Positions 1 through 64,000 of a DNA stretch of 64,000 nucleotides are shown one piece after another. The stretch lies in contig DATJUJ010000001.1 of assembly GCA_035502475.1 (NCBI GenBank), forward strand, positions 27,907-91,906, written 5' to 3'. Source of the stretch: Thermoplasmata archaeon. Lineage in GTDB: Archaea; Thermoplasmatota; Thermoplasmata; Lutacidiplasmatales; UBA184. A program made the translations under genes and the position numbers. Under the pieces are notes generated by a model, which was not told where the DNA came from, did no database searches, and saw only the letters and a program-made list of their open reading frames with translations. Numbering within the stretch: position 1 is the first letter of the stretch; every line of letters starts with the position of its first letter.

Positions 1-769
1 AACCCGTCATCGCCGCGCTCAGGCGGGCCCACGCGACGACGCCCTGCTGGCCGGAGAACAGGCGTCGGTGGCGGTAGCGCCCCCACAGACTGCCGTGCTT
101 CTCGGTGAGCTGCTTTCTGCCGTAGCCGTTCCAGAACGCCTGGTACACGAACCGCACGAAGTTGCCCCGGGCCTGGTGGTAGACGACCGCCTGGGGCGCG
201 TACCGGATCGACGCGCCCGAACGGACCGCCCGGAGGTTGAGGTCGATGTCCTCCGCGGTGATGAAGCGGGGGTCGAACCCGCCCAGGCGGTCGAACAGGG
301 CGCGTTGGTAGGCGAGGTTGCAGGACGGGTACGTCACGTCGTAGCCGCTCTGGAACAGCTCGACGCGCTGGAGGCGCCCATACCGGGCCGGGCCCACGAC
401 GACGGTCTGGCCCGCGACCACCGGCGCGTCGGCGAGCCCGAGACGCAGGTGGTGGACCCACTGCGAGTCGGCGATGCAGTCCCCGTCGATGAACGCGACG
501 GCGGCTCCCCGGGCCCGGCGCACGCCCGCGTTCCGGCCGATCCCGCGCGACCCCGGCTGCGAGTAGGCCCGGAAGATCCCGGGCTGCCGCCGGGCATACT
601 CCTGGGCGATGGCGAGGGTGCGGTCCCGACTCTCGGACTCGACGACGATGACCTCGAACGGCGCTTCCTGCGGGACCAGGCTCTCGAGGAGCGCCGCGAG
701 GTGCTGCGCTTCGTTGCGGACGGTGATGACGACCGAGATCAGGGGGCGCGAGGCGACGTCACTTCCCAA
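1..769 (-). CDS. Glycosyltransferase family 2 (GT-A); C-terminus runs off the window
   Basis: Absent from the ORF track because there is no stop in the window. The minus frame from TTG at 769 reads MGSDVASRPLISVVITVRNEAQHL...AFIDGDCIADSQW...ITAEDIDLNLR...YHQARGNF. This is a typical GT2 N-terminus with a DxD-like DGD. It overlaps the upstream PRC gene by 11 nt. Confidence 0.75.
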   Translation of the reverse strand, partial: MGSDVASRPLISVVITVRNEAQHLAALLESLVPQEAPFEVIVVESESRDRTLAIAQEYARRQPGIFRAYSQPGSRGIGRNAGVRRARGAAVAFIDGDCIADSQWVHHLRLGLADAPVVAGQTVVVGPARYGRLQRVELFQSGYDVTYPSCNLAYQRALFDRLGGFDPRFITAEDIDLNLRAVRSGASIRYAPQAVVYHQARGNFVRFVYQAFWNGYGRKQLTEKHGSLWGRYRHRRLFSGQQGVVAWARLSAAMTG

Positions 770-1001
770 TGTCCATCACGACGACGTCCTTCACCGCGCG
801 CATGCTCTTGAAGGGGAGCACGAGCCGGCCCGTCGCGTCGCTCTGGAACAGTCGCTGCTCGACGTCCTCGCTCGGGGTGACGAGCACGTGGGCGATGCCG
901 CCGGTGACCGTGTCGACGACGAAATTGTCGATGAGCCCGAGGATCTGGCCGTCGTTCGTCATGACCGTCTTGCCTCGGAGCTCGGTGAGGAACTTGCGCA
1001 T
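759..1001 (-). CDS. PRC-barrel domain protein
   Basis: 80 aa, MRKFLTELRGKTVMTNDGQILGLIDNFVVDTVTGGIAHVLV. This is the pattern of small archaeal PRC-barrel proteins. Confidence 0.7.
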   Translation of the reverse strand: MRKFLTELRGKTVMTNDGQILGLIDNFVVDTVTGGIAHVLVTPSEDVEQRLFQSDATGRLVLPFKSMRAVKDVVVMDIGK

Positions 1002-1036
1002 GGAGGGGGCCCTCGGCCGCCGATGGCGGGGAGCCG

Positions 1037-1044
1037 TATTTAAT
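1037..1044 (-). promoter_or_regulatory. Candidate TATA box (ATTAAATA on minus strand) for the PRC/GT2 transcript
   Basis: An A/T octamer in a GC-rich spacer, about 36-43 nt upstream of the ATG at 1001. Confidence 0.3.
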
Positions 1045-1134
1045 CGTTGGCGAGCACCGGCAGCGCGGACCCGCCGGTACCGGCGGTCGACGCGCCCGAC
1101 GCTCGCCGCGCGACGCGCGTCGGCTCCGCCACGC

Positions 1135-1140
1135 TTATAT
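1135..1140 (+). promoter_or_regulatory. Candidate TATA box (TTATAT) for the rpl18e-rpl13-rps9-rpoN operon
   Basis: The only A/T hexamer in the spacer. Its first base lies 34 nt upstream of the ATG at 1169, a spacing expected for a leaderless or near-leaderless archaeal mRNA. Confidence 0.4.
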
Positions 1141-1168
1141 CACGCACCCGGGTCGTGGGCGACCCGCC

Positions 1169-1534
1169 ATGGCCCCTCCCATTCGCAAGGAAAATTCCGA
1201 GCTCGTCCGCGTCGTGGTCGAGCTGCGCAAGGCGGCCCGCGCGCACCAGGCCCCCATCTGGGCGCGAGCCGCGGAGCGTCTCGAGCGGGCGCGCCACCAG
1301 ACGACGCCCGTGAACGTGGGCCACCTCGAGCGCCTCGTTGCCGCGGACGCGACGGTCGTGGTGCCGGGCAAGCTCCTCGCGGACGGTCGCCTCACCAAGG
1401 CGATCACCGTCGCCGCGTTCTCCTTCTCGGCCGGGGCCCGGCAGAAGATCCGGGCCGCGGGCGGCTCGGCGCTCTCGATCCCGGACCTCCTTCAGAACCG
1501 GCCCGACGGGGCGGGGGTGCGTCTCTTTGCCTGA
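1169..1534 (+). CDS. rpl18e: 50S ribosomal protein L18e
   Basis: 121 aa, MAPPIRKENSELVRVVVELRKAAR...VVVPGKLLADGRL. It sits in the conserved archaeal L18e-L13-S9-RpoN order. Confidence 0.9.
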   Translation: MAPPIRKENSELVRVVVELRKAARAHQAPIWARAAERLERARHQTTPVNVGHLERLVAADATVVVPGKLLADGRLTKAITVAAFSFSAGARQKIRAAGGSALSIPDLLQNRPDGAGVRLFA

Positions 1535-1547
1535 CGCGGCTCCCCCG

Positions 1548-1961
1548 GTGGTCGTCGACGCGAGCGGGCTCGTCCTGGGCCGCGCGGCGAGCGTGATCGC
1601 GAAGCGGCTCCTGAACGGCGAGTCGATCGTCGTCGTGAACGCGGAGCAGAGCGTCGTCACCGGCTCCCGGGCCGAGGTCATCGCCCACTACACGGCGGCA
1701 CGCGCACGCGGCTCGGTCCGCAGCGGGCCCCACTTCCCCCGGTACCCGGACCGCATCTTCCGGCGGACGGTCCGCGGCATGCTGCCGCACCTCAAGACCC
1801 GCGGCCGCCTCGCGCTCGACCGCCTCGAGGTCCACATCGGGGTGCCCGATGCGCTCCGGGGGGTCGCCGTCCAGTCGCTCGACGCGGCCCGGGCCCGCCC
1901 CACCGTGCGTCCGCCCATGACGCTCGCCGAGATCACGCGCCTCCTGGGAGCCCACGTATGA
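1548..1961 (+). CDS. rpl13: 50S ribosomal protein L13 (uL13)
   Basis: C-terminal part of track ORF 1338..1961: VVVDASGLVLGRAASVIAKRLLNGESIVVVNAEQSVVTG...FPRYPDRIFRRTVRGMLP. I chose the GTG start at 1548. TTG at 1527 is an alternative, and the upstream part of the ORF is R/P/S-rich shadow. Confidence 0.88.
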   Translation: MVVDASGLVLGRAASVIAKRLLNGESIVVVNAEQSVVTGSRAEVIAHYTAARARGSVRSGPHFPRYPDRIFRRTVRGMLPHLKTRGRLALDRLEVHIGVPDALRGVAVQSLDAARARPTVRPPMTLAEITRLLGAHV

Positions 1962-2365
1962 AGGCGCCCCAGATCGTCCAGGCGACGGGCAAGCGCAAGG
2001 CCGCGGTCGCGCGGGCGACCCTGCGCAAGGGCCAGGGCCGGGTGCGCGTCAACCAGCGCCCGCTCGAGCTGCTCGAGCCCGAGCTCGTCCGCCAGAAGAT
2101 CCAGGAGCCGCTCCTCATGGTCGGGGACCGCAGCCGCGTGCTCGACATCGACGTCGAGGTGCGGGGCGGGGGCATCGTCGGCCAGGCGTCGGCCGCCCGG
2201 ACGGCGGTCGCCCGCGGCCTGCTCGACTGGCTGAAGGACGACGCCCTGCGCGAGACGTTCAAGCACTACGACCGTTCGCTGCTCGTGAACGACCCGCGGC
2301 GCAAGCTCCCGAAGCGCCCCGGAGGCCGCGGGGCCCGCGCCCGCCGCCAGAAGTCGTACCGTTAG
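1958..2365 (+). CDS. rps9: 30S ribosomal protein S9 (uS9)
   Basis: 135 aa, GKRKAAVARATLRKGQGRVRVN...GGGIVGQASAARTAVARGL...ARRQKSYR. ATGA overlap with the rpl13 stop. Confidence 0.93.
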   Translation: MKAPQIVQATGKRKAAVARATLRKGQGRVRVNQRPLELLEPELVRQKIQEPLLMVGDRSRVLDIDVEVRGGGIVGQASAARTAVARGLLDWLKDDALRETFKHYDRSLLVNDPRRKLPKRPGGRGARARRQKSYR

Positions 2366-2388
2366 CGGACGGCGAGAGGTCCCGATCC

Positions 2389-2586
2389 ATGACGATGATG
2401 ATACCGGTCCGCTGCTTCACCTGCGGGGCCGTGATCGGCCAACACTGGGACGAGTACCGCGAGCGCACGACGCGCGGCGAGCCGGCGGGTCAGGTGCTCG
2501 ACGCGCTCGGCCTGCACCGCTACTGCTGCCGCCGGATGCTGCTCACCCACGTCGACCTCCTCGATGAGGTCGGACCGTACGGCTGA
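2389..2586 (+). CDS. rpoN: DNA-directed RNA polymerase subunit N (Rpo10)
   Basis: 65 aa, MIPVRCFTCGAVIG...LGLHRYCCRRMLLTHVDL. Carries the Rpo10 zinc motif. Confidence 0.92.
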   Translation: MTMMIPVRCFTCGAVIGQHWDEYRERTTRGEPAGQVLDALGLHRYCCRRMLLTHVDLLDEVGPYG

Positions 2587-2626
2587 GCGCGCGTCCGTTC
2601 TCCGCGGGCGGGTCGAAGCGCGCAAG

Positions 2627-2641
2627 CCCCCGGTTCGGGGG
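2627..2641. terminator. Short GC hairpin between convergent genes (CCCCCG-GTT-CGGGGG)
   Basis: Perfect 6-bp inverted repeat between the rpoN stop (2586) and the stop of the surface protein gene (2680). There is no oligo-T tract, so a terminator role is speculative. Confidence 0.2.
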
Positions 2642-2679
2642 AAGGGGTTCTCGGCTCGCGGCGCGCGCGGCCGGGTCGG

Positions 2680-5600
2680 CTAGGCGTCGTCGTCCTCGTC
2701 GTCGGAGGAGCTCTTCGCCGTAGAGCTGCTGCCGCGCTCGAGACCGCTCTTGCTGCGCGTCGGGCGGGCCGTGGTGGCGCGCCCGCGGCGGCGGTACCAG
2801 AAGACGATCAGCACGATGACGATCACGACCGCGGCACCGATGGCGACGTACTCGAGCAGCTGCGTCACGGGGTTCGGGTTGACCGTGATCGACTGCGAGA
2901 CCGTCTGCGGACCGGAGTTGTAGTTCGCCGCGAACTCGTTCTGGGCCGACGCGTTCGCGTAGAGGATGTAGTTGCCGCTCGTCCCCGGGTTCCACGAGAT
3001 CTCGGCGCGGACCGTCTTGTTCCACGCCAGCGACGGGATCGAGCCGGTCGCGAACGGCGTGCTCGACACCACCCCGCCCGAGTAGTTGTAGAACTGGACC
3101 GAGCCCGGCGAACCGCCGATGTAGTTGGGGCTGCCGGTCCCGCTCGGCGAGAGCAGGTAGAACGCCACGGTGAGGCCCTTCGCGACCGCGCTCGAGCCCT
3201 GGGCGGCGCCGACCGTCACGTTGACCCAGATCGTGCTCGAGTGTCCGACGGTGAACGTCGTGGGCGCGTTCAGGTTCGACGACGAGAGGATCGGTCGCGC
3301 GGTCGCGTTCGGCGACACCGAGAACGTCTGGTTCGTGTAGGCCGAGTTGCCTGCGCGGTCCCAGACGGTCAGGTTGACCGTGTAGGGGGTCGACTGAGGC
3401 GGCAGCCAGAACACGGGGTACGGGCGGACCGTCGTGACGTTCGTGTTGTACTGGACCGAGGAGTTCTTCGAGTTCGTGATGTGCCAGTAGTACTTCACGA
3501 TCGAGCCGTTGTGCGGGTCGGTCGCGTTCGCCCCGTTGAGCGAGATCAACGCCGTGAAGTTGCTGCCCTCCACGACGCCGGCCCCGGTGATCGGCTTCCC
3601 GTTCGATCCCAGGATCTGGAACGCGGGCGTTGGCTTCTCGGTGTCGTTGACCAGCACGACGACCGTCGTGCTCGCGGACTGCCCCGTCCCGTCCCAGACG
3701 GTGAGCGTGACGTTGTACTGCCAGCCCAGGAACGGGATGGCGGTGCCCGCGACGACCCCGTTCGAGAGGTAGGGGCCCGCCCCGAGGAACTGGAACGGAT
3801 AGTTGGTGGAGACGTTCGCGCCGGCGCTCGCCGTGAAGTTCGAGCCGGTGAACTTGAATCCGCGTCCCGACACGGTGTACGAGGCGACCGAGATCACGTT
3901 CGGGATCGGGGCGCCCGGGGCGATCTGCGCCCGGCTGGGCGTCGAGTTGAACAGCAACGTCGACGACCAATTCACCTGGTAGTAGGTCGTGCCGGCGATC
4001 ACCCGGGTCTGCGACGCGGTCGCGTTGACCGCGAGACCGGCGGTCACCGGCCCCTGGGCGACCCAGACGTAGAAGGTCGTGTCGTTCGTCTCGCCGCCCG
4101 AGCTCGTGACCGTGAGCGTGCCGGTGTAGTTCGTGGCGCCGGTCGCCGTCGTGTAGATGTGGTAGGTGGTCGCGGTGGTGGTGGTGACGATCGGGCTCGA
4201 GTCCCCGAAGTTCCAGACGAACTTGGTGCCGTTGGTGCCGGCGGGGTACGTCGAGTTGAGTGCGCTGAAGGTGACGTTCTGGCCCACGCCCACGATGACC
4301 GTGTAGTTGTTGTGCGTCTGGTTGAGCACGTTCGCGTTCGAGAACGCGAAGTTGCGCACCGTGACGTTCACGTTCGCCGTGAGGGTCGCGTACTTCACGA
4401 TCGTGAACTTCGCGCTTCCGCTCGGCTGGGAGTACGGCTGGGAGACCAGCGTGAACTTCGTCCAGGTGTTGTCCGGCCCGCCCGCCACGAGTCGGGTGCC
4501 CGCCGGGGCCTGGGTGTCCGCGGCGAGGACGTAGCCGGCCGGCAGGTCGATGGTGTAGTTGAACACCTCCGCGGCCGTCGGGTGCTTGAAGTTGAACGAG
4601 ATCGCGTAGCTCGAGCTGTTGTACGCCACCGACTGGTTGAGCGCGTACGTCCCCGACCAGTCGAGCGTCAGGTTCGCGGCGCTGTTGAGCCCGCACGTCG
4701 CGGTGCAGGTCGAGGCGAACGAGGTGAGCCGCTCGGCGCTCGTCGGCGCGACGTAGAGCGAGCCGTTGATCGCGGTCGCCGCCTGCGCCACCGGGAAGAA
4801 CGGACCGGTCGAGTTGGCCCAGGCGTAGACCTCGGAGAGGTCGGAGGCCGGGAAGACGGTGCCGTGCGCGTAGTCGAGCGCGAGCTGGCCCCAGAGCTGC
4901 CCGACCGAGGCGTTCGCGAGGTCCGGGAAGACCGTGTCGTTCCCGAGGTTCGCGATCGTGGAGACCGAGAGCGTGCCGTTGCCGACCGCCGGATCGAACG
5001 CCGAGAAGTTGAGCGTCGTCAGGTACTGGCCGAGCTCGTTCCACCCGACCGTCGGGACCAGGACGTTCCGGGTCACGGGCGTCGCGCTCGAGACGTTGAG
5101 CGCGTACCAGCTCGACTGGTAGCCGATCGACGAGAGGATCACGTCGAACGGTTGCGTGCCGCTCGTGAAGTTCGCGGGGTACGTGCCGGCGGCATAGTAG
5201 CCGCCCGGAGGCGTGGGGGCCGAGTAGATGTAGCCGTTCAAGGGGTCGTAGAGCGTCACGTTCCCGGCGGTCGGGACGTGCGCGCCCGGGCTCGAGGCCT
5301 GGTTCGAGTAGCCCGAGACCAGGTAGCTCGAGACGTTGGTCCAGAGCGTCAGGCTCTGGTGCTTCGTCAGCGAGACCGCGGTGTAGTTGTAGGCGTTGGT
5401 GGGGCCGGGGAGCTCCGTCTCGAGCACCCACGAGCCGGCCGGGACGGTCATGACGTACGCCCCGCCCGCGGTCGTGTTGTTCTGGGCGAGGACGAGGCTG
5501 CCGAACGTCGGGTCGAGCAGGTAGAGGTGGGCGCCGACCTGCGGCACCCCGGCTTCCAGCACCTTGCCGGTGAGGGTCGCCGTGTACGGGATCACCGTGA

Positions 5601-6042
5601 CGTTCGTCACGTACGACGGATAGAGCGCCGTCGTGAGGGCCGAGCTGTTCACGTAGCCGAAGCTCGGGCCGACCGACTGCGGCAGGATCGCGCACGGCTT
5701 GCAGCTCGGGACGCTGATGTTCGCCTGCGCCGGCACGGAGACGCCCCAGTAGCCCGGCGCGAGGGTCCCGGCGGTGTTGGCGCTCGTGAACGTGAACTGA
5801 CCGCCGCCCCCGACCACGGCCGTGGAGTAGACCGTGCCCGTGGCGCGCGACTCGAGATCGACCTGCACGCCGGCCGGAACGGGGGGCGGAGAGGATCCGC
5901 CCGGCTGTTCCGCATAGCCGGTCAGCGTGTAGGTGGACGAGGCGGCCTGGGCCCCCGAGACCGACGCCAGTGTGGCCACCAGCATCAGGATCACGACGGC
6001 CCACAGGGCGGGTCGAATCAGGCTCCGAACCAACTGTTTCAC
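2680..6042 (-). CDS. Large secreted surface glycoprotein with PKD-like repeats and a C-terminal TM anchor (S-layer candidate)
   Basis: 1120 aa. Signal peptide: MKQLVRSLIRPALWAVVILMLVATLASVSGAQA. PKD-like signatures: FVWNFGDSSP...LTVTSSGG, LTVWDGTGQS, LTVWDRAGNS. Roughly 45 N-x-S/T sequons by eye. C-terminal helix VAIGAAVVIVIVLIVFWY, then a charged tail ending DDEDDDA. Confidence 0.8.
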   Translation of the reverse strand: MKQLVRSLIRPALWAVVILMLVATLASVSGAQAASSTYTLTGYAEQPGGSSPPPVPAGVQVDLESRATGTVYSTAVVGGGGQFTFTSANTAGTLAPGYWGVSVPAQANISVPSCKPCAILPQSVGPSFGYVNSSALTTALYPSYVTNVTVIPYTATLTGKVLEAGVPQVGAHLYLLDPTFGSLVLAQNNTTAGGAYVMTVPAGSWVLETELPGPTNAYNYTAVSLTKHQSLTLWTNVSSYLVSGYSNQASSPGAHVPTAGNVTLYDPLNGYIYSAPTPPGGYYAAGTYPANFTSGTQPFDVILSSIGYQSSWYALNVSSATPVTRNVLVPTVGWNELGQYLTTLNFSAFDPAVGNGTLSVSTIANLGNDTVFPDLANASVGQLWGQLALDYAHGTVFPASDLSEVYAWANSTGPFFPVAQAATAINGSLYVAPTSAERLTSFASTCTATCGLNSAANLTLDWSGTYALNQSVAYNSSSYAISFNFKHPTAAEVFNYTIDLPAGYVLAADTQAPAGTRLVAGGPDNTWTKFTLVSQPYSQPSGSAKFTIVKYATLTANVNVTVRNFAFSNANVLNQTHNNYTVIVGVGQNVTFSALNSTYPAGTNGTKFVWNFGDSSPIVTTTTATTYHIYTTATGATNYTGTLTVTSSGGETNDTTFYVWVAQGPVTAGLAVNATASQTRVIAGTTYYQVNWSSTLLFNSTPSRAQIAPGAPIPNVISVASYTVSGRGFKFTGSNFTASAGANVSTNYPFQFLGAGPYLSNGVVAGTAIPFLGWQYNVTLTVWDGTGQSASTTVVVLVNDTEKPTPAFQILGSNGKPITGAGVVEGSNFTALISLNGANATDPHNGSIVKYYWHITNSKNSSVQYNTNVTTVRPYPVFWLPPQSTPYTVNLTVWDRAGNSAYTNQTFSVSPNATARPILSSSNLNAPTTFTVGHSSTIWVNVTVGAAQGSSAVAKGLTVAFYLLSPSGTGSPNYIGGSPGSVQFYNYSGGVVSSTPFATGSIPSLAWNKTVRAEISWNPGTSGNYILYANASAQNEFAANYNSGPQTVSQSITVNPNPVTQLLEYVAIGAAVVIVIVLIVFWYRRRGRATTARPTRSKSGLERGSSSTAKSSSDDEDDDA

Positions 6043-6100
6043 GTCTCCCGTACGGTGTCCCCGAGGAGGGGGGGCGGCGCGCCGAACTTGGCCCCGCTAC

Positions 6101-6106
6101 TTATAG
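6101..6106 (-). promoter_or_regulatory. Candidate TATA box (CTATAA on minus strand) for the surface glycoprotein gene
   Basis: A/T hexamer about 60 nt upstream of the GTG start at 6042, implying a 5' UTR of about 35 nt. Confidence 0.3.
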
Positions 6107-6148
6107 CTTGCCCGGCCGTTTCTCCGAGGAGAGGAACGCCCCGGCCCG

Positions 6149-8374
6149 CTACCGGTAAATCCCCTGGACCGACTCCGCCGGACGACGTCCGATCCGCTCG
6201 CGGAGCACGTGCTTTTCGAACTCTTCGTAGAAGCGCGCGTTCTCCGGATCGACGGACGCGTGGACCTGCTTCAACGCCGCGTCGAAGTGGGCCCGGGTCA
6301 CGCGCGACGCCTTGAGGTTCTCGCGGATCGCGGTGAGCCCGGCCTCCCGGCAGAGCGCGGCGAGGTCGCTGCCCACGTACCCTTCGGTCCGGGCGGCGAG
6401 GTCGTCCAGGTTGACGTCGTCCGCGAGCGGCATGCGGTGCGTGTGGACCTTGAGGATCTCCTTGCGCCCGGCGGCGTCGGGCGGCTCCACGTAGAGGAGC
6501 CGGTCGAAGCGACCGGTCCGCAGGAGGGCTTCGTCGATGATGTCGGGCCGGTTCGTCGCCGCGATCACGAGGACCCGCTCGAGCGTCTCGAGCCCGTCGA
6601 TCGACGTGAGCAGCTGGTTCACGATCCGCTCGGTGACCCCGCTCGACGTCTGGAGGCCGCGGCGGGGGGCGATCGAGTCGATCTCGTCGATGAAGACGAT
6701 CGACGGCGAGGCCTGCCGGGCCTTCTTGAAGATCATCCGGATCGCCTTCTCACTCTCGCCGACCCACTTGCTCATCACCTCGGGGCCCTTGACCGAGATG
6801 AAGTTCGCCTGGCTCTCGGTGGCGGCGGCCTTCGCGAGCAAGGTCTTGCCGACCCCGGGCGGTCCGTAGAGCAGGATGCCCCGCGGCGGGTCGATCCCGA
6901 TGTGCCGGTAGACCTGCGGGTTCTTGAACGGCAGCTCGACCGACTCCTCGAGGATCGCGCGGACCCGCGCGACGCCCCCGACCTCCTCCCATCGGGTCGT
7001 CGGCACCTCCACGGCGACGTCCCGCAGGCTCGACGGTTCGATCTGCTTCAACGCCCCGCGGAAGTCCTGCTCGGTGACCTTCATCCGCTCGAGCAGCGAG
7101 AGCGGGATCGGCTGGTCGAAGTCGATCTCGGGCAGGTAGCGGCGCAGCGCGCTCATCGCGGCCTCCCGGGCGAGCGACGACAGGTCGGCGCCGACGAACC
7201 CGTGGCTCTGCGCCGCGAGCTCCTTGAGGACGCGTTCCCGGTCCCGGTCCGTGCCCTCGATCGGCATCCCGCGGGTGTGGATCTGGAGGATCTCGAGGCG
7301 GCCCTCCATCGTCGGCACGCCGATCTCGATCTCCCGGTCGAAGCGGCCGGGGCGTCGCAGCGCGGGGTCGATCGCCTCCTCCCGGTTCGTGGCAGCGATG
7401 ACGATGACGTTCCCGCGGCCCGACAGGCCGTCCATGAGCGTGAGCAGCTGGGCGACGACGCGCCGTTCGACCTCGCCGACGACCTCGTCGCGGCGCGGGG
7501 CGATCGAGTCGAGCTCGTCGATGAAGATCACGCTGGGCGCGTTCTTCTCGGCCTCCTCGAACTTCTCGCGGAGCTCCTTCTCGCTCTCGCCGTAGTACTT
7601 CGAGATGATCTCGGGTCCCTGGATGCCGATGAAGTGGGCCCCGGCCTCGTTCGCGACGGCCTTGGCGATGAGAGTCTTCCCCGTGCCCGGCGGTCCGTAG
7701 AGCAGCACGCCCTTCGGCGGGGTGATCGCCAGCCGGTCGAACAGCTCGGGGTGCTTCAGCGGGAGCTCGATCATCTCGCGGACCCGCCCCAACTTCTCGG
7801 TGAGCCCGCCGATGTCCTCGTAGGAGACCCGCGGGGCCGCGACCTCGGTCTCGCTGACCGTCTCCTCCTTGATCGTGATCAGCGTCGACGGGGCGACCTG
7901 GACGATCCCCTTCGGCTGCGTGGCGACGACCATGAACGGCAGCGAGCCGCCCATCAGGAAGACGCCCGGGATCACGAAGACGTCGCCGCGCACGAACGGT
8001 CGGCGGGCGAGCGCCTTCGCGACGAAGCTCTCGAGGCCGGGACCGAGGTCCATGCGGGCCGAGCCCGCGTAGATCGGGGCGATGGTGATGGCGTCCGCGT
8101 TGGGGCAGTCGACGCGCTGGACCGACACGCGGTCCCCGATGCTCACGCCGGCGTTGCGTCGGACGACCGCCTCGATCCGGACGAGCGCCTTCCCCTCGTC
8201 GTCGGGTTGGGCCCGGCTCACGATCGCCGGGGTCGGCTTCCGGCCCCGGATCTCGACGATGTCGCCGAGGCCCACCTTGAGCCGCTGTCGGGTCTGGACG
8301 TCGAGGCGCGCCGTCCCGAGGCCGATGTCCTGCTGGAACGCCTCGGCCACCCGGAGGGTGATCGCCTCTCCCAT
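6149..8374 (-). CDS. cdc48: AAA+ ATPase Cdc48/VCP (two AAA domains)
   Basis: 741 aa. N-domain [25 protein letters not shown], two Walker A motifs (GPPGTGKTL and GPPGVGKTL), and DELDSIAP / DEIDSIAP. Confidence 0.95.
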
Positions 8375-8401
8375 CGGCGGGGATTTGGACCTCGGGTCGG
8401 G

Positions 8402-8407
8402 TTAAAG
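8402..8407 (-). promoter_or_regulatory. Candidate TATA-like box (CTTTAA on minus strand) for cdc48, overlapping the DUF72 stop codon
   Basis: Its first base lies 33 nt upstream of the cdc48 ATG (8374). This is the same spacing as the other putative leaderless promoters in the window. Confidence 0.35.
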
Positions 8408-9259
8408 CTTCTCCGTTTCATCGCCGTCCCCGGGCGCGCCGTGGGGCCCCGGGGGCGCGGAATCGAGGGTCCGCTGGCCGGCGACCCGACCGGCCGCGCG
8501 GAGGTCGGGGGCCGGCTCGCCGAGCACCTGCGCGAGCTCGACGACGGTCCCCGGGCCGAAGCCCATGAAGTGGTTGTTCGCGTACGCGAAGATCGACGGG
8601 ATGGCGCGGCCCTCGTCCTCGAACCGGGCCCGCATCGCCTCCATCGGCTCGCGTCCGGCCCTTTGGACGCGGCCGAACTCCGTGAGCGCCCGATCGCCGA
8701 TGAACCGGGCGTACAGGAACGCGCCCGTGACCCAGGGCGGCGGCGACGTCTCGGGCACGACGGACCACACGAGCACCGCGCCGCGGCGGGCGAGCGCTTG
8801 CCGCGTCGCGTCGACCCACCACGAGCGATGCCGCAGCTCCACCGCGAGATCGTACGCGGCCGGGACGGCCTCGAGGAGCCGTTCCAACCGCTCGGCGCCC
8901 CGGTCGCGCCGGAACGACGGGGGGAACTGGAGGACCAGCGGGCCGAGCTTCCCCGACCGCCGCAGCGGCTCCAGGCTGCGGACGAACCCGTCGAGCCGCC
9001 CCGCGACGTCCCCGGCGGTCTCGTGCGTCACGTCGCGCGGGACCTTGAGGGAGAAGCGAAACCCGTCGGGGGTGCGGTCCGCCCATCGACGCACGAGGAA
9101 CGGGCCGGGGGCCCGGTAGAAGCTCGAGTCGACCTCGACCGTCCGGAACACGCGGGCGTACCGCTCCAGGAACTCCCCCGGGGGCGTGCCCGGCGCATAG
9201 AACGGGCCGACCCAATCGTCGTACGCCCAGCCCGAACAGCCGAGCCAGAACCGTCCCAT
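8402..9259 (-). CDS. DUF72 (UPF0759) family protein
   Basis: MGRFWLGCSGWAYDDWVGPFYAPG...FRFSLKVPRDVTH is the characteristic DUF72 N-terminus. I chose the start at the internal ATG 9259; the track ORF begins at 9301. Confidence 0.8.
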   Translation of the reverse strand: MGRFWLGCSGWAYDDWVGPFYAPGTPPGEFLERYARVFRTVEVDSSFYRAPGPFLVRRWADRTPDGFRFSLKVPRDVTHETAGDVAGRLDGFVRSLEPLRRSGKLGPLVLQFPPSFRRDRGAERLERLLEAVPAAYDLAVELRHRSWWVDATRQALARRGAVLVWSVVPETSPPPWVTGAFLYARFIGDRALTEFGRVQRAGREPMEAMRARFEDEGRAIPSIFAYANNHFMGFGPGTVVELAQVLGEPAPDLRAAGRVAGQRTLDSAPPGPHGAPGDGDETEKL

Positions 9260-9342
9260 CGCCCCGTCCCCGCGGTCCGCGGGCCCTGCGCCTCGCCTCA
9301 CGAGCGGAACCGAGATAACATGGGGCCCGCGTCGGACCGGCC

Positions 9343-10248
9343 ATGCCGCGGCCCGCGCGTCCCTCCTCGGTCCTCGGCCGACTCCTTGAGGCCGCGGGGT
9401 ACCGCCTCGACCCGCGGCCCGAGGGCGTCCTCGCGGTCCGGGCGAAGGACCGTCGGGCGGTCCTGATCGTGGCCGCCCCGCGGTCGCCCGCCGACGTGGA
9501 GGGCCTGTTCCCGACGGACGCGGTCCACCGCACGATCGTCTACGACGACGAGCCGGGGACGGTCGCGCGCGCGCTCGCCGCCGACCGCAGCATGGAGGTG
9601 CTCGAGCCGAGCACGCTCGGCGCGGCCCTCGGCGAGCTGCTCCTTCCGGCCCCGCCCGGGCCGCTCGAGTCCGTCGACGACGACTTCGCGACCGACGGGC
9701 CGGGGCTCCCGTTCCCGGTCGCTCCCGACGGGGAGCGCACGGTCCGGCCCCGCATCGATCGCGCCGAGGCCGAGGTCGTCGCGGGCATCGACGCGAGTCA
9801 GTTCACGCTCCGCTTGGTCCCCTACTTCGTGGGGGCGTACCGGGTCCGTCCTCCGTCGCCGCACGGGGAGTCCGGACCGGTCGTCCGTCGGCTGGTGGCG
9901 GTGAACGCGATCAGTCGGGGCGCCGAGATCTGGGAGGACGGCGATCGCGAGCTCGTCCGGGGCGTGGCCGACCCGCACCAGCGGCTGCCGCCCCAGCTCA
10001 CCGAGCCGCAGGCGCGCTCCGCGGCGGTCGAGGCGATCCGTCGCCACCATACCGTCCACGTCGACCACACCGAGCAGCACGGGGGCGCCCTCGTCATCGA
10101 GACCCGGCGGATCCCGCCCTCCCCCGACGACCTCCAGGTGGGGCCGCTCGTGCTGCTCTACGTTCCCCACTGGTACGCGGAGTCCGGCGACGGACGAGTC
10201 GTGGTCGACGCGGTCACCGGCCGTCGGGCGGCCCTCGCCGACCCGTGA
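9343..10248 (+). CDS. Hypothetical protein
   Basis: 301 aa, normal amino-acid composition, co-directional with the well-supported MBL gene downstream. The antisense 502-aa ORF is R/G/D-rich shadow. I recognise no family. Confidence 0.55.
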   Translation: MPRPARPSSVLGRLLEAAGYRLDPRPEGVLAVRAKDRRAVLIVAAPRSPADVEGLFPTDAVHRTIVYDDEPGTVARALAADRSMEVLEPSTLGAALGELLLPAPPGPLESVDDDFATDGPGLPFPVAPDGERTVRPRIDRAEAEVVAGIDASQFTLRLVPYFVGAYRVRPPSPHGESGPVVRRLVAVNAISRGAEIWEDGDRELVRGVADPHQRLPPQLTEPQARSAAVEAIRRHHTVHVDHTEQHGGALVIETRRIPPSPDDLQVGPLVLLYVPHWYAESGDGRVVVDAVTGRRAALADP

Positions 10249-10299
10249 GCACCGCCCCTCCCGCACAGGGTCAAATACGCCGCTCCGACTGACGCGGCC

Positions 10300-10911
10300 G
10301 TGATCCTCGACCAGTTCCGGGTCGGCCCCTACCTCAACTTCACCTACCTCGTCGTGGACGACGACGGGCACGACGCGGTCGTGATCGACCCGTCGTTCGG
10401 CATCGACCCGGTCCTCGCGGGGATCGATGCCCGCGGCGCGAAGGTCCGGTACATCCTCAACACGCACAGCCACCGCGACCACGTCGCCGGGAACCAGGAC
10501 GTCCGGGACCGCACCGGGGCGAAGGTGGTCGCCCACCGCGTCGCCCCGCTCCACCAGGACGTCTCGGTCGAGGACGGTGACGCGTTCGAGGTCGGCCACC
10601 TGCGCTTCGAGGTCGTCCACACGCCCGGGCACACGAAGGACAGCGTGCTCTACCTCTTCGAGGGGCAGGTCGCCACCGGTGACACGCTGTTCGTCGGGGA
10701 GTGCGGACGGACCGATCTCCCCGGCGGCGACCCCTCGGAGATGTACGACAGCCTGCACCAGCGGGTCCTGGCGCTCGACGACGCGCTCGTCGTGCTGCCC
10801 GGCCACGACTACGGCCCCACCCCGACCTCCACGATCGGGCGCGAGCGGCAGGAGAACTACACGCTCCAGCCCCGGACCCGGGAACAGTTCCTCCAGTTCC
10901 TGAGGGAGTGA
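10300..10911 (+). CDS. MBL-fold metallo-hydrolase (glyoxalase II-like)
   Basis: 203 aa, NTHSHRDHVAGN (HxHxDH), HTPGHT, GDTLFVGECGRTDLPGG, LPGHDY. Confidence 0.88.
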   Translation: MILDQFRVGPYLNFTYLVVDDDGHDAVVIDPSFGIDPVLAGIDARGAKVRYILNTHSHRDHVAGNQDVRDRTGAKVVAHRVAPLHQDVSVEDGDAFEVGHLRFEVVHTPGHTKDSVLYLFEGQVATGDTLFVGECGRTDLPGGDPSEMYDSLHQRVLALDDALVVLPGHDYGPTPTSTIGRERQENYTLQPRTREQFLQFLRE

Positions 10912-10915
10912 GCCG

Positions 10916-11482
10916 ATGGCCCCTCTGCCCCCGGTCGAGGAACGGGCGTTGCGCGCCGTGGGCGCCCGTCGCCCCGCGCCCGGCCGGCCCGCGACCGCGC
11001 CGCTCGTCGCGGTCCTGCGCGACCTCGCGAAGGAGTCGGAGGCGCTGGTCGGCCTGTTCGACGCGCGCGCGATCGCCGGCGAGCGCCACCTCCTCTCCGC
11101 GTGGGCGCACCTCGGGCGGGCCCGCAGCCGCGGAGAGACCCGCCTGAGGGAGCGAGGGGCCGAGTTCGCCCTGTACGTCGCCGGGGACGATCAGCTGCCG
11201 CGCGCCCTCGCCAAGGTCGGCGTCTCGGACGCGACCGAAGCGTTCGTCGTCGTCGCGGAACGCCCCCTCGACCCGGTGGACCTCGTCCCCCGGTTCGGTC
11301 TCGTGCTGGACCCGGACGCGTTCCCGCGGCCGGTCGACGAGGGCACGCTCGATCGGCTCGGGATCCCGGCCGCGGAACGCGACGCCGTCCCCCCGACGGC
11401 CTGGGAAGGGCTCGTCCTCGAGCGGGTGGCCCTCGTCGACCTCGCCGCCCCGACCGGCAAGGGGCCCGCCGCAAAGCATTAG
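10916..11482 (+). CDS. cgi121: KEOPS complex subunit Cgi121
   Basis: 188 aa. FDARAIAGERHLLSAWAHL...EFALYVAGDDQLPRALAKVGVSDATEAFVVV...LVLERVALVDL aligns by eye with archaeal Cgi121 such as MJ0187. Confidence 0.65.
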   Translation: MAPLPPVEERALRAVGARRPAPGRPATAPLVAVLRDLAKESEALVGLFDARAIAGERHLLSAWAHLGRARSRGETRLRERGAEFALYVAGDDQLPRALAKVGVSDATEAFVVVAERPLDPVDLVPRFGLVLDPDAFPRPVDEGTLDRLGIPAAERDAVPPTAWEGLVLERVALVDLAAPTGKGPAAKH

Positions 11483-11522
11483 ACGCCGGGGCCGGCTCCG
11501 GGCGCCGGCCGCGGGTCGGCGT

Positions 11523-11625
11523 GCAGGTGTAATCTAGTGGTAGGATGTCAGCCCTCCAAGCTGACCGCCCGGGTTCGAATCGACCGGCCGGCACGGGGCC
11601 GGTCGCGGGAGTCCCGGCACCTGCA
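11523..11625 (+). tRNA. tRNA-Gly (anticodon UCC) with a 32-nt insertion (about 11581-11612) at the 3' edge of the T-loop
   Basis: Acceptor GCAGGTG (11523-29) pairs with CACCTGC (11618-24), followed by A73. D arm ATCT-AGTGGTA-GGAT. Anticodon arm TCAGC-CCTCCAA-GCTGA. T arm CCGGG-TTCGAAT-[insert]-CCCGG. The insert contains an 8-bp hairpin, GACCGGCC/GGCCGGTC. Confidence 0.7.
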
Positions 11626-11688
11626 TGCCCCCTGCGGTCCCCGACCGACCGAGGGTTTATTCCCGACCGGTCCGGTGGCGCGGGATGC

Positions 11689-11772
11689 GCTGAGGTAGCC
11701 TAGTCCGGTAAGGCGCCAGCCTTGAAAGCTGGTGGCGGTCACGCCGCGGGAGTTCGAATCTCCCCCTCAGCG
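11689..11772 (+). tRNA. tRNA-Ser (anticodon UGA), class II with a long variable arm
   Basis: GCTGAGG-TA-GCCT-AGTCCGGTA-AGGC-G-CCAGC-CTTGAAA-GCTGG-TGGCGGTCACGCCGC-GGGAG-TTCGAAT-CTCCC-CCTCAGC-G. All stems pair. Confidence 0.9.
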
Positions 11773-12513
11773 TCCGCCCGGCGCGCGCGCCAGGACCAAC
11801 GCCCGTCCGTGCTCGCGGCGGATCGGGGCGGCCGCGAGGGGTCGCAGGCCGGCGTCGCGGAGGAGCTCCGGCCATCGGGACCGGGGCGTGAGCCGGAGCA
11901 CCTCGGTCTCCGTCACGTGCCGCACCCCCCGGTGTTCGATCCCGATCAGGTACTCGAGATCGAGGTAGGAGAGGTCGCCCCGGCGGCGCACGACCCCGAA
12001 CCGCACGATCGCGATCTGCGCATCCCGGTAGACGTTGACGCCCACGTGGCCCCGGCGCAGCTCGTCGGGCGCGAGCCACGGTTCCACGAGGAGCAGGCCC
12101 CCCGGTCGCAGGTGCCGGGCGAACGCCCGGAGCGCCGCGCGCAGGTCGCGCTCCGTTCGGAGGTAGCCGATCGAGCTGAACAGACAGCTCACGACGTCGA
12201 ACCGGTCCCGCAGCGCGAGCCGGCGCATATCCGACCGGACGAGCCGGACGCCGGGGAGTCGGCGGCGGGCGAGTCGCAGCATCGCGGGGCTCCGGTCGAC
12301 GCCGACGACGCGGAAGTCGCGGCGGAGCTCGGCGAGGTGCCTCCCCGTGCCGCAGGCGACGTCGAGCCAGTCTCGCGCCGACCGGGGACCGAGCCGACGC
12401 ACGAGGCCGCGCAGCCGGCGGACCTCCCCGGCATAGTCCTTCGCGTCGTAGATCCGATCGTAGAGGTCAGCCCGTCGGCCGTACATCGGCGACCCGGCCT
12501 CCCGAGCGACCAT
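11767..12513 (-). CDS. Class I SAM-dependent methyltransferase
   Basis: YGRRADLYDRIYDAKDY...WLDVACGTGRHL...VVGVDRSPAML...FDVVSCLFSSIGYL. Start uncertain: ATG 12513 is chosen, ATG 12486 is equally plausible, and the track start 12771 is antisense shadow of mutS. The stop overlaps the 3' end of tRNA-Ser by 6 nt on the opposite strand. Confidence 0.82.
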   Translation of the reverse strand: MVAREAGSPMYGRRADLYDRIYDAKDYAGEVRRLRGLVRRLGPRSARDWLDVACGTGRHLAELRRDFRVVGVDRSPAMLRLARRRLPGVRLVRSDMRRLALRDRFDVVSCLFSSIGYLRTERDLRAALRAFARHLRPGGLLLVEPWLAPDELRRGHVGVNVYRDAQIAIVRFGVVRRRGDLSYLDLEYLIGIEHRGVRHVTETEVLRLTPRSRWPELLRDAGLRPLAAAPIRREHGRALVLARAPGGR

Positions 12514-12548
12514 CCCCGGCCCCGCCGTTCCGCGACCTGCGCGCCGCA

Positions 12549-12554
12549 TTATAA
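12549..12554. promoter_or_regulatory. Palindromic TATA box (TTATAA) between the divergent methyltransferase and mutS genes
   Basis: The only A/T hexamer in the spacer. Its first base lies 32 nt upstream of the mutS ATG (12581), consistent with a leaderless mutS-mutL transcript. It could also serve the minus-strand gene. Confidence 0.45.
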
Positions 12555-12580
12555 GGCGCGCCTCGCCTGCCGCTGCGGCG

Positions 12581-15211
12581 ATGTCCGACGCGACGCCGAG
12601 CACCCCGCTGCTCGAGCAGTACGAAGGGGTGAAGGCCCGGTACCCGGGGCACCTCGTGCTCTTCCGGGTGGGCGACTTCTTCGAGACGTTCGGCGACGAT
12701 GCGCGCCTCCTCTCGAAGGAGCTCGACGTCGTGCTCACGGCGCGCGCCCCGGACGCCCGCGGGGATCGCACGCCGATGGCCGGGGTCCCGCACCATGCGG
12801 TCGAGACGTACCTCGCCCGCCTCGTCCGGAAGGGCTACAAGGTCGCCCTGTGCGACCAGGTGGAGGACGCCCGGTTCGCGAAGGGGCTCGTCCGACGCGA
12901 GGTGACCCGGGTCGTCACCCCCGGCACGGTGGTCGAGGATGGGATCCTGGGCGGCCCCGACCACAACTTCCTCGCCTGCGTGGTCGGGCGGGGCGAGGGC
13001 CCGGGGGCGTTCGCGGCCGTCGACATCACGACGGGCGAGTGGTTCCACGGTCTCGCGGACGGCGCCGGGCCGGACGGGCTCCTCGGCGCGCTCGCGCCGT
13101 TCCGTCCCCGCGAGGTGCTCTGGGAGGAGGCCGCGGGGCCGTCGGAGGACGCGCTCCTCTCCGCCCTCCGGCGGGAGCTGCCCGGGGCCCGGGTCGAGCA
13201 CGCGCCCGCCCCCCTGACGGCGGCCGACTGGCCGGTCTCGCTCGAGCTCCCCCTCGACACGCCCGAGGTCGTGGCCGAGGCGGACCACCGGCTCGGGGCC
13301 TTCCTGCGCGCGACGCAGCCCCGGATCCTCCCGTTCCTCACGGTCGTGACGCGGGGTCGTGGCGACCGGCGGCTCGTCCTCGACGCGAAGACCCTCCGGC
13401 ACCTCGAGATCCTGCGCCCGATGAACCCGGACGATCCGAAGGGCCCGACCTTGTTGGACGCCGTCGACGAGACCCGGACGGCTCCCGGGCGTCGCACGCT
13501 CGCCTTCTGGCTCGCGAACCCGCTCGCGGACCTCGACGGGATCGTCGAGCGCCAGGAGGCGGTGGACGCGCTCGCGGCGCGGGGGGCCGCGCTCGAGCCG
13601 GTGCGCGACGCCCTGCGGCCGATCGCCGACCTCGCGCGCATCGCTTCCCGGATCGTCGGCCGGCGCACCCGACCCCCCGAGCTGGGGGCGGCCCGCGCCT
13701 CGTTGCGCGCGGTCGCCCGGGTCCGGCAGCTCCTCGGGGACGGGGCGCGCCCCGGCCGTCTCGCGACCGTGGAGCGCGACCTCGAGGCGCCGGAGGCGCT
13801 CGTCGCCCTCCTCGAGCGGGCCGTGCCGGAGACGCCCCCCGCCTCGCTGGACGGCGGGGAGCTGTTCCGTCCGGGGTTCGTCCCCGTCGTCGACGCGGCC
13901 CGGGACCGGGAACGCACGGCCGTCGCCGCGCTCACCGAGCTCGAGCGCACGGAGCAGGAACGCACCGGGATCCGCACGCTGAAGATCGGCTACAACCAGG
14001 TGTTCGGCTACTACCTCGAGATCACGCGCCCCCACCTCGCGCGGGTCCCTCCGGAGTACCGCCGCCGCCAGACGGTCGCGCAGGCCGAGCGGTTCGGCTC
14101 GGACCGCCTCGAGGCGCTCGAACGGGAGGTCCTCGGGGCGCGCGAGGAGGCCCGCGCCGCGGAGCTCGAGGCGTGGGAGCGGTTCCTGGTCGAGGTCGAC
14201 GGCCACGTGCCGGCGATGCACCGGATCGCCCGCGCGGTCGGCGAGCTCGACGTGCTCGCGACCTTCGCGCACCTGGCCCAGAGCCGCGGGTTCGTCCGTC
14301 CGACGGTCGATGGGTCGACGGCGCTCGTGATCCGGGACGGCCGCCACCCCGTGCTGGCTCCTTCGCTCGGAGCGCGGTTCGTGCCGAACGACACCGAGCT
14401 CGACGGCGACGCGCTCCGCCTGCTCGTGCTCACCGGCCCCAACATGTCCGGGAAGTCGACGTACATGCGCCAGATCGGGCTCCTCGTCGTACTCGCCCAG
14501 GTCGGCTGCGGCGTGCCGGCGAAGTTCGCCCGGATCGGCCTCGTGACCCAGCTGTTCACGCGCATGGGCTTCACGGACGAGATCGGCCGCGGCAAGTCGA
14601 GCTTCATGGTCGAGATGACCGAGGTCGCGGAGATCCTCCGCGCGGCCGACGCGCGCTCGCTCGTGCTGCTCGACGAGGTCGGGCGCGGCACGAGCACGTT
14701 CGACGGGCTGGCGATCGCCTGGGCGACGCTCCGGCACCTGCACGACACGACCCGGGCCCGGTGCGTGCTCGCGACGCATTACCACCAGCTCACGGAGCTG
14801 GTCGGGGGCCTCCCCGCCGCGCAGAACGCCCATCTCGCGGTCCGGGAAGGGCCGGACGGGATCGTCTTCCTGCACCGGCTGGTGCCCGGGAGCACCGACC
14901 GCAGCTACGGCATCCACGTCGCTCGCCTCGCCGGCCTCCCCGAGGACGTGCTCGCCGAGGCCGATCGGCTCCTGCGGCGGTTGGAAGCGGACGGCGTCGC
15001 GTTGCCCGGGGCGGGCCGGGCGGCGGCGCGCCGCGCCCGCTACACCCAGGCCGTGCTGGTCACGGGTCTCCCGGAAGCGGACGATCCCCTTCGGCGCGCC
15101 CTGGATGCGATCGACCTCGACCGGCTCACCCCGGAGGAGGCGCTCGCGATCCTGAAGGGCCTCGCTCACCGCCCGGGGGTCCCGAAGGCCGGAGACGGAG
15201 CGGCCCGGTGA
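12581..15211 (+). CDS. mutS: DNA mismatch repair protein MutS (MutS1, bacterial type, full length)
   Basis: 876 aa. N-terminal mismatch domain TPLLEQYEGVKARYPGHLVLFRVGDFFETFGDDA, Walker A GPNMSGKSTYMRQ, LLDEVGRGTSTFDG, ATHYHQL. Confidence 0.95.
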   Translation: MSDATPSTPLLEQYEGVKARYPGHLVLFRVGDFFETFGDDARLLSKELDVVLTARAPDARGDRTPMAGVPHHAVETYLARLVRKGYKVALCDQVEDARFAKGLVRREVTRVVTPGTVVEDGILGGPDHNFLACVVGRGEGPGAFAAVDITTGEWFHGLADGAGPDGLLGALAPFRPREVLWEEAAGPSEDALLSALRRELPGARVEHAPAPLTAADWPVSLELPLDTPEVVAEADHRLGAFLRATQPRILPFLTVVTRGRGDRRLVLDAKTLRHLEILRPMNPDDPKGPTLLDAVDETRTAPGRRTLAFWLANPLADLDGIVERQEAVDALAARGAALEPVRDALRPIADLARIASRIVGRRTRPPELGAARASLRAVARVRQLLGDGARPGRLATVERDLEAPEALVALLERAVPETPPASLDGGELFRPGFVPVVDAARDRERTAVAALTELERTEQERTGIRTLKIGYNQVFGYYLEITRPHLARVPPEYRRRQTVAQAERFGSDRLEALEREVLGAREEARAAELEAWERFLVEVDGHVPAMHRIARAVGELDVLATFAHLAQSRGFVRPTVDGSTALVIRDGRHPVLAPSLGARFVPNDTELDGDALRLLVLTGPNMSGKSTYMRQIGLLVVLAQVGCGVPAKFARIGLVTQLFTRMGFTDEIGRGKSSFMVEMTEVAEILRAADARSLVLLDEVGRGTSTFDGLAIAWATLRHLHDTTRARCVLATHYHQLTELVGGLPAAQNAHLAVREGPDGIVFLHRLVPGSTDRSYGIHVARLAGLPEDVLAEADRLLRRLEADGVALPGAGRAAARRARYTQAVLVTGLPEADDPLRRALDAIDLDRLTPEEALAILKGLAHRPGVPKAGDGAAR

Positions 15212-16992
15212 CCGGCGGACCGGACCCCCCGGTGGCCCGCCGGCCGATCCGGCGGCTCGACCCGTCGGTCATCGAGCGGATCGCGGCAGGCGAGGTCGTG
15301 GAGCGTCCGGCCTCGGTCGTGAAGGAGCTCGTCGAGAACGCGCTCGACGCCGGGGCGCGGGAGGTCGAGGTCCGGCTCGACGGGGGCGGTCTCACCCGTC
15401 TCGAGGTGAGCGACGACGGCTTCGGCATCCCTTCCGACGAGCTCGCGCTCGCCTTCGAGCGTCACGCGACCAGCAAGCTGGACCCCTTGGGACCGATCGA
15501 CCGCATCGGTTCGCTCGGCTTCCGCGGCGAGGCGCTCGCGGCGATCGCGACCGTCGCCCGGGTGCGCCTCCTCTCCCGGCCCCCCGGCCAGCCGCACGCG
15601 ACCGGCCGGGAGGCAGCGAACGGCGTCCTCGGCCCGTCGTTCGATGGCGGGCGGGCACCGGGCACCACGGTCGAGGTCTCGGAGCTGTTCGACCGCACCC
15701 CCGCGCGGCGGAAGTTCCTCAAGAGCCCCGCCGCGGAACAGGTCGAGGCGCTGCGCACGGTCGAACGGCTCTATCTCGCGCGGCCCTCGGTCGGGGTGCG
15801 GGTCCTGGTTGAAGGGCGCGAGCTCGCCCGGTACCCGACTTCCCCGGGCCTGCGCGACGCCGCGGCCCGCGTGCTCGGGACGGAGATCCTCTCCGCTTCA
15901 TTCGCGGTCGATGCGCCCGTCCCCGGCGGTCGGCTGGCGGGGGTCCTTGGCCGCCCCAGCGTCAGCGCGGCCTCGTCCACCCGGCTCTTCGTCGCGGTCA
16001 ACGGTCGCGCGATCGACGCCCGCCCGATCGCCCAAGCGGTCCGGCTGGCCTTCGGGGAGTTCCTGCCCCGGACGCGCTACCCGATCGGCGTGCTGCACCT
16101 CACGATCGACCCGGAGCGGCTCGACGTGAACGTCCACCCCACGAAGCGGTCGATCCGCTTCGTCCAGGAGCGGGAGCTGGCGGACGCCGTCCGCCACCGG
16201 GTCCGGGAGGCCCTGCTCGACGTCCCCCAGGTCGCCGACCGGGGCGAGCGCCCGCTCCCGACGCGGCCGGCCGCCGGGCCCGAGCCGACCGGCCTTTCCG
16301 TACGGCTGGGGTCGGGCGCGTCCGGAGCCCGCGGAGGGGTCGCGAGCCAGCGCACGCTCGAGGAGGGGACCGGCCCGCGGACTCAAACCCCGAGCGTGCC
16401 CGCGGTCGGGCCCCATCCGGCGCTGCGTCTCTTGGGTTGCCTCGACGCGATCTACTGGGTTGCCGAGGCGGACGACGGGCTCCTGCTCATCGACCAGCAC
16501 GCCGCGAGCGAGCGGGTCGTCTTCGAGCGCCTGCGTCGGCGCGCCCCGGTGCGGCGCCAGGCGCTGGTCCTGCCGGTGGCCGTGCGCCTGAGCGGGGCCC
16601 AACGCTCGGCGCTCGCCGCGCACGGCGAGCTCGTGCGCTCCGCCGGCTTCGAGGTCGAGCCGTTCGGCCCCGAGGCGGTGCGCGTGGTGGCGATGCCGGC
16701 GTTCCGCGGCCGGTCGGCGGGAGCCGCCGCGCTCTCGGCCCTGCTCGACGAGCTCGCCGACGGCGGCCGCCCCACGGTGCCCGACGGGCTGATCGAGCGG
16801 ACCTGCGCGACGCTCGCCTGCCACGCCGCGATCCGCGCCGGCGACCGGGTCCCCGCCGAGGAGTTCGCGCGGGTGCTCGACGCGCTGTACGCGCTCCCCG
16901 AGGCCGCGTACGCCTGCCCGCACGGCCGTCCGATCGTCGTGCGGATCCCCCGCGGCCGGCTCGATCGGTGGTTCCTCCGGAGCGGCGTGTGA
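15208..16992 (+). CDS. mutL: DNA mismatch repair endonuclease MutL
   Basis: Real part of the 1756-aa track ORF. GTG at 15208 overlaps the mutS stop (GTGA). GHKL ATPase IAAGEVVERPASVVKELVENALDAG, endonuclease motif DQHAASERVVFE, and CPHGRP near the C-terminus. Confidence 0.93.
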   Translation: MTGGPDPPVARRPIRRLDPSVIERIAAGEVVERPASVVKELVENALDAGAREVEVRLDGGGLTRLEVSDDGFGIPSDELALAFERHATSKLDPLGPIDRIGSLGFRGEALAAIATVARVRLLSRPPGQPHATGREAANGVLGPSFDGGRAPGTTVEVSELFDRTPARRKFLKSPAAEQVEALRTVERLYLARPSVGVRVLVEGRELARYPTSPGLRDAAARVLGTEILSASFAVDAPVPGGRLAGVLGRPSVSAASSTRLFVAVNGRAIDARPIAQAVRLAFGEFLPRTRYPIGVLHLTIDPERLDVNVHPTKRSIRFVQERELADAVRHRVREALLDVPQVADRGERPLPTRPAAGPEPTGLSVRLGSGASGARGGVASQRTLEEGTGPRTQTPSVPAVGPHPALRLLGCLDAIYWVAEADDGLLLIDQHAASERVVFERLRRRAPVRRQALVLPVAVRLSGAQRSALAAHGELVRSAGFEVEPFGPEAVRVVAMPAFRGRSAGAAALSALLDELADGGRPTVPDGLIERTCATLACHAAIRAGDRVPAEEFARVLDALYALPEAAYACPHGRPIVVRIPRGRLDRWFLRSGV

Positions 16993-17546
16993 CGCCCGCG
17001 ACCGGCCCGGACCCGCGTCGCTCGGAGCGGGAGCTGGTCGCGGTCGTCGCCGCCCACTGCGCGGCGCAGGGCTACCGGACCTACATCGACCCGGACGGGT
17101 CGGACTACTTCGACCTGGTCGTCCGCCGGGGCGACGAGGTCGGCCTCGTCGAGGCGAAGCGCTCGAACGCCCGGGCGGTCCTCCAGCAGGCGCTGCGGCG
17201 TCGCGTCTGGGGCGACTGGACCGCGGTCGCGCTCCCGGGGGCCCGGGCCGCGCGCCGGCTCGCGGACCGCACCCGCGGCTCGCGCGCGGCGCCGGTCGGC
17301 GTCTGGCTCGTCCGAGGGACCGCGGTCAAGGAGCTCCGGGCCGCGGTCCCGTGGGCCGTGCCGGGCACCCCCGACCCGTACGCCCCGCTCCGCGATCGGT
17401 TCCGGGCCGTGCTCACGAGCCTCGACCGGGGGGAGCTTCCCGCCTCGGTCGCGTGGGACGCGGTGCCCTCCGCGGTCCGTCGGGCGTCCCGGGGCCGGGG
17501 CTTCGCCGAGTGGCGCCTCGACGAGCCCGGCCCCGGCGGCCCCTAG
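16989..17546 (+). CDS. Hjc-like PD-(D/E)xK nuclease (Holliday junction resolvase-like) with a C-terminal extension of about 75 aa
   Basis: GTG at 16989 overlaps the mutL stop. SERELVAVVAAHCAAQGYRTY...DYFDLVVRRGDEVGLVEAKRSN matches the Hjc pattern E-R-E-L...G...(V/F)DLV...(I/V)E(V/A)K by eye. The upstream part of track ORF 16437.. is shadow. Confidence 0.6.
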   Translation: MTPATGPDPRRSERELVAVVAAHCAAQGYRTYIDPDGSDYFDLVVRRGDEVGLVEAKRSNARAVLQQALRRRVWGDWTAVALPGARAARRLADRTRGSRAAPVGVWLVRGTAVKELRAAVPWAVPGTPDPYAPLRDRFRAVLTSLDRGELPASVAWDAVPSAVRRASRGRGFAEWRLDEPGPGGP

Positions 17547-18688
17547 GCGGCGACCGGCTGGACGGCCGCCGCGACGGCCTCGGCGACGCGCTCGGGCCGG
17601 AACCGGTCCGCGTACGCGAGCGCCGGCTCGGCGATCGACCGGCGGAGCGCGGGATCGGCGAGGAGCTCCGCGAGCACCGACGCGGTCTCGCCGGCGTCGT
17701 CCGATCCGACCCGCCGGATCGCGCCGCCCGGGTCGAGCGGCAGCGCCGTCGCGGGGCCCGCGACGGCGACGCAGCCCGCACGCAGGGCGAGGATGACCCC
17801 GGGGTCGAATCCCACCGGCCGGCGAAGGAACAGCGCCACGTCGGAGGCGGCGAGCACTCCGGCGATCGAGGTCCGGTCCCGGGCCGGCACCCGGACGACG
17901 CCGGGGTCGGTCGGGGCGGGGCCGCCGACGATCACGAGACGGGCCCCGGGAAAGAACGGCCGGACGCGCCGGAACGTCTCCGCCGCCCGGTCGAGGCCCG
18001 CGACCGCGGGGTCCTCCGCCGACGCGACGGCCGCGACGACCGGGACGTCGAGCGGCAGCTGGAGCAGGGCGCGGGCCGCGGGACGGCCCGGCACGTCGCC
18101 CGGCGAAAGGACCGGCGGGACCGCCGGCACGAGCCGGCGCTCGGGGACGTCGTACTCGCGCGCGAGCACCGCGGGCAGCGCGGGGTCGTCGAAGAAGAGG
18201 CGGTCCGCCTCCTCGAGCGCCGCGCGCTCGAGCCGGCGCACGGCCCGGCGATCGCGCCAGGTGTCGAGTCGCCCCGCGAGGCCCGCGGCGGGCACGCCCC
18301 CGCGCTCGCGGTCGAACCCCACCAGCTCGACGGAGCGCGCGAACCCGGCGACCCGCGGGCCGCCGCGTCCGCGCGCGACGCCCGTCCGCCCCAGCCCGAG
18401 CGGGTCCCGGACGACGAGCTCCACGTCGGAGCGCAGCCGGCGGCCCGCGGCCGCGGCGTACTCGGCCGGCTCGGCCGCCGCGCCGGGGTGGCGGAGCGGC
18501 AGCGGCACGGGGACCGACGCGATCCCGGGGGGGCCGGCGCCGTCCGCGTCGGTCGCCGGGTGCAGGACGCGCACGTCGGCGCCGAGCGTCGCGAACCCGG
18601 CGGCGAGCGCCCAGGCGGTCGCCCGCGGGTCGTAGGGGTCGGCGCTCGGCGAGCCGGCGGCGATGACGTCGACCCGTCGGAGGGTCAT
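17543..18688 (-). CDS. Glycosyltransferase, GT-B fold (family 1/4-like)
   Basis: 381 aa. Its organisation is typical of GT4 enzymes (N-terminal acceptor domain, C-terminal LVIVGG...). The stop shares a CTAG tetranucleotide with the convergent upstream gene. Confidence 0.65.
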   Translation of the reverse strand: MTLRRVDVIAAGSPSADPYDPRATAWALAAGFATLGADVRVLHPATDADGAGPPGIASVPVPLPLRHPGAAAEPAEYAAAAGRRLRSDVELVVRDPLGLGRTGVARGRGGPRVAGFARSVELVGFDRERGGVPAAGLAGRLDTWRDRRAVRRLERAALEEADRLFFDDPALPAVLAREYDVPERRLVPAVPPVLSPGDVPGRPAARALLQLPLDVPVVAAVASAEDPAVAGLDRAAETFRRVRPFFPGARLVIVGGPAPTDPGVVRVPARDRTSIAGVLAASDVALFLRRPVGFDPGVILALRAGCVAVAGPATALPLDPGGAIRRVGSDDAGETASVLAELLADPALRRSIAEPALAYADRFRPERVAEAVAAAVQPVAA

Positions 18689-18737
18689 CCGGTCCGTCTA
18701 AGGGCCCGGGCCGAAAAGGGTTCCGACCGACCCCGGC

Positions 18738-20246
18738 TCACGTGGCGAAGCCCAGGGGACCGGCGAACGAGCGGCCGCCGAGCTCCGGGCCCGCGGGGAT
18801 CCCCATGCCCTCGAGGATCGTCGGGGCGACATCGAGCAGGCTCAGCGCCTGGTGGACCTGCCCCGGCCGGACCCCTTCGCCGGCCGCGATCAGGATCCCG
18901 TTCATCCGGTGCGTCCCCGACCCGAAGAAGAAGTCGGGCCGTTCGCGGATGAGCGGGCGCGGGTAGCGGAAGTCCATGTACGGCTCGGTGGTCATCCCGT
19001 CGACCCGGAACAGCAGCGACGGGGCCCGCTCGAGGTGGTTCCCCCGGTAGATCGTCCGCGGATCGAACACCTCGATGCGGGCGTCGGGGTACGCCTCGAG
19101 GCGGCGCTTGAGGTCCGCGAGGACCGCCTCCCGTCGCGCGGGGTCGTGCGCGAGCTCGGGGTTCTGCGTGTTGAGGTAGATCCCCTCGGGGACCGGATAC
19201 GAGTACGCCAGCGTGCGCTGCCAGTCGATGCGCGACGCCATCTGCTCGAACGAGGTCGCGCCGCCCACGAGGCGCGCGACCCGTTGCTGGCGCCGGCCGC
19301 CCAGGAACGCGGCGATCGGCGGGGCGAGCTTCCGGAACACCGCGTAGCGCTGGCTCGCGAGGATCGTCCGCGCGACGAGGTTGCGGCCGCCCAGGGCGTC
19401 GCCGTGGCGGAAGACCAGGAACTTCTCCTGGGCGAGCCAGCGGTTCGTGAGGAAGTCGGAGCGCGCGGCCCCGTGGCCGTGGTCGCTCAGGACGAGGGTG
19501 ATCGACGGGCCGCCCGCGGCGCGGAACGCGGCGTCGACGTCCCGGCACGCGGTGTCGACCGCGCGCCAGAACCCGAGCAGGTCGGTCGGGATCTCGGAGA
19601 CCGGGCGCGCGAGCTCGTTCCAGAACTGGTGCTCGATCCGGTCGGTCTCCCGGAAGAGGACGAACAGGAAGTCGGGCCGGTGCGAGCCCGTGAGGACCGT
19701 CGCGGCCTGGGCCCGTTGGACGAGCGAGCGGGTCGCCGCCGCGATCCACTCCGCGCGGTCGGCCGCCCGGTAGACGGGCAACTCGCCCGGGTACGGGCAA
19801 CCGAGCGCGGCCTCGACCTCCCTCCGCACCTCGCGCGGGAACGTCTCCGACTCCTCCGCGAAGAACCCCGGCACGACGAACCCGTGGAGCGGGTAGCCGG
19901 TCCGCAGCGGCAGGTTGAGGACCCCGACCTTCACGCCGCGTCGTGACAGCCGGTCCCAGATCGCCTCCGCCGGACGGAACGTCTGCACGAACTTGGAGCG
20001 GCCCGGACCGCCGTCCGGCTCGGTGAACCCGAAGATCCCGAGCTCGCCCGGGTCCTGGCCCGTCGCGAAGGAGTACCAGGCGGGGATCGTCTTCGCGGGA
20101 TAGACGGAGGTGAGGGGCGCGCGCAGGCCCCCCCGGACGAGCGAGCGGAGGAACGGGAGCTCCCCGGCCTCCATGAGCGGGTCGAGCAGGTCGAACGTGC
20201 CCCCGTCAAGACCCAGGACGAGGAACCGTCGTGTGCTCGAGCCCAT
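18738..20246 (-). CDS. Alkaline-phosphatase superfamily protein (type I phosphodiesterase/nucleotide pyrophosphatase-like)
   Basis: 502 aa, FLVLGLDGGTFDLL, PAKTIPAWYSFATGQDPG, TLVLSDHGHG. Confidence 0.8.
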   Translation of the reverse strand: MGSSTRRFLVLGLDGGTFDLLDPLMEAGELPFLRSLVRGGLRAPLTSVYPAKTIPAWYSFATGQDPGELGIFGFTEPDGGPGRSKFVQTFRPAEAIWDRLSRRGVKVGVLNLPLRTGYPLHGFVVPGFFAEESETFPREVRREVEAALGCPYPGELPVYRAADRAEWIAAATRSLVQRAQAATVLTGSHRPDFLFVLFRETDRIEHQFWNELARPVSEIPTDLLGFWRAVDTACRDVDAAFRAAGGPSITLVLSDHGHGAARSDFLTNRWLAQEKFLVFRHGDALGGRNLVARTILASQRYAVFRKLAPPIAAFLGGRRQQRVARLVGGATSFEQMASRIDWQRTLAYSYPVPEGIYLNTQNPELAHDPARREAVLADLKRRLEAYPDARIEVFDPRTIYRGNHLERAPSLLFRVDGMTTEPYMDFRYPRPLIRERPDFFFGSGTHRMNGILIAAGEGVRPGQVHQALSLLDVAPTILEGMGIPAGPELGGRSFAGPLGFAT

Positions 20247-20300
20247 GGAGGTACCGTGCGCCGCCGGGAGTGAGCGTGAACTCGTCGACCCGGGAATCGG

Positions 20301-20306
20301 TATAAA
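20301..20306 (-). promoter_or_regulatory. Candidate TATA box (TTTATA on minus strand) upstream of the phosphodiesterase-like gene
   Basis: A/T hexamer about 55-60 nt upstream of the ATG at 20246, in the spacer after the aCPSF1 stop. Confidence 0.3.
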
Positions 20307-20327
20307 GCGTTTCGTCCAACGGGGCGA

Positions 20328-22232
20328 TCAGAGCAACCGGACCGCCTCGAGGTTGTACGGGTTGCGCGAGTCCACGTTGAAGCGCTTGTGGAGGCTCGCG
20401 CAGAAGTCGATCGTCTTCGACTCCTCCCCGTGGTTGAGGATGATCGTGCGGGGCCGGGGATCGAGCGACGCGACGAAGTTCATCAGCTGGACCCGGTCCG
20501 AGTGACCGGAGAACCCTTCGATCGTCGCGATGTCGAGCCGGACCGGGATGGTCGCCTGACGGTTGCCGTCCGAGAACTGGGCCTCGGTGAGCCCGCGCTG
20601 GAGCCGCTTGCCGAACGTGCCCTCCGCCTGGTAGCCGACGAACAGGAGGCCGTTCTTCTCGTCGGGCGCCCAGCCGCGGAAGTACTCCATCACGGGCCCC
20701 CCGCTCATCATCCCCGAGGTCGCCAGGACGATGCACGGCTGCTTGTCGTCGATGATCGACATCCGCATCGCGCCGGAGTCGACGCGGCGGAAGACGTCGG
20801 AGAGGAACGGATTGTCGCCCTGCTGGAAGATCTGGGTCCGCAGCTGGCTGTTGAGGAACTCGGGGTACGCCGTGTGGATCGCGGTCGCCTCGAAGATCAT
20901 GCCGTCCAGGTAGACCGGCACGCGCGGGATCCGGCCCTCGCGCATCCGCTCCTCGAGCACGAGCATCACCTCCTGGGACCGGCCGACGGCGAAGACGGGT
21001 ACGATGAGGTGCCCGCCCCGGGCGACGATCTTCGTCGCGAGGGCCGTGAACTGGTCGGTCGCCTGCTGCCGGCTCGGCTGGATGTCGCGGTAGCCGCCGT
21101 ACGTCGACTCGAGGACGAGCGTCTCGAGCCGGGGGAACCGGTTCGCCGCCGGGTTGAACAGCCAGCTGCGCTCGAACTTGATGTCGCCGGAGTAGGCGAG
21201 GTTGTGGTCGCCCTCGCCGAGGTGGAAGTGGCAGATCGACGAGCCCAGGATGTGGCCCGCGTTGTGCATCGTGAGCCGGATGTCCGGCGCGACGTCGGTC
21301 GTCTCGCCCCATCGGAGCGGGATCGTGCGGGTGACGAGCTCGCGGACGTGCGAGGAGTCGTAGAGGCCCCGGCGCGCCTCCTGGTTCACGACCTTGATCG
21401 CGTCCAGCAGCATCAGCGTCATCAGATCCCGGGTCGGGGCCGTGCAGTAGATCGGGCCCTTGTACCCGTACTTGAGCAGCACCGGGACGAGCCCGCAGTG
21501 GTCCAAGTGGGCGTGGGTCACGACGACCGCGTCGAGGGAGTCGAGCGGCAGGAGCTCGGGGGCGTTGAAGTACGGGGTTCGGTCGGAGCCCGGGTCGATG
21601 CCGCAGTCGATCAGCACCTTCGAATTCTGCGTCGTCAGGAGGTGGGCGCTCCGTCCGACCTCGCGGTAGCCCCCGAGCGCCGTGTTCCGCGCCCACAGCT
21701 TTTCGGGCAGCGGGTCGCGGGCGATCCGGATGCCGACCTTCTTCAAGAACGAGCGCCGGTCGTCGAACGAGTTGCGGAGGTGGATCCGCACCTCTTCGAC
21801 GGTCTTCGAGGGGATCGGAGGGGTCCGAACGACGGTCGGCACCCAGCCGATCTTCCGCTTCAGGTCGTTGAGGACCGAGCCGCCGCGTCCGATGGCAGCC
21901 CCCGGGTTCGCGGCCTCGATCGTGACCTCGCCGGTCTCGGGCTCGAAGAACAGCTGGTTGATCTCCGCTTCCGGAGGGATCAGCTCCCGGATGTTCTTCT
22001 CGGCCTCCTTGGGATCGATGAGCGTCGCGGGGTCGCTGCGGACGAGGACCCGCCGGTGGAGGCGCTGGGCGATCTGGCGCAGCAGGTCCCCGCCCGAGAG
22101 GAAGGCGTCCAGCTGCTTCGTGTAGAGCACGATGTGCGGGCCTTCCAGCTCGATGTCGGTGACCTCGATCGTCTCCGGTAGCACCTCTTTCAGGGCTTCC
22201 CGGGTTTGTTCTAGCAACGAGTCGAAACTCAT
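20328..22232 (-). CDS. Archaeal CPSF1 (KH domains + MBL/beta-CASP ribonuclease)
   Basis: 634 aa. N-terminal KH region (GAAIGRGGSVLNDLKRKIGW), VVVTHAHLDHCG, and a beta-CASP C-terminal region ending GHSD...ILNHGE. Confidence 0.93.
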   Translation of the reverse strand: MSFDSLLEQTREALKEVLPETIEVTDIELEGPHIVLYTKQLDAFLSGGDLLRQIAQRLHRRVLVRSDPATLIDPKEAEKNIRELIPPEAEINQLFFEPETGEVTIEAANPGAAIGRGGSVLNDLKRKIGWVPTVVRTPPIPSKTVEEVRIHLRNSFDDRRSFLKKVGIRIARDPLPEKLWARNTALGGYREVGRSAHLLTTQNSKVLIDCGIDPGSDRTPYFNAPELLPLDSLDAVVVTHAHLDHCGLVPVLLKYGYKGPIYCTAPTRDLMTLMLLDAIKVVNQEARRGLYDSSHVRELVTRTIPLRWGETTDVAPDIRLTMHNAGHILGSSICHFHLGEGDHNLAYSGDIKFERSWLFNPAANRFPRLETLVLESTYGGYRDIQPSRQQATDQFTALATKIVARGGHLIVPVFAVGRSQEVMLVLEERMREGRIPRVPVYLDGMIFEATAIHTAYPEFLNSQLRTQIFQQGDNPFLSDVFRRVDSGAMRMSIIDDKQPCIVLATSGMMSGGPVMEYFRGWAPDEKNGLLFVGYQAEGTFGKRLQRGLTEAQFSDGNRQATIPVRLDIATIEGFSGHSDRVQLMNFVASLDPRPRTIILNHGEESKTIDFCASLHKRFNVDSRNPYNLEAVRLL

Positions 22233-22284
22233 TCACGGAGGAAGCGGTTCGCGCGAAAGGGTTGGGGCACGAGGCCCCGGCCGC

Positions 22285-22959
22285 CTACGGGAGGGCCGGA
22301 GGCAACGGTATCTTGAGGGCCTTCAGGCGCTTATTAATTTCGTCGTCGTCGAGCTCGCGGTAGCCCTTGGCCGTGATCACGTGGACGAGGTAGCCGTCGC
22401 CGCTCGCGCTGTCGCGCTTCATCGCCGCCGTAAGGCCGCGCAGCGCGAGGTCGACCCCGTCGGACGTCGACATGTCGCGGGAGTAGCCCTCCTCCAGGAG
22501 GCCGTAGGCGAACGTCGAGCCCGAGCCGACCGAGACGAACCGGTCCTCGATGCATCCCCCGGCCGGGTCGACCGAGAAGACGTGGCCGCCCTTACCGTCG
22601 ACGCCGCCGAGGATCAGCCAGGCGTAGTAGGGGTAGTACCGGTTCCCCGAGAGGATGTTCGCGAGGAGCGTGGCCGCGCCCTCGGCGCTCAGGGGGGCAC
22701 TGCGGCGAAGCCGGTAGAGCGAGACCTCGGCCTTGAGGTAGCGGGCCAGGACCTGGGCGTCGCCGACCAGCCCGGCGATCGTGATGCCGATGTTCTGATC
22801 GATCTTGAAGACCTTCTGGGTCTGCTTGTTCGAGATCATCGTGCCGGCCGTGGCGCGACGCTCGGTCGCGAGGACCACCCCGTCCTTGCAGACGAGGCCG
22901 ATCGTCGTCGTCCCCTTGAGCAGGCGCTCCTCGTCGACGGCACTGATGGAGCTGTGCAT
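22285..22959 (-). CDS. psmB: Proteasome subunit beta
   Basis: 224 aa. Propeptide followed by the catalytic GTTTIGLVCKDGVVLATERRAT, then GSGSTFAYG. Confidence 0.94.
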   Translation of the reverse strand: MHSSISAVDEERLLKGTTTIGLVCKDGVVLATERRATAGTMISNKQTQKVFKIDQNIGITIAGLVGDAQVLARYLKAEVSLYRLRRSAPLSAEGAATLLANILSGNRYYPYYAWLILGGVDGKGGHVFSVDPAGGCIEDRFVSVGSGSTFAYGLLEEGYSRDMSTSDGVDLALRGLTAAMKRDSASGDGYLVHVITAKGYRELDDDEINKRLKALKIPLPPALP

Positions 22960-23005
22960 CCTCGAACCTCCCGGTACGGAATCGGAGCGACGGACCCGAG
23001 GTCGC

Positions 23006-23012
23006 TATATAA
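23006..23012 (-). promoter_or_regulatory. Candidate TATA box (TTATATA on minus strand) for psmB
   Basis: About 47-53 nt upstream of the psmB ATG (22959). A GGGAGGT Shine-Dalgarno-like element lies about 8 nt upstream of the ATG. Confidence 0.4.
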
Positions 23013-23111
23013 CGGCTCACGCGCCGATTACGCCCGGTTCACCGAGGAACCCCGGGGAAGCCGGTAGAGCCCCGTCGCCCGGCGCTCCGACCTCGGTCCC
23101 AGACGACACCG

Positions 23112-23117
23112 ATTAAA
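23112..23117 (+). promoter_or_regulatory. Candidate TATA-like box (ATTAAA) for the sdh operon
   Basis: Its first base lies 32 nt upstream of ATG 23144 ([12 protein letters not shown]), giving leaderless spacing. Confidence 0.4.
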
Positions 23118-23143
23118 CCTCGGCCGAGTTGCGGCCGCGCGGC

Positions 23144-24826
23144 ATGCAGAAGCACGAGGTCGTCGTGATCGGCGCCGGCCTCGCGGGGCAGCGCGCCGCC
23201 CTCGCGGCGATCGACGCCGGCAAGGACGTCGCCATCGTGTCGAAGCTCCACCCGCTGCGCTCCCACTCGGGCGCGGCCCAGGGCGGGATCAACGCGGCGG
23301 TCGGGAAGGAGGACTCGGTCGAGACCCACATCTACGACACGGTGAAGGGGTCGGACTACCTCGGCGACCAGGACGCGATCGAGTTCTTCTGCCAGCGCGC
23401 GGGGCCGGTCGTCGTCGAGATGGAGCACTTCGGCACGATCTTCAGCCGGTCGGACGACGGCTCGCTCGCGCGCCGGGCGTTCGGCGGGGCCGGTTTCCCC
23501 CGGACGATCTATGCCGCGGACCGGACCGGGCTCGCCCTCCTGCAGGCCCTCTGGGAGCGGATCGGGACGGAGGACTTCACGCTCTACGAGGAGTGGGACG
23601 TGACCAACCTGGTCGTCCGCGAGGGGCGGATGCAGGGGCTCGTCGCGTTCGATCGCCGGCACGGCAACTTCGAGGAGATCCAGGCGCCCGCCGTCGTGAT
23701 GGCTACTGGCCCGTTCGGTCGCGTCTACGGCCGGACGACGAACGCGCACAGCTGCACGGGCGACGGGACCGCGGCGGCGTACGAGGCCGGCGCCCAGCTG
23801 AAGGACCTCGAGTTCGTCCAGTTCCATCCCACCGCCCTGCTCGAGTCCGGCATCCTGATCACCGAAGGGGCCCGCGGAGAAGGCGGGATCCTGAAGAACG
23901 CGAACGGCGAGCGGTTCATGGCGAAGTACGCGCCGCACGTGCTCGAGCTCGCCTCGCGCGACGTCGTCTCGCGCGCGATCGTCACGGAGGTGGCCGAAGG
24001 GCGGGGGTTCTCGGGCCCGTATGGCGGCTACGTGCACCTGGAACTGATGCACCTCGGCCGGGAGAAGGTCGAGAGCCGGCTCCAGGAGATCGTCGACTAC
24101 TCCCGTCACTTTGCCGGCATCGACCCCATCACCCAGCCGATCCCCGTCTACCCGGCGCAGCACTACATGATGGGCGGGATCGGGACGACGATCCAGGGCG
24201 CGACGAGCCTCCCCGGGCTGTTCGCGGCCGGCGAGGCCGCGTGCGTCTCGATCCACGGGGCGAACCGGCTCGGCGGCAACTCGCTGCTCGAGACGCTGGT
24301 CTTCGGCCGGGAGGCCGGGGCCGCCGCCGCCGCCTACGTCGACAAGGCCCCCGCCTCCACGATGCACGCCACCGACCTCGACGCGGCGGTCGCGCCGTTC
24401 CGGGCCTGGTCGAGCCGGACCGACGGCGAGGACCCGTCCGCCCTGCGGACAGAGATGCAGGCCACGATGGAGCGGTATGTGGGCATCTACCGCAACGAGG
24501 CGGACCTCTTCGAAGGGCTCCGGCGCATCCGCGCGCTCAAGGATCGGTTCCAGAAGGTGCGCGTCGTCGACCGGTCGTCCATCTACAACCTCAACGTCTC
24601 CGACGCGCTCGAGACCGGCCACATGCTCGAGCTCGCCGAAGTGATCGTCGTCGGGGCGTACGCCCGGACGGAGAGCCGCGGCGCCCACGCGCGGACCGAC
24701 TTCCCGAAGCGGGACGACGCCCATTGGATGAAGCACACGATCGCGACCCGGTCGCCGACGGGACCCGAGCTCTCGTACGCCCCGGTCGCCTACACGCGGT
24801 GGGAACCGAAGGAACGGGTCTACTGA
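23144..24826 (+). CDS. sdhA: Succinate dehydrogenase/fumarate reductase flavoprotein subunit
   Basis: [20 protein letters not shown]..., [21 protein letters not shown] preferred ATG 23144 over the track TTG at 23129. Confidence 0.93.
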
Positions 24827-25800
24827 TGGCGGACGCAACGATCTCGGCGGTCTTCGACGTATACCGGTTCGACCCCTCGAAGGACCGGGAGCCGCGCTAC
24901 CAGCGGTTCGCCCTCGACCTGGCGCCGCACACCCCGGTCCTCTCCGCGCTGCTCCAGATCCGCGCCGAGCAGGACCCGACGCTCACGCTCCGGTACTCCT
25001 GCCGCAGCGCGATCTGCGGATCGTGCGCGATGCAGGTGAACTCGAAGAGCCGCCTCGCGTGCGAGACCCAGATCGGGCCCGAGATGGAGCGTCACGGCCG
25101 GATCGTCATCGAGCCGATGCGCAACCAGGCCGTGCTCCGCGACCTCGTCGTCGACCAGCAGCCGTTCTGGCAGCGGTACGACTCCATCGAGCCGCACCTG
25201 ATCCTCGACCCCAGCCACCCGATGCCCGAGGACCGGGCGACCTCGATGACCCCCGCCCAGGTCGAGCGGTTCAAGGAGACCCCGCGCTGCATCGCGTGCG
25301 CCGCGTGCTACTCCGCCTGCCCCGCCGTCTCCGCCGACCCTGCGTTCCCGGGCCCGATGGCGCTCGCGAAGCTGTACCGGTTCGTCGTCGACCCCCGGGA
25401 CTCCGCGACGCAGGAACGGCTCGTCCGCATCCAGCCGAACGGGCTGTGGCTGTGCCTGCGCTGCCACCTCTGCACGGAGGCCTGCCCCAAGGACGTCCGC
25501 CCGTCGGAGCGGATCCGCGACCTGAAGGAGCTCGCGATCCAGGTGCAGGGAGGCACCGAGGCGGGCTCGAAGCATGCGATCGGGTTCAAGGAGAACATCC
25601 GCGAGCGCGGGCTCCTCAGCGAGATGAAGCTCGTCCGCCAGACGAGCGGGGTCGTCGGCCTCGCCGCCCAGGCGGGGCAGGGCCTCCGCATCTGGCGCAA
25701 GAAGCCCGAGATCGCCCGCCGGCCCCACCGCATCGAGGGGCTCGACGAGGTCGAGAAGATCTACGAGGCGCTCGACCGCCCCCCGCAGGAGGGCTCGTGA
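24826..25800 (+). CDS. sdhB: Succinate dehydrogenase/fumarate reductase iron-sulfur subunit with a C-terminal extension of about 75 aa
   Basis: The ATG shares its A with the sdhA TGA. CRSAICGSCAM ([2Fe-2S]), CIACAACYSACP, and CLRCHLCTEACP (a full four-Cys second motif). 324 aa against about 240-250 aa for typical SdhB. Confidence 0.9.
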   Translation: MADATISAVFDVYRFDPSKDREPRYQRFALDLAPHTPVLSALLQIRAEQDPTLTLRYSCRSAICGSCAMQVNSKSRLACETQIGPEMERHGRIVIEPMRNQAVLRDLVVDQQPFWQRYDSIEPHLILDPSHPMPEDRATSMTPAQVERFKETPRCIACAACYSACPAVSADPAFPGPMALAKLYRFVVDPRDSATQERLVRIQPNGLWLCLRCHLCTEACPKDVRPSERIRDLKELAIQVQGGTEAGSKHAIGFKENIRERGLLSEMKLVRQTSGVVGLAAQAGQGLRIWRKKPEIARRPHRIEGLDEVEKIYEALDRPPQEGS

Positions 25801-26681
25801 AGCTCGCGTACTACCCCGGGTGCGTCGCCCAGGAGTCGGGCAAGGAGCTCGACCTGGCGACCCGCTGGGTCTGCCGGGCGCTCGGCATCGAGCTCGCGGA
25901 GTTCCCCACGTTCTCGTGCTGCGGCTCCGGGTTCGTCGACGAGGCGAACGAGGTCCTCAACGTCGCGATCAACACCCGCAACCTCGCGATCGCGGAGCGC
26001 GCGGGGCTCGACCTTCTCACGATCTGCTCGACCTGCCAGGGGATGCTGACGCTCGCGAACGTGCGCCTCCAGGACCCGGCCGTGAAGCGTCGGGTCGACG
26101 GGGCCCTGAAGCCGCTCGGCATCGAGTACCGCGGTTCGGTGAAGGTGAAGCACCTCCTCCGGGTCCTCACGGAGGACGTGGGGCTCGCCGCCGTGAAGGC
26201 GAAGGTCGTGCGGCCGTTGAACGGCCTCAAGGTCGGCGCGTTCTACGGCTGCCACCTCTTGCGCCCGGCCGACGAGATGCAGTGGGAGAGCGGTGAGGAG
26301 CCGCACGCCTTCGAGGACCTGCTCGAAGCGGTCGGGGCGACCCCCGTCTACTACCGCGGCCGCGTGATGTGCTGCGGCTTCCCGATCCAGTTCGTGAAGG
26401 CCGAGACGGCCCAGCGGATCGCCGCCCACCAGATCGACGACGCGAAGGCTCACGGCGCGGACGCGATGGCGACGCCGTGCCCGCTCTGCCACATCTCCCT
26501 CGACTCGTTCCAGAACCAGGCGGCGCGCACGGTCGGCCACCGGCTCGACCTGCCGGTCTTCCACCTCCCCCAGGTCGTTGGCCTCGCGCTCGGCGCCTCC
26601 CCCGAGGAGCTCGGGCTCGCCCGCCACCTGGTCCCCACCGGGCCCGCCCTCGCGAAGGTGGCGCCGTCCCTGAGGGCCTGA
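25797..26681 (+). CDS. HdrB-like CCG-domain subunit (type-E SdhE / thiol:fumarate reductase-like)
   Basis: GTG overlaps the sdhB stop. VKLAYYPGC..., two CCG motifs (FSCCGSGF and VMCCGFPI), and TPCPLCH. Confidence 0.85.
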   Translation: MKLAYYPGCVAQESGKELDLATRWVCRALGIELAEFPTFSCCGSGFVDEANEVLNVAINTRNLAIAERAGLDLLTICSTCQGMLTLANVRLQDPAVKRRVDGALKPLGIEYRGSVKVKHLLRVLTEDVGLAAVKAKVVRPLNGLKVGAFYGCHLLRPADEMQWESGEEPHAFEDLLEAVGATPVYYRGRVMCCGFPIQFVKAETAQRIAAHQIDDAKAHGADAMATPCPLCHISLDSFQNQAARTVGHRLDLPVFHLPQVVGLALGASPEELGLARHLVPTGPALAKVAPSLRA

Positions 26682-26749
26682 GGGACCCCGCGGGCCCTCC
26701 CTCCGCGGCGCCCGTCGGGCTCAAGAAGCGGCATTCCTACCCTGCCCGA

Positions 26750-27430
26750 ATGGCCGACGCGCCGAAGCCCGAGCCGGTCTACACCCGGACCCTGTTCGGC
26801 CACCGGCGGCTCCAGACCTCGATCGCCGGCGAGGACCTCGGCCGCATCATCGCGCTGTCGGACGGCGTCTTCGCGTTCGCGCTCACCCTCCTCGTCCTGT
26901 CGCTGGCCGTGCCCTCGATCGCCGTCGTGCACACGAACGGTCAGCTCGGGGCCTCGCTCAACCAGGACCTCCCCACGTTCTTCGGCTACGCGTTCGCCTT
27001 CGTGATGATCGGCGTGTGGTGGATCGTCCACAACCGCACGTACCAGTACATCGTGCGCTTCGACAGCGCGCTCGTCTGGCTCAACATGGCGCTCCTCGCG
27101 CAGATCGCGGTGATGCCGTTCGTGCTCAGCGTCTACACGACCTACGCGAACAACCCGTACAACTTCCGGTACGCCGTCGACCTGTTCGCCGCGCTCCAGA
27201 TCACGCTCGGCATCACGACGACCAGCCTCTGGTTGTACGCCCGCCGGGCGGGGCTCACGAAGCCCGATCTGCCGGAACAGGTCTCCCACTATTTCGTCCG
27301 GCGCGGCTACCTGACGGCCGCCGTGTTCGCGCTCTCGATCGGGATCGCGTTCTACCGGGTCGACTGGGCGCAGTACTCGTGGGTCCTGATCTTCGTGGTC
27401 CAGCGCCTGCTGACGATCTCGGGCGACTAG
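26750..27430 (+). CDS. TMEM175/DUF1211 family membrane protein (putative K+ channel)
   Basis: 226 aa. RIIALSDGVFAFALTLLVL is the signature first helix, and there are about six hydrophobic helices. Confidence 0.8.
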   Translation: MADAPKPEPVYTRTLFGHRRLQTSIAGEDLGRIIALSDGVFAFALTLLVLSLAVPSIAVVHTNGQLGASLNQDLPTFFGYAFAFVMIGVWWIVHNRTYQYIVRFDSALVWLNMALLAQIAVMPFVLSVYTTYANNPYNFRYAVDLFAALQITLGITTTSLWLYARRAGLTKPDLPEQVSHYFVRRGYLTAAVFALSIGIAFYRVDWAQYSWVLIFVVQRLLTISGD

Positions 27431-27696
27431 CCCGGGGCGGCCGGGCCCGGAGGGGGGTTCGTCAGGATCCGGGCGCCTTCCCCCTTCGTGACGTAAACGT
27501 GGAGCGCGTCGCACGTGCCCCGGAAGTAGTCGCGCCCCTGAGCGCCGAAGGCGGAGCGCAGGCGCTCCGCGATCTCAGCGTCCGAGAGATCGGTTTCCAC
27601 GCGCGGCGAGAACTGGCAGCCGAAGACGAGGAACCGCCGCCCCTCGATCTCGAACCGGTCGGTCTCGGGCGCGCCGCAGAACGGGCAGGCGAGCAC
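27427..27696 (-). CDS. Small hypothetical protein with an N-terminal zinc-ribbon-like CPFC motif
   Basis: 89 aa, MLACPFCGAPETDRFEIEGRRFLVFGCQF. Co-directional with the RHH gene upstream. Its stop shares a CTAG with the convergent TMEM175 gene. Confidence 0.5.
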   Translation of the reverse strand: MLACPFCGAPETDRFEIEGRRFLVFGCQFSPRVETDLSDAEIAERLRSAFGAQGRDYFRGTCDALHVYVTKGEGARILTNPPPGPAAPG

Positions 27697-27744
27697 GGGC
27701 GCCTCACGGAGCCGGGCCCGATAACCGTTGCCGGCCCCCGGAGG

Positions 27745-27969
27745 CTAATCGATGTAGCCGAGGGAGCGGAGCCGCTCCTTGAGGTGCTGCTCGTCCTCGG
27801 CGCTGAACGCCCCGGCCCCGGGCTCCTCGGCGAGGCGGGCGAGCACGAAGGCGACGAACGCGTCCACGGACTCGAAGGAGCTCCCGCGCATGCGCCGCTC
27901 GAGCGCCCGGACGACCTCCTCCGGGATCCGGACGGTGCGCAGGGGCGTCGGGGTCGCGGCGTCGCTCAT
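27745..27969 (-). CDS. Ribbon-helix-helix (CopG-like) protein
   Basis: 74 aa. LRTVRIPEEVVRALERRM...VDAFVAFVLARLAEE shows a beta strand followed by two helices. Confidence 0.6.
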   Translation of the reverse strand: MSDAATPTPLRTVRIPEEVVRALERRMRGSSFESVDAFVAFVLARLAEEPGAGAFSAEDEQHLKERLRSLGYID

Positions 27970-28020
27970 CGGTCGATCGCGCGAGGTCCCTCGCCTCTTA
28001 GGGTCTTCGCCCGGGCGGGC

Positions 28021-28968
28021 TCACTCCCACTCGATCGTCGCCGGGGGCTTGTCGGTCACGTCGTAGAGCACGCGGACGACCTCCTGGGTGAGCTCGCGCG
28101 TGATCCGCTCCGCCATCCGGGCGAGGACCGCCCGCGGCACGTCCATCGCGACCGCCGACATGGCGTCGACCGAGTCGACCACGCGGACGCTCACTGCCTC
28201 GCCGTAGACGCGGTTGTCGCCCGTGACCCCCACCGTGCGGACCGGCAGCAGCACGGCGAAGTACTGCCACGGCCGCTTCATCGCGCCCGCGGCGACCGCC
28301 CGCTCGACCTCCTCCTCGACGATCGCGTTGGCGATCCGGGCCCGACGCACCCGATCGGGGGTCACCGGCCCGTTCACGCGGACCGCGAGCCCGGGACCGG
28401 GGAACGGCTGCCGGTCGGCCGCCGGGATGCCGAGGTGCCGCGCGACCGCGCGGACCTCGTCCTTGTAGAGGTCGCGGAGCGGCTCCACGAGGACGAGCCG
28501 GCTGTCCTTCGGGACGCCGCCGACGTTGTGGTGCGTCTTGATGGTGTCGCGGAGCGCGCCGCCGCTCTCGATCCAGTCGGGCGCGATCGTGCCCTGGACG
28601 AGCCGGTCGGTGCCGACCTTCGCGGCCTCGACCTCGAAGAGCCGGATGAACGTCTCCCCGATGCGGCGGCGCTTCTCCTCGGGTTCGACGACCCCGGCGA
28701 GCGCCGAAAAGAAGCGGTCGGCCGCGGGGAGGACCTCGAAGCGGAGCCCGCTCGCGCGGAAGAATGCGGAGACCGTCTCGACCTCGCCGGCGCGCAGGAG
28801 ACCGGTGTCGACGAAGATCGCCCGGGCGCGGTCGCCGAGCGCGCGCTCGGTCAGGAGCGCGGCGGTCGTGCTGTCGATGCCGCCCGAGGCGGCGATGATC
28901 GCCCGGCCCGGGACGTCCGCCCGGAGCTTCGCGATCGCCTCGTCGCAGAACCGCGCGGGGTCGATCAC
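28021..28968 (-). CDS. guaA: GMP synthase subunit B (ATP pyrophosphatase domain)
   Basis: IIAASGGIDSTTAALL (PP-loop) and a C-terminal KPPATIEWE. I preferred GTG 28968, which overlaps the purE stop (GTGA), over the track ATG 29007. Confidence 0.9.
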   Translation of the reverse strand: MIDPARFCDEAIAKLRADVPGRAIIAASGGIDSTTAALLTERALGDRARAIFVDTGLLRAGEVETVSAFFRASGLRFEVLPAADRFFSALAGVVEPEEKRRRIGETFIRLFEVEAAKVGTDRLVQGTIAPDWIESGGALRDTIKTHHNVGGVPKDSRLVLVEPLRDLYKDEVRAVARHLGIPAADRQPFPGPGLAVRVNGPVTPDRVRRARIANAIVEEEVERAVAAGAMKRPWQYFAVLLPVRTVGVTGDNRVYGEAVSVRVVDSVDAMSAVAMDVPRAVLARMAERITRELTQEVVRVLYDVTDKPPATIEWE

Positions 28969-29426
28969 GGATTCGGACCGGCGGGGGGAGCGGGCTCCTC
29001 GCGCCACTTCGCGCGGTACGCCTCGAGCCCGGCGAGGACCTCGGGGTACTTCATCGCGAGGATCTCGGCGGCGAGCAGCGCGGCGTTCTCGGCGGCGTCG
29101 AGGCCGACGGACGCCACCGGGATCCCCGGCGGCATCTGGACGACCGACAGGAGGCTGTCGAGCCCGAGCCCCCGGTGGAGCGGGACCCCGACGACCGGCT
29201 TCAGCGTCCGGGCCGCGACGACCCCGGGGAGCGCGGCCGAGAGACCGGCCATGGCGACGAAGACGTCGGTCTCGGGGTCGCGCACCAGTCGGTCCACCTT
29301 GTCCGGGTTGCGGTGGGCCGAGGCGACGTGCACCTCGCAGGGGATCCGAAGGTCCCCCAGGCGGGCGCGCACCTTCTCGGCGATCTCGAGGTCCGACTTG
29401 CTGCCGACCAGGACCGTGACCTTCAC
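28965..29426 (-). CDS. purE: PurE (N5-CAIR mutase / AIR carboxylase family)
   Basis: VKVTVLVGSKSDLEIAEKV...VASAHRNPDKV...AMAGLSAALPGVVA. GTG start at 29426. The 180-aa R/A/G-rich N-terminal part of the track ORF is rejected. Confidence 0.9.
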   Translation of the reverse strand: MKVTVLVGSKSDLEIAEKVRARLGDLRIPCEVHVASAHRNPDKVDRLVRDPETDVFVAMAGLSAALPGVVAARTLKPVVGVPLHRGLGLDSLLSVVQMPPGIPVASVGLDAAENAALLAAEILAMKYPEVLAGLEAYRAKWREEPAPPAGPNP

Positions 29427-29512
29427 GGCCCGGAGCGAGGCGCGTCGAGAGAAAACCCTTGGGGCCGCCGGCCCCGCACCTTCATACCCGACGGGACGAC
29501 TCCCGGGCTCGA

Positions 29513-30166
29513 ATGGACCTCCGGCTGCACCGTCACGGCCGGTTCCGACGGTGGCTCGGAGCCCAGCTCGGCGGCGACGAAGCGCTCGGCGACCGGGTCT
29601 GGCGCCGCGTGCTGCACGCCCTCGGGGCGGCCGCGGTCGTCTACTACGTCCTCCCGGAGAACTTCTTTCTCGGGGTGCCGAAGCCGTACGTGCTCCTCGC
29701 CGTGCTCGCGGCGGTGCTGCTCCTCGAGCTCCTCCGGCACCTCGCGGGCCTCGAGCTGCCCACGCTCCGACCGTACGAGCGCGCACGCATCGGGAGCTAC
29801 GCGCTCTACAGCATCGCGCTCTGCGCCGCGCTGCTCCTCCCGCCGATGCCGATCGGTGCGGCCGTGATCCTCGGCACGGCGATCGTCGATCCCGTCGCGG
29901 GCGAGCTCCGGGCGAGCCCGTCGCGCCGGCGGCTCGGGCCAGGGCTCCCGTTCGCCCTCTACGCCGGGCTCGCATTCCTCGGCCTCGCCGTGCTGGGGGG
30001 CTGGCCGGTGGCCGACTCGGCCGGCCTCGCGGTCGTCGCCGCGGCCCTCGCGGTCGTCGTCGAGGGCCCGACGGTCCGGTGGATGGACGACGACCTCGCG
30101 ATGATCCTGGTGCCGGCGCTCGCGCTCTACCTGATCGCGTGGCTCGCGCTCGGGCTCGTCGGCTAG
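29513..30166 (+). CDS. Polytopic membrane protein, dolichol/polyprenol kinase-like (CDS/SEC59 superfamily)
   Basis: Multiple hydrophobic helices plus a C-proximal GTAIVDPVAGELRA (a D-x2-A-x3-like motif). The family call is tentative, and the start may be 29459 (TTG). Confidence 0.45.
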   Translation: MDLRLHRHGRFRRWLGAQLGGDEALGDRVWRRVLHALGAAAVVYYVLPENFFLGVPKPYVLLAVLAAVLLLELLRHLAGLELPTLRPYERARIGSYALYSIALCAALLLPPMPIGAAVILGTAIVDPVAGELRASPSRRRLGPGLPFALYAGLAFLGLAVLGGWPVADSAGLAVVAAALAVVVEGPTVRWMDDDLAMILVPALALYLIAWLALGLVG

Positions 30167-30182
30167 GCCGTTGCGCCCCGCC

Positions 30183-31727
30183 CTAGACGACGGGCGTCAG
30201 GACGGCGTGGGGCGCGCCCTTCTCGGGGTCCGGGCTGATCGCGTAGATCGTCGTGCGCGGCCGGATCCCGTAGATGCACGGGGCGTTGTCGATGTTGATG
30301 ATGCGGAAGTACGTGTCCATCATGTTGAGGATCTCGCTCGAGACCAGCAGCCCGGGTTTGAGGAGCCCGATGCCCAGGTTCCCGACGTGCTTCGTCCGGG
30401 CGACGCCCTGGAAGTACATCCGGATCGCGATCTGGTCGCCCATCAGGCTCTCGAACGTGTCGAACGCGGTGTACTCGATGAACGGCTTGCGGTCGGGGCC
30501 CGCGACCGCCTTCTCGGCGGTCACCATCGCGCGCGTCGCCTCGTCGCGGCCGTAGCGCGCCATCGGCAGGATGTACGGATCCTCCGTCTCGTTCGCGGTG
30601 TAGTCGGGGATCCGGACGCGCGTGTCGAACTGGTTCGGCGGGATGTGCCGCACCAGCGTGTCGCGCAGCTTCTCCGGGGATTCGCCGCCCGCGAGCACCG
30701 CGATGATGCCGCGGCCCTGGCTCAGGAAGTTGAGGAACGTCGGCGTGAACAGCATGTAGTAGTCGTCGATCCCCACGTTGACGTCGACCTCGAACGCGTT
30801 GAAGCTGCCGCGGCGCAGCCCGCCGCCCAGGAGGGTGTCGAAGTCGGGGATCCCCGTCGAGTAGTGCCGCTCGGGATCCGGGTACGGCTTCCAGGCCCCC
30901 GAGCCCGCCGGCGCGTTGCCGGCCCGCTCGGACCCGAGCGCCTCGAAGCGGCCGCCGTTCAAGGTCACGGCGTACCGGGCGCGCCCGATGTTCGTGGCCC
31001 GCAGCTTCTCGAGCCGCAGGTGCCGCACGCGGCGCTCGTCGAGCTCCTCGCGCTGGATCGAGATGAGGCCGTCGACGAGGTACTCGATGCCGCCGGCCTC
31101 GGGTTTCTCGAGGATCATGACGACGTCCGAGCTCGACCCCTCGACGAGGTCCTTCTGGAGCGCCATCACGAACTCTTCCATCTCGAGACCGTACTTGTGG
31201 GTCACCCCCTCGAGCGAGTCGATGACGAGCAGCGACTTCTCGGGGAGGTTGCGCTCGATGCGGTTGTAGACGTTCTCGACCTCGGGCATCGGGCTCCGCT
31301 TGAGGAGCGCCTGGAGGTGCGAGCGGTCGACCCGCGTCGGCGGCCCCCGTTCCTGGCCGAAGCTCCCGAGCACCTCGCGGCCGGCCCGGATCTTCTTCTG
31401 CTCCGACTCCGGGAGCTCGGGCTCGCGGCTCTTGCCGCCGGCGCTGATGGCGTCGAGGAACAGCTTCGCGGAGTCGAGGACCCGCGAGCGCATCTCGGTC
31501 GTGCGCAGCCACGGGAACTGGCGGTACAATGCCTCATCGCCGACCCGCGTCGAAAGATAGTACGAGCGGTTCGGCTGACCGACGCGCTCGAGCAGCTCCA
31601 GTCCGAACGTCGTCTTTCCCGTACCGGCCCCGCCCTTGATGATCAGCGAGCGCCCGCCCTTGCCGCTCAGGAACGCGACGACCTCCGGGGGAACGCCCCC
31701 TACGGTGCTTCCGTCACTCGCAGTCAT
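30183..31727 (-). CDS. RecA-superfamily (KaiC/GvpD-like) two-domain ATPase
   Basis: About 514 aa. PPEVVAFLSGKGGRSLIIKGGAGTGKTTFGLELLERV is the Walker A, VIDSLEG is Walker B-like, and the second domain lacks an obvious P-loop. GTG at 31745 is an alternative start. Confidence 0.65.
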   Translation of the reverse strand: MTASDGSTVGGVPPEVVAFLSGKGGRSLIIKGGAGTGKTTFGLELLERVGQPNRSYYLSTRVGDEALYRQFPWLRTTEMRSRVLDSAKLFLDAISAGGKSREPELPESEQKKIRAGREVLGSFGQERGPPTRVDRSHLQALLKRSPMPEVENVYNRIERNLPEKSLLVIDSLEGVTHKYGLEMEEFVMALQKDLVEGSSSDVVMILEKPEAGGIEYLVDGLISIQREELDERRVRHLRLEKLRATNIGRARYAVTLNGGRFEALGSERAGNAPAGSGAWKPYPDPERHYSTGIPDFDTLLGGGLRRGSFNAFEVDVNVGIDDYYMLFTPTFLNFLSQGRGIIAVLAGGESPEKLRDTLVRHIPPNQFDTRVRIPDYTANETEDPYILPMARYGRDEATRAMVTAEKAVAGPDRKPFIEYTAFDTFESLMGDQIAIRMYFQGVARTKHVGNLGIGLLKPGLLVSSEILNMMDTYFRIINIDNAPCIYGIRPRTTIYAISPDPEKGAPHAVLTPVV

Positions 31728-31851
31728 GGGATCCTCGGACCGCACGGACGGCCCGGGCTCCGAAGGCCCTGAGCCCCATCCTGAGGTCCGGGCCCTTCAT
31801 GGGCACGTTCGGAACGTAAAGGTTTCGCACCCCAAGACACGCGGGCCCCGG

Positions 31852-34410
31852 TCATGCGGTCGCCGCCCGCCGCGCCTCGGCGCGGGCCGCTTCGAGCGCT
31901 TGCGCGAGCGGCGCCCCCGGCTCGCCGACCGCCGTGGCCGCCGCCGGATTCCCCCCGCCGCGGCCCCCAAAGACGGGGCGGGCCGCTTCGACGAGCGCGT
32001 TCGCCGCCACTTTCGCGGACGTGGAGCCGACGAACAGCGTCCCCTTGCCCTCCTGCTCGCCGGTGAGGATCGCCACGCGGTCCGGCGCCCGCGTGAGGAG
32101 GCGCGAGAGCTCCATGAGCCCCGCGCGGTCGAGCTGGGTCGCGGCCGCGGCGACCGTGATCCCGGCGATCTGCTCGGTCGCCTCCGCGAGCAGCCGGGCC
32201 GCGACGGCCCCGAGGTCGTCCTTGCGGCGGTCCCGCGTGGCGCGTCGTCCCTCCTCGATCTCGCCGAGCAGTCGGTCGATCCCCTCCGGCAGCTGGGTCA
32301 CGGGGACGCCGAGCCGTCGGGACGCCTCCTTGAGGATCTCCTCGTGCTCCTCGCGGAGATCGAGCGCGCGCTCGCCGCTCGCGAAGATGAGCCGCACGAT
32401 CCCGTCCTGGATCCGGTCGGTGTCGAGGAGGGCGATCGCGCCGACCTCGCTCGTGTGGGTGCAGTGGGTGCCCCCGCACGCCTCGACGTCGAAGCCCGGG
32501 ACCTCCACGACCCGCAGCTCGCGCCCGGGCACCGCGCCGCCCTGGTAGAGCGTGAACCCGAACCGGCGCTCCGCCTCCCCGCGCGACTCGAAGTAGCTCT
32601 TCACCGGACGGTCCTCGCGGACGATCTGGTTGGCCCGGCGCTCGACCCGGTGGAGTTCCTCCTTCGAGAGGGCCCGGAAGTGCGTGATGTCGATCCGCGC
32701 CGCCTCCGGTCCCTTGTAGGCCCCGGCCTGCCAGACGTGCGGTCCGAGCACTTCCCGGAGGGCGCCGTTGAGCAGGTGCGTCGCGGTGTGGTGCTGCATC
32801 AGCTGGGTGCGGCGGCCCGCGTCGATGCGCCCGTGGACGCGCTCGCCCGCGCGCCAGGGGGCCTCCCGCTCGAGGCGGTGGAGGACCCACGGCCCGCGGC
32901 GTTCGACGTCGACCACGGCCCGATCCCCGAGGGCGCCCTTGTCCGTCACCTGCCCGCCGCCGGTCGGATAGAAGTACGTGCGGTCCAGCGCGACGAACGG
33001 GCCGTGGCTCCAGACGACGTGGGCGTCGAAGGCGACCGTGTACGGGTCGAGGTAGTACAGCACTTCGGTCGGGGGCACGGTCGCCGGCACCTCCGGGAGC
33101 CCTTCGGTCACCTCCGCGTAGTCCGTCGCGGGGGCCTCGCCTTCGTGCCGGGCGGCGACCTGGGCGTAGAACCCCTCGGGGATCGGCGGCGGTTGCTTCA
33201 GCTCCTCGACGGCGAGGTCCGGCGGCACGCCGAGGGAGTCGTACCACGTGAGGAGGTCCTCGCCGGTGATGCGCGAGCCGGCGGCGAGCGCCTTCTCCTC
33301 CTGCCGACGGATCGTCTGTCGGGCCCGCTCGATCGCTTCCTGGAACCGCTCCGCCTCCGCGGCGACGACCCGGTGGAGATCGTCCCGGTGCTCCCCGATC
33401 TCGGGGAAGTGGCGGGCGAGGTCCCGCGCCGATCGGTCGAGGATCGCGACGAGCTCGGGCGCCTCGGGGGTCTTCTGCAGGATCCGGATCGAGCGGCGGA
33501 TCAGCAGCCGCGCGAAGTAGCCGGCCTTGCTGTTCGACGGGACGATCCCGTCGGTGAGCATGAAGTTCACCGAGCGCGCGTGGTCGAGGAGGATCGCCGC
33601 GTCGGCGGCCGAGAACGTTCGGCGCATCTCCTCGAACGTCTCCCCGAAGACCGCCTCGTACGCGGTCCGCGTGCCGCGGCTCGCCCAGACGAACCGCTCG
33701 AGGCCGTAGCCGGTGTCGACGACCGTGAGCGGCATCGGCTTGAGGGCGTCGCCGTCGCGCACGTACTCCATGAAGACGAGCGTCGCGAGCTCGAGCCCCG
33801 AGGCGCCGACGCTGAGCGACGGCCCCAGGTTGCCGCCGCCCTCCCAGACCTCCTCCTTGTACGTGATCGCCCGCGCGTCGAGCCCGAGCGTCTCCGTGAG
33901 GAGCTCGTGGCACAGCTCGGCGCACCGCTCCTTGAAGTAGACCTCGTGGTCGGGGCGGTTGAAGGCGTGGTGCGCCATCATCTCGAACGTCGTGAAGTGA
34001 CGTCCGCTCCGCGGGATCTCTTCGAGGTCGTTGAACCGCAGGCACGGCTGGCTGATCGTGAGCGGGTTCGCCGGGGGCGGGATCGCCCCGCTGGTCACCC
34101 ACGGCTGGAAGTCGTAGATCGATGCCTGCACGAAGAACACGTCGTTGCGCCACCGGGCGACGGTCGGATACCGGCGGACCCGGGTGTGGCCGCGCTGCTC
34201 GAAGAACCCGAGGTACGTCTCCCGCATCGAGTCGAGCGACTGCGGTCGGGCGAAGATCGGCTTCCCGAGGAACCCGTACTCCACGCACGGGGCCTCCTGG
34301 CAGCGGTGGTGGTCGCCGAGGGTCCAGAATGCGTGGCCGCAGCCGGAGCACGTCCGCCGGTGGAACCCGTTCCGGTGGAAGAACGCGAGGTCGTACTCCG
34401 CATCGTCCAT
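31852..34410 (-). CDS. alaS: Alanine--tRNA ligase
   Basis: MDDAEYDLAFFHRNGFHRRTCSGCGHAFWTL is an archaeal AlaRS N-terminus. HHTATHLL and CGGTHC mark the editing domain. I chose the internal ATG at 34410. Confidence 0.93.
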   Translation of the reverse strand: MDDAEYDLAFFHRNGFHRRTCSGCGHAFWTLGDHHRCQEAPCVEYGFLGKPIFARPQSLDSMRETYLGFFEQRGHTRVRRYPTVARWRNDVFFVQASIYDFQPWVTSGAIPPPANPLTISQPCLRFNDLEEIPRSGRHFTTFEMMAHHAFNRPDHEVYFKERCAELCHELLTETLGLDARAITYKEEVWEGGGNLGPSLSVGASGLELATLVFMEYVRDGDALKPMPLTVVDTGYGLERFVWASRGTRTAYEAVFGETFEEMRRTFSAADAAILLDHARSVNFMLTDGIVPSNSKAGYFARLLIRRSIRILQKTPEAPELVAILDRSARDLARHFPEIGEHRDDLHRVVAAEAERFQEAIERARQTIRRQEEKALAAGSRITGEDLLTWYDSLGVPPDLAVEELKQPPPIPEGFYAQVAARHEGEAPATDYAEVTEGLPEVPATVPPTEVLYYLDPYTVAFDAHVVWSHGPFVALDRTYFYPTGGGQVTDKGALGDRAVVDVERRGPWVLHRLEREAPWRAGERVHGRIDAGRRTQLMQHHTATHLLNGALREVLGPHVWQAGAYKGPEAARIDITHFRALSKEELHRVERRANQIVREDRPVKSYFESRGEAERRFGFTLYQGGAVPGRELRVVEVPGFDVEACGGTHCTHTSEVGAIALLDTDRIQDGIVRLIFASGERALDLREEHEEILKEASRRLGVPVTQLPEGIDRLLGEIEEGRRATRDRRKDDLGAVAARLLAEATEQIAGITVAAAATQLDRAGLMELSRLLTRAPDRVAILTGEQEGKGTLFVGSTSAKVAANALVEAARPVFGGRGGGNPAAATAVGEPGAPLAQALEAARAEARRAATA

Positions 34411-34445
34411 GAACGGTCGCCGACGCCCCTCCCCCCTAAAACCGT

Positions 34446-35753
34446 TTGGCGAATCCCCGCGGGGCCCGCCGCCCGGCCGGCCGCGGTCGGGCGGATGAGG
34501 CGGTCGGAGCGGTGGCGACGGGGAACGGGGCAAGCGGGCTCGACCGGTCCGCGGTGCTGCGGGCGACGATCGTCCTGATCGCCCTGCGGGTCGCCTACGC
34601 GTACAACTGGTTCGACGTCGGCCCGGCGCTGCTGCCCATCGGCGCCGCCTTCTCGGTGGGCCCGGCGGAGTTCGGCCTCCTCACGGCCGCGTTCCTCGTC
34701 GGGGCGGGCCTGCTCCAGGTACCGGCCGGGTTCCTCGCGCGGCGCTTCGGACCCCGCAGCGTCTCCCTCTGGGGGGCGGGGCTCCTCGCGGTCGGCGGCA
34801 TCGCGAGCGGCCTCGCCCCGTCGTTCCCCACCCTGCTCGCGTTCCGTCTCGCCGCCGGGTTCGGGGCCGCGCTGTTCTTCTCTCCGGCGATCGGCCTCGT
34901 CGCGAGCCTCTACCCGCCCGGGCACCGGGGGCTCCCCGTCGGCACCTTCAGCTCCGCGTTCAGCCTCGGCTCGGCGCTGGGCGTGTTCGTGACCGCCCTC
35001 CTGATCCCACCGCTCGGGTGGCGCAACTCGCTCGTGCTCGGCGGGGCCCTGCTCGGCGTCCTCACGGTAATCGCCGTGTTCGCGATCCCGCGCGGCGCGG
35101 GCGCCCGCCCGGTCGCCCGACCCTCGGGCGGGCTCCCGGCCGCGCTGCGGTACCGGGGGGTCTGGGCGGTCGGGTTCGCGTTCATCGGACTCGAGGGCGC
35201 CTCCTTCGCGACGGGCCAGTTCATCGTGCCGTGGGGCCAGGTCGTGCACGGCTGGTCGCTCGCGCTCGCGGGCGCGGTCGGGACCGCCTTCGTGCTCCCG
35301 AGCCTGTTCGGCGGCCCGGTCGGCGGACCGATCGCGGAACGGTTCCGGAACCACCGGACCCAGTTCCTGGTCGCCACCGTCCTCGGCGCGGTCCTCCTGG
35401 CCCTGCTGCCGTTCGTCGGGCTCGTCGAGATCGTGGCGATCGGCGTCGTCTTCTCGTTCGGCTACGGGTTCGTCTACGCCGTGATGTACGTGCTCCCCCA
35501 CTTCTGGCGGTCGGTGCCGAGCGCGGAGATCCCGCTCGCGATCGGGCTGTTCAACTCGATCCAGCTCGCCGGCGGCGCGCTGGTGCTGTTCCTGTTCGGC
35601 TGGATCGTCGCGGCGACGTCGTACTCCGTCGGCTGGGAGGTGATCGCGGGGGTGACCGCCGCGACGCTCGCCGCCCTGGTCTCGCTGCCCGCGACCGTGC
35701 GCGCGGCCGCGGCGGCCGGTCCTCCGCTCGCGGGGGGTCCCGGCCCGCCCTGA
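34446..35753 (+). CDS. MFS transporter
   Basis: About 12 hydrophobic helices and an MFS loop motif, GFLARRFGPR. The start is uncertain; downstream in-frame GTGs are possible. Confidence 0.8.
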   Translation: MANPRGARRPAGRGRADEAVGAVATGNGASGLDRSAVLRATIVLIALRVAYAYNWFDVGPALLPIGAAFSVGPAEFGLLTAAFLVGAGLLQVPAGFLARRFGPRSVSLWGAGLLAVGGIASGLAPSFPTLLAFRLAAGFGAALFFSPAIGLVASLYPPGHRGLPVGTFSSAFSLGSALGVFVTALLIPPLGWRNSLVLGGALLGVLTVIAVFAIPRGAGARPVARPSGGLPAALRYRGVWAVGFAFIGLEGASFATGQFIVPWGQVVHGWSLALAGAVGTAFVLPSLFGGPVGGPIAERFRNHRTQFLVATVLGAVLLALLPFVGLVEIVAIGVVFSFGYGFVYAVMYVLPHFWRSVPSAEIPLAIGLFNSIQLAGGALVLFLFGWIVAATSYSVGWEVIAGVTAATLAALVSLPATVRAAAAAGPPLAGGPGPP

Positions 35754-36408
35754 GCGCCCGCCCCGTGGCGCAGAGGTCGGCGATCGGGCACTCGGGGCAG
35801 CGCGGCCGCCGGGGCCGGCACAGGTTCTGCCCGTGCTGGACGAGCAGCGGGTTGAGGGGGATCCAGTAGGCGCGCGGCACCACGCGCGCGAGCGCCCGCT
35901 CCGTCGCTTCGGGCGTCCGCGTGCGGACGACGCCGAGGCGGTTCGCGATCCGGTGCACGTGGGTGTCGACCGGGATCGCCGGGATCCCGTACCCGAACAC
36001 GAGCACGCAGTTCGCCGTCTTCGGGCCGACGTGCGGCAGGCTCACGAGCGACTCAAAGTCCCGGGGGACCTCGCCGCCGAACCGGTCGAGGAGCGCCTGG
36101 GCGCACGCCCGCACGCCCCGGGCCTTCATGCGGTAGAACCCGGTCGCCCGGATGAGCGGCTCGATCGCCTCGGCCCGGGCCCCCGCGAGCGCGCGGGCAT
36201 CCGGGTACCGCGCGAACAGGCGGGCGCTCGCGACGTCGGTGTTCGCGTCCCGGGTCCGCTGGGAGAGGATCGTGCCGACCAGGACCTGGAACGGGTCTTC
36301 CGCGTGGTCCCGGAGGTACGGGGTCCGCCAGTCGCCGGTCCGATAGAGGGCCGACAGGCGGTCGAGGACCGTCTCCCACGGGAACGGTACCGGCGCGGCC
36401 CGCCTCAC
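35551..36408 (-). CDS. nth: Endonuclease III (Nth) with a 72-aa Arg/Ser/Pro-rich C-terminal tail
   Basis: GTG 36408 overlaps the folC stop. LVGTILSQRTRD, HhH LPHVGPKTANCVL, VDTHVHRI, and Fe-S motif CRPRRPRCPECPIADLC. The first in-frame stop comes only at 35551, so the tail is antisense to the MFS 3' end. Confidence 0.85.
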   Translation of the reverse strand: MRRAAPVPFPWETVLDRLSALYRTGDWRTPYLRDHAEDPFQVLVGTILSQRTRDANTDVASARLFARYPDARALAGARAEAIEPLIRATGFYRMKARGVRACAQALLDRFGGEVPRDFESLVSLPHVGPKTANCVLVFGYGIPAIPVDTHVHRIANRLGVVRTRTPEATERALARVVPRAYWIPLNPLLVQHGQNLCRPRRPRCPECPIADLCATGRALRAGRDPPRAEDRPPRPRARSRAARPGRRASRRSPPRSPPSRRSTTSPRRSSRTGTAPARRRRAGSS

Positions 36409-37832
36409 GACTGCCGTCCTCCGACGGCCGGGACCGACTCCGTGCCGGGGTCCGAGAGGTCCGGCTCGTCCGGCGCCGCCCCCTCCCGTCGCACGAGCTC
36501 GCCGATGAGGTAGTCGCTGCCGACGACGAGCGTGAACCCGTCCGGCCCGGTCGCCGCCCGGGCCACGCGCACGCCTTGCTCCACGTCCGGCGCGAGGACG
36601 ATCCGGGGGAACCGGCCGACCCCGGCGACCCGAAGCTCCGCGGGCGGCACGGCGCGCTCCGAGCGCACGGGAACGACGACGAGGGTCCGGGCGAGCGGCG
36701 CGAGCGCGTCCAGGATCCGCTCGACGTCCTTGCCCCGCAGCACGCCGAAGACGATCGCGCACTCGGACGGGTCCGCGAGCGGCGCGATCTCCGCGAGGCT
36801 CTGCGCGACCGCGCGGGCGCTCTCGGGGGTGTGCGCGACGTCGTAGTAGAGCTCCGGCCGCCGGGCGACGCGCTCGAGGCGGCCCCGCCAGCGGACGTCG
36901 GCGAGACCCGCGCGCACCCGGTCGGGATCGATCGAGCGCCCCGTCGCGGCGGCGAAGCGGACCGCCGCGCCGATCGCGAGCGCGGCGTTCCCCGGCTGGA
37001 ACCGCCCGAGCAGCGGCAGGCGGACCGCGTCGAACGTCGCGCCCGGGACGCGCACCCGGAACGTCTGGCCCTCCGCGTCGAGGCGCCGCTCGTCGACCCG
37101 GACCTCCGTCCCGAGGCGCCAGAGCGGGACGCCGAGGCGGCCGGCTTCGGCCTCGACCGTGGCGAGGGCGTCCGGGGGAAGCTCGCCGACGACCCCGGTC
37201 ATGCCGGGGTGGAAGATGCCGGACTTCTCGCGGGCGATCGCGGAGCGGGTCGACCCCAGGAGCTCCGTGTGCTCGAGCTCGATCGTCGTCACGACGCCGA
37301 CGCGCGCATCGAGCACGTTCGTCGAGTCGAGCCGCCCGCCCATGCCGACCTCCACGACCGCCGCGTCGACCCGGCGTCGCGCGAACCAGTCGAGGGCGAT
37401 CGCGGTCGTGACCTCGAAGAACGTCGGCGCGTGGTCGATCGTGCCGGTCGCCTCCAGCCGTTGGGCCGCCGCGTCGACCCGCTCGACCCCCGCGACGACC
37501 TCGCGGGCCCCGATCGACCGGCCATCGATCTGGATCCGCTCGCGGTAGCTCGCTAGGTGCGGGGAGGTGAACCGGCCCGTCCGCAGCCCGTGGGCGCTCA
37601 GGATCGCGGCGGTCATCGCCGCGACGGACCCCTTGCCCTTGCTGCCCGTGATGTGGACGGCGGGGTAGGTGCGCTCCGGATGCCCGAGGGCCTCGAGGAG
37701 CCCCCGAATTCGTTCGAGCCCCGGACGCAGGCCGAAGCGACGGCGGCGGTAGAGGCCGTTGAGCGCGGCCCGGTAGCGGTCCCGCCCACCAGGCACCGGG
37801 CGGCCGTCGGCCTCGGGGATTCGGTCGGTCAC
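36405..37832 (-). CDS. folC: Folylpolyglutamate synthase/dihydrofolate synthase (Mur ligase family)
   Basis: 475 aa with HITGSKGKGSV (P-loop). The overall layout is FolC-like. Confidence 0.85.
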   Translation of the reverse strand: MTDRIPEADGRPVPGGRDRYRAALNGLYRRRRFGLRPGLERIRGLLEALGHPERTYPAVHITGSKGKGSVAAMTAAILSAHGLRTGRFTSPHLASYRERIQIDGRSIGAREVVAGVERVDAAAQRLEATGTIDHAPTFFEVTTAIALDWFARRRVDAAVVEVGMGGRLDSTNVLDARVGVVTTIELEHTELLGSTRSAIAREKSGIFHPGMTGVVGELPPDALATVEAEAGRLGVPLWRLGTEVRVDERRLDAEGQTFRVRVPGATFDAVRLPLLGRFQPGNAALAIGAAVRFAAATGRSIDPDRVRAGLADVRWRGRLERVARRPELYYDVAHTPESARAVAQSLAEIAPLADPSECAIVFGVLRGKDVERILDALAPLARTLVVVPVRSERAVPPAELRVAGVGRFPRIVLAPDVEQGVRVARAATGPDGFTLVVGSDYLIGELVRREGAAPDEPDLSDPGTESVPAVGGRQS

Positions 37833-37854
37833 GGGGTTCCGGGCGTGGGGGGAC

Positions 37855-39567
37855 TCAGTACATCGACCGCTCGCGGTACCGGCCGAAGACGTCCTGGAAG
37901 GCCCGGACGATCTCGCCCAGCGTCGCGCGCGCCTTAAGCGCGTCGAGCACCGCGGGCATGGTGTTGGTCGCGGGGTCCTCGGCTGCGCGACGGACGCGCT
38001 CCAGGGCTCGCGCGTGACGGCGCGGGTCGCGTCGGGACCGCAGGGCCTTGAGCCGGCGGGACTGCAGGGCCCGGGCCTCCTCGGAGATCTTGAGGCGGGG
38101 CACGGCGACCGGCGCGTCGGCAGCGTAGGCGTTAACGCCGACGATCTTCTCGGTGCCGGCCTCGACGTCGCGCTGGTAGCGGAACGAGGCCTCCTGGATC
38201 TCGCGCTGGAAGAACCCCCGCTCGATGCCGGCGATGACGCCGCCCATCTCGTCGATCGCGTCGAAGTACTTCCGGGCCTCCGCCTCCATCGTGTCGGTGA
38301 GCCACTCGACGTAGTAGCTGCCGGCGAACGGGTCGACGCTGTCCGCGACGCCGCTCTCGTGGGCGAGGATCTGCTGGGTACGCAGCGCGATGCGCACGGC
38401 GTCCTCGCTCGGGAGCTGGAGCGCCTCGTCGTACGAGTTGGTGTGCAGCGACTGGGTCCCGCCGAGGACGCCGGCGAGCGCCTGGACCGTCGTGCGCACG
38501 ATGTTGAGCTCGGGCTGCTGGGCCGTGCACGAGCAGCCGGCCGTCTGGGTGTGGAACCGCAGCCAGAGCGATCGGTCCTTCTTCGCGCCGAACTCGTCCC
38601 GCATCACCGTCGCCCAGAGGCGGCGGGCCGCGCGGAATTTCGCGATCTCCTCGAAGAAGTCGTTGTGCGAATTGAAGAAGAAGGAGAGACGGGGCGCGAA
38701 CTCGTCGACGTCGAGCCCGCGCGCGACCGCGTCGGCCACGTACGCTCGCCCGTCGGCGAGCGTGAACGCGAGCTCCTGGACGGCCGTCGACCCCGCTTCG
38801 CGGATGTGGTAGCCCGAGATCGAGACGGGGTTCCAGCGCGGCGTGTGCTCGGAAGCGAACTCGATCGTGTCCGTGACCAGACGGAGCGCGGGCGCCGGCG
38901 GGTAGAGGAACTCCTTCTGCGCGATGTACTCCTTCAAGATGTCGTTCTGGGTGGTGCCGCCGAGCCGGGACCAGGCCACGCCGCCCGACCGGCCGGCGAG
39001 GAGGTACATCCCCCAGACGATGTTCGCCGGCGCATTGATCGTCATGCTCGTCGTCACCTGGGCGAGCGGGATCCCCGCGAGCAGCCGCTCCATGTCCTCG
39101 AGCGAGCCCACGTTGACCCCGCACTTTCCGACCTCCCCGAGCGCTTCGGGGTCGTCCGCGTCGATCCCGTAGAGCGTCGGATCGTCGAACGCGATCGAGA
39201 GCCCTGACTCCCCGTGCTGAAGGAGGTAGCGGAACCGTCGGTTCGTGTCCTCGGGTGAGCCGAAGCCCGAGAACATGCGCATCGACCAGAGCCGGCCGCG
39301 GTACATCGTGGGGTGCACCCCCCGGGTGAACGGGAACTCGCCGGGCGCGCCGATCCGCTCGGGTCCGGACCGAAGGGAACGGGGCGTGTAGATGCGATCC
39401 ACGGGGATGCCGCCCAGCGTCCGGAACGTCTCCTTGCGCTCGGCGTTCTTCGCGAGCGCCGGGCCGAGGACCTGGGCCTCCCAGCGGCGGGTCCGATCGC
39501 GCACCGGATCGCCCGAGTCGGCGGGCGGTCCGCGGTCTGCCGAACGGACGGTGGGTCGTGCGGCCAT
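37855..39567 (-). CDS. Methylmalonyl-CoA mutase, large (catalytic, N-terminal) subunit
   Basis: 570 aa, GEFPFTRGVHPTMYRGRLWSMRMFSGFG, TQNDILKEY, SISGYHIREAG. Confidence 0.92.
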   Translation of the reverse strand: MAARPTVRSADRGPPADSGDPVRDRTRRWEAQVLGPALAKNAERKETFRTLGGIPVDRIYTPRSLRSGPERIGAPGEFPFTRGVHPTMYRGRLWSMRMFSGFGSPEDTNRRFRYLLQHGESGLSIAFDDPTLYGIDADDPEALGEVGKCGVNVGSLEDMERLLAGIPLAQVTTSMTINAPANIVWGMYLLAGRSGGVAWSRLGGTTQNDILKEYIAQKEFLYPPAPALRLVTDTIEFASEHTPRWNPVSISGYHIREAGSTAVQELAFTLADGRAYVADAVARGLDVDEFAPRLSFFFNSHNDFFEEIAKFRAARRLWATVMRDEFGAKKDRSLWLRFHTQTAGCSCTAQQPELNIVRTTVQALAGVLGGTQSLHTNSYDEALQLPSEDAVRIALRTQQILAHESGVADSVDPFAGSYYVEWLTDTMEAEARKYFDAIDEMGGVIAGIERGFFQREIQEASFRYQRDVEAGTEKIVGVNAYAADAPVAVPRLKISEEARALQSRRLKALRSRRDPRRHARALERVRRAAEDPATNTMPAVLDALKARATLGEIVRAFQDVFGRYRERSMY

Positions 39568-39614
39568 TCGGGCGTGGGAGGTCTACGGGCAGTATAAACC
39601 CGGAGGCCCGCCCG

Positions 39615-40328
39615 CTAGCGAGGGCGGGGGCGGACGGGCGCGGTCCCCTGCGCCCCGTGCGCGACGAGGTGCGCCGCGCGGACGACGAGGCGGGCGGTGG
39701 AGGGCGTTCGGACCGTCTCCGTCCGGTCGAACTCGAGGCGCGACGAGAAGAACGGGGCGTCGACGACCAGGGTCTCGAACTCGCCGCCCTCGCCGGCGAC
39801 GTGCACCCGGCGCACGGTCCGACTGAGCCGTTCGAGCTCCTCGAGCAGCGTCCGGTCGAGCCGACGCCCGAGCAGCTCGGGCGCGAGGGGCTCGGCGGCC
39901 AGGTGGACGAGCCGGATGTCGAGGCCCGCCGCGATCTCTTCGCGGACCACGCGCCCCGGATCCTTCCGCCAGAGTGGCGTGTAGATCCGTCGGCCGACCC
40001 GGTCTCCGGCCCGAAGGAGTCGCGCCCACTGGTAGGACGACTCGATCGCCCCCGCCACGACCGGGCCGTGCGCGCCTGCGATCGCGGACTCGAGGGCCGC
40101 TTGCTCGGCCTCCTCGGTCGCGCCGGCGACCGGGACGGTGCGGTGCCGCTTCCCCCAGGCGGCGGCCTGCAGCGCGACGAGGTCGAGGTTCGGGGTGTGG
40201 AACATCATGGAGTCGGGGTCGACCGGCTTCAGCGTCACGAGCTCGTCCACCGGCCAGCCCTGCGTGTCGCCGAGGTACGCCGCGTAGATCGAGTCCTTCC
40301 CGCCCGAGACGAGCGCGGTCGTCGTCAT
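39615..40328 (-). CDS. dph6: Diphthine--ammonia ligase (Dph6, MJ0570-family PP-loop ATPase)
   Basis: MTTTALVSGGKDSIYAAY, MMFHTPN, AGAIESSYQWARL, YTPLWRKDP, GEGGEFETLVVDAPFF. I chose the internal ATG at 40328. Confidence 0.8.
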   Translation of the reverse strand: MTTTALVSGGKDSIYAAYLGDTQGWPVDELVTLKPVDPDSMMFHTPNLDLVALQAAAWGKRHRTVPVAGATEEAEQAALESAIAGAHGPVVAGAIESSYQWARLLRAGDRVGRRIYTPLWRKDPGRVVREEIAAGLDIRLVHLAAEPLAPELLGRRLDRTLLEELERLSRTVRRVHVAGEGGEFETLVVDAPFFSSRLEFDRTETVRTPSTARLVVRAAHLVAHGAQGTAPVRPRPR

Positions 40329-40339
40329 CGGGGACGATC

Positions 40340-42646
40340 CTAGGGGAGCCCCAGGGCGCCACGCCAGCGCGGGTAGAGCCGCGCCAGGTCGATCCGGGCG
40401 CGCTCGCGTCCCTCCCATCGGAGGACCCCGCCGACGGGGGTCACCGTGCCGAGCGGACGGGCCGCGAGGCCCCGGAACGCCGCCTCGAATCGCTCCACGC
40501 GGTCCTCGGGCACCTCGACGACGAACCGGGACGCGCCTTCGACGACGAGCGCCGACCCGGGCGCCTCCAGCCCGGTCGCGGACAGATCGACGTCGAACCC
40601 GAGCGACCCGCCGAACGCCATGTCGGCGAGCGCGACCGCGAGCCCGCCGTCGGAGACGTCGTGCGCGCTTCGGACCAGCCGCTCGCGCATCGCCCCGAGC
40701 AACGCCTCTCCGAGGCGGCGCAAGGCGGCCGGGTCCGGCGGCGGGATCCGGACCCCCGAGTGACCGTGCCGACGGGCCCAGAGCGACCCGCCGAGCTCGG
40801 GGCGGCTGCGGCCGAGCAGGTAGAGCGCGTTCCCGGCCTCCTTGAGGTCGCTCGTGACCGCGAGCGCGACGTCATCGACCACGCCCGTCGCGAGCAGCAC
40901 CGGGGTCGGCGGGATGGCGTGGCCCAGTCCGCCGTTGTAGAGACTCACATTGCCGCTGGGGACCGCAAACCCCAGGGCCCGGGCCCCGACGGCCAACCCC
41001 TCGGTCGCCGACGCGAAGTCGCCGAGCACCCGGGGATCCTCGGGATTGCCGAAGTTGAGGCAGTTCGAGAAGGCGTCCGGTCGGGCCCCGACGGCGTAGA
41101 GGTTCCGGGCCGCCTCCTCGACGACCGCGACCCCGCCCCCGGCCGGATCCTCCCGGCAGGCCCACGGCTGCGAGGCGGTCGCGATCGCCAGGCCCCGGGG
41201 ACTCGAGGGCCGGGGCTGAAGGACGGCCGCGTCCCCGTGCGACGGCGAGGCGACCCGTCCGTGGAGCGGTTTCACCACGGTCCGGCCCTGCACCTCATGG
41301 TCGTAGACGCGGAGCACGGGCTCGCGGGAGGCCGACTCGGGAGCCAATACCAGGGACTCGAAGAGGCCGAGGAGGTCGGCGTCGGGCACGCGGGGGTTCG
41401 CCGCGTAGCGTCGGGCCACCCGGCGCGTCGGTCGACGTAGAGGCGGTCGGTCGACCCGGAACCCGACCCGGAGGTGCGCGGCGGGTGCGCCGTGCCAGCG
41501 CAGGGTCTCGAAGGGGTCCTCCGTCACTTCCCCGACGTCGGTCGCCGGCACGTCGAACCGTCGGAACACCGCGAGCAGGGCCGGCAGGTCGTCCGCCGCC
41601 ACGTCGAGGATCATCCGCTCCTGGGACTCGGAGATCCAGACCTCCCACGGGGCGAGGCCGGTCTCCCGCAGCGGCACGCGGTCGAGGTCGATGCGCGAGC
41701 CGAGGCCTCCCGCGTGCACGAGCTCGCCGGACGCGGAAGCGAGACCTCCCCCTCCCAGGTCCTTGAGACCGCCCACGAGCCCGCGGTCGAACGCCTCGAG
41801 GCAGGCGTGGATGAGCGGCTCCTTCATGATCGGGTTGCCGAGCTGGACCGCCCCGCGGGACTCGCGCTCGCTCCGCTCGGTGAGCTCGCGCGACGCGAAC
41901 GCCACGCCGCCGATCCCGTCGCGTCCGGTGAGGCCACCGACCAGCACGAGGCGATGCCCGGGCGCGGTCGCCCGGTTCGGGCGGAGCCGCGCTCGGGGCA
42001 GGACCCCGACGCAGCCGACGTTCACGAGCGGGTTCACCGTGTACGACGGATCGAACGAGATCCCGCCCGAGACCGTCGGGACCCCGACCCGGTTGCCGTA
42101 GTCACGGATCCCCGCGATGACGCCCTCGGCCAGGTACCGAGGGGCCTTCACGCCCGCGGGCAGGTCGTGGCTCGGCAGGTCGAGCGGCCCGAAGAACAGC
42201 GGGTCGGTGAGCGCGATCGGCTTCGCTCCGACCGCGAGCACGTCGCGGAGGATCCCGCCGATCCCCGTGGCCGCCCCGCCGTACGGCTCAACCGCCGACG
42301 GGTGGTTGTGCGACTCGATCCGAAGGGCGTAGGCGAGCCCGTCGTCGAACGCCATCACGCCGGCGTCGCCGGTCCCGAGCACGCGGGCGTCCTCGCGCAG
42401 CGGGCCGAACGCGCGTCGGAGGAACGGTCGGGAGCTCTTGTAGCTGCAGTGCTCGCTCCAGCTCTGCGCGATCCCGGCGAGCTCGACGTCGGTCGGATCT
42501 CGCCGTTCCGCACGGAAGTAGGCCTGGAGCCGTCGCCAGTCGTCCGGGTCGAAGCCGAGGCCCTGCTCGTCCGAGCGACGGGCCAGCGCGCGTGCCGACG
42601 TTCGTCGCACGGGGACGACCGTGACCCCCTCCGCCCACTGCGCCAT
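40340..42646 (-). CDS. purL: Phosphoribosylformylglycinamidine synthase II
   Basis: 768 aa, SEHCSYKS, ESHNHPSAVEPYGGAATG. Immediately downstream of purS. Confidence 0.94.
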   Translation of the reverse strand: MAQWAEGVTVVPVRRTSARALARRSDEQGLGFDPDDWRRLQAYFRAERRDPTDVELAGIAQSWSEHCSYKSSRPFLRRAFGPLREDARVLGTGDAGVMAFDDGLAYALRIESHNHPSAVEPYGGAATGIGGILRDVLAVGAKPIALTDPLFFGPLDLPSHDLPAGVKAPRYLAEGVIAGIRDYGNRVGVPTVSGGISFDPSYTVNPLVNVGCVGVLPRARLRPNRATAPGHRLVLVGGLTGRDGIGGVAFASRELTERSERESRGAVQLGNPIMKEPLIHACLEAFDRGLVGGLKDLGGGGLASASGELVHAGGLGSRIDLDRVPLRETGLAPWEVWISESQERMILDVAADDLPALLAVFRRFDVPATDVGEVTEDPFETLRWHGAPAAHLRVGFRVDRPPLRRPTRRVARRYAANPRVPDADLLGLFESLVLAPESASREPVLRVYDHEVQGRTVVKPLHGRVASPSHGDAAVLQPRPSSPRGLAIATASQPWACREDPAGGGVAVVEEAARNLYAVGARPDAFSNCLNFGNPEDPRVLGDFASATEGLAVGARALGFAVPSGNVSLYNGGLGHAIPPTPVLLATGVVDDVALAVTSDLKEAGNALYLLGRSRPELGGSLWARRHGHSGVRIPPPDPAALRRLGEALLGAMRERLVRSAHDVSDGGLAVALADMAFGGSLGFDVDLSATGLEAPGSALVVEGASRFVVEVPEDRVERFEAAFRGLAARPLGTVTPVGGVLRWEGRERARIDLARLYPRWRGALGLP

Positions 42647-42650
42647 CGCT

Positions 42651-42917
42651 CTAGCGAGAGGCCGGGCGGACCGAGACCCGGTGGATCACCGGGTTGGCGA
42701 GCAGGCGTGCGACCGCCTCGTCGGCCCGGCGCCGCGCTTCCGCCGAGGAGACTCCGCGGAACTCGAGGTCGTAGATTCGGGCGGTCGCGACGCGAGTGAC
42801 GTCTCGAATTCCGAGAAGGCTGAGGGACTTTTCGATGCTCTCGGCCTCGGCGTCCAGGACCCCGGGCTTGAGTTCGACGCGGACCTCGATCCGGACCGGC
42901 GGCGTCTTTCCGGGCAC
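42651..42917 (-). CDS. purS: Phosphoribosylformylglycinamidine synthase subunit PurS
   Basis: 88 aa from GTG 42917: VRIEVRVELKPGVLDAEAESIEKSLSLLGIRDV...LLANPVIHRV. A GGGGAG element lies 4-5 nt upstream. The Cys-rich, lower-GC N-terminal part of the track ORF is rejected. Confidence 0.85.
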   Translation of the reverse strand: MPGKTPPVRIEVRVELKPGVLDAEAESIEKSLSLLGIRDVTRVATARIYDLEFRGVSSAEARRRADEAVARLLANPVIHRVSVRPASR

Positions 42918-43146
42918 CGAGCTCCCCGACGCTTCGTACCGATGGGCGCAGATAACGGTCACTGCAAACCGCGCGGACGAGCGCGACGTAGCGCGCTCAG
43001 CCTGAGCCCACGAACAGCACTGCACGTCCAGCATACAGACTGTATACAAGTCGTCCTTCCTCCTGGATAGCCAACGCGTGGACGCACGTCCGTTTTTGCC
43101 CTGGGACTCATTAACCACCCCGACGCCTTGCGCGACGGTGCGGTCC

Positions 43147-43737
43147 ATGCACATCCGGCCGGCGGAGCGGAGCGACCTCGAGGCGATCGTCGCGATCTAC
43201 AACCACTACGTGGAGACGAGCCCCGCGACCTTTGAGATTGCCCGCGTGAGTCCCGAGGACCGCGCCGTTTGGCTTGCGGAGCACTCGCGCCCCAGCCCGC
43301 ACCGAGCGTTCGTCGCCGAGGCCGACGGGGGCCTGCTGGGCTGGGCGACCTCGAGCCCGTTCCGCCCCCGGGCGGCGTACGGCACGACCGTCGAGGTCTC
43401 GGTCTACTGCCATCCCCTGCACCGGGGCGAGCGGGTCGGCTCGCGGCTCTACGGTGCGCTGTTCCACGCGATCGAGGGCGAGGATCTGGAGCGGGCGGTG
43501 GCGGGGATCACGCTCCCCAACCCGGGTTCGGTGGCCCTCCACCGGCGGTGGGGCTTCCGGTGGGTCGGCACGTTCACCCGAGTCGGACGCAAGTTCGGAC
43601 GCTACTGGGACGTGGCCTGGTTCGAGCGGCCGATGCGGTCGGCCGAGCCCGGGCCGAGCCTTTCCTCAGAGAGAGGGTCGACGGACCTCGCGTCCCCGGG
43701 CCTCGGTCGTGACGTCAGCGGCGCAGGCGCTAAGTAG
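43147..43737 (+). CDS. GNAT N-acetyltransferase (phosphinothricin acetyltransferase-like)
   Basis: MHIRPAERSDLEAIVAIYNHYVETSPATFE...HRGERVGSRLY...HRRWGFRWVGTF. I chose the internal ATG at 43147. Confidence 0.82.
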   Translation: MHIRPAERSDLEAIVAIYNHYVETSPATFEIARVSPEDRAVWLAEHSRPSPHRAFVAEADGGLLGWATSSPFRPRAAYGTTVEVSVYCHPLHRGERVGSRLYGALFHAIEGEDLERAVAGITLPNPGSVALHRRWGFRWVGTFTRVGRKFGRYWDVAWFERPMRSAEPGPSLSSERGSTDLASPGLGRDVSGAGAK

Positions 43738-43813
43738 GGGCGAGGTTCCCTTCCTTTTGGCGGAGGCGTCCGCCCGCCGGGTCACCCCGGCAAACCGCCC
43801 CCGGGCCAATGAC

Positions 43814-43839
43814 GCCTACTCCCGTAAGGAGGAGTAGGC
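43814..43839 (+). promoter_or_regulatory. Perfect 9-bp hairpin (GCCTACTCC-cgtaagga-GGAGTAGGC) that encloses the Shine-Dalgarno-like AGGAGG just upstream of the first gene of the membrane complex
   Basis: An inverted repeat read directly from the sequence. Its 3' arm ends 3 nt before the GTG at 43843. Confidence 0.4.
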
Positions 43840-43842
43840 GAG

Positions 43843-44799
43843 GTGAACCCGGTACCGCAGGTCGTCAACGTACTCCAGGCTCTCACGGTACTGCTGCTCT
43901 CCCCGCTTCTCGCGGGGATCGCGTCGCGCGCGAAGGCCTGGACCGAGTCCCGTCGGGGACCGTCGATCTTCCAGCCCTACCGCGATCTCGCGAAGTACCT
44001 TCGGAAGGAGACCCTCGTCCCCGACGGAGCGTCGCGGCTCTTCCTCGTCGCGCCGGTCGTGGCGTTCGGGGCGTACCTGGTGATCTCGGTGGTCGTCCCG
44101 ATCATCACCCCCTACCCGATCCCGTTCGCCGCCACGGTCGACTTCCTCGGCGGCGGCCTCCTCTTCGGCCTGGCCGGGGCGCTCACCTTGCTCGCCGCCC
44201 TCGATTCCGGCAGCAACTACGCCGCGCTCGGCGCGAGCCGGTCCGTCTCCTTCGCCGCCTTCGCCGAGCCCACGCTCATCATGGTGTTCTTCGCCGTCGC
44301 GGTGATCACGGGGACGAACAACCCGTACGTCACCAACAACCTGCTCGCGTCGTCGGTCTCCGCCTACGTTTCGCCGACGCACCTGCTGGTCACGGCGGCA
44401 TTCTTTCTCTTGCTGCTGGCCGAGACCGGCAAGCTGCCGGTGGAGAGCCCCGGGCTCATGGAACTCGGGATGATCGATGACGGGCGGATCTTCGAACATT
44501 CGGGGCGGGCCCTCGGGATCCTGCGGTGGAACGGTTGGCTGAAGCAGTTCCTCCTCTACTCGGTCTTCCTCAACGTCTTCCTGCTGCCGTGGGGGATGTT
44601 CGCCCAGCCGACGGTCTGGTTCGCGGTCGCCAACATCGGGGTCCTGTTCGCGAAGCTGTTGTTCCTCGTCGCCGTCGTCGTCGTCCTCGAAGCGACCGTC
44701 GCGAAGGTGCGCCTCTTCAAGATCCGGGACTTCCTCGCCCTTTCGTTCTCCCTCGCGATCCTCTCGGTCTTCGCCTTCGCCGTGCTGGGGGTGCCGTAG
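43843..44799 (+). CDS. NuoH/HyfC/HycD-like membrane subunit
   Basis: 318 aa, polytopic. ...RRGPSIFQPYRDLAKYLRKE... and LAETGKLP are as in formate-hydrogenlyase subunit 4 / NuoH. Confidence 0.82.
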   Translation: MNPVPQVVNVLQALTVLLLSPLLAGIASRAKAWTESRRGPSIFQPYRDLAKYLRKETLVPDGASRLFLVAPVVAFGAYLVISVVVPIITPYPIPFAATVDFLGGGLLFGLAGALTLLAALDSGSNYAALGASRSVSFAAFAEPTLIMVFFAVAVITGTNNPYVTNNLLASSVSAYVSPTHLLVTAAFFLLLLAETGKLPVESPGLMELGMIDDGRIFEHSGRALGILRWNGWLKQFLLYSVFLNVFLLPWGMFAQPTVWFAVANIGVLFAKLLFLVAVVVVLEATVAKVRLFKIRDFLALSFSLAILSVFAFAVLGVP

Positions 44800-45447
44800 T
44801 TGGTCAGCACGCCGGAGATCGTCGCCCTCCTCGGGGTAGGCATCTTGCTGACCGCCCTCTACCTTCAGTCGGAGTCGTTCGTCGACCCGCTCATCTCGGG
44901 GATCGCCGTCCAGTCGCTGCTGCTCGCCGCCCTGCTCGGGTGGCTCGCCTGGGTCGAGGGCAACGTCGACCTGCTGCTGCTCGCGACGCTCGCCGTCGGG
45001 ATCCGCGCGGTCTTCATCCCGTTCGTGCTGCGCCGTCAGATCCGGGCGTTCCGGTGGCGGGTGCGCGAGATCCACGCCGCGCACCGGGTGACGGGCCATG
45101 CGCTTGCGGCCGTCGCGCTCGCGATCGTGGCCTGGTTCGTGTTCCAGCAGACGCTCGCGTCCGTGTTCCCGCAACCGGGAGCGGCGCTCCCGTTCGTGCT
45201 GCTCGTCGAGGGGCTCCTCGTGCTCGCGACCCGGAGAAACACCATCGTCCAGGTGATCGGGTATCTCGAGGAGGAGAACGCGGTCGTCTACGCCGGGGCG
45301 CTGTTCGCCCGCAACTTCCCGTTGTTCGTCGAGGTCGTCGTCTTCCTCGACGTCCTGGGCGTCGTGTTGGTCGGGGTGATCCTGTCGATCCAGCGTGACG
45401 TCACCGGCACGCCCGAGGAGGCGTCGCTCGAGGAGCTGGCCGGATGA
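44800..45447 (+). CDS. HyfE-like small membrane subunit
   Basis: 215 aa, polytopic. TTG start directly after the upstream stop. IGYLEEENAVVY resembles HyfE. Confidence 0.65.
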   Translation: MVSTPEIVALLGVGILLTALYLQSESFVDPLISGIAVQSLLLAALLGWLAWVEGNVDLLLLATLAVGIRAVFIPFVLRRQIRAFRWRVREIHAAHRVTGHALAAVALAIVAWFVFQQTLASVFPQPGAALPFVLLVEGLLVLATRRNTIVQVIGYLEEENAVVYAGALFARNFPLFVEVVVFLDVLGVVLVGVILSIQRDVTGTPEEASLEELAG

Positions 45448-46880
45448 TCGGGCCCTCGCCGCCGTTCTGGCTGTTCGTCGTCCTCGCCGCGCCCGCGGGG
45501 GCCGCGGTCCTGTCGCTCATCCCGTCGAGTCGAGTGAGCGAAGCGGTCGCGCGCGGCGGATCGCTGGTGGCGCTCGCCGCCGCGATCGCGCTCCTCGTGG
45601 ACGGGGCTTCCGGGCTGTGGGGCCCGTACCTCGGCCTCGACGCCCTCAGCGACGTCTTCCTCGTCATGGTGACCGGCATCTACGCGACGTCGACGTTCTA
45701 CTCCGCGCGCTACCTCCGGGGGATCGAGCGGCCGTACCTCACGCCCCAGATCTACTACGGGCTCCTCAGCGCGTTCGCCTTCGCGATGATCGCCGTCCTC
45801 GTCGTCTCCGACCTCGGCCTCATGTGGATCGGCATCGAGGCGACCACGGTCGCCAGCGCTCTCCTGGTGGTCCTGGAGCGGCGGCCGACCAGCGTGGAGG
45901 CGGCGTGGCGGTACACTCTAGTCGCGTCCGCGGGGCTCACGATCGCGCTGTTCGCCCTACTCCTTCTCTACACCGATACCGGCACGCTCAACGCCTTCAC
46001 GCTCGCCGCGCAGAAGCCGGCGGTGACGCTGCCGGTCGAAATGGCCGTCTCGCTGGCGCTGGTCGGGTACGGGACGAAGGTCGGCCTCTTTCCCATGCAT
46101 ACCTGGCTCCCGGACGCGCATTCCGAGGCGCCGTCGCCGGTCTCGGCGATGTTCTCCGGCGTCCTCCTGCCGACGGCCCTCTATGCGTTCCTGCGGGTCT
46201 ACGCGATCCTGCCGGTGCCGGCCCCCGCCCCGATCGCGGACCTCGTCCTCGCCTTCGGGCTCCTGTCGGCGATCGTGGGCGCCTTCCTGCTTCAACGCCA
46301 GCGGTCGTTCAAGCGCATGCTCGCGTACTCGAGCATGGAGGTGATGGGGATCGCCGTCGTCGGCGTCGGGGTCGGCGGGATCGCGCTCTACGGCGCCCTG
46401 GTGCTGCTGTTCGCCCACGCCTTCGCGAAGTCCTCGGCGTTCTACTGCTCAGGGAACGTCCTCCAGACGACGGGCACGACGCGCATCGACGAGGTGCGGG
46501 ACCTCAAGACCCGCGTCCCCTGGACGGGCGGCGCGTGGATCCTCGCCGCCCTCGCGGTCACCGGAGCCCCGCCGTTCGGCACGTTCGTCGGCGAGCTCGT
46601 GATCATCACGGGCGCCGTGGGGCTCGGTGAGTATTGGATCGCCGCCGTCCTCGTCGGAGTGATCCTCGTCGCGTTCCTCGGGGTGAACGGCCAGATCGGC
46701 CTCATGGTCTTCGGGGAGCCGAGGGTGCCGACGGTTCGGTCGGAACCAGGCGGGGAACGCGGGGTCGGGATCGCCTACCTCAACCTCGTCGTCGCGCTCC
46801 TGGTCGGTGTCGCGGCCCTCCCCTACCTGTCGTCGGCCCTGCGGGCCGCCGCCCAGCTGCTGGGAGGTCAACTGCCGTGA
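45444..46880 (+). CDS. NuoN/NuoM/HyfF-like antiporter-type subunit
   Basis: 478 aa. WLPDAHSEAPSPVSA is the Mrp/Nuo antiporter signature. ATGA overlap with the upstream gene. Confidence 0.85.
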   Translation: MIGPSPPFWLFVVLAAPAGAAVLSLIPSSRVSEAVARGGSLVALAAAIALLVDGASGLWGPYLGLDALSDVFLVMVTGIYATSTFYSARYLRGIERPYLTPQIYYGLLSAFAFAMIAVLVVSDLGLMWIGIEATTVASALLVVLERRPTSVEAAWRYTLVASAGLTIALFALLLLYTDTGTLNAFTLAAQKPAVTLPVEMAVSLALVGYGTKVGLFPMHTWLPDAHSEAPSPVSAMFSGVLLPTALYAFLRVYAILPVPAPAPIADLVLAFGLLSAIVGAFLLQRQRSFKRMLAYSSMEVMGIAVVGVGVGGIALYGALVLLFAHAFAKSSAFYCSGNVLQTTGTTRIDEVRDLKTRVPWTGGAWILAALAVTGAPPFGTFVGELVIITGAVGLGEYWIAAVLVGVILVAFLGVNGQIGLMVFGEPRVPTVRSEPGGERGVGIAYLNLVVALLVGVAALPYLSSALRAAAQLLGGQLP

Positions 46881-48199
46881 CGCGAGCCCCCTGGACCCTC
46901 GTGGAGGCCGATCGGTTCGACGCGGGCCGGGCCGACCGGGCGCTCGCGTACTGGTCGCCGGATGGGCGCTTCGCGCTGTACAACGACTACCGGACCGGCC
47001 AGTCGTTCCTGGTCTCCGACCCGGGTCCGATCCCGGACCAGGGCCCGCCGTCGTGGTGGGCCCGGGGCGCCGGACCCGCTCGCCCGTTCTCGCTCGCGGA
47101 CCCGGCGCCGGTCGAGGGCTACGGAGTGTTCACCTTCCCGTACGGTCCCGTCTCGCTCGGCGTGGCCGAGTCGGGCCGATTCGACCTGCGCACCTACGGC
47201 GAGCGCATTCTGGCGGTCACGCCCATCGGAGGATTCAAGTCCCGACGCCTCCGCGCCGGGCTCGCTGGCCTCTCCCTCGCGGACGCCGGACTCCGGATCG
47301 AGCGCACCGTAGGCAACTTCGCCGCCGCGCACGTCGCCGCCTTTCTCGCCGCGGCGGAGAGCGCCGTCGGCGCCGAGGTGCCGCTCGAGGAGTTGTGGGT
47401 CCGGGCGTTCGCCCAGGAGCTCCAACGGATCTACAACCATCTGCACGTGATCGCCCGGATCGCGGAGGCGGCCAACCAGAACGTCGGCTCCGCCCAGGCG
47501 CATGCGCTCGCCGAGGAGATGGTGCGCTTCCAGGGCCGCGTCTTCGGGCACCGATGGCTCTTTGGGGCCCTGTTGCCGGGGGGACCCGCTCGGCGACTGG
47601 GGTCCGAGGACCGGCGCGCGATCCCGGGCTTCCTCACGGGGCACGAACAGGCGTTCGACCGGCTCTGGTCCCTCTTCCTCGAGTCGCGGACGTTCATCGA
47701 TCGGATCCAGGCGACCGCGCCCGTGCCTCGGGATCGGGCGGTCCGCCTCGGCGGGGTCGGGCCCACCCTCCGGGCTTCGGGGGTCGCGTGGGACGATCGC
47801 CTGCGCGTGCCGCACGCCCCGTACACCGACCTCTTCCTGACGCTGCCCCAGGAGTCGGCGGGAGATGCGCTCGCCCGGGTGCTGGTCCGGGTCCAGGAGA
47901 TCCGGGCGAGCTTCTCGTTGCTCGAGCAACTGCTCGAGCGGTGGCCGTCGAACGGGGCCGTCGGGACCCCGGACCCCCCGATCGCCCCCGGGCGGGGGCT
48001 CGCCCGCGTGGAGGCTCCTAGCGGGGACCTCGTGTACGACGTCACGGTCCGAGCCGGGCGGGTCGATCAGGTGGGGGTCCGGACCGCCAGCCAGGCGAAC
48101 TTCCCCCTGCTCGCCGAGGGACTCCGGGACCAGGTCTTCACCGACTTCCACTTCGCGTACGAGAGCTTCGGGCTCGTCTTCGCCGAGACGGACGGGTGA
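46877..48199 (+). CDS. NuoD / [NiFe]-hydrogenase large-subunit homologue lacking all metal-ligating cysteines
   Basis: GTG overlaps the upstream stop. FTFPYGPVSLGVAESGRFDL, ERTVGNFAAAH where group-4 enzymes have R-x-C-G-x-C-xx-H, and a C-terminus of FGLVFAETDG instead of DPCxxCxxR. The 440-aa translation contains no Cys. Confidence 0.8.
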   Translation: MTRAPWTLVEADRFDAGRADRALAYWSPDGRFALYNDYRTGQSFLVSDPGPIPDQGPPSWWARGAGPARPFSLADPAPVEGYGVFTFPYGPVSLGVAESGRFDLRTYGERILAVTPIGGFKSRRLRAGLAGLSLADAGLRIERTVGNFAAAHVAAFLAAAESAVGAEVPLEELWVRAFAQELQRIYNHLHVIARIAEAANQNVGSAQAHALAEEMVRFQGRVFGHRWLFGALLPGGPARRLGSEDRRAIPGFLTGHEQAFDRLWSLFLESRTFIDRIQATAPVPRDRAVRLGGVGPTLRASGVAWDDRLRVPHAPYTDLFLTLPQESAGDALARVLVRVQEIRASFSLLEQLLERWPSNGAVGTPDPPIAPGRGLARVEAPSGDLVYDVTVRAGRVDQVGVRTASQANFPLLAEGLRDQVFTDFHFAYESFGLVFAETDG

Positions 48200-48203
48200 A
48201 ACG

Positions 48204-48953
48204 ATGTCGACCTGGCTCGAAGCGTCGGTCCGACGGGGGATCCTCACGACGCGCTACCCCGCGTCGGCCGCGACGGCGGACGAGGTACCGGCGACTGGGC
48301 GGGGGCCGCGCGCCCGCCCCGGTGCGTCCGGCGGCGCCGCCCTCGCGGACGCCTGTCCGGTGGGTGCGATCGGGCCGGAGACGCTCGACCAGGGCCGGTG
48401 CATCCGGTGCGCCCGCTGCCTCCCGCGGGGGTTCGACTTCTCCGGACCGGTCGAGGCCTCCACCACCGACCGGGCGGCGCTCCTCGAGCCCCGCGCCGCG
48501 CCTCCGCTCCGGACCGCCGACTCCGAGGCACCGCTGCGCCCGTTCTCGCGGTCGCTCCATGTCTTCCTCGTGGACGTCGGGAGCTGCAACGCCTGCAACC
48601 TCGAGGTCCTGGCCCTCGCGAACCCGTACTATGACTCGCAGCGTCTCGGGATCTTCTTCACGAACTCTCCGCGCCACGCGGACGTGCTGCTCGTGGTCGG
48701 CGTGCCGACGCCCGAGATGGCGGAGCCGCTCCGTCGGGCGTTCGAGGCGCTGCCCGGGCCCAAGGCCGTGGTCGCGGTCGGTGCCTGCCCGATCAGCGGC
48801 GGCGTCTTCCGGGGTAACCCCGACCTGACGCCGTCCCTCGCGGACCTCGTCCCCGTCGATGTCTTCGTGCCCGGGTGCCCCCCGACGCCGTTGGGCGTGC
48901 TCGACGGGATCCTGAGAGCGGCCGGCCGGGCCCGTCGGGAGGCCGTCCCGTGA
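48204..48953 (+). CDS. NuoB/HycG-like small subunit fused to an N-terminal half-ferredoxin segment
   Basis: ACPVGAI...CIRCARCLP at the N-terminus, then GSCNACNLE, GACPISGG and PGCPP (proximal [4Fe-4S] ligands). Confidence 0.82.
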   Translation: MSTWLEASVRRGILTTRYPASAATADEVPATGRGPRARPGASGGAALADACPVGAIGPETLDQGRCIRCARCLPRGFDFSGPVEASTTDRAALLEPRAAPPLRTADSEAPLRPFSRSLHVFLVDVGSCNACNLEVLALANPYYDSQRLGIFFTNSPRHADVLLVVGVPTPEMAEPLRRAFEALPGPKAVVAVGACPISGGVFRGNPDLTPSLADLVPVDVFVPGCPPTPLGVLDGILRAAGRARREAVP

Positions 48954-50956
48954 GCGTCGATCTCGCCGGCGCGCTCCTCACCGCGGCGATCGCGGGCCTG
49001 TTCGCCGGGGCGCCGCTCGCGGTCGTCCGGCGGAGCGCCGGCTACGCAACGACCCTCGTGGCCTCGCTGCTCCTGCTCGTCGTCGCGGCCGACGCGCTGC
49101 GCGTCGGATCGGTCACCGGAGTCGCCTGGACCGGCCCGCTGGGCGACCCGGAGTCGCTGTCGCTCGACGGGCTGTCGGCCTTCTTCGCCCTCGCGGCCTC
49201 GGTCGTCTGGGCCGGGACCTCGGCGTACTCGCTCGCCTACGACACGCGGAGCTCGCCGCTGCTGCCGATCTGCTATGCGGTCACCCTTGGCGCGATCGCG
49301 CTCCTCGTGGCGGCCACGAACTGGTTCCTCTTCCTGGTCGGCTGGGAAACGATGACCCTCGCCTCGTACGGGATGATCTTGCAGGCGCGCGGGCGACCGG
49401 GGCGTGTGTTCTCGGCCTCGTTCGTCTTCCTGGCCTTCGGCGAGGCGAGCACGCTGTTCGTGATCGTCGCGGTCGCGGGGCTTCGGGTGGGCACCGGCTC
49501 GTTCGTCCAGCTGCCGTACCTCGCGACCGGCGCGGTCGCCACGCTCGTCTTCGTTGCGGCGCTCATCGGGTTCGGCCTCAAGATGGGCGTCGCGCCGTTC
49601 CACATGAGCGAGTGGCTGCCGATCGCTCACTCGTCCGCCCCGTCGAATGCCTCCGCCGTCCTCTCCGCGACGCTCACGCTCGCCGGGGCCTACGGCCTGT
49701 TCCGCGTGCTCAGCCTCCTCGCGGCCCCCCCGCTGTGGTGGGGGGCTCTCGTGCTCGGGATCGGGGCCGTCTCCGTGCTGCTGGGGGCGCTCTTCGCGGC
49801 GGTCAGCGAACACACGAAGGGGCTGCCCGCCTACAGCACGATCGAGAACAACGGGCTGATTCTCGTGGCGCTTGGGTCGGCCCTGCTCGCCCAGGCCGAG
49901 GGCCTCACGGCCCTCTACGCCTTCGCGCTGTTCGCGGCGTTCTACCAGGCGATCGCCCACGCGGTCGCGAAGACCGCGCTGTTCCTCTCGGCCGGCTACG
50001 TGGAGCACAGCACGGGGACGTTCGATCTCGGGGCCATCGAGGGCGGGTTCAAGCGGACCGACGGCGCGGCGTACGCGGGCAGCGTCGCCGCCACGCTGAG
50101 CCTGGCCGCCGCCCCCCCGCTCGCCGGATTCGTCAGCGAGTGGATGATCCTCGAGGCGCTCTTCCAGTCGTACCGCTTCCGGCCGGAGTGGGTCCAGTTC
50201 GTTGGACTGCTCGCCGGTGCCGCGGTCGCGCTCGCGGCCGGTCTCATCCTCGTTGCGATGACCAAGTACCTCGGGTTCTCCCTGCTGTGGAGCCCCGCGT
50301 CCCGGGGTCCTCAGGGCCGATCCGCCTTGCTCGGCGGCGTGCTCGGCGCCCTGGGGGCGGTGATCCTCGGGCTCGGTGTCGCGGCGCCCTGGGTGCTCGA
50401 GATGCTGGCGCCGACGGTCTCCGCCTTCGCCCGGGCGCCGATCGCGGTGCCCGTGGGACAGCTCTTGTCGGTGCCGAACGGCTGGTCGATCCTGTCCGGC
50501 GCCCCGTTCGGGATCCTCTCCCCGCCGGTGGTGCCGATCGCGCTCTCGATCGGGGCCGCCGTGGGCGCCGGCTACTGGCTGCTGGGCCGCGCGGGCCGTC
50601 GTCGCGTGCCGGTCTGGATGGCGGGCAGCGCCCCGGCCCGGACCGACGAGACCTACACGTCCTTCGGGTTCAGCAGCGGGATCCGGATCATGATGCGGTC
50701 GGTGCTCCAGACCCGCGAGGTGCGGGCGAGCACCCCGAGCGGCACGACGGCCGAGTTCGCCGGCGCCGTGCCGTACAGCGTCGATCTCGAGGTGCTCGAC
50801 GTGTTCAAGGTCTTCTACGACGGGCTCGTCAGCGGCGGCGCCCGGTTCTCGACGGCCCTCAAGACCGCGATCATGCCCGGCCGCCCGGGGCGTTACCTCG
50901 CCTACATCCTCATCGTCACCCTCGTCGTCGTGATCTACACCGCGGCCGTGGGCTAG
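48950..50956 (+). CDS. NuoL/HyfB-like antiporter-type subunit
   Basis: 668 aa, polytopic. GWETMTLASYGMI and WLPIAHSSAPSNASA. GTG overlaps the upstream stop. Confidence 0.85.
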   Translation: MSVDLAGALLTAAIAGLFAGAPLAVVRRSAGYATTLVASLLLLVVAADALRVGSVTGVAWTGPLGDPESLSLDGLSAFFALAASVVWAGTSAYSLAYDTRSSPLLPICYAVTLGAIALLVAATNWFLFLVGWETMTLASYGMILQARGRPGRVFSASFVFLAFGEASTLFVIVAVAGLRVGTGSFVQLPYLATGAVATLVFVAALIGFGLKMGVAPFHMSEWLPIAHSSAPSNASAVLSATLTLAGAYGLFRVLSLLAAPPLWWGALVLGIGAVSVLLGALFAAVSEHTKGLPAYSTIENNGLILVALGSALLAQAEGLTALYAFALFAAFYQAIAHAVAKTALFLSAGYVEHSTGTFDLGAIEGGFKRTDGAAYAGSVAATLSLAAAPPLAGFVSEWMILEALFQSYRFRPEWVQFVGLLAGAAVALAAGLILVAMTKYLGFSLLWSPASRGPQGRSALLGGVLGALGAVILGLGVAAPWVLEMLAPTVSAFARAPIAVPVGQLLSVPNGWSILSGAPFGILSPPVVPIALSIGAAVGAGYWLLGRAGRRRVPVWMAGSAPARTDETYTSFGFSSGIRIMMRSVLQTREVRASTPSGTTAEFAGAVPYSVDLEVLDVFKVFYDGLVSGGARFSTALKTAIMPGRPGRYLAYILIVTLVVVIYTAAVG

Positions 50957-51035
50957 TGCGCGCGGCCCGCTCACCCCGGATCGCACCGCCTTCGGCCGGG
51001 GGGTCGACCGGCGCTCCGGGGAGCGTACGGCCCCG

Positions 51036-52274
51036 ATGAGCGCCGCCGCTCCGGTGGAGGCCCCCCCGGCGCGGGCACGGCTCCCCCACGACGTCTGGGC
51101 GATCGCGTGGACGAGCCTGTTCTCCGACTGGAGCTACGAGATGCTCCTGCCGATCCTCCCGTTCTTTCTGGCCTTCGAGCTGGGCGCGAGCCCGCTCGTC
51201 ATCGGGGTCGTGGAGGGGCTCGCGATCTTCGTCCAGAGCCTGGCCCAGTTCGTTTCGGGCCTCCGCCTGGCGGCCCGCCCGGACCGCCGCTCGGTCGGGA
51301 CGGTCGGTTACGCGACCACGACCGGAGCGCACGCGCTCATCGCCCTCGCGACGGTCTGGCCGGTCGTGGCGGCCCTGCGTGCGGGCGCGTGGGCCGGACG
51401 CGGAGAGCGGCAGCCGATCAAGCGCGCGATCCTCGCCGACGCGTCGCGCCGGGTCGGCGCCGGTCGGTCGTTCGGGCTCGAGCAGATGTTCGACTCGCTG
51501 GGGGCGGTGGCCGGGACCGCCTCGGCGGCCGCGGTCGTCCTGACCGAGGGTCTCCCGGGGCTTCGGCTCGTGTTCGCGTTCAGCGTGCTGCCCGGGCTGG
51601 TGGCGGTCGTGCTGTTCCGTCGTCTGGTCCGGGACCAGGACCGACCCCTCCGGGCGCCGGTCGGCCCGGGCGGGCCCGCGCGCCCCGCGTTCTCCCGGGA
51701 GTTCCGCTGGTTCCTGGTCGCGACGACCGTCTTTGGGCTCGCGTTCTTCAACGTCCTCCTGGGGCTGCTCCGCGTGGGCACGGGGCTCGCCGCCGGCGGC
51801 ACCGGTGCCGTGAGCGCGGTGCTCGTCGCCCTCCTCGCCTACCTCCTCTACAACCTCGTCTACGCCGGGCTCGCGTACCCGTCGGGGCTGGTGGCGGACC
51901 GGTTCTCCTCGCTCGGGCTGGTGACGGCGAGCTTCCTTCTGTTCGCGGTGGTGGACGGGCTCTTTGCGCAGGCGCCGAGCGTACCGGTCGCCCTCGCGGC
52001 CTTCCTCCTGGCCGGGGCCCAGCTCGCGTTCCTCGACGTCGGCGCGGCCGCGTGGATCAGCCGCGCGGTGCCGTCGGCGGACCTCGGGGCGGCGTTCGGA
52101 TGGTTCGGCGCGGTGCAAGGCGGCGCATCCCTGGTCGCCTCGGTGCTGGTCGGGGCGCTGTGGACCTACGACTCCGCACCGCTCGCGTTCTCGGTCTCGG
52201 CGGTCCTGGCGATCGCCGGCGCGGCCTGCCTGGCGCCGATCGTCTTCGGGGCCCGGCGTCGCTCGGCTCCGTGA
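51036..52274 (+). CDS. MFS transporter
   Basis: 412 aa with about 12 helices and typical MFS organisation. Confidence 0.75.
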   Translation: MSAAAPVEAPPARARLPHDVWAIAWTSLFSDWSYEMLLPILPFFLAFELGASPLVIGVVEGLAIFVQSLAQFVSGLRLAARPDRRSVGTVGYATTTGAHALIALATVWPVVAALRAGAWAGRGERQPIKRAILADASRRVGAGRSFGLEQMFDSLGAVAGTASAAAVVLTEGLPGLRLVFAFSVLPGLVAVVLFRRLVRDQDRPLRAPVGPGGPARPAFSREFRWFLVATTVFGLAFFNVLLGLLRVGTGLAAGGTGAVSAVLVALLAYLLYNLVYAGLAYPSGLVADRFSSLGLVTASFLLFAVVDGLFAQAPSVPVALAAFLLAGAQLAFLDVGAAAWISRAVPSADLGAAFGWFGAVQGGASLVASVLVGALWTYDSAPLAFSVSAVLAIAGAACLAPIVFGARRRSAP

Positions 52275-52409
52275 CGGCCCGAGGGCGGTCGGGTGTGCGG
52301 GGTTCCGCGCGCCAGCAAACACTATCTATCCTCGCGCGAGACCGGAGGACGGCGATGGGGCTCGCCATAACCGCCGCTCCGCGGATGATGGCCCCTACAG
52401 CGGGTCCCC

Positions 52410-54197
52410 ATGTCGCCAGCTTCCGTCAGGTCGTCGCGCTCCGGGCCCGATAGCCCGCTCGCCGAACTCTCCGCGTTCGCCGCGTCGGCGGGCCAACCTG
52501 AGCTCGCCGGCGAGATCGCCGAGGCCGCCGGCGCCCTCGGCCGCGGGGAGCTCACGGTCGCGGTGCTCGGACAGTTCAAGCGAGGAAAGTCGTCGATCCT
52601 GAACGCCTTCGCAGGCCGCCCGGCGTTCCCGGTCGGGATCCTGCCGACGACCGCCGTGCCGACCGCGCTCGTGCGCGGGCCCGACGAGGTCCGGGTGCTC
52701 CACACGTCGGGCCAGACCGAGCGCGTGCCGCTCGACCGGGTGATCGAGTTCGTCTCGGAACAGCACAACCCGGGCAACCGTCGTGGGGTCGCACGCGTCG
52801 TGGTGTCCCAACCCTTGCCCGAGTGGACGCAGGGGATCACGTTCGTGGACAGCCCGGGGATCGGATCCGCCAGCGACGCGAACACCCGGTCCGCGCGCGC
52901 GCTCTTGCCAAGCGTCGATGCCGCCATCTTCGTGCTCTCCCCCGATCCCCCGATCACCGCCCCGGAGATCGCGTTCCTCTCGGACGTCTCCGCGCAGGCG
53001 GCCAAGTTCTTCTTCGTGGTCAACAAGATCGACCTGCTCGGACCCGCGGAGCGCGTCGAGCTGCTGGACTACCTCGGATCGGTGCTCCGGGAGCGGTGCG
53101 GGTTCGGGTCGGTCCGGCTCTTCCCGACCTCCGCGCGTCTCGGGCTCGCCGACCCCGGCCCCGGGCCCGCGGCCGACCGGACCGCCTCGGGCCTTCCCGA
53201 GCTCTGGGAGGCGTTACGCACCTTCCTCGGGCCCGGCCGAAGGGAAGCGGTGCAGCGGGTCCTTCGCGTGCGCGTCCGGCAGTTCGCGACGCGGCTCGAC
53301 GGGTGGATCTCGCTCGCCGTGAACGCCTCCCAGCTGACGTCGGACGAGCGCGAGCGCCGGTGGGCGGCGCTCGCGCGAGGGATGGACGATCTTCGGATCG
53401 AGCACCGGGCGACGCAGGCCATGATCGAAGGGGAGTTGCGGAGCCTCGAAGCCGATCTGCCGGCTCGGCTTTCGGCCGAGAGCACGGTCCGGGTCCTGCG
53501 CATCACCTCGGCGCTCCGCGCCCGCATTCCCCACCTCGCGGCCCGGACGGCGGGGGGCCTCGCGGGCGCCTTCGACGAGGCGTTCCGGGCCGGCGTGCGA
53601 CCGGAGGTCGCCGAGATCCGCTCCGCCGTGACGCAGGGCGTCGAGGCCGACCTTTCCCGGCTCGGGAACCTCTTCGAGGAGCGGATCCGCCGCGCGGCGG
53701 AGCGGTTGCGCGCCTTGGTCGCCCAGGAGTTCGGAGTCGAGCTCGCCCCCCCGGCGGTGCACGTCGTGCTCGGAGGGTCCGCCCGGTACTCGGATCGGGT
53801 GGAGGGCCTGTTCGAAGGCACGTTCGCCGGTCAGACCGTGCTGATCCTGCCGGCCCGGGTCCTTCGACCCGGACTCCTCCGTCGGACCCCCCAGCTCGTC
53901 GAGGAGGAGATGAGCGCCCAATCGGGCCGCCTCCGCAGCGACCTCGTCGAGCGGATCGAGCGCGCCTGGGCCGAGACCCGGGTCACGGTCACCGCCCAGG
54001 TCGATCGAGACCTCCGGGTGATCGAGGAAGCGGTCGCCGCAGGTCGGACCTCCCACGACGCGGGGCTGGAGGCGGCCGCCCGATGGCGGGGGCGCATGGA
54101 GGAGCTGCGGCGAGGCATCGCGGCGATCGCAGTCCCGGACGGGGAGGACGACGTGCGGCGCACCGCGTCCACACTGGGGAGGGCGGAACGTGCCTGA
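52410..54197 (+). CDS. Dynamin-like GTPase (bacterial dynamin-like protein family)
   Basis: 595 aa. G1 is GQFKRGKSS, G3 is FVDSPGIGS, G4 is VVNKIDLL. A long helical C-terminal region follows. Confidence 0.8.
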   Translation: MSPASVRSSRSGPDSPLAELSAFAASAGQPELAGEIAEAAGALGRGELTVAVLGQFKRGKSSILNAFAGRPAFPVGILPTTAVPTALVRGPDEVRVLHTSGQTERVPLDRVIEFVSEQHNPGNRRGVARVVVSQPLPEWTQGITFVDSPGIGSASDANTRSARALLPSVDAAIFVLSPDPPITAPEIAFLSDVSAQAAKFFFVVNKIDLLGPAERVELLDYLGSVLRERCGFGSVRLFPTSARLGLADPGPGPAADRTASGLPELWEALRTFLGPGRREAVQRVLRVRVRQFATRLDGWISLAVNASQLTSDERERRWAALARGMDDLRIEHRATQAMIEGELRSLEADLPARLSAESTVRVLRITSALRARIPHLAARTAGGLAGAFDEAFRAGVRPEVAEIRSAVTQGVEADLSRLGNLFEERIRRAAERLRALVAQEFGVELAPPAVHVVLGGSARYSDRVEGLFEGTFAGQTVLILPARVLRPGLLRRTPQLVEEEMSAQSGRLRSDLVERIERAWAETRVTVTAQVDRDLRVIEEAVAAGRTSHDAGLEAAARWRGRMEELRRGIAAIAVPDGEDDVRRTASTLGRAERA

Positions 54198-54353
54198 ATC
54201 GTCCCGGGCGGCGCCCCCCGTCGGAGAACCGTTCCTCGGTCGACGGGCGAGGTCCGCCGCTCCCGCGCCGGCCCGCTCCGCCCGGGCCGCTGGCCGCCCT
54301 CAACCCGCCGGGCCCCCGGGCGGGAGCGGGCGACGCGCCGACCCCACCCCGGG

Positions 54354-55904
54354 GTGACCGCCGAGGGACCACGCACGATGGATCCGTCGAGCGTCCTCGG
54401 GGAGTTGCCGGAAGCCCCGGATCCCGCGACGGTCGCGCGCACGTTGATGGATCTCGGGCTCGACCGGGTGTTCGACGCCCTCGCGCGCGGCCGGGAGGCG
54501 TACGACCTCCTCCCGATCCTGCGGTCGCCGAGCACGGATGTGGCCGTCGTGCGGTTCCGCCACGAGGTGTTCCGGGACCTCGAACGCGCCCCGGTCCGCC
54601 GGGTCGTGGACGCCTTCGCCGGGGGCATGCGCGAGGTGCGGCGCGCCCGGGAGTGGTCCGGCAAACTGAGGAACGAGCTCCAGCGAGCCCGGTGGTGGCT
54701 GGAGGCGGTCCGGGCGTACGGCGCCGCCGCGGACCGCTTGGCCCGCGACCTCGCGGCCTCCGAGCCGCGTTCCGCGGGCCTCGTCGCGCTCCGGGACCAC
54801 CTCGAGTCCCTGGTGCGGAGCGAGAGCTTCCAGCGGGTACAGCGAGAGTCCGAGGCGCTGGAACGCGGGCTGAACGCGATCCGGTACACCGTCCGGATCG
54901 AGGGGAGTCGTGTCACGATCGGCCCGTTCGCGGGCGAGCCGGACTACAGCGCCGTCGTCGAGTCGACGTTCCGACGGTTCCCGCAGGGCGCGGGGCCGCC
55001 GGCCCGGGCCGTCGGTCCGGAGGACGCGGAGATGGACCCGGTCGAGGAGTTCGTCCAGGACCAGGTCGCCCGTCGGTTCCCGGAGCTGTTCGTCCGGCTC
55101 CGGGGGTTTCCGGCCGCGCACCCCGAGTTCGTGGACCGCCGCGTGGCGCGGTTCGACCGGGAGGTCCAGTTCTACCTCGCCTACCTCGACCACCTGGTCC
55201 CGCTGCGCGAGGCCGGGCTCGCCTTCGCCTATCCGGTCCTGTCGGAGCGTTCGAAGGAAGAGGAGGTCCTGGCCACGTTCGACCTCGCGCTGGCCGGCGC
55301 CCTCCGCGACGGCCCGACGTCCGTGGTGCCGAACGACGTGCGTCTGCACGGTCCGGAACGGATCCTCGTCGTATCGGGGCCGAACAACGGCGGCAAGACG
55401 ACGTACGCCCGCACCGTCGGACAGCTGCACTACCTGGCCCAGCTCGGCTGCCCCGTCCCGGGTCAGACCGCGACCCTGCTGCTCTGCGACCGGGTGCTCA
55501 CCCACTTCGAACGCGGCGAGCCGTCCGCGGACCTGCGGGGCAATCTCGCCGACGAGCTCGTCCGAGTGCGCGAAATCCTCCGCACGACGACCGATCGGTC
55601 GGTGGTCGTCCTCAACGAGACGTTTGCTTCGGCCGCGCTGGAGGATGCCCTCGAGCTCGGGCGCGCGGTGATCGCCCGGATCGTCGCCCGCGACGCGCTC
55701 GCGGTCTACGTCACGTTCGTCGACGAGCTCTCGGTCGGGGGACCGGAGACCGTCAGCCTCGTCAGCACCACCCGTCCGGACGATCCGGCGGTGCGCACGT
55801 ACCGAGTCCTCCGGAGAGCCGCGGACGGGCGTGCCTACGCGCTCGCGATCGCCGAGAAGCACGGGCTCAGCTATGCGGCGCTCCGGGAGAGGATCCGGCC
55901 GTGA
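54354..55904 (+). CDS. MutS-related ATPase A (domain III/V only, no mismatch-binding domain)
   Basis: 516 aa. Walker A is SGPNNGGKTTYART. Walker B-like is VVVLNETFASAA (N replaces D). VYVTFVDEL stands where MutS has ATHYHEL. ATG 54378 is an alternative start. Confidence 0.75.
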   Translation: MTAEGPRTMDPSSVLGELPEAPDPATVARTLMDLGLDRVFDALARGREAYDLLPILRSPSTDVAVVRFRHEVFRDLERAPVRRVVDAFAGGMREVRRAREWSGKLRNELQRARWWLEAVRAYGAAADRLARDLAASEPRSAGLVALRDHLESLVRSESFQRVQRESEALERGLNAIRYTVRIEGSRVTIGPFAGEPDYSAVVESTFRRFPQGAGPPARAVGPEDAEMDPVEEFVQDQVARRFPELFVRLRGFPAAHPEFVDRRVARFDREVQFYLAYLDHLVPLREAGLAFAYPVLSERSKEEEVLATFDLALAGALRDGPTSVVPNDVRLHGPERILVVSGPNNGGKTTYARTVGQLHYLAQLGCPVPGQTATLLLCDRVLTHFERGEPSADLRGNLADELVRVREILRTTTDRSVVVLNETFASAALEDALELGRAVIARIVARDALAVYVTFVDELSVGGPETVSLVSTTRPDDPAVRTYRVLRRAADGRAYALAIAEKHGLSYAALRERIRP

Positions 55905-57520
55905 GGGTCCGGCTGCTCTACGCGGACCGTGAGCTTGCCCCCCGGGCCCGCCCCGACCCGGGAGCGCCGGACCGCGAACGGGACCTCGAGCTCGGGGTGC
56001 TGTACACCGTCATGGCGGGCTCCGACCCCGTCCGTCGCGTTGTGGTCCCGCGAGTCCTCGCGGAAGGTCTCACCGATCCGGACGCGATCCGCTACCGCCA
56101 GGAGGTGCTCGCGGACTGCCTCGGTCACGGACCGGTGGTCCAATCGCTCTACGGGCTTGCCGTGCGCGGTCTCGCGGCCGAGCGGGCGGTCTGGGGGTTC
56201 GGGAACGCCCCGAGCTCCGTGATCTACCGCGGGACGAGGTTGCTGCGGCGGTTTCTGCCCCTGTTGCGCGAGCTGCGCGCGATCGCGGAGGCGCACCGGT
56301 CCGCGTTCGCCTCGCGCGGCTTTCTCCGAGGCTTCGACGAAGTCCTTCGGGAGCTCGACCCGGCGTTCTTCGAGGCGGCGGAAGCGCACGCCCAAGTCCT
56401 CGAGTTCCCCACCGGGGTCCTGCTCAGCGCTTCGCTGGGTCCCGGCAATCGGGGGGCCCGGTACGAGCTTCACCGCCCGTCGACGACGGCCGCCGGATGG
56501 TGGCGGCGCCTGCTGCCGACCCGGCGGTCCCCGTTCGCCTTCGAGCTCGACGACCACGACGAGTCCGGGCACCGCGCCCTCTCCCGCCTCACCGACCGCG
56601 GCCTCGCCGGAGCGGCGCATGCGCTCGGACGCGCCAACGCCCACATCCTCGGCTACTTCGCGGCGCTGCGCGACGAGCTGAGCTTCTACCTCGCGTGTCT
56701 CGACCTCCACGCCCGTCTCGCGGCCGCCGGGGCCGAGGTCTCGATGCCGGAGCCGGTCACCGAGCCGGACCGACTCTCGGCTGGGGGGCTCTACGACCCG
56801 ACCCTCGTGCTGCGGGGGGGCGCCGGGGTCGTCCCGAACGACCTCACGGCCGATGGGCGACCGCTCCTCGTCATCACGGGGGCGAACCAGGGCGGCAAGA
56901 CGACCTTCCTGCGCGGCCTGGGCCTCGCGCAGCTCCTGATGCAGGCCGGTTGCTTCGTTCCGGCCCGCCGCTGGACCGCGAGCGTCGCGCCGGAGGTGCT
57001 CACGCACTTCAAGCGGGAGGAGGACACCGCCTTAGCGAGCGGGAAGCTCGACGAGGAGCTGGGCCGGATGGCTGCGCTCGTGGGCCGCGTGCGTCCGGGC
57101 AGTCTGGTCTTGCTCAACGAGTCGTTCGCCTCCACGAACGAACGCGAAGGTTCGATCCTCGCGGGGGAGATCGTCCGCGCCTTCCTCGACTCGGGGGTCC
57201 GCGTCGCGTACGTCACCCACCTCTACGATCTCGCGGACCGGCTCCTCCACCAGGAAGCCGCGCGCGGTCTCTTCCTGCGCGCCGAGCGACTGCCCGACGG
57301 ACGACGCACCTACCGGATGGTCGTCGGGAGTCCGCTGCGGACGTCCTTTGCCGCCGACGTCTTCCGCGAGGTGTTCGGCGAGCCGGTGTCGGCCGCGTCG
57401 GAGACGCCCTCGGGGGAACCGCGGGCAATGAGCGCGCCCGATCGCGCGCGGGTCGAGCTCCGATCGGGGGCCGCTCGGAGCGGACGACCCGAAGGCGCGC
57501 CGGAAGCCGGGGGCCGATGA
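55901..57520 (+). CDS. MutS-related ATPase B (paralogue of A, domain III/V only)
   Basis: GTG overlaps the stop of A. Walker A is TGANQGGKTTFLRG. LVLLNESFASTNEREG, and YVTHLYDLA (TH retained). This is the real part of the 1565-aa track ORF. Confidence 0.75.
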   Translation: MRVRLLYADRELAPRARPDPGAPDRERDLELGVLYTVMAGSDPVRRVVVPRVLAEGLTDPDAIRYRQEVLADCLGHGPVVQSLYGLAVRGLAAERAVWGFGNAPSSVIYRGTRLLRRFLPLLRELRAIAEAHRSAFASRGFLRGFDEVLRELDPAFFEAAEAHAQVLEFPTGVLLSASLGPGNRGARYELHRPSTTAAGWWRRLLPTRRSPFAFELDDHDESGHRALSRLTDRGLAGAAHALGRANAHILGYFAALRDELSFYLACLDLHARLAAAGAEVSMPEPVTEPDRLSAGGLYDPTLVLRGGAGVVPNDLTADGRPLLVITGANQGGKTTFLRGLGLAQLLMQAGCFVPARRWTASVAPEVLTHFKREEDTALASGKLDEELGRMAALVGRVRPGSLVLLNESFASTNEREGSILAGEIVRAFLDSGVRVAYVTHLYDLADRLLHQEAARGLFLRAERLPDGRRTYRMVVGSPLRTSFAADVFREVFGEPVSAASETPSGEPRAMSAPDRARVELRSGAARSGRPEGAPEAGGR

Positions 57521-58014
57521 TCCCGGACCGACCGCCCCGGCGGAGCGGCGCCCGCGGACGACGGTCCGTCGATCGCGCGGACGAGTACATGCGGATCGTG
57601 GTCTCGGTCGCCGTGCTGGAGCGGGGCCGGGTCCTCGTGATGCGGGAGGAGGACGAGCCCCACACCGGGGCCTGGGTGCTGCCGCAAGGGTACCCCCACC
57701 CCGGGGAGACGCTCGTGGCCGCCGCGAGCCGCGAGGTGATGGAGGAGCTCGGACTCGACGTCGCGGTCCAGGGGCTCGTCGGAGTCTACGACGCGTTCGA
57801 GCGGAACGCGGGAGGACCGGCGGTGCATTGGGTCACGGTCTGCTACTGGGCCCGTCTCCTGCGCGACCTTCCGCCGCGGGCGAGTCCGGAGGCGATCGAC
57901 TTCGCGTGGGTCGAGCCGTCCGCGCTAGCGACCTCCGCCATGCCGCAGCTTCGGGACCGGGCGGAGGACCTCGTCCGGCTCCTCACGTCCCGTCGGCGCG
58001 AGGCGAGATCGTAG
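57517..58014 (+). CDS. Nudix hydrolase
   Basis: ATGA overlap with the upstream stop. Complete Nudix box GYPHPGETLVAAASREVMEELGL (G-x5-E-x7-REUxEExGU). Confidence 0.85.
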   Translation: MIPDRPPRRSGARGRRSVDRADEYMRIVVSVAVLERGRVLVMREEDEPHTGAWVLPQGYPHPGETLVAAASREVMEELGLDVAVQGLVGVYDAFERNAGGPAVHWVTVCYWARLLRDLPPRASPEAIDFAWVEPSALATSAMPQLRDRAEDLVRLLTSRRREARS

Positions 58015-58029
58015 GGCACGGGGACCCCG

Positions 58030-58482
58030 TCACGGCACGACGACCACCGGACGGCCCGCCCCGGCCAGGACCGCGGCCGACACGGATCCGAGGAAGAACC
58101 GGCTCGCCCCCCGGAGCCCGCGGGTGCCGACGACGATGAGGTCGGCCTCGACCTTCCGCGCCGTGGCGAGAATCGCCTCCGCGGCGTTCCCCTCGAGGAC
58201 CAGGACCTCGAGCGCGACCCCGTCCTTGGCCGCCGTCGCCTGGACCGCGCGGAGCGCAGAGGCGATCGCGTCCGGTTCGGTCCGCTGCTCCTCTTCGGTG
58301 CGCGGCTCGGCGATCGCGGCCGGTGCCCCGACGATGTGCACCGCCCAGATCCGGCCCCCGGTCCGGCCCGCGAGCCGGAGCGCGAACCCGAGGGCCCTCG
58401 TCGCCGGTGCGGAGCCGTCGAACGCGACCACGAGCCGCCGCGCGGGGTCGGAGGCGCCCCCCGCCGGGGACGCCGACGTCAT
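58030..58482 (-). CDS. Universal stress protein (UspA family)
   Basis: 150 aa, LVVAFDGS...A, DLIVVGTRGLRGASRFFLGSVS, PVVVVP. Confidence 0.88.
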   Translation of the reverse strand: MTSASPAGGASDPARRLVVAFDGSAPATRALGFALRLAGRTGGRIWAVHIVGAPAAIAEPRTEEEQRTEPDAIASALRAVQATAAKDGVALEVLVLEGNAAEAILATARKVEADLIVVGTRGLRGASRFFLGSVSAAVLAGAGRPVVVVP

Positions 58483-58919
58483 GCGTGCCTCGGCAGGTAA
58501 CGCTCCGCCGCCCGCTCGGCCTCCCGGTCCGCGGCGAGCGCGGCCGGGGGACCGGGCGCGGTCGGGTGCACCGCCAGCGCCGCCTCGAGCGCCTTGACGC
58601 GGCGAGCGAGCGCCTGGTTATCCGCGTAGTACTGGGCCCCGGCGATCGTGAGCCGAGCGCGTTCTCGGGCGCACTCGGCGTAGGTGCGGGCGAGCTCGAC
58701 CAGGTGGGTCTCGGACAGCTCGGGACGCGGCGCTCGATCCTCGGCAAACGACGCCGGGGTCGGCAGCAGCGGGAGCATCCCCTCGAGCCACAGCCAGAAT
58801 CCCGCGGGGCCCAACTCGTCGACCTCGATCCACGTCTGGAGCCGGCGCTTGAGCGCCTCCGGGATCGTCCACGGGGAGCGTTCGGCCGGACCGGTCGGTT
58901 CAGAGCCCTCGTTCGCCAC
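58479..58919 (-). CDS. Hypothetical protein, tandem paralogue A (unrecognised family)
   Basis: 146 aa. GTG start with GGAGGTG 6 nt upstream. The stop overlaps the usp ATG (ATGA). Shares IP..L.RRL..W..VDE.G..GFWLWL...PLLP.P...RLT..G.QY..DN.ALARR.KALEAAL...ERYLP with paralogue B. Confidence 0.65.
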   Translation of the reverse strand: MANEGSEPTGPAERSPWTIPEALKRRLQTWIEVDELGPAGFWLWLEGMLPLLPTPASFAEDRAPRPELSETHLVELARTYAECARERARLTIAGAQYYADNQALARRVKALEAALAVHPTAPGPPAALAADREAERAAERYLPRHA

Positions 58920-58933
58920 GGTGCCACCTCCTT

Positions 58934-58956
58934 AGGGGTCATCGGCAGCCCGCTGC
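58934..58956 (-). promoter_or_regulatory. Conserved 5' leader element, copy A (GCAG-nnnn-CTGC mini-hairpin + CGATGACCCCT, immediately upstream of the SD)
   Basis: The 15-mer CTGCCGATGACCCCT (minus strand) is identical to the one upstream of paralogue B. Confidence 0.45.
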
Positions 58957-59054
58957 GGTTTCCGAGCGCGCCCGGCGCGATCGGGGGCCGACCCCACGGC
59001 CGGTCGTACGATGGACCCGTGACTATTTGTCCGTCTCGATGCCCGGCCCACGGC

Positions 59055-59513
59055 CTAGCGCGAGCGGGCGGCGCGCGACGGCAGGTACCGCTCCACAGCG
59101 ATCGCGGCATCCTCGTCCTTGGGGACTTCGACCCGGTGGCCGGCGACCGCGAGGGTGCGCAGCGCGGCCTCGAGCGCCTTGAGCCGGCGCGCGAGCGCGA
59201 GGTTGTCCCGCGCATACTGGTCACCGATTACGGTGAGACGAGAGTTCTCGCGCGCATAGACGACCATCCGCCGGCGCAACTCCCGCGTCTCCTCGGACTC
59301 GGGTCGCTCGACCGGGCGGAGCCCTTGTCTCGGGGCCTCCGGGACGGGCAGGAGCGGGACGACCGCCCGAAGCCAGAGCCAGAAGCCCTCGATGCCGACC
59401 TCGTCGACGTCGACCCAGTCGCGCAATCGACGGCGGAGGTCCGCGGGGATCTTGAGATTCTCCCGGTCGGGGTCCTGCTTTCTCCTCGCCTTACCGATGA
59501 CGTAGCCCAGCAC
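59055..59513 (-). CDS. Hypothetical protein, tandem paralogue B (unrecognised family)
   Basis: 152 aa. GTG start with GGGAGG about 8 nt upstream. Roughly 40 percent identical to paralogue A by eye. Confidence 0.65.
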   Translation of the reverse strand: MLGYVIGKARRKQDPDRENLKIPADLRRRLRDWVDVDEVGIEGFWLWLRAVVPLLPVPEAPRQGLRPVERPESEETRELRRRMVVYARENSRLTVIGDQYARDNLALARRLKALEAALRTLAVAGHRVEVPKDEDAAIAVERYLPSRAARSR

Positions 59514-59527
59514 CGCTGCTGCCTCCC

Positions 59528-59550
59528 AGGGGTCATCGGCAGAGCGCTGC
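59528..59550 (-). promoter_or_regulatory. Conserved 5' leader element, copy B
   Basis: Carries the same 15-mer, CTGCCGATGACCCCT, and the GCAG-nnnn-CTGC mini-hairpin as copy A, at the same distance from the start codon. Confidence 0.45.
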
Positions 59551-59712
59551 AGTTCCCTCCCGCGGTTTGGCGGAAGGTGGCTGACCCCACAGCCGGGCCG
59601 CTCACTCCCCGCGGGTATTTGGGCCGAGCGCGCGGCGCGGTAGCGTCTCGATACAAAACGTTCTTGAGTGTGGATTCCGCGAGAGAGATTAGCACGGGTC
59701 GAAACGTAGTGG

Positions 59713-59719
59713 ATTATTT
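59713..59719 (+). promoter_or_regulatory. Candidate TATA box (ATTATTT) for the acetate-transporter-like gene
   Basis: Its first base lies 31 nt upstream of ATG 59744, giving leaderless spacing. Confidence 0.4.
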
Positions 59720-59743
59720 GGGAAACCCCTGTAGCCGTGCCTC

Positions 59744-60379
59744 ATGGCAACACCTGCCACGGTAGAGGCGCCATTCGACCAGACGCAGAGCAAGGATCCG
59801 TTCTGGGCTCCCGCGAGCGTCGTGGGGCTCTGCGGGTTCGGAACGACGACGATGATCGCGGGCATGGGGATCGCGTCCGAGGGGATCAACTGGGGGGTCG
59901 ACAACGGCTCCGTGTTCCCGATGGCGCTGGCGTTCGGAGGCAGCGCCCAGTTCGTCGCGGGGATCATCATGCTGCGGCGGGGAGAGATCTTCCCGGGTTC
60001 GGCGTTCATGGGGTACGGGGCGTTCTGGTGGGCGTTCACCCTCATGCTGAGCGGGCTCACGGGGGACGCGGCGTTCGGAGGGACCGCGCCGTACGACATC
60101 GCGTGGTTCATGGTCGTGTGGACCCTGTTCACGCTGACGTTCGCGATCAATTCGCATTATCATGGCCCCGGCATCGCGTTCGTCTTTTGGACGCTGGTCA
60201 TCGCCTTCATCCTACTCGCCATCGACTTTGGAACCCTGGGCAGCGGGCACACGCCGTCAAACGGTCTCTGGGAGGCGACCGGGATCGACACGTTCATCTG
60301 CGGTTTCGCGGCATGGTACGTGGCGACGGGCATCATCACCGCCCAGCACCACAAGGGCAAGAAGGTCCTGCCCTTCTGA
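59744..60379 (+). CDS. GPR1/FUN34/YaaH (SatP/AceTr) family acetate/succinate channel
   Basis: 211 aa, DPFWAPASVVGLCGFGTTT, FGGSAQFVAGIIMLRRGEIFPGSAFMGYGAFW, six helices. Confidence 0.85.
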   Translation: MATPATVEAPFDQTQSKDPFWAPASVVGLCGFGTTTMIAGMGIASEGINWGVDNGSVFPMALAFGGSAQFVAGIIMLRRGEIFPGSAFMGYGAFWWAFTLMLSGLTGDAAFGGTAPYDIAWFMVVWTLFTLTFAINSHYHGPGIAFVFWTLVIAFILLAIDFGTLGSGHTPSNGLWEATGIDTFICGFAAWYVATGIITAQHHKGKKVLPF

Positions 60380-60421
60380 GGCCGCGACGGAGCGGTCCAC
60401 GCTCGAACCCCTTCCGACCCA

Positions 60422-60449
60422 CCCGGCGGGCCACGGTTCTCCCGCCGGG
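60422..60449 (+). terminator. Perfect 9-bp GC hairpin (CCCGGCGGG-10 nt-CCCGCCGGG) 43 nt after the transporter stop
   Basis: An inverted repeat read directly from the sequence. No oligo-T follows it, so its function is uncertain. Confidence 0.25.
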
Positions 60450-60545
60450 CCCCGAGGGGTCGCGTCCACGCCTCGCGCGGCAAGGGCCCGATCGGTCGGC
60501 GCGGGCGAGTCCGAGACGCTCCCCCGCATCGCGCGCCCCAAAGCC

Positions 60546-60551
60546 TATATA
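60546..60551 (+). promoter_or_regulatory. Candidate TATA box (TATATA) for the small-ORF / RAM-domain / UPF0147 operon
   Basis: About 48-53 nt upstream of ATG 60599. A G-rich (GGTGGGGGGG) element lies between them. Confidence 0.35.
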
Positions 60552-60598
60552 GAGGACCATTTTCGCACGCTCGGCTCGGTGGGGGGGCCTAGCTGTCG

Positions 60599-60772
60599 AT
60601 GGAGGAGTTCATCTGTAGCGTCGAGTTCCTCCGCGGCCCGACGGCCCTCGTCGCCCGGGTCTCGAGCGAAGCCGGCGGCATTCGCGAGTATCGCGGCGCC
60701 TCGGCGGGCTCTGTGATCGATCAGGTCATCAACGACCTCCAAGAGGAGTTCGAGGCCGCGCCCACGGCGTGA
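60599..60772 (+). CDS. Small hypothetical protein (57 aa, below the ORF-track length cutoff)
   Basis: MEEFICSVEFLRGPTALVARVSSEAGGIREYRGASAGSVIDQVINDLQEEFEAAPTA. GC3-rich codons, a TATA box upstream, and co-directional with the next two genes. I recognise no family. Confidence 0.4.
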   Translation: MEEFICSVEFLRGPTALVARVSSEAGGIREYRGASAGSVIDQVINDLQEEFEAAPTA

Positions 60773-60841
60773 GGGGCGACGGGCCGGGCATTCGCTTTCC
60801 AGTAGAGGACACCGTACCAACGGAGAGGAGGTTCAGCATCC

Positions 60842-61183
60842 ATGGAGAAGCCGACGGGGGCCAAGGCACCGGTGAGCCGGGCGGTCGAGAGCGCCTTCAC
60901 GAAGGTCTGGGGCGACGAGCACGTGGTCGCGCTGATCGCGCTCAAGGTCGAGACCTCGGAGGCCGACACGGTCGCGAGCGAGGTCGCGAAGTTCACCGAG
61001 GTCGAGGACGTCTTCCTCGTGACCGGCGACACCGACATCTTCCTCAAGGTCCGCTTCCCGCACTACGACGAGCTCAAGGAGTTCGTCCTGCACCGCCTGC
61101 CCGGCGTCCGCGGGATCCGCGAGACGAAGACGCTCCTCGTGGTGACGGCCTACAAGGAGGCCGGGGAGGCCCACCCCGCATGA
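60842..61183 (+). CDS. Stand-alone Lrp/AsnC ligand-binding (RAM) domain protein
   Basis: 113 aa, VVALIALKVETSEADTVASEVAKFTEVEDVFLVTGDTDIFLKVRFPHYDELKEFVLHRLPGVRGIRETKT. GGAGG lies upstream. Confidence 0.8.
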   Translation: MEKPTGAKAPVSRAVESAFTKVWGDEHVVALIALKVETSEADTVASEVAKFTEVEDVFLVTGDTDIFLKVRFPHYDELKEFVLHRLPGVRGIRETKTLLVVTAYKEAGEAHPA

Positions 61184-61491
61184 CCGCCCCCGCCTCGCCT
61201 TCCGAGAGCGCCGACGCGGTGCCCGTCGCGACCCCGGAGCTCGACTCGCCGGGATGGAAGCGGGTCCTCGAGTCGATCGCGGAGCTCGCCGACGACGCGT
61301 CGGTCCCGCGCAACGTCCGGCGCGGGGCCGTCGCCGCGCGCGCCGAGCTCGCCAAGCCCCGCGTGGCGCTCGACGTGCGGATCGCGAGCGCCGTCTACGT
61401 GCTCGACGACCTCGCGAACGATCCCAACCTGCCCACCCACGGTCGGACCGCGATCTGGTCGATCATCTCGAGCCTGGAGAGCCTGCCGTGA
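61180..61491 (+). CDS. UPF0147 family protein
   Basis: ATGA overlap with the upstream stop. VPRNVRRGAVAARAEL...DVRIASAVYVLDDLANDPNLPTHGRTAIWSIISSLE matches the UPF0147 pattern. Confidence 0.7.
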   Translation: MTAPASPSESADAVPVATPELDSPGWKRVLESIAELADDASVPRNVRRGAVAARAELAKPRVALDVRIASAVYVLDDLANDPNLPTHGRTAIWSIISSLESLP

Positions 61492-61550
61492 GTCCCGCCG
61501 GGCATACCTTGAAATACGGCGGCCGAGTCCTTCGCGCTCGGAGCGGGATC

Positions 61551-61693
61551 GGGCCCGTAGCTCAGCTAGGTTGGCCGCGCGGAGCCCCCGCCGGCCCTAC
61601 AAAGAGCAGCTGGCTTTTAACCAGTTGGTCGGGGGTTCGAACGAGCTGCCCCGGCGGAGCCGCGCGGGCGCTCCGGACGTCCCCCCGGGCCCG
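61551..61693 (+). tRNA. tRNA-Lys (anticodon UUU) with two insertions: D-loop (about 61572-61602) and T-loop edge (61643-61680)
   Basis: GGGCCCG-TA-GCTC-AGCTAGGT[31 nt]A-GAGC-A-GCTGG-CTTTTAA-CCAGT-TGGTC-GGGGG-TTCGAAC[38 nt]CCCCC-CGGGCCC-G. Removing both inserts gives a canonical 74-nt cloverleaf. Confidence 0.7.
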
Positions 61694-61714
61694 TCCCATC
61701 CTCCGGAGGAACCG

Positions 61715-62050
61715 ATGAGCCCGAGTCCGAGCCGCCGTCGCCCCAAGAAGGGCGCGGAAGCGAAGCCCGCCTCGACGCGGCCGTTCGTCGCCCACCACCT
61801 GGCGCCCCCGCACGAGGTCCTGAGCGAGGAGGAGTCCCGCCAGGTCCTGCTCGAGCTCAGCACCCCGTCCGAGCGGCTGCCGAAGATCCTCGTGTCCGAT
61901 CCGGGCCTCCAGACCGATCCCAAGTACGTGCCGATGCGCGACGCCGGCGAACCCCTCGTCGGCCGCGTCGTGCGGATCCGCCGGCCCAGTCTCACGGCCG
62001 GCGAGGCGATCGCCTACCGGGTGATCGTCGATTCGATCGGGGGGGACTGA
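61715..62050 (+). CDS. rpoH: DNA-directed RNA polymerase subunit H (Rpo5)
   Basis: 111 aa from ATG 61715, with GGAGGA 5 nt upstream. HEVLSEEESRQVLLEL...LPKILVSDPG...VRIRRPSLTAGEAIAYRVIV. It has a basic N-terminal extension. The track ORF start at 61571 lies inside the tRNA. Confidence 0.9.
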   Translation: MSPSPSRRRPKKGAEAKPASTRPFVAHHLAPPHEVLSEEESRQVLLELSTPSERLPKILVSDPGLQTDPKYVPMRDAGEPLVGRVVRIRRPSLTAGEAIAYRVIVDSIGGD

Positions 62051-62056
62051 CGCTCC

Positions 62057-64000
62057 ATGCGCGAGATCGTAGACGCCTTCTTCCGCGAGCGGTCGATCGT
62101 CAACCACCACCTGGCGAGCTTCAACGACTTCCTGCCGACCAAGGACAATCCCAACTCGCGCATGCAGCGCATCGTCGACGAGGCGCGCGTCAGCGAGGAC
62201 TCGACCGAGCGCGGGATGATCCGGCTTGACGTCCAGAAGACGAAGAGCTCGATCTACGTGCGGGTCGGTCGGCGCCGCGACGCCCGCGGGAACGTGAACC
62301 CCTCGGCGGAGCCGACGATCTTCATCGGCGCGCCGTTCGTGAAGGAGCCGGTCGGCTCGAAGCCGACGCTCACGCCGATGGAGGCGCGCCTGCGGAACCT
62401 CACGTACCAGGCGCCGATCTACCTCAAGGTCACGGTCGTCGAGAACGGCGTCGAGCGCGCCCCCGAGGACGTGCACATCGGCGACCTGCCGATCATGGTC
62501 AAGAGCCGGCCGTGCAACCTGAACCGCTACAAGATCTCGGAGGACGACCAGATCTGGCTCTCCGACGACGAGTACCGGGCGAAGCTCGTCGAGTACGGCG
62601 AGGACCCGCTCGATCCCGGCGGCTACGCCATCCTCGGCGGCACGGAGCGCGTGATCATCAGCCTCGAGGACCTCGCGCCGAACCGGATCTTCGCGGAGTT
62701 CAACGAGCGCTACGGCACGCCGATCGAGTCCGCGAAGGTGTTCAGCCAGCGGGGCGGCTACCGGTCGCTCACCGTCGTCGAGAAGAAGAAGGACGGCGTC
62801 TTGCAGGTCTCGGTCCCGACGGCGAGCGGGCAGATCCCGCTCGTGATCCTGATGAAGGCCCTCGGGATGAAGAACGACGAGGAGATCTTCCAGGCGGTCC
62901 TCGGCGAGCTCCTCCCGCTGGACGAACCGTTCGTCCAGACGATGAAGCACCTCCTGAACGTGAACCTCGAGGAGTGCGTCTCCAAGAAGCTCTACCCGCC
63001 CGAGGGGATCCTCACCACCGAGGACGCCCTCGTCTTCCTCGAGAAGAAGTTCGCGACGGGCCAGGCGAAGGAGTACCGGCAGCGGAAGGTCGACGGCATC
63101 CTCGACCGGTCCCTCTTGCCCCACCTCGGCGACACGAAGTCGGACCGCCTCAAGAAGGCCCTCTACCTCGCGCGGATGGCCCGGACGGTCCTGGAGCTGA
63201 ACCTCAAGGTCCGGGGCGAGGACGACAAGGACCACTACGCGAACAAGCGCCTCAAGCTCGCGGGGGACCTCATGGAGGACCTCTTCCGCGTCGCCTTCTC
63301 GCTCCTCCTGAAGGACCTCAAGTACCAGCTCGAGCGCTCCTTCGCGCGCAAGAAGGACCTTCGGATCGCGAGCGCGATCCGGCCGGATCTGCTCACGCAG
63401 CGGCTCGTGCACGCCCTCGCGACGGGCAACTGGGTCGGGGGCCGGGCGGGCGTCAGCCAGGTGCTCGACCGCACGAGCCACATGTCGACGATCAGCCACC
63501 TCCGCCGGGTCACGAGCCCGTTGACCCGCAGTCAGCCGCACTTCGAGGCGCGCGATCTGCACCCGACGCAGTGGGGGCGCCTGTGCCCCAACGAGACGCC
63601 CGAAGGGCAGAACTGCGGGCTCGTCAAGAACTATGCGCTGTGCGTCGACGTCTCGGAGGGCGCCGACGAGGAGGAGGTCACCCTCATCCTCCGGGACCTC
63701 AACACCCGCGAGATCGGCCCCGAGGTGTTCCAGGAGGCGTCGGCCCCGAAGGGGAAGCGCGCCGCGCGCGTCTACGTCAACGGGAACCTGATCGGGCTCC
63801 ACTCGCAGCCGCTCGAGCTCGTGAAGGAGATCCGCGAGCGCCGCCGGACCGGCACGCTCTCGCCCACGCTCGCCGACCACACCTACGAGATCAACGTGCG
63901 CTACGACGACGAGATGAACGAGGTGATCGTCCACTGCGACCCCGGCCGCCTGCGGCGCCCGCTCGTGGTCGTCAAGAACGGCGTCCCCCGCGTCTCGCGC
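62057..64000 (+). CDS. rpoB: DNA-directed RNA polymerase subunit B (Rpo2), N-terminal part; runs off the window
   Basis: Absent from the ORF track because there is no stop. MREIVDAFFRERSIVNHHLASFNDFL..., GDLPIMVKS, DHYANKRLKLAGDLM, ATGNW, HMSTISHLRRV, LHPTQWGRLCPNETPEGQNCGLVKN. Confidence 0.95.
   Translation, partial: MREIVDAFFRERSIVNHHLASFNDFLPTKDNPNSRMQRIVDEARVSEDSTERGMIRLDVQKTKSSIYVRVGRRRDARGNVNPSAEPTIFIGAPFVKEPVGSKPTLTPMEARLRNLTYQAPIYLKVTVVENGVERAPEDVHIGDLPIMVKSRPCNLNRYKISEDDQIWLSDDEYRAKLVEYGEDPLDPGGYAILGGTERVIISLEDLAPNRIFAEFNERYGTPIESAKVFSQRGGYRSLTVVEKKKDGVLQVSVPTASGQIPLVILMKALGMKNDEEIFQAVLGELLPLDEPFVQTMKHLLNVNLEECVSKKLYPPEGILTTEDALVFLEKKFATGQAKEYRQRKVDGILDRSLLPHLGDTKSDRLKKALYLARMARTVLELNLKVRGEDDKDHYANKRLKLAGDLMEDLFRVAFSLLLKDLKYQLERSFARKKDLRIASAIRPDLLTQRLVHALATGNWVGGRAGVSQVLDRTSHMSTISHLRRVTSPLTRSQPHFEARDLHPTQWGRLCPNETPEGQNCGLVKNYALCVDVSEGADEEEVTLILRDLNTREIGPEVFQEASAPKGKRAARVYVNGNLIGLHSQPLELVKEIRERRRTGTLSPTLADHTYEINVRYDDEMNEVIVHCDPGRLRRPLVVVKNGVPRVSR

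Follow-up and report, generated by a model that had tools for sequence, protein, structure and literature searches.

In Escherichia coli, MutL activates MutH and Vsr, two nucleases with PD-(D/E)xK-type folds, and in eukaryotes MLH1 binds EXO1 via a short peptide motif. How a bacterial-type MutS-MutL pair works after its transfer into archaea is, to the best of our knowledge, poorly understood; as far as we are aware, archaea possess neither the beta-clamp nor MutH and may also lack the usual bacterial excision enzymes. In the literature searched, no third gene tied to archaeal mutSL was found. NucS/EndoMS of archaea and actinobacteria combines a PD-(D/E)xK domain with a C-terminal peptide for binding to the sliding clamp as its partner and serves a mismatch pathway; according to a passage in PMC8228993, it is typically found where MutSL is absent. 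The Holliday junction resolvase Hjc (PF01870; PDB 1GEF, 2WCW and 1HH1) is a stand-alone protein of 120-145 aa.

The locus described here, in which mutS and mutL are followed by a third gene (ORF3), resembles each of these systems in part. Like MutH and Vsr, which work with MutL in E. coli, ORF3 has a PD-(D/E)xK-type core, and the same role is proposed for it by analogy. However, MutL of the MutH systems lacks the endonuclease motif, whereas the MutL encoded here keeps both DQHA(x)2E(x)4E and CPHGRP, and no GATC or methylation logic as in the case of MutH is evident at the operon. From NucS, with its N-terminal DNA-binding and C-terminal nuclease domains, ORF3 differs in domain order. With Hjc it shares the small PD-(D/E)xK nuclease domain but, at 185 aa, it has additional helices as well as a conserved tail. 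As a nuclease gene with translational coupling to mutL and conservation throughout an archaeal order, ORF3 is a concrete candidate for a missing component of the archaeal MutSL pathway.

The mutS-mutL-ORF3 operon and its conservation

The window analysed is a stretch of 64 kb from a soil-dwelling Thermoplasmata archaeon, in which mutS, mutL and ORF3 are chained by two GTGA overlaps, as described in the first-pass annotation; both overlaps can be read directly in the DNA (Table 1), and the 4-nt overlap between mutS and mutL recurs among the gene calls of relatives. Third-codon-position GC periodicity backs all three frames, that of ORF3 at 17100-17490. To judge by its position alone, the TATA-like box is probably the promoter of a leaderless mutS-mutL-ORF3 transcript.

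Table 1. Positions in the window of the genes, signals and protein features discussed in the text.
Feature	Position	Strand	Basis or remark
TATA-like box ATTATAAG	12549..12556	+	~25 nt upstream of mutS ATG
mutS (bacterial-type MutS1, 876 aa)	12581..15211	+	Pfam and NCBIfam profile matches
GTGA overlap mutS/mutL	15208..15211	+	GTG 15208-15210 on TGA 15209-15211
mutL (endonuclease-type MutL, 594 aa)	15208..16992	+	TIGR00585, Pfam and PDB domain matches
MutL endonuclease motif DQHAASERVVFE, residues 429-440	16492..16527	+	read in translation
MutL metal-site motif CPHGRP, residues 570-575	16915..16932	+	read in sequence
GGAG	16979-16982	+	7 nt upstream of ORF3 start codon
GTGA overlap mutL/ORF3	16989..16992	+	GTG 16989-16991 on TGA 16990-16992
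ORF3 (PD-(D/E)xK nuclease-like, 185 aa)	16989..17546	+	homologues, GC periodicity, AF2, mutL linkage
ORF3 nuclease core, residues 13-117	17025..17339	+	AF2 pLDDT >90 over most of core
ORF3 catalytic candidate E13 (helix 1)	17025-17027	+	invariant
ORF3 catalytic candidate D42 (strand 2)	17112-17114	+	invariant
ORF3 catalytic candidate E55 (strand 3)	17151-17153	+	invariant
ORF3 catalytic candidate K57 (strand 3)	17157-17159	+	invariant
ORF3 C-terminal helical region	17382..17486	+	AF2 helices 132-147 and 158-166; L142 and W156 conserved
ORF3 tail motif GRGFAEWRLDE, residues 169-179	17493..17525	+	conservation; pLDDT <50

Profile searches and motifs bore out the identification of this archaeal mutS-mutL pair as bacterial in type and endonuclease-proficient. 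MutS exceeds the equivalog cut-offs of NF003810 (827.8 bits; cut-off 480) and TIGR01070 (791.2 bits; cut-off 641.7) and has domains I-V of bacterial-type MutS1 (MutS_I, III, IV and V in Pfam, with a weak match to MutS_II). MutL matches TIGR00585 (448 bits; cut-off 180), HATPase_c_3, DNA_mis_repair and MutL_C as well as the N- and C-terminal domains of MutL in the PDB. Its translation includes LIDQHAASERVVFERL and YACPHGRPIVV, and with a GHKL ATPase, a MutL_C domain, DQHA(x)2E(x)4E, an ACR-type motif and CPHGRP it is of the endonuclease type. Both nuclease motifs named in the first-pass annotation, DQHAASERVVFE and CPHGRP, are thus present, and they are conserved throughout the clade: DQHA(x)2E(x)4[E/D] is kept across nearly all related loci and CPHGRP in 85 of 86. 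Because of this conservation, ORF3 is not a replacement for the MutL nuclease, and the need for a second nuclease is not obvious.

Approximately 277 homologues of ORF3 were found, with lengths of 183-190 aa, which are confined to MAGs of high-GC Thermoplasmata from soil and peat (Lutacidiplasmatales/TMEG), 110 GTDB species genomes included. This number and the codon periodicity rule out a chance open reading frame of a high-GC genome; ORF3 is a real gene under purifying selection. The suggested adjacency to mutL is not peculiar to the source genome, since mutL lies directly upstream of the homologue in all 88 loci examined, i.e., in each of the 86 fetched loci (80 GTDB species and metagenome contigs) and in two of two more divergent members, and no family member apart from mutL was seen among them. 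The junction itself is an NTGA overlap in 82 of 85 loci, at protein identities of 46-68% and also in loci with other downstream genes. The linkage survives the loss, inversion or separation by insertion of these downstream genes (L075-77, L079, L081, L084, L009 and L058), and it is independent of a MTase gene upstream of mutS, which is present in some loci and absent in others. The uniform lengths of the homologues and the conserved junction also support the start of ORF3 at 16989, at the mutL stop codon, and so does the position of the invariant E13, just 12 codons on, with no in-frame ATG, GTG or TTG between; a start far downstream is not borne out.

The distances of ORF3 and of neighbouring genes correlate (r 0.87-0.92), and ORF3 evolves at a rate similar to that of MutL (0.51 vs. 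0.49); it is vertically inherited. The whole neighbourhood is, however, syntenic inside one order, so that common descent, and not separate maintenance, could account for much of the adjacency; a shared operon by itself is no proof of a common pathway.

Fold and active site of ORF3

The 185-aa translation of ORF3 includes SERELVAVVAAHCAAQGY...FDLVVRRGDEVGLVEAKRS. In its AF2 model (pLDDT 81, pTM 0.77) the core has the topology helix-three strands-helix-strand-helix-two strands, with helix 13-26, strands 30-33, 43-47 and 50-56, helix 61-70 and strand 77-82 all at pLDDT >90. The top Foldseek matches in the PDB are nearly all PD-(D/E)xK nucleases (Hjc, YaeQ, PaqCI, BsaWI and Bax1), and the same holds for almost all of the top structural matches in BFVD. 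All 77 unique sequences have E13, D42, E55 and K57, and these four residues stay invariant when distant relatives are added in the broad alignment. With this modelled core fold and the placement of the D and (D/E)xK residues, ORF3 belongs to the PD-(D/E)xK nuclease superfamily, in agreement with the pattern first recognized by eye in its N-terminal region. Several families of this superfamily, among them YaeQ, a top fold match, have no proven nuclease role, and ORF3 could in principle be a non-catalytic DNA-binding or regulatory protein that retains a nuclease-like fold; an invariant tetrad that extends to distant relatives is, however, the pattern expected of an active enzyme and makes this explanation very improbable.

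ORF3 is in no curated family, and current domain libraries do not capture it: the window protein matches any named family only weakly (Pfam E 0.24, phrog_12193 E 0.026). The identities of MutH, Vsr and NucS were rejected, as none of them was among its Pfam and NCBIfam matches (E<=1), and that of an anti-phage defence protein was rejected likewise, as no PADLOC model matched at E<=0.01. The commonest sub-threshold Pfam match among relatives was VpsR (PF20161; 11 of 42, best E 0.018), to which we give no weight.

Relationship of ORF3 with Hjc and with viral proteins

The first-pass annotation read the N-terminal region of ORF3 as Hjc-like and considered two origins, i.e., the organism's resolvase recruited into the operon or a dedicated accessory nuclease. 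The likeness to Hjc is real in the active site: E13-D42-E55-K57 of ORF3 corresponds to E9-D33-E46-K48 of Pfu Hjc in the same order and with nearly the same spacing, and these residues align in hhalign (probability 63%, E 7e-5, 55 columns). Pfu Hjc is also the best PDB sequence match of the broad family profile (E 0.0023), the 25 top-ranking PDB matches of the ORF3 core in Foldseek are for the most part Hjc chains, and the JGI annotation calls two family members "Holliday junction resolvase". ORF3 might, therefore, be the Holliday junction resolvase of this lineage, as an analogue or replacement of Hjc, placed after mutL for co-regulation or for MutSL-guided control of recombination and not for mismatch excision. 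However, the alignable part comprises only the first ~55-80 residues, and the Foldseek TM-scores are just 0.41-0.46 over ~80 residues (for 1GEF E 9e-3, TM 0.43/0.46, rmsd 3.4 A, 80 columns; for 2WCW TM 0.42/0.44), the best E of the core domain against Hjc chains being above 1e-3. PF01870 was not matched by the window protein (Pfam search, E<=1) and was matched by five of 42 relatives, all below the cut-off (best E 0.0047). G5, R25, S29 and F68 (Pfu numbering), which are invariant in Hjc, have no counterpart in the ORF3 alignments; ORF3 has DPDGxDYFD at the position of the S-rich loop of Hjc and a QALxRRxWGDW helix that Hjc lacks and, unlike Hjc, it is restricted to a single archaeal order, where it invariably follows mutL. 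Judged from profile search and alignments, ORF3 falls outside the Hjc family. A recruited Hjc is thus unlikely in the sense of orthology, given the missing PF01870 match, the weak hhalign and TM values and the viral and MmcB-like character of the closest relatives, and the dedicated accessory nuclease fits better.

Whether the lineage has an Hjc of its own bears on the same question. No canonical Hjc was seen among the scanned genes of the window. The matches listed for a four-sequence Hjc profile and a GC-shifted consensus probe were all from Archaeoglobi, Thermococci, Sulfolobales and Methanobacteria, which is not evidence of absence. A narrower Hjc alignment retrieved 80 metagenome loci, all with <=51% GC and hence none from the ~70% GC lineage of ORF3, again not evidence of absence, and the same applies to the lack of an Hjc entry in the supplements of the Lutacidiplasmatales paper. 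The profile searches thus retrieved no Hjc from this lineage and are unable to exclude one. A passage in PMC6555300 regards Hjc as conserved throughout the Archaea, so a separate hjc is to be expected elsewhere in the genome. Taken with the differences in sequence and structure, this leaves the resolvase explanation rather unlikely.

The best structural matches of ORF3 are phage proteins (E 2.7e-7 to 6.7e-4, TM up to 0.67), several of which bear the name MmcB-like; phage "MmcB-like" models match at E 2.9e-5 with TM 0.67 over 155 columns. MmcB is a PD-(D/E)xK endonuclease that has been linked to the tolerance of crosslinks (PMC9578287). At the sequence level, phrog_12193, a viral family of unknown function, is matched by 25 of the 44 members of the broad alignment (best E 4.3e-30) and by clade members at E 3.7e-6 to 0.0093. 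Matches to MmcB-like PF06319 occur in three of the 44 (best E 0.016, below the gathering score), and the MmcB-like structure 3DNX is among the PDB sequence matches (E 0.021). P0154 as lone query gave no match in IMG/VR. Both outgroup relatives examined (L089 and L091) sit in virus-like runs of small ORFs. These relationships suggest a viral or mobile-element source of the domain, and the protein family that ORF3 defines forms a bridge between genes of cellular repair and the viral family phrog_12193. In the viral relatives, neither the linkage to mutL nor the WRLDE tail is present.

With such relatives, ORF3 could also be a domesticated or hitch-hiking viral or mobile nuclease (a former homing endonuclease, a defence-type or a crosslink-repair enzyme) that uses the mutL transcript and acts apart from MutS and MutL. 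The mirror-tree test is compatible with this in that it gave no signal of co-evolution specific to ORF3 and MutL: the partial r of 0.37 is no higher than that of MutL with an unrelated glycosyltransferase as control (0.36), compared with 0.69 for MutS and MutL. However, selfish elements are sporadic, whereas ORF3 is in each of the ~110 species genomes detected and is passed on vertically; the mutL junction is kept, purifying selection acts strongly on the active site and no defence model matches. We consider independent action of this kind quite improbable.

Proposed role of ORF3 and its C-terminal region

Since ORF3 follows mutL in every relative examined, it may be an undescribed partner of MutL. 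We give about an even chance to ORF3 being a dedicated, probably virus-derived PD-(D/E)xK nuclease that is co-translated with MutL and acts as its client or accessory, a functional tie that is drawn from gene context. ORF3 is predicted to be a metal-dependent DNA endonuclease, putatively catalytically competent, which would have been fixed as the third cistron of mutS-mutL in the ancestor of the Lutacidiplasmatales (TMEG), its translation coupled to the stop of mutL. Once MutS and MutL have marked a duplex or heteroduplex that contains a mismatch, MutL, with its own nicking site kept, would recruit or activate ORF3, perhaps via the disordered tail. A second cut would then come from ORF3. Its most plausible target would be a branched or flap structure, cut either while the strand is removed or while recombination intermediates with mismatches are rejected; physical contact, substrate and pathway step are all conjectural here. 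If so, ORF3 would join MutH and Vsr as a third PD-(D/E)xK-type nuclease in the service of MutL and, unlike in the case of MutH, the MutL that it serves would have a nuclease of its own.

A more far-reaching reading, which we regard as possible and put forward only tentatively, is that of a three-component surveillance of mismatches and heteroduplexes in the Lutacidiplasmatales, in which virus-derived ORF3 would be docked on MutL by the WRLDE tail and would carry out excision-flap cleavage, second-strand incision or the cutting of recombination intermediates. ORF3 would then be a new obligate partner of MutL performing a step for which bacteria use unrelated enzymes, and the operon would illustrate the adaptation of a bacterial repair module to an archaeal replisome.

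The tail that features in both of these proposals lies in a region of ~75 aa that had been taken to hold no recognisable motif. This description has to be revised, as the region contains helices and a nearly invariant motif at residues 169-179. Residues 120-185 match no PDB sequence and no Pfam family, while the consensus GRGFxEWRLDE of the tail has G169, R170, F172, E174, W175, R176, D178 and E179 as invariant or nearly invariant positions. Disordered in the model, the tail is a candidate partner-binding peptide. W156, upstream of the tail, is common to the distant viral-type relatives as well.

The mutS-mutL-ORF3 operon and its conservation

Direct reading of positions 15208 and 16989 bore out the chain proposed in the first-pass annotation, in which mutS, mutL and a 185-aa third gene (ORF3) are linked by two overlaps of a TGA stop with a GTG start (see Table). 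The operon region has 72-78% GC, which leaves nearly all frames open, and a single open frame is, therefore, of little weight as evidence; third-position GC periodicity singles out exactly the mutS, mutL and ORF3 frames (ORF3 at 17100-17490). A ATTATAAG box is present ~25 nt upstream of the mutS ATG, a position that fits a leaderless archaeal transcript. Downstream, a convergent glycosyltransferase-like gene overlaps the ORF3 stop, and the unit consists, therefore, of three genes. This tail-to-tail overlap leaves no space for an intervening terminator.

Table. Coordinates of the operon, neighbouring and other genes of the window, and of features in related loci.
Feature	Position	Strand	Remarks
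Unknown (upstream trio)	9343-10248	+	No Pfam or PADLOC match
MBL-fold hydrolase (upstream trio)	10300-10911	+
Unknown (upstream trio)	10916-11482	+	No Pfam or PADLOC match
SAM-dependent methyltransferase	11767-12540	-	Divergent from mutS
mutS	12581-15211	+	TGA stop at 15209-15211, read from sequence
mutL	15208-16992	+	GTG start at 15208; TGA stop at 16990-16992
ORF3	16989-17546	+	185 codons; GTG start at 16989
Glycosyltransferase-like	17543-18688	-	4-nt stop overlap with ORF3, 17543-17546
GvpD/KaiC-like P-loop ATPase	30186-31796	-
Endonuclease III-type HhH-GPD glycosylase	35554-36570	-
Second MutS-related module	52389-58011	+
Dynamin-family GTPase	52389-54194	+	Dynamin_N 1.4e-21; weak PADLOC LeoA/LeoBC matches
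MutS domain V only, first	54198-55901	+	E ~1e-16
MutS domain V only, second	55889-57517	+	E ~1e-16; weak PADLOC mad8 match
P0154 (locus L089)	4464-5204		246 aa
P0152 (locus L091)	509-1384		291 aa
MutS domains + MutL ATPase domain, then MutL_C fragment (L001/L010, CAVSTD010000008.1)	3618-8004		1252-aa predicted product, then 198-aa fragment

MutS scored above the NCBIfam equivalog cut-offs for bacterial MutS1 and MutL above the TIGR00585 cut-off, and the expected Pfam domains were found in both. The MutL translation carries DQHAASERVVFE, ACHAAIR and CPHGRP and is, therefore, of the nicking type; the endonuclease motifs DQHAASERVVFE and CPHGRP had been correctly recognised in the first-pass annotation. 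DQHA(x)2E(x)4[E/D] occurs in nearly all related clade loci and CPHGRP in the MutL of 85 out of 86. As this endonuclease site is kept in the clade, ORF3 would add an activity rather than substitute for that of MutL. At one locus of a long-read MAG (CAVSTD010000008.1), the predicted product combining MutS domains with the MutL ATPase domain is followed by a 198-aa MutL_C fragment as a second product, which can be explained by an assembly indel or by a genuine mutS-mutL fusion and split.

The mutL-ORF3 adjacency recurs in relatives: mutL lies directly 5' of ORF3 in all 86 loci fetched (tblastn with the window proteins), and the two most divergent full-length members that could be placed (P0141 and P0144, on short contigs) show a 4-nt overlap with an upstream MutL gene, the product of which is 48-57% identical to the window MutL at its C-terminus. 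The mutL stop and ORF3 start overlap as ATGA, GTGA or TTGA at 82 out of 85 junctions, the three exceptions being one TGATG, one start 4 nt downstream and one probable frameshift. Because the wider neighbourhood of ORF3 is also strongly syntenic, the adjacency is mostly inherited. The block of three genes is intact in loci that lack the glycosyltransferase and phosphodiesterase genes downstream of it (L075-77, L084), in loci with a rearranged downstream region (L079, L081) or with insertions that set the downstream genes apart (L009, L058), and with or without the methyltransferase gene upstream of mutS. No family member separate from mutL was found among the loci examined. The methyltransferase gene, located between mutS and a trio of close same-strand genes (9343-11482), is present in a subset only (e.g., L011, L014, L016, L028) and missing from most relatives, and thus represents an indel beside the operon. 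The trio is syntenic with the operon in most relatives.

A protein search gave 277 ORF3 homologues, the best 120 of which show 59-68% identity and are nearly all 180-195 aa long. Full-length members form a narrow family, since only 24 clusters passed E<1e-30 when 1.84 billion cluster representatives were searched exhaustively with a profile. With each GTDB species represented by one genome, 110 species genomes proved to carry the gene, all of soil or peat Thermoplasmata. The named homologues among the matches listed all derive from "Thermoplasmata archaeon" MAGs, and several ORF3-bearing MAGs (AcS, SubAcS) are genomes defining the order Lutacidiplasmatales (TMEG). The window itself encodes aCPSF1, a proteasome subunit, ribosomal proteins L13 and L18e, and an RNA polymerase B fragment. 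Lutacidiplasmatales genomes have ~69% GC and mutLS is given as a trait of the order, in an account from which a third gene beside mutLS is absent (PMC9287336). The mutS-mutL operon of this order is already known, and the coupled third nuclease gene appears to be undescribed; none of the papers searched ties a nuclease gene to archaeal mutSL, and the ORF3 family is absent from curated libraries.

Fold, active site and tail of ORF3

The AlphaFold2 model of ORF3 (42 homologues) has a pLDDT of 81 and a pTM of 0.77, and residues 1-128 modelled alone reach 87.6 and 0.81. The predicted core runs helix 13-26, strands 30-33, 43-47 and 50-56, helix 61-70, strand 77-82, helix 85-94 and hairpin 104-117. 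In the model E13 opens helix 1, D42 is placed at strand 2, and strand 3 carries E55-x-K57; this is the classic PD-(D/E)xK arrangement. Among 77 unique sequences from the fetched loci, at least 75 conserve E13, D36, D42, E55, K57, Q67, A68, R71, R72, W74, W77, G104 and R117, as well as the tail residues G169, R170, E174 and E179. That ORF3 would be a non-catalytic protein is contradicted by its invariant tetrad and seems highly improbable.

Foldseek against the PDB gave no match at E<=1e-3; the matches above this value are nearly all PD-(D/E)xK nucleases, including YaeQ (E 8e-3), Pfu Hjc (1GEF; E 9e-3, TM 0.43/0.46, rmsd 3.4 Å over 80 columns), the Afu, Sso and St Hjc, the PaqCI nuclease domain (TM 0.63, query), BsaWI, Bax1 and Can2. 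ORF3 reached none of the curated thresholds of Pfam or NCBIfam, its top matches being AHJR-like (E 0.24) and a YraN-type model (E 0.023), respectively. Sub-threshold Pfam matches among 42 relatives were to VpsR (11), AHJR-like (10), Hjc (5, best 0.0047), Mrr_cat and PDDEXK_5, to which a broader alignment including distant relatives adds MmcB-like, PDDEXK_9 and UPF0102. The top PDB sequence matches of this broad profile are Pfu Hjc (0.0023) and UPF0102 3FOV (0.0027), followed by MmcB-like 3DNX and Sso Hjc (both 0.021). Aligned with 44 Hjc sequences by hhalign, it gave a probability of 63% (E 7e-5, 55 columns), the E, D and ExK positions matching each other; the narrow alignment of close homologues alone gave only 5-15%.

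Fold, sub-threshold matches and hhalign thus make the Hjc likeness real at the level of active-site layout, but membership of the Hjc family fails, as no Hjc threshold was reached. The first-pass interpretation of an Hjc-like gene coupled to mutL consequently stands for the coupling, the PD-(D/E)xK layout and the recurrent adjacency, but not for family membership. It also described the C-terminal region as motif-free, which is refuted by predicted helices at 132-147 and 158-166 and by a nearly invariant GRGFxEWRLDE. This motif lies inside the last ~15 residues, modelled as disordered (pLDDT below 50), and its [WFY]RL[DE][ED] ending is kept in more divergent clade members. Short conserved motifs in disordered tails typically mark docking peptides, and the ORF3 tail is a candidate for one. 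It matched no PDB sequence, and is presumably not compatible with the canonical PCNA-box consensus.

No canonical hjc occurs among the scanned genes of the 64-kb window, and none from the clade was retrieved in searches that could have missed one, which leaves some room for ORF3 being the functional junction resolvase of the lineage. Yet it falls outside the Hjc family, its affinities are viral (see below) and Hjc is regarded as generally conserved in archaea (PMC6555300); we consider this explanation unlikely.

Viral relatives and putative role

ORF3 has its nearest relatives among viruses. Eight predicted viral structures were matched by Foldseek at E<=1e-3, among them marine phage Gp1.5 (2.7e-7), an Ackermannviridae protein (3.9e-7), an uncultured archaeal virus protein and three named "MmcB-like DNA repair protein", including that of Dickeya phage JA13 (2.9e-5, TM 0.67, rmsd 4.1 Å over 155 columns). 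These alignments span 150-197 columns and include the C-terminal helices; W156 is common to distant viral-type relatives. MmcB is a Caulobacter PD-(D/E)xK endonuclease required for mitomycin C and cisplatin tolerance (PMC9578287). The viral family phrog_12193 (function unknown) was matched by 25 out of 44 broad-alignment members (best E 4.3e-30), by single clade members at 3.7e-6 to 0.0093 and more weakly by the window ORF3 (0.026). The exhaustive search also recovered two distant outgroup relatives, P0154 and P0152, each located in a run of small unannotated ORFs that share one strand. One of the runs includes a ParB_N-N6_N4 methyltransferase gene, and both loci resemble viral or integrated-element DNA. 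The history that needs the fewest assumptions is the capture of a virus-type nuclease downstream of mutL in an ancestor of the order. Such an origin agrees with ORF3 being a viral nuclease, domesticated or hitch-hiking, that has no part in mismatch repair, but this seems quite unlikely in view of its universal, vertically inherited and junction-preserving distribution and its lack of defence-family matches (PADLOC).

The gene-context evidence tying ORF3 to MutL is strong, and on this basis we give an even chance to ORF3 being a client nuclease of MutL: it would be co-translated with MutL, which would recruit or activate it, and a DNA intermediate arising in the MutS-MutL pathway would be its cleavage target. 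In view of the Hjc-like and MmcB-like core, this target is more likely to be a branched or flap structure than a specific sequence to be nicked. Precedents are E. coli MutH and Vsr, MutL-stimulated nucleases with folds of the PD-(D/E)xK type, and, for the proposed contact with MutL, eukaryotic EXO1, which binds MLH1 via a short peptide. In a mirror-tree test, the ORF3-MutL co-evolution signal was not above that of a control gene. If ORF3 is indeed a MutL client, the operon would encode a MutSL system extended by a client nuclease.

Other genes in the window

A second MutS-related module, distinct from mutS1, comprises a dynamin-family GTPase gene and tandem genes for proteins with MutS domain V only, after which a NUDIX hydrolase gene comes next. 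Genes for a glycosylase and a P-loop ATPase are encoded on the minus strand.

What the first reader, a model, noticed from the sequence alone, without database searches (positions are those of the whole stretch)
52410..58014. Cassette of a dynamin-like GTPase, two tandem MutS-domain-V ATPases and a Nudix hydrolase: candidate undescribed system
Seen in sequence: four co-directional genes sit between an MFS transporter gene and a convergent usp gene.
- A 595-aa dynamin-like GTPase with G1 GQFKRGKSS, G3 DSPG and G4 NKID.
- After a 156-nt spacer, two paralogous MutS-like proteins of 516 and 539 aa. Both have only the helical core and the ABC ATPase domain, and no mismatch-binding N-domain.
- A 165-aa protein with a complete Nudix box.
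The last three genes are joined by 4-nt overlaps: GTGA at 55901 and ATGA at 57517.
A full-length canonical mutS-mutL pair sits elsewhere in this window (12.6-17.0 kb), so this pair is unlikely to be the cell's mismatch-repair MutS.
Established knowledge: bacterial dynamin-like proteins act in membrane stress and repair and in some anti-phage systems. MutS-family ATPases act as clamps on nucleic acids or, for MutS2, on collided ribosomes. Nudix enzymes hydrolyse nucleotide derivatives.
Inference: the linkage suggests one functional module, either defence/stress sensing or membrane-coupled nucleic-acid surveillance. I do not recognise this gene combination as a named system.
Basis: partly seen in the sequence, partly recalled or inferred. 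Interest (0 to 1): 0.8.

Follow-up and report, generated by a model that had tools for sequence, protein, structure and literature searches.

The report
Fluoride-riboswitch operon: dynamin, MutS4 pair, Nudix

Summary
All four genes, their motifs and both 4-nt overlaps are confirmed. The decisive feature was missed: a fluoride riboswitch (Rfam RF01734, 44.3 bits, gathering score 34) at 52342-52404, ending 5 nt before the dynamin ATG.

- **MutS pair.** It is the MutS4A/MutS4B subfamily named in 2007, defined by adjacent genes whose stop overlaps the next start. "mutS" downstream of the crcB (fluoride) motif was reported in 2010.
- **80 species-level loci from about 15 phyla.** A is followed by B in 78, the junction is ATGA or GTGA in 77 of 78, and 62 hold at least one fluoride riboswitch. 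In 42 the riboswitch sits directly upstream of MutS4A.
- **Dynamin-like protein.** It is a recurrent partner: present in 23 loci, 13 with its own riboswitch, and always first in the Thermoplasmata relatives whose upstream flank is available.
- **Nudix.** It is only loosely linked (3 of 7 archaeal loci, including the window), but one copy has its own riboswitch.
- **Other neighbours.** Typical fluoride-regulon genes: enolase, CrcB, Na+/H+ exchanger, Usp and a NiFe-less complex-I-like cluster.

Both MutS4 proteins always carry Asn in place of the Mg-coordinating Walker B Asp. Verdict: a new member of a known kind; the biochemical role remains open.

The parts
52342..52404 (+). Fluoride riboswitch aptamer (crcB motif), ending 5 nt before the DLP start codon
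   Evidence: Rfam RF01734: 44.3 bits against a gathering score of 34, E 5.4e-9, full model 1-64. The same element sits in the same place in L001, L004, L005, L006, L010 and L032. My own covariance model gives 73 bits. Across 150 hits the structure covaries.
52410..54197 (+). Bacterial-type dynamin-like GTPase (BDLP/IniA class), 595 aa
   Evidence: Pfam Dynamin_N 1.4e-21. A family profile against PDB gives BDLP 2j68 at 7.7e-49 and IniA 6j72 at 3.4e-34. The AF2 model has pLDDT 86.4, with a GTPase domain plus a long helical bundle. Foldseek's best matches are IniA and BDLP over the full length.
54354..55904 (+). MutS4A (probable true start ATG 54378): lever/core helices, a small tip and an ABC ATPase domain V; Walker A GPNNGGKT, Walker B LNE
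   Evidence: MutS_V 1.2e-16. There are more than 4800 homologue clusters and 870 representatives at E<=1e-30. The AF2 model (pLDDT 89.8) best matches the T. thermophilus MutS2 core 7vuf. The Asp-to-Asn change is seen against the window's own MutS and in 89/89 family members.
55901..57520 (+). MutS4B, paralogue of A, translationally coupled through GTGA; Walker A GANQGGKT, Walker B LNE
   Evidence: MutS_V 2e-16. It is 35% identical to A over the C-terminal half. A B-type gene follows A in 78/80 loci, with an ATGA or GTGA junction in 77/78.
57517..58014 (+). Nudix hydrolase, 165 aa, coupled through ATGA; a lineage-specific addition to the operon
   Evidence: NUDIX 4.8e-20. The nearest solved structures are NUDT18 and MutT2, weakly. 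The orthologue in L009 is on the opposite strand with its own fluoride riboswitch. Riboswitch-to-Nudix arrangements also occur in L011 and L037.
43750..43825 (+). Candidate second fluoride riboswitch (below the Rfam gathering score) upstream of the complex-I-like cluster
   Evidence: RF01734 28.4 bits, E 8e-6 in a 601-nt search; R1 11.2 bits. Fourteen clear riboswitches occupy the same position in other loci.
43843..50956 (+). Six-gene Ehr/Hyf-like membrane complex: NuoH-like, 215-aa protein, NuoN-like, 49-kDa-like, NuoB-like, NuoL-like. The large subunit lacks the NiFe cysteines.
   Evidence: Pfam NADHdh, Proton_antipo_M x2, Complex1_49kDa and Oxidored_q6. No CxxC motifs in 31 of 31 homologues. 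The cluster lies within 10 kb of MutS4AB in 22/80 loci.
51036..52274 (+). MFS transporter between the complex-I-like cluster and the riboswitch
   Evidence: MFS_1 6e-23. An MFS gene lies next to the DLP in L001, L006 and L007 as well.
58030..58482 (-). Universal stress protein, second gene of a convergent two-gene unit
   Evidence: Usp 2.7e-30. It overlaps the 146-aa ORF by 4 nt. Usp recurs in 15 of 80 loci and in the DLP-side loci.
58479..58919 (-). 146-aa protein of unknown family, first gene of the Usp unit
   Evidence: No Pfam hit. It is a paralogue of the 152-aa ORF and has a homologue in L006.
58926..59010 (-). Candidate fluoride riboswitch (sub-threshold) upstream of the 146-aa/Usp unit
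   Evidence: RF01734 19.0 bits, E 0.021; R1 18.1 bits, E 5e-4.
59055..59513 (-). 152-aa paralogue of the 146-aa protein
   Evidence: phmmer 5e-29 between the two.
59520..59603 (-). Candidate fluoride riboswitch (sub-threshold) upstream of the 152-aa ORF
   Evidence: RF01734 18.7 bits, E 0.026.

Best explanation
The cassette is a fluoride-inducible operon of a Thermoplasmata-like archaeon, and it sits inside a small 'fluoride island' (about 43.7-59.6 kb).

**Shown**
- A fluoride riboswitch aptamer lies 5 nt upstream of the dynamin start codon.
- The same arrangement, riboswitch then DLP-MutS4A-MutS4B or riboswitch then MutS4A-MutS4B, recurs across archaea and many bacterial phyla.
- It recurs next to classical fluoride-regulon genes.

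**Inferred mechanism**
1. When cytoplasmic F- rises, the aptamer folds around Mg-F and releases the start-codon region. In the ligand-free fold that region pairs with the 5' half of the aptamer. There is no room for a terminator, so this would be a translational ON switch.
2. The DLP is made, followed by MutS4A, MutS4B and Nudix. The last three are translationally coupled by 4-nt overlaps.
3. MutS4A and MutS4B form a heterodimeric MutS-type ABC-ATPase clamp. It has lever helices and an ATPase domain, only a small uncharged tip, and no mismatch-binding or connector domains. Its Mg-coordinating Walker B Asp is always Asn.
4. The DLP is a BDLP/IniA-type membrane-remodelling GTPase.

**My best guess at the role**
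- The regulon's general logic is to export F-, hold pH and ion balance, and supply extra or insensitive copies of Mg-dependent phosphoryl-transfer enzymes that Mg-fluoride complexes poison.
- Nudix fits the 'inhibited enzyme' class.
- MutS4AB would be a fluoride-tolerant NTPase that acts on a nucleic-acid or nucleoprotein substrate.
- The DLP would protect or repair the membrane under HF/acid stress, alongside the ion-translocating complex-I-like module.

The confidence given (0.85) is for the operon being riboswitch-controlled and part of the fluoride regulon. The specific protein roles are much less certain (about 0.2-0.3).
For: - **Riboswitch in the window.** RF01734 is above the gathering score.
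- **Same position elsewhere.** The riboswitch is in the same place in all 8 related loci tested with Rfam.
- **Density of riboswitches.** My own covariance model finds about 170 hits at E<0.01 in 1.5 Mb of MutS4 loci. Of the best 150, 47 are directly upstream of MutS4A, 20 upstream of a DLP, 14 upstream of the first gene of the complex-I-like cluster, 6 upstream of Na+/H+ exchangers, 6 upstream of enolase and 3 upstream of Nudix.
- **Covariation.** 98.5% of cells are paired; 163 double changes against 33 in shuffles.
- **Counts over 80 species loci.** A is followed by B in 78; the junction is ATGA or GTGA in 77/78; 62 hold at least one riboswitch; 42 have one directly upstream of MutS4A; a DLP is present in 23, 13 with its own riboswitch.
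- **Sampling from the DLP side.** The riboswitch is directly upstream of the DLP in L089 and L090. In L088 it is upstream of S4A-S4B-DLP.
- **Unbiased clustering of neighbours.** Enolase, DUF190 x3, His_Phos_1, Na_H_Exchanger, Usp and CrcB. These match the experimentally characterised E. cloacae fluoride operon ppaC-uspA-eno-gpmA-crcB (PMC5533749).
- **Literature.** crcB motif upstream of mutS and 'formate hydrogen lyase' (PMC2864571); review of the regulon (PMC11139923).
- **Ligand-free fold.** It pairs GGCGAUGGGGCUC with GGGUCCCCAUGUCGCC.
- **Protein structure and motifs.**
Against: - Nothing here is experimental. Ligand binding and induction are inferred from homology.
- The 156-180 nt DLP-MutS4A spacer is unusual. 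Relatives have overlaps or spacers of 23 nt or less. It could hold an internal archaeal promoter, so MutS4AB and Nudix might also be expressed independently.
- The alternative pairing with the start codon is clear in the window and L001 but only partial in L004 and L005. Its fold energy is not better than shuffles (z -1.2).
- 18 of 80 loci showed no riboswitch at my threshold.
- No fluoride exporter, enolase or pyrophosphatase is in the window.
- The proposed protein roles are guesses. The only experimental paper on MutS4 reports increased homologous recombination in M. smegmatis (PMC5742357). That points to DNA.
Confidence: 0.85

Rival explanations
1. MutS4AB is a DNA recombination or repair factor. 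Fluoride or acid stress damages DNA, and the operon is a damage-response module, with Nudix sanitising the nucleotide pool as MutT does.
For: - The fold is MutS-like, with lever helices and a dimerising ATPase.
- Expressing the M. yongonense MutS4 operon raised recovery of an rpoB allele by homologous recombination in M. smegmatis (PMC5742357).
- The nearest solved Nudix relatives are NUDT18 and MutT2.
Against: - There are no mismatch-binding or connector domains.
- The clamp tip is about 53 aa with a net charge near 0.
- The Walker B Asp is replaced by Asn in every member.
- The conserved neighbours are membrane, ion and glycolysis genes rather than DNA-repair genes.
- The single experimental report is indirect.
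Confidence: 0.2
2. MutS4AB works like MutS2: as a clamp that splits or rescues stalled ribosomes or other NTPase-dependent nucleoprotein complexes when fluoride poisons translational GTPases.
For: The best structural match is the MutS2 core (7vuf; TM-score normalised by target length, TMt, 0.58-0.60). The B. subtilis MutS2-disome structure is also among the hits. Lin et al. place MutS4 apart from MutS1.
Against: There are no KOW or SMR domains, which recruit MutS2 to collided ribosomes (PMC10897456 abstract). There is no ribosomal gene linkage. No data exist on translation under fluoride in these organisms.
Confidence: 0.1
3. DLP and MutS4AB are accessory or assembly factors for the NiFe-less complex-I-like (Ehr/Hyf-like) membrane complex that so often lies beside them.
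For: The cluster is within 10 kb in 22/80 loci across phyla and in the window. A MutS-like ATPase (KamC) is annotated as an enzyme reactivase. It gives weak hits: 60 bits for B and 38 for A.
Against: Most MutS4 loci (58/80) lack the cluster within 10 kb. The two units usually have separate riboswitches and variable orientation. That fits co-regulation better than a physical partnership.
Confidence: 0.08
4. It is an anti-phage defence system (Eleos-like dynamin plus a MutS-like sensor plus a Nudix effector).
For: Weak PADLOC similarities: LeoA 8.9e-10, LeoBC 1e-7, mad8 5.5e-4, PDC-S07 2.7e-9.
Against: - MutS4A has no PADLOC hit.
- There is a fluoride riboswitch at the 5' end.
- The neighbourhood is metabolic and ion-homeostasis genes, not a defence island.
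- The family is highly conserved (40-55% identity across phyla), unlike fast-evolving defence genes.
Confidence: 0.03

Closest known systems
Fluoride riboswitch (crcB motif, Rfam RF01734) regulon
   Same: The aptamer scores above the gathering score in a 5' UTR. The downstream and neighbouring genes belong to the classes reported for this riboswitch: mutS-like genes, 'formate hydrogen lyase'-like clusters, Na+/H+ antiporters, enolase, Usp and CrcB.
   Different: - The first gene here is a dynamin-like GTPase. I found no paper holding 'fluoride', 'riboswitch' and 'dynamin' together. Baker et al. 2012 was not readable, so prior mention cannot be excluded.
- No exporter is in the window.
- The aptamer abuts the start codon in an archaeon. 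Control is therefore probably translational rather than by a terminator.
MutS4A/MutS4B subfamily (Lin, Nei & Ma 2007, PMC2190696; Kim et al. 2017, PMC5742357)
   Same: - Only the MutS C-terminal ATPase region is detectable by sequence.
[quoted passage not shown]
- The pair is present in Thermoplasmata-type archaea and in Thermoanaerobacter (L013).
- The M. yongonense island likewise carries enolase, 'NADH dehydrogenase complex', a hydrogenase subunit and MutS4AB.
   Different: - The family was described from 5 bacteria and 2 archaea. It is now seen in at least 578 species genomes and in 870 representatives at 50% identity.
- Neither paper noted the link to the riboswitch, the DLP partner or the invariant Walker B Asn.
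MutS2 (T. thermophilus core, B. subtilis ribosome-splitting factor)
   Same: It is the closest fold: lever plus ATPase, without domains I and II.
   Different: MutS4 has no KOW or SMR domains. It is a heterodimer of two paralogues instead of a homodimer. Its Walker B is NE instead of DE.
Bacterial dynamin-like proteins BDLP (Nostoc) and IniA (Mycobacterium)
   Same: GTPase with G1-G4 motifs plus a neck/trunk helical bundle. These are the best sequence-profile and fold matches.
   Different: This DLP is riboswitch-controlled and linked to MutS4AB. Many relatives carry a fused DUF6062 domain. The membrane paddle is not clearly predicted: residues 442-471 have low confidence.
Eleos (LeoA/LeoBC) anti-phage dynamins
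   Same: Dynamin-family GTPase; weak PADLOC similarity.
   Different: There is no LeoBC partner and no defence-island context. The operon is under fluoride-riboswitch control.

Membership tests
Fluoride riboswitch RF01734 | Covariance-model score at or above Rfam's gathering score (34 bits) over the full model | tested here: met
   44.3 bits, model positions 1-64, E 5.4e-9.
Fluoride riboswitch RF01734 | Conserved core (GGCGAUGG...CGCC, AACCGCC, UGAUG, CCUAC) and paired stems supported by covariation among relatives | tested here: met
   The alignment shows the core. Over 150 related hits, 98.5% of cells are paired, 163 cells change on both sides against 33 in shuffles, and slid controls collapse.
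Fluoride riboswitch RF01734 | Located in the 5' UTR of a gene, sense strand | tested here: met
   It ends 5 nt before the ATG at 52410. The position is the same in L001, L004, L005, L006, L010 and L032.
Fluoride riboswitch RF01734 | Binds fluoride and switches expression on | not testable with these tools
   Needs in-line probing or a reporter assay.
MutS4A/MutS4B (Lin et al. 2007) | Only the MutS ATPase (MutSac / domain V) region is detectable; no domains I and II | tested here: met
   Pfam finds MutS_V only. PDB sequence hits cover residues ~320-510 only.
MutS4A/MutS4B (Lin et al. 2007) | Two paralogous genes adjacent, with the stop of A overlapping the start of B | tested here: met
   GTGA at 55901; ATGA or GTGA in 77/78 related loci.
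MutS4A/MutS4B (Lin et al. 2007) | Groups with the founding members (Thermoplasma, Ferroplasma, Thermoanaerobacter) in A and B clades | tested here: inconclusive
   No tree was built with the founding sequences. Indirect support: the closest named relatives are Thermoplasmata; a Thermoanaerobacter genome (L013) carries the same pair; and the first gene always scores higher with A and the second with B.
Canonical mismatch-repair MutS (MutS1) | N-terminal mismatch-binding domain I, connector II and clamp IV | tested here: not met
   Absent from A and B. Domains I, III, IV and V were detected in the window's true MutS at 12581-15211; connector domain II was not among its Pfam hits.
Canonical mismatch-repair MutS (MutS1) | Walker B Asp-Glu | tested here: not met
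   LNE aligns with LLDE of the window's MutS. Asn is found in 89/89 A sequences and in all 62 scorable B sequences.
MutS2 | C-terminal KOW and SMR domains | tested here: not met
   No such Pfam hits. The proteins end shortly after domain V.
Bacterial dynamin-like protein (BDLP/IniA type) | Dynamin-type GTPase domain with G1-G4 | tested here: met
   Dynamin_N 1.4e-21. GQFKRGKSS, DSPG and NKID are in the translation and are invariant in the family alignment.
Bacterial dynamin-like protein (BDLP/IniA type) | Helical neck/trunk bundle following the GTPase domain | tested here: met
   The AF2 model has helices 277-574. Foldseek gives full-length matches to IniA 6j72 and BDLP 2j69.
Bacterial dynamin-like protein (BDLP/IniA type) | Membrane-binding paddle or tip | tested here: inconclusive
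   The tip loop 442-471 has low confidence. There is no transmembrane segment.
Eleos (LeoA/LeoBC) defence system | LeoA together with LeoBC partner genes | tested here: not met
   Only weak LeoA (36 bits) and LeoBC (30 bits) similarity of the single DLP. The adjacent genes are not Leo proteins.
Nudix hydrolase superfamily | Nudix box G-x5-E-x7-R-E-U-x-E-E-x-G-U | tested here: met
   GYPHPGETLVAAASREVMEELGL in the translation; Pfam NUDIX 4.8e-20.
Group 4 [NiFe]-hydrogenase / formate hydrogenlyase (neighbouring cluster) | N- and C-terminal CxxC nickel-iron ligands in the large subunit | tested here: not met
   The window has ERTVGNFAAAH and TDFHFAYESFG in place of RxCGxCxxxH and DPCxxCxxR. None of 31 homologues next to MutS4 has either motif.

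The most novel reading that the evidence does not exclude
MutS4A/B, with its universally altered magnesium site (Walker B Asn) and its dynamin partner, could be a dedicated fluoride-damage machine. It would be an NTPase clamp evolved to keep working, or to sense nucleotide-Mg-fluoride adducts, when ordinary P-loop NTPases are poisoned. It might rescue a nucleoprotein or membrane complex. That would give the first function for a whole MutS subfamily and for a prokaryotic dynamin in ion toxicity.
Probability: 0.2. Interest if true: 0.8.

Novelty: new member of a known kind. Interest (0 to 1): 0.55.

Why it matters
MutS-like genes were listed among fluoride-riboswitch targets as early as 2010, yet I found no later functional study of them in the searchable literature.

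This locus and its relatives sharpen the question in four ways:
- The riboswitch-linked 'MutS' is specifically the MutS4A/B heterodimer.
- It is widespread: at least 578 species genomes.
- It always has Asn in place of the Mg-coordinating Walker B Asp.
- It is repeatedly co-regulated or co-transcribed with a BDLP-type dynamin and with a NiFe-less complex-I-like module.

These points give concrete, testable handles on how cells cope with an ion that poisons Mg-dependent phosphoryl transfer. Candidate experiments are fluoride tolerance of deletion mutants, ATPase activity with and without Mg/F, and the Asn-to-Asp reversion.

The result also warns against annotating these genes as 'DNA mismatch repair' or 'formate hydrogenlyase'.

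Tried and rejected
- **Defence-system reading.** PADLOC gave only weak, partial hits and none for MutS4A. Rejected.
- **Literature on a dynamin-MutS link.** Searches found nothing relevant. Baker et al. 2012 (PMC4140402) and the Annu Rev Biochem review (PMC8217344) are not held. The full published gene list for the riboswitch could therefore not be checked.
- **KamC (MutS-like reactivase).** 60 bits for B and 38 for A, against a cut-off of 300. Not a member; kept only as a precedent for non-DNA roles.
- **DLP-MutS4A spacer.** A long GC hairpin is present, but the fold energy is no better than shuffles (z -0.7). There is no riboswitch and no bacterial-type promoter or terminator. Unexplained.
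- **Start-codon sequestration.** It is seen in the minimum-energy fold but is only partly conserved and not significant against shuffles. Kept as an inference only.
- **Apparent A-B fusion protein P0322 (1026 aa).** The A part breaks off at residue ~433 and B restarts at 501. Probably a frameshift or gene-call artefact, not evidence for a heterodimer.
- **First ORF clustering.** It was polluted by shadow ORFs of this GC-rich DNA. The 'cluster 2' Nudix signal was mostly S4B shadow frames. Nudix linkage was re-assessed by phmmer, the Nudix box and riboswitch position.

Full report
**1.

- The dynamin-like protein (DLP) is at 52410-54197: 595 aa, Pfam Dynamin_N 1.4e-21, with GQFKRGKSS, DSPG and NKID.
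- MutS-like A is at 54354-55904 and MutS-like B at 55901-57520. Both match MutS_V at about 1e-16.
- A Nudix protein is at 57517-58014, with a complete Nudix box.
- The overlaps GTGA (55901) and ATGA (57517) are exact.
- The flanks are an MFS gene and a convergent Usp gene.
- A full MutS-MutL pair lies at 12581-16992.
- Small correction: MutS-like A probably starts at ATG 54378, as in the identical database protein and the homologue alignment.

**2.

An Rfam scan of the window finds a fluoride riboswitch aptamer (RF01734, the crcB motif) at 52342-52404 on the + strand.
- It scores 44.3 bits against a gathering score of 34 and covers the whole model.
- It ends 5 nt before the DLP start codon.
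- The same element is in the same position in four related Thermoplasmata contigs (L001, L004, L005, L006), in a Desulfobacteraceae genome (L010) and in a Chloroflexota genome (L032).
- In L009 it precedes the Nudix orthologue, which there lies on the opposite strand. In L026 it precedes a Na+/H+ exchanger-Usp...DLP-MutS-MutS array.

**3. The MutS pair is MutS4A/MutS4B**

- Lin, Nei & Ma (2007) defined MutS4 as proteins with only the MutS ATPase region, encoded by two adjacent paralogous genes in which the stop of A overlaps the start of B. They found it in a few bacteria, including Thermoanaerobacter, and in Thermoplasma and Ferroplasma (PMC2190696).
- The window pair fits this, and the family is far larger than was known:
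  - more than 4800 clusters at 90% identity;
  - 870 representatives at 50% identity with E<=1e-30;
- In 80 species-level loci from about 15 phyla, A is followed by B in 78. The junction is ATGA or GTGA in 77 of 78.

**4. Neighbourhood**

From the MutS4 side, a covariance model built from nine Rfam-confirmed aptamers finds about 170 hits at E<0.01 in 1.5 Mb of these loci.

The hits covary as the riboswitch structure requires. 98.5% of cells are paired, there are 163 double changes against 33 in shuffles, and the slid controls collapse.

Positions of the best 150 hits:

| Directly upstream of | Hits |
|---|---|
| MutS4A | 47 |
| a DLP | 20 |
| first gene of a six-gene complex-I-like cluster | 14 |
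| Na+/H+ exchangers | 6 |
| enolase | 6 |
| Nudix genes | 3 |

Per locus:
- 62/80 hold at least one riboswitch.
- 42/80 have one directly before MutS4A.
- 23/80 have a DLP within 10 kb: 11 adjacent on the same strand, 13 with their own riboswitch.
- 22/80 have the complex-I-like cluster.

Unbiased clustering of all ORFs in the loci, followed by Pfam, identifies further recurrent neighbours. These are enolase (20 loci), a triple-DUF190 protein (18), Usp (15), His_Phos_1/Gpm-like (11), Na_H_Exchanger, MoxR/DUF58, and CrcB (about 20 by phmmer).

This is the gene set of the experimentally characterised fluoride operon of Enterobacter cloacae FRM: ppaC, uspA, eno, gpmA, crcB (PMC5533749). It also matches the classes listed for the riboswitch in the literature. 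Those are mutS, K+/Cl- transport and 'formate hydrogen lyase' in Weinberg et al. 2010 (PMC2864571), and Na+/H+ antiporters, pyrophosphatase, HAD, enolase and FHL in the 2024 review (PMC11139923).

**5. From the DLP side**

- The DLP's orthologues (37-58% identity, about 37 clusters) come from Thermoplasmata-type contigs. In all four looked up, the order is riboswitch-DLP-MutS4A-MutS4B.
- More distant DLPs were chosen without regard to MutS4:
  - L089 and L090 have a riboswitch directly upstream of the DLP.
  - L088 has riboswitch-S4A-S4B-DLP.
  - L007, L089, L090 and L091 each have a Na+/H+ exchanger and Usp beside the DLP.
  - L088 and L091 carry MutS4 pairs and L090 a remnant; L007 and L089 carry none.
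- The DLP family is therefore a fluoride-regulon member in its own right, and a frequent but not obligatory partner of MutS4AB.

**6. Nudix is peripheral**

Among the seven archaeal loci (window included), the Nudix orthologue shows four arrangements:
- adjacent on the same strand only in the window;
- adjacent on the opposite strand, with its own riboswitch, in L009;
- 1.6 kb downstream in L006;
- absent from L001/L002, L004 and L005.

It belongs to the regulon but not to a conserved four-gene cassette.

**7. The window is a small fluoride island**

With sensitive settings there are three more riboswitch-like elements, all below Rfam's gathering score.
- 43750-43825 (+): 28.4 bits, 18 nt before the first gene of the complex-I-like cluster 43843-50956.
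- 58926-59010 (-): 19.0 bits, before the 146-aa ORF/Usp pair.
- 59520-59603 (-): 18.7 bits, before a paralogous 152-aa ORF.

No exporter, enolase or pyrophosphatase was found in the window.

**8. The proteins**

*MutS4A*
- The model (pLDDT 89.8, pTM 0.88) consists of long lever helices, a small beta tip (residues ~176-228) and the ATPase domain.
- Its best structural match is the T. thermophilus MutS2 core, followed by MutS and MSH proteins, over the full length. By sequence only the ATPase domain is recognisable.
- The tip is about 53 aa and roughly uncharged across the family. That is weak evidence against a DNA clamp.

*Both subunits*
- Both keep the Walker A lysine and the catalytic Glu.
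- Both carry Asn in place of the Walker B Asp. LNE aligns with LLDE of the window's own MutS. This holds in 89/89 A sequences and all 62 scorable B sequences.
- From established knowledge, that Asp coordinates the catalytic Mg2+. An E. coli MutS D693N structure (3k0s) appears among the fold hits.
- Because fluoride poisons phosphoryl-transfer enzymes as Mg-F (or Al-F/Be-F) nucleotide complexes, a family-wide change at the Mg site is suggestive. Its meaning is untested.

*DLP and the neighbouring complex*
- The DLP is a BDLP/IniA-type dynamin by profile and by fold.
- The neighbouring 'hydrogenlyase-like' complex lacks both NiFe-binding CxxC motifs in all 31 homologues examined. It is an Ehr-type complex-I relative, not a hydrogenase.

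**9. Mechanism**

*Shown:* an aptamer of the fluoride class sits at the 5' end of the operon; this arrangement is conserved; and the neighbourhood is a fluoride regulon.

*Inferred:*
- The aptamer abuts the start codon. In the ligand-free minimum-energy fold its 5' half pairs with GGGUCCCCAUGUCGCC. The switch therefore probably acts on translation initiation.
- This pairing is only partly conserved and is not statistically distinguished in such GC-rich RNA.
- MutS4A and B probably form a heterodimer. The evidence is obligate pairing, translational coupling and distinct Walker A variants.

*What they do is unknown.* My preferred reading is a fluoride-tolerant NTPase clamp plus a membrane-repair dynamin, within a regulon that exports F-, stabilises pH and ion balance, and compensates for inhibited Mg-enzymes.

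The DNA-recombination reading (PMC5742357), a MutS2-like ribosome role and an accessory role for the complex-I-like module remain open. The anti-phage reading is not supported.

**10. Novelty**

- The kind is known: fluoride-riboswitch-controlled genes, including mutS-like ones.
- So is the MutS4A/B gene pair.
- The window adds a new archaeal member in which a dynamin leads the operon and a Nudix gene is appended.
- I could not find the DLP link, the invariant Walker B Asn or the NiFe-less nature of the 'FHL' cluster in the searchable literature.

Noticed in passing
window 43750-43825 (+), 58926-59010 (-), 59520-59603 (-): Three further fluoride-riboswitch-like elements below Rfam's gathering score (28.4, 19.0 and 18.7 bits). 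Each sits just upstream of a gene start: the complex-I-like cluster, the 146-aa ORF/Usp pair, and the 152-aa paralogue. They carry insertions and a GUGG variant of the GAUGG core.
   Followed up: partly
window 46877-48199 (large subunit of the cluster 43843-50956) and 30 homologues in the fetched loci (L003-L084): The 'formate hydrogenlyase-like' cluster linked to fluoride riboswitches and MutS4 lacks both NiFe-binding CxxC motifs in 31/31 large subunits (ERxxGxxSxAH and TDFxFxExSFG instead). It is an Ehr-type complex-I relative, so the FHL label used in the fluoride literature is probably a misnomer for these clusters.
   Followed up: partly
window 55614-55619 (MutS4A LNE) and the equivalent in MutS4B; all 80 loci: The Walker B Asp is replaced by Asn in every MutS4A (89/89) and every scorable MutS4B (62). 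This is the residue that coordinates catalytic Mg2+ in MutS (E. coli D693).
   Followed up: partly
P0161-P0240 (DLP homologues); L051 7055, L062 17346; L088 6001-7905; L091 6001-7911: Many bacterial relatives of the DLP carry a fused DUF6062 domain. Stand-alone DUF6062 genes sit directly downstream of fluoride riboswitches. DUF6062 therefore looks like another uncharacterised fluoride-regulon component tied to the dynamin.
   Followed up: no
window 58479-58919 (-) and 59055-59513 (-); L006 11897-12448: Two paralogous small proteins (146 and 152 aa, no Pfam family, shared motif FWLWL..(M/V)(L/V)PLLP), each behind a riboswitch-like element. One homologue lies in L006 between a Gpr1/Fun34/YaaH gene and the Nudix gene. 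The window also has a Gpr1/Fun34/YaaH gene at 59744-60379.
   Followed up: partly
L024, L043, L051, L055 (7-8 riboswitch hits each within about 21 kb): Some genomes have dense 'fluoride islands' with a riboswitch in front of nearly every operon around MutS4AB. About 39 of the best 150 riboswitch hits precede genes I did not identify.
   Followed up: no
window 54198-54377: The DLP-MutS4A spacer is 156-180 nt. Relatives have overlaps or spacers of 23 nt or less. It contains a 16-bp GC hairpin (about 54271-54330). The fold energy is no better than shuffles, and no riboswitch, promoter-like or terminator-like site was found.
   Followed up: partly
L045 9797-16613, L050 9800-16292, L081 (two pairs): Some bacteria carry two MutS4A-MutS4B pairs. 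In L045 and L050 the pairs are in tandem (A-B-A-B); L081 carries two separate pairs. In L045 the second pair has its own riboswitch.
   Followed up: no
L003, L015, L028, L033, L043, L049 upstream of MutS4A: In actinobacterial loci a MoxR AAA+ / DUF58 / DUF4129-like set lies divergent from MutS4A. Riboswitches sometimes precede it too (L033 5709, L049 2642).
   Followed up: no
P0322 (1026 aa): An apparent MutS4A-MutS4B fusion in the representative library. The A part stops matching at residue ~433 and B restarts at 501, so it is probably a frameshifted gene call rather than a natural fusion.
   Followed up: yes
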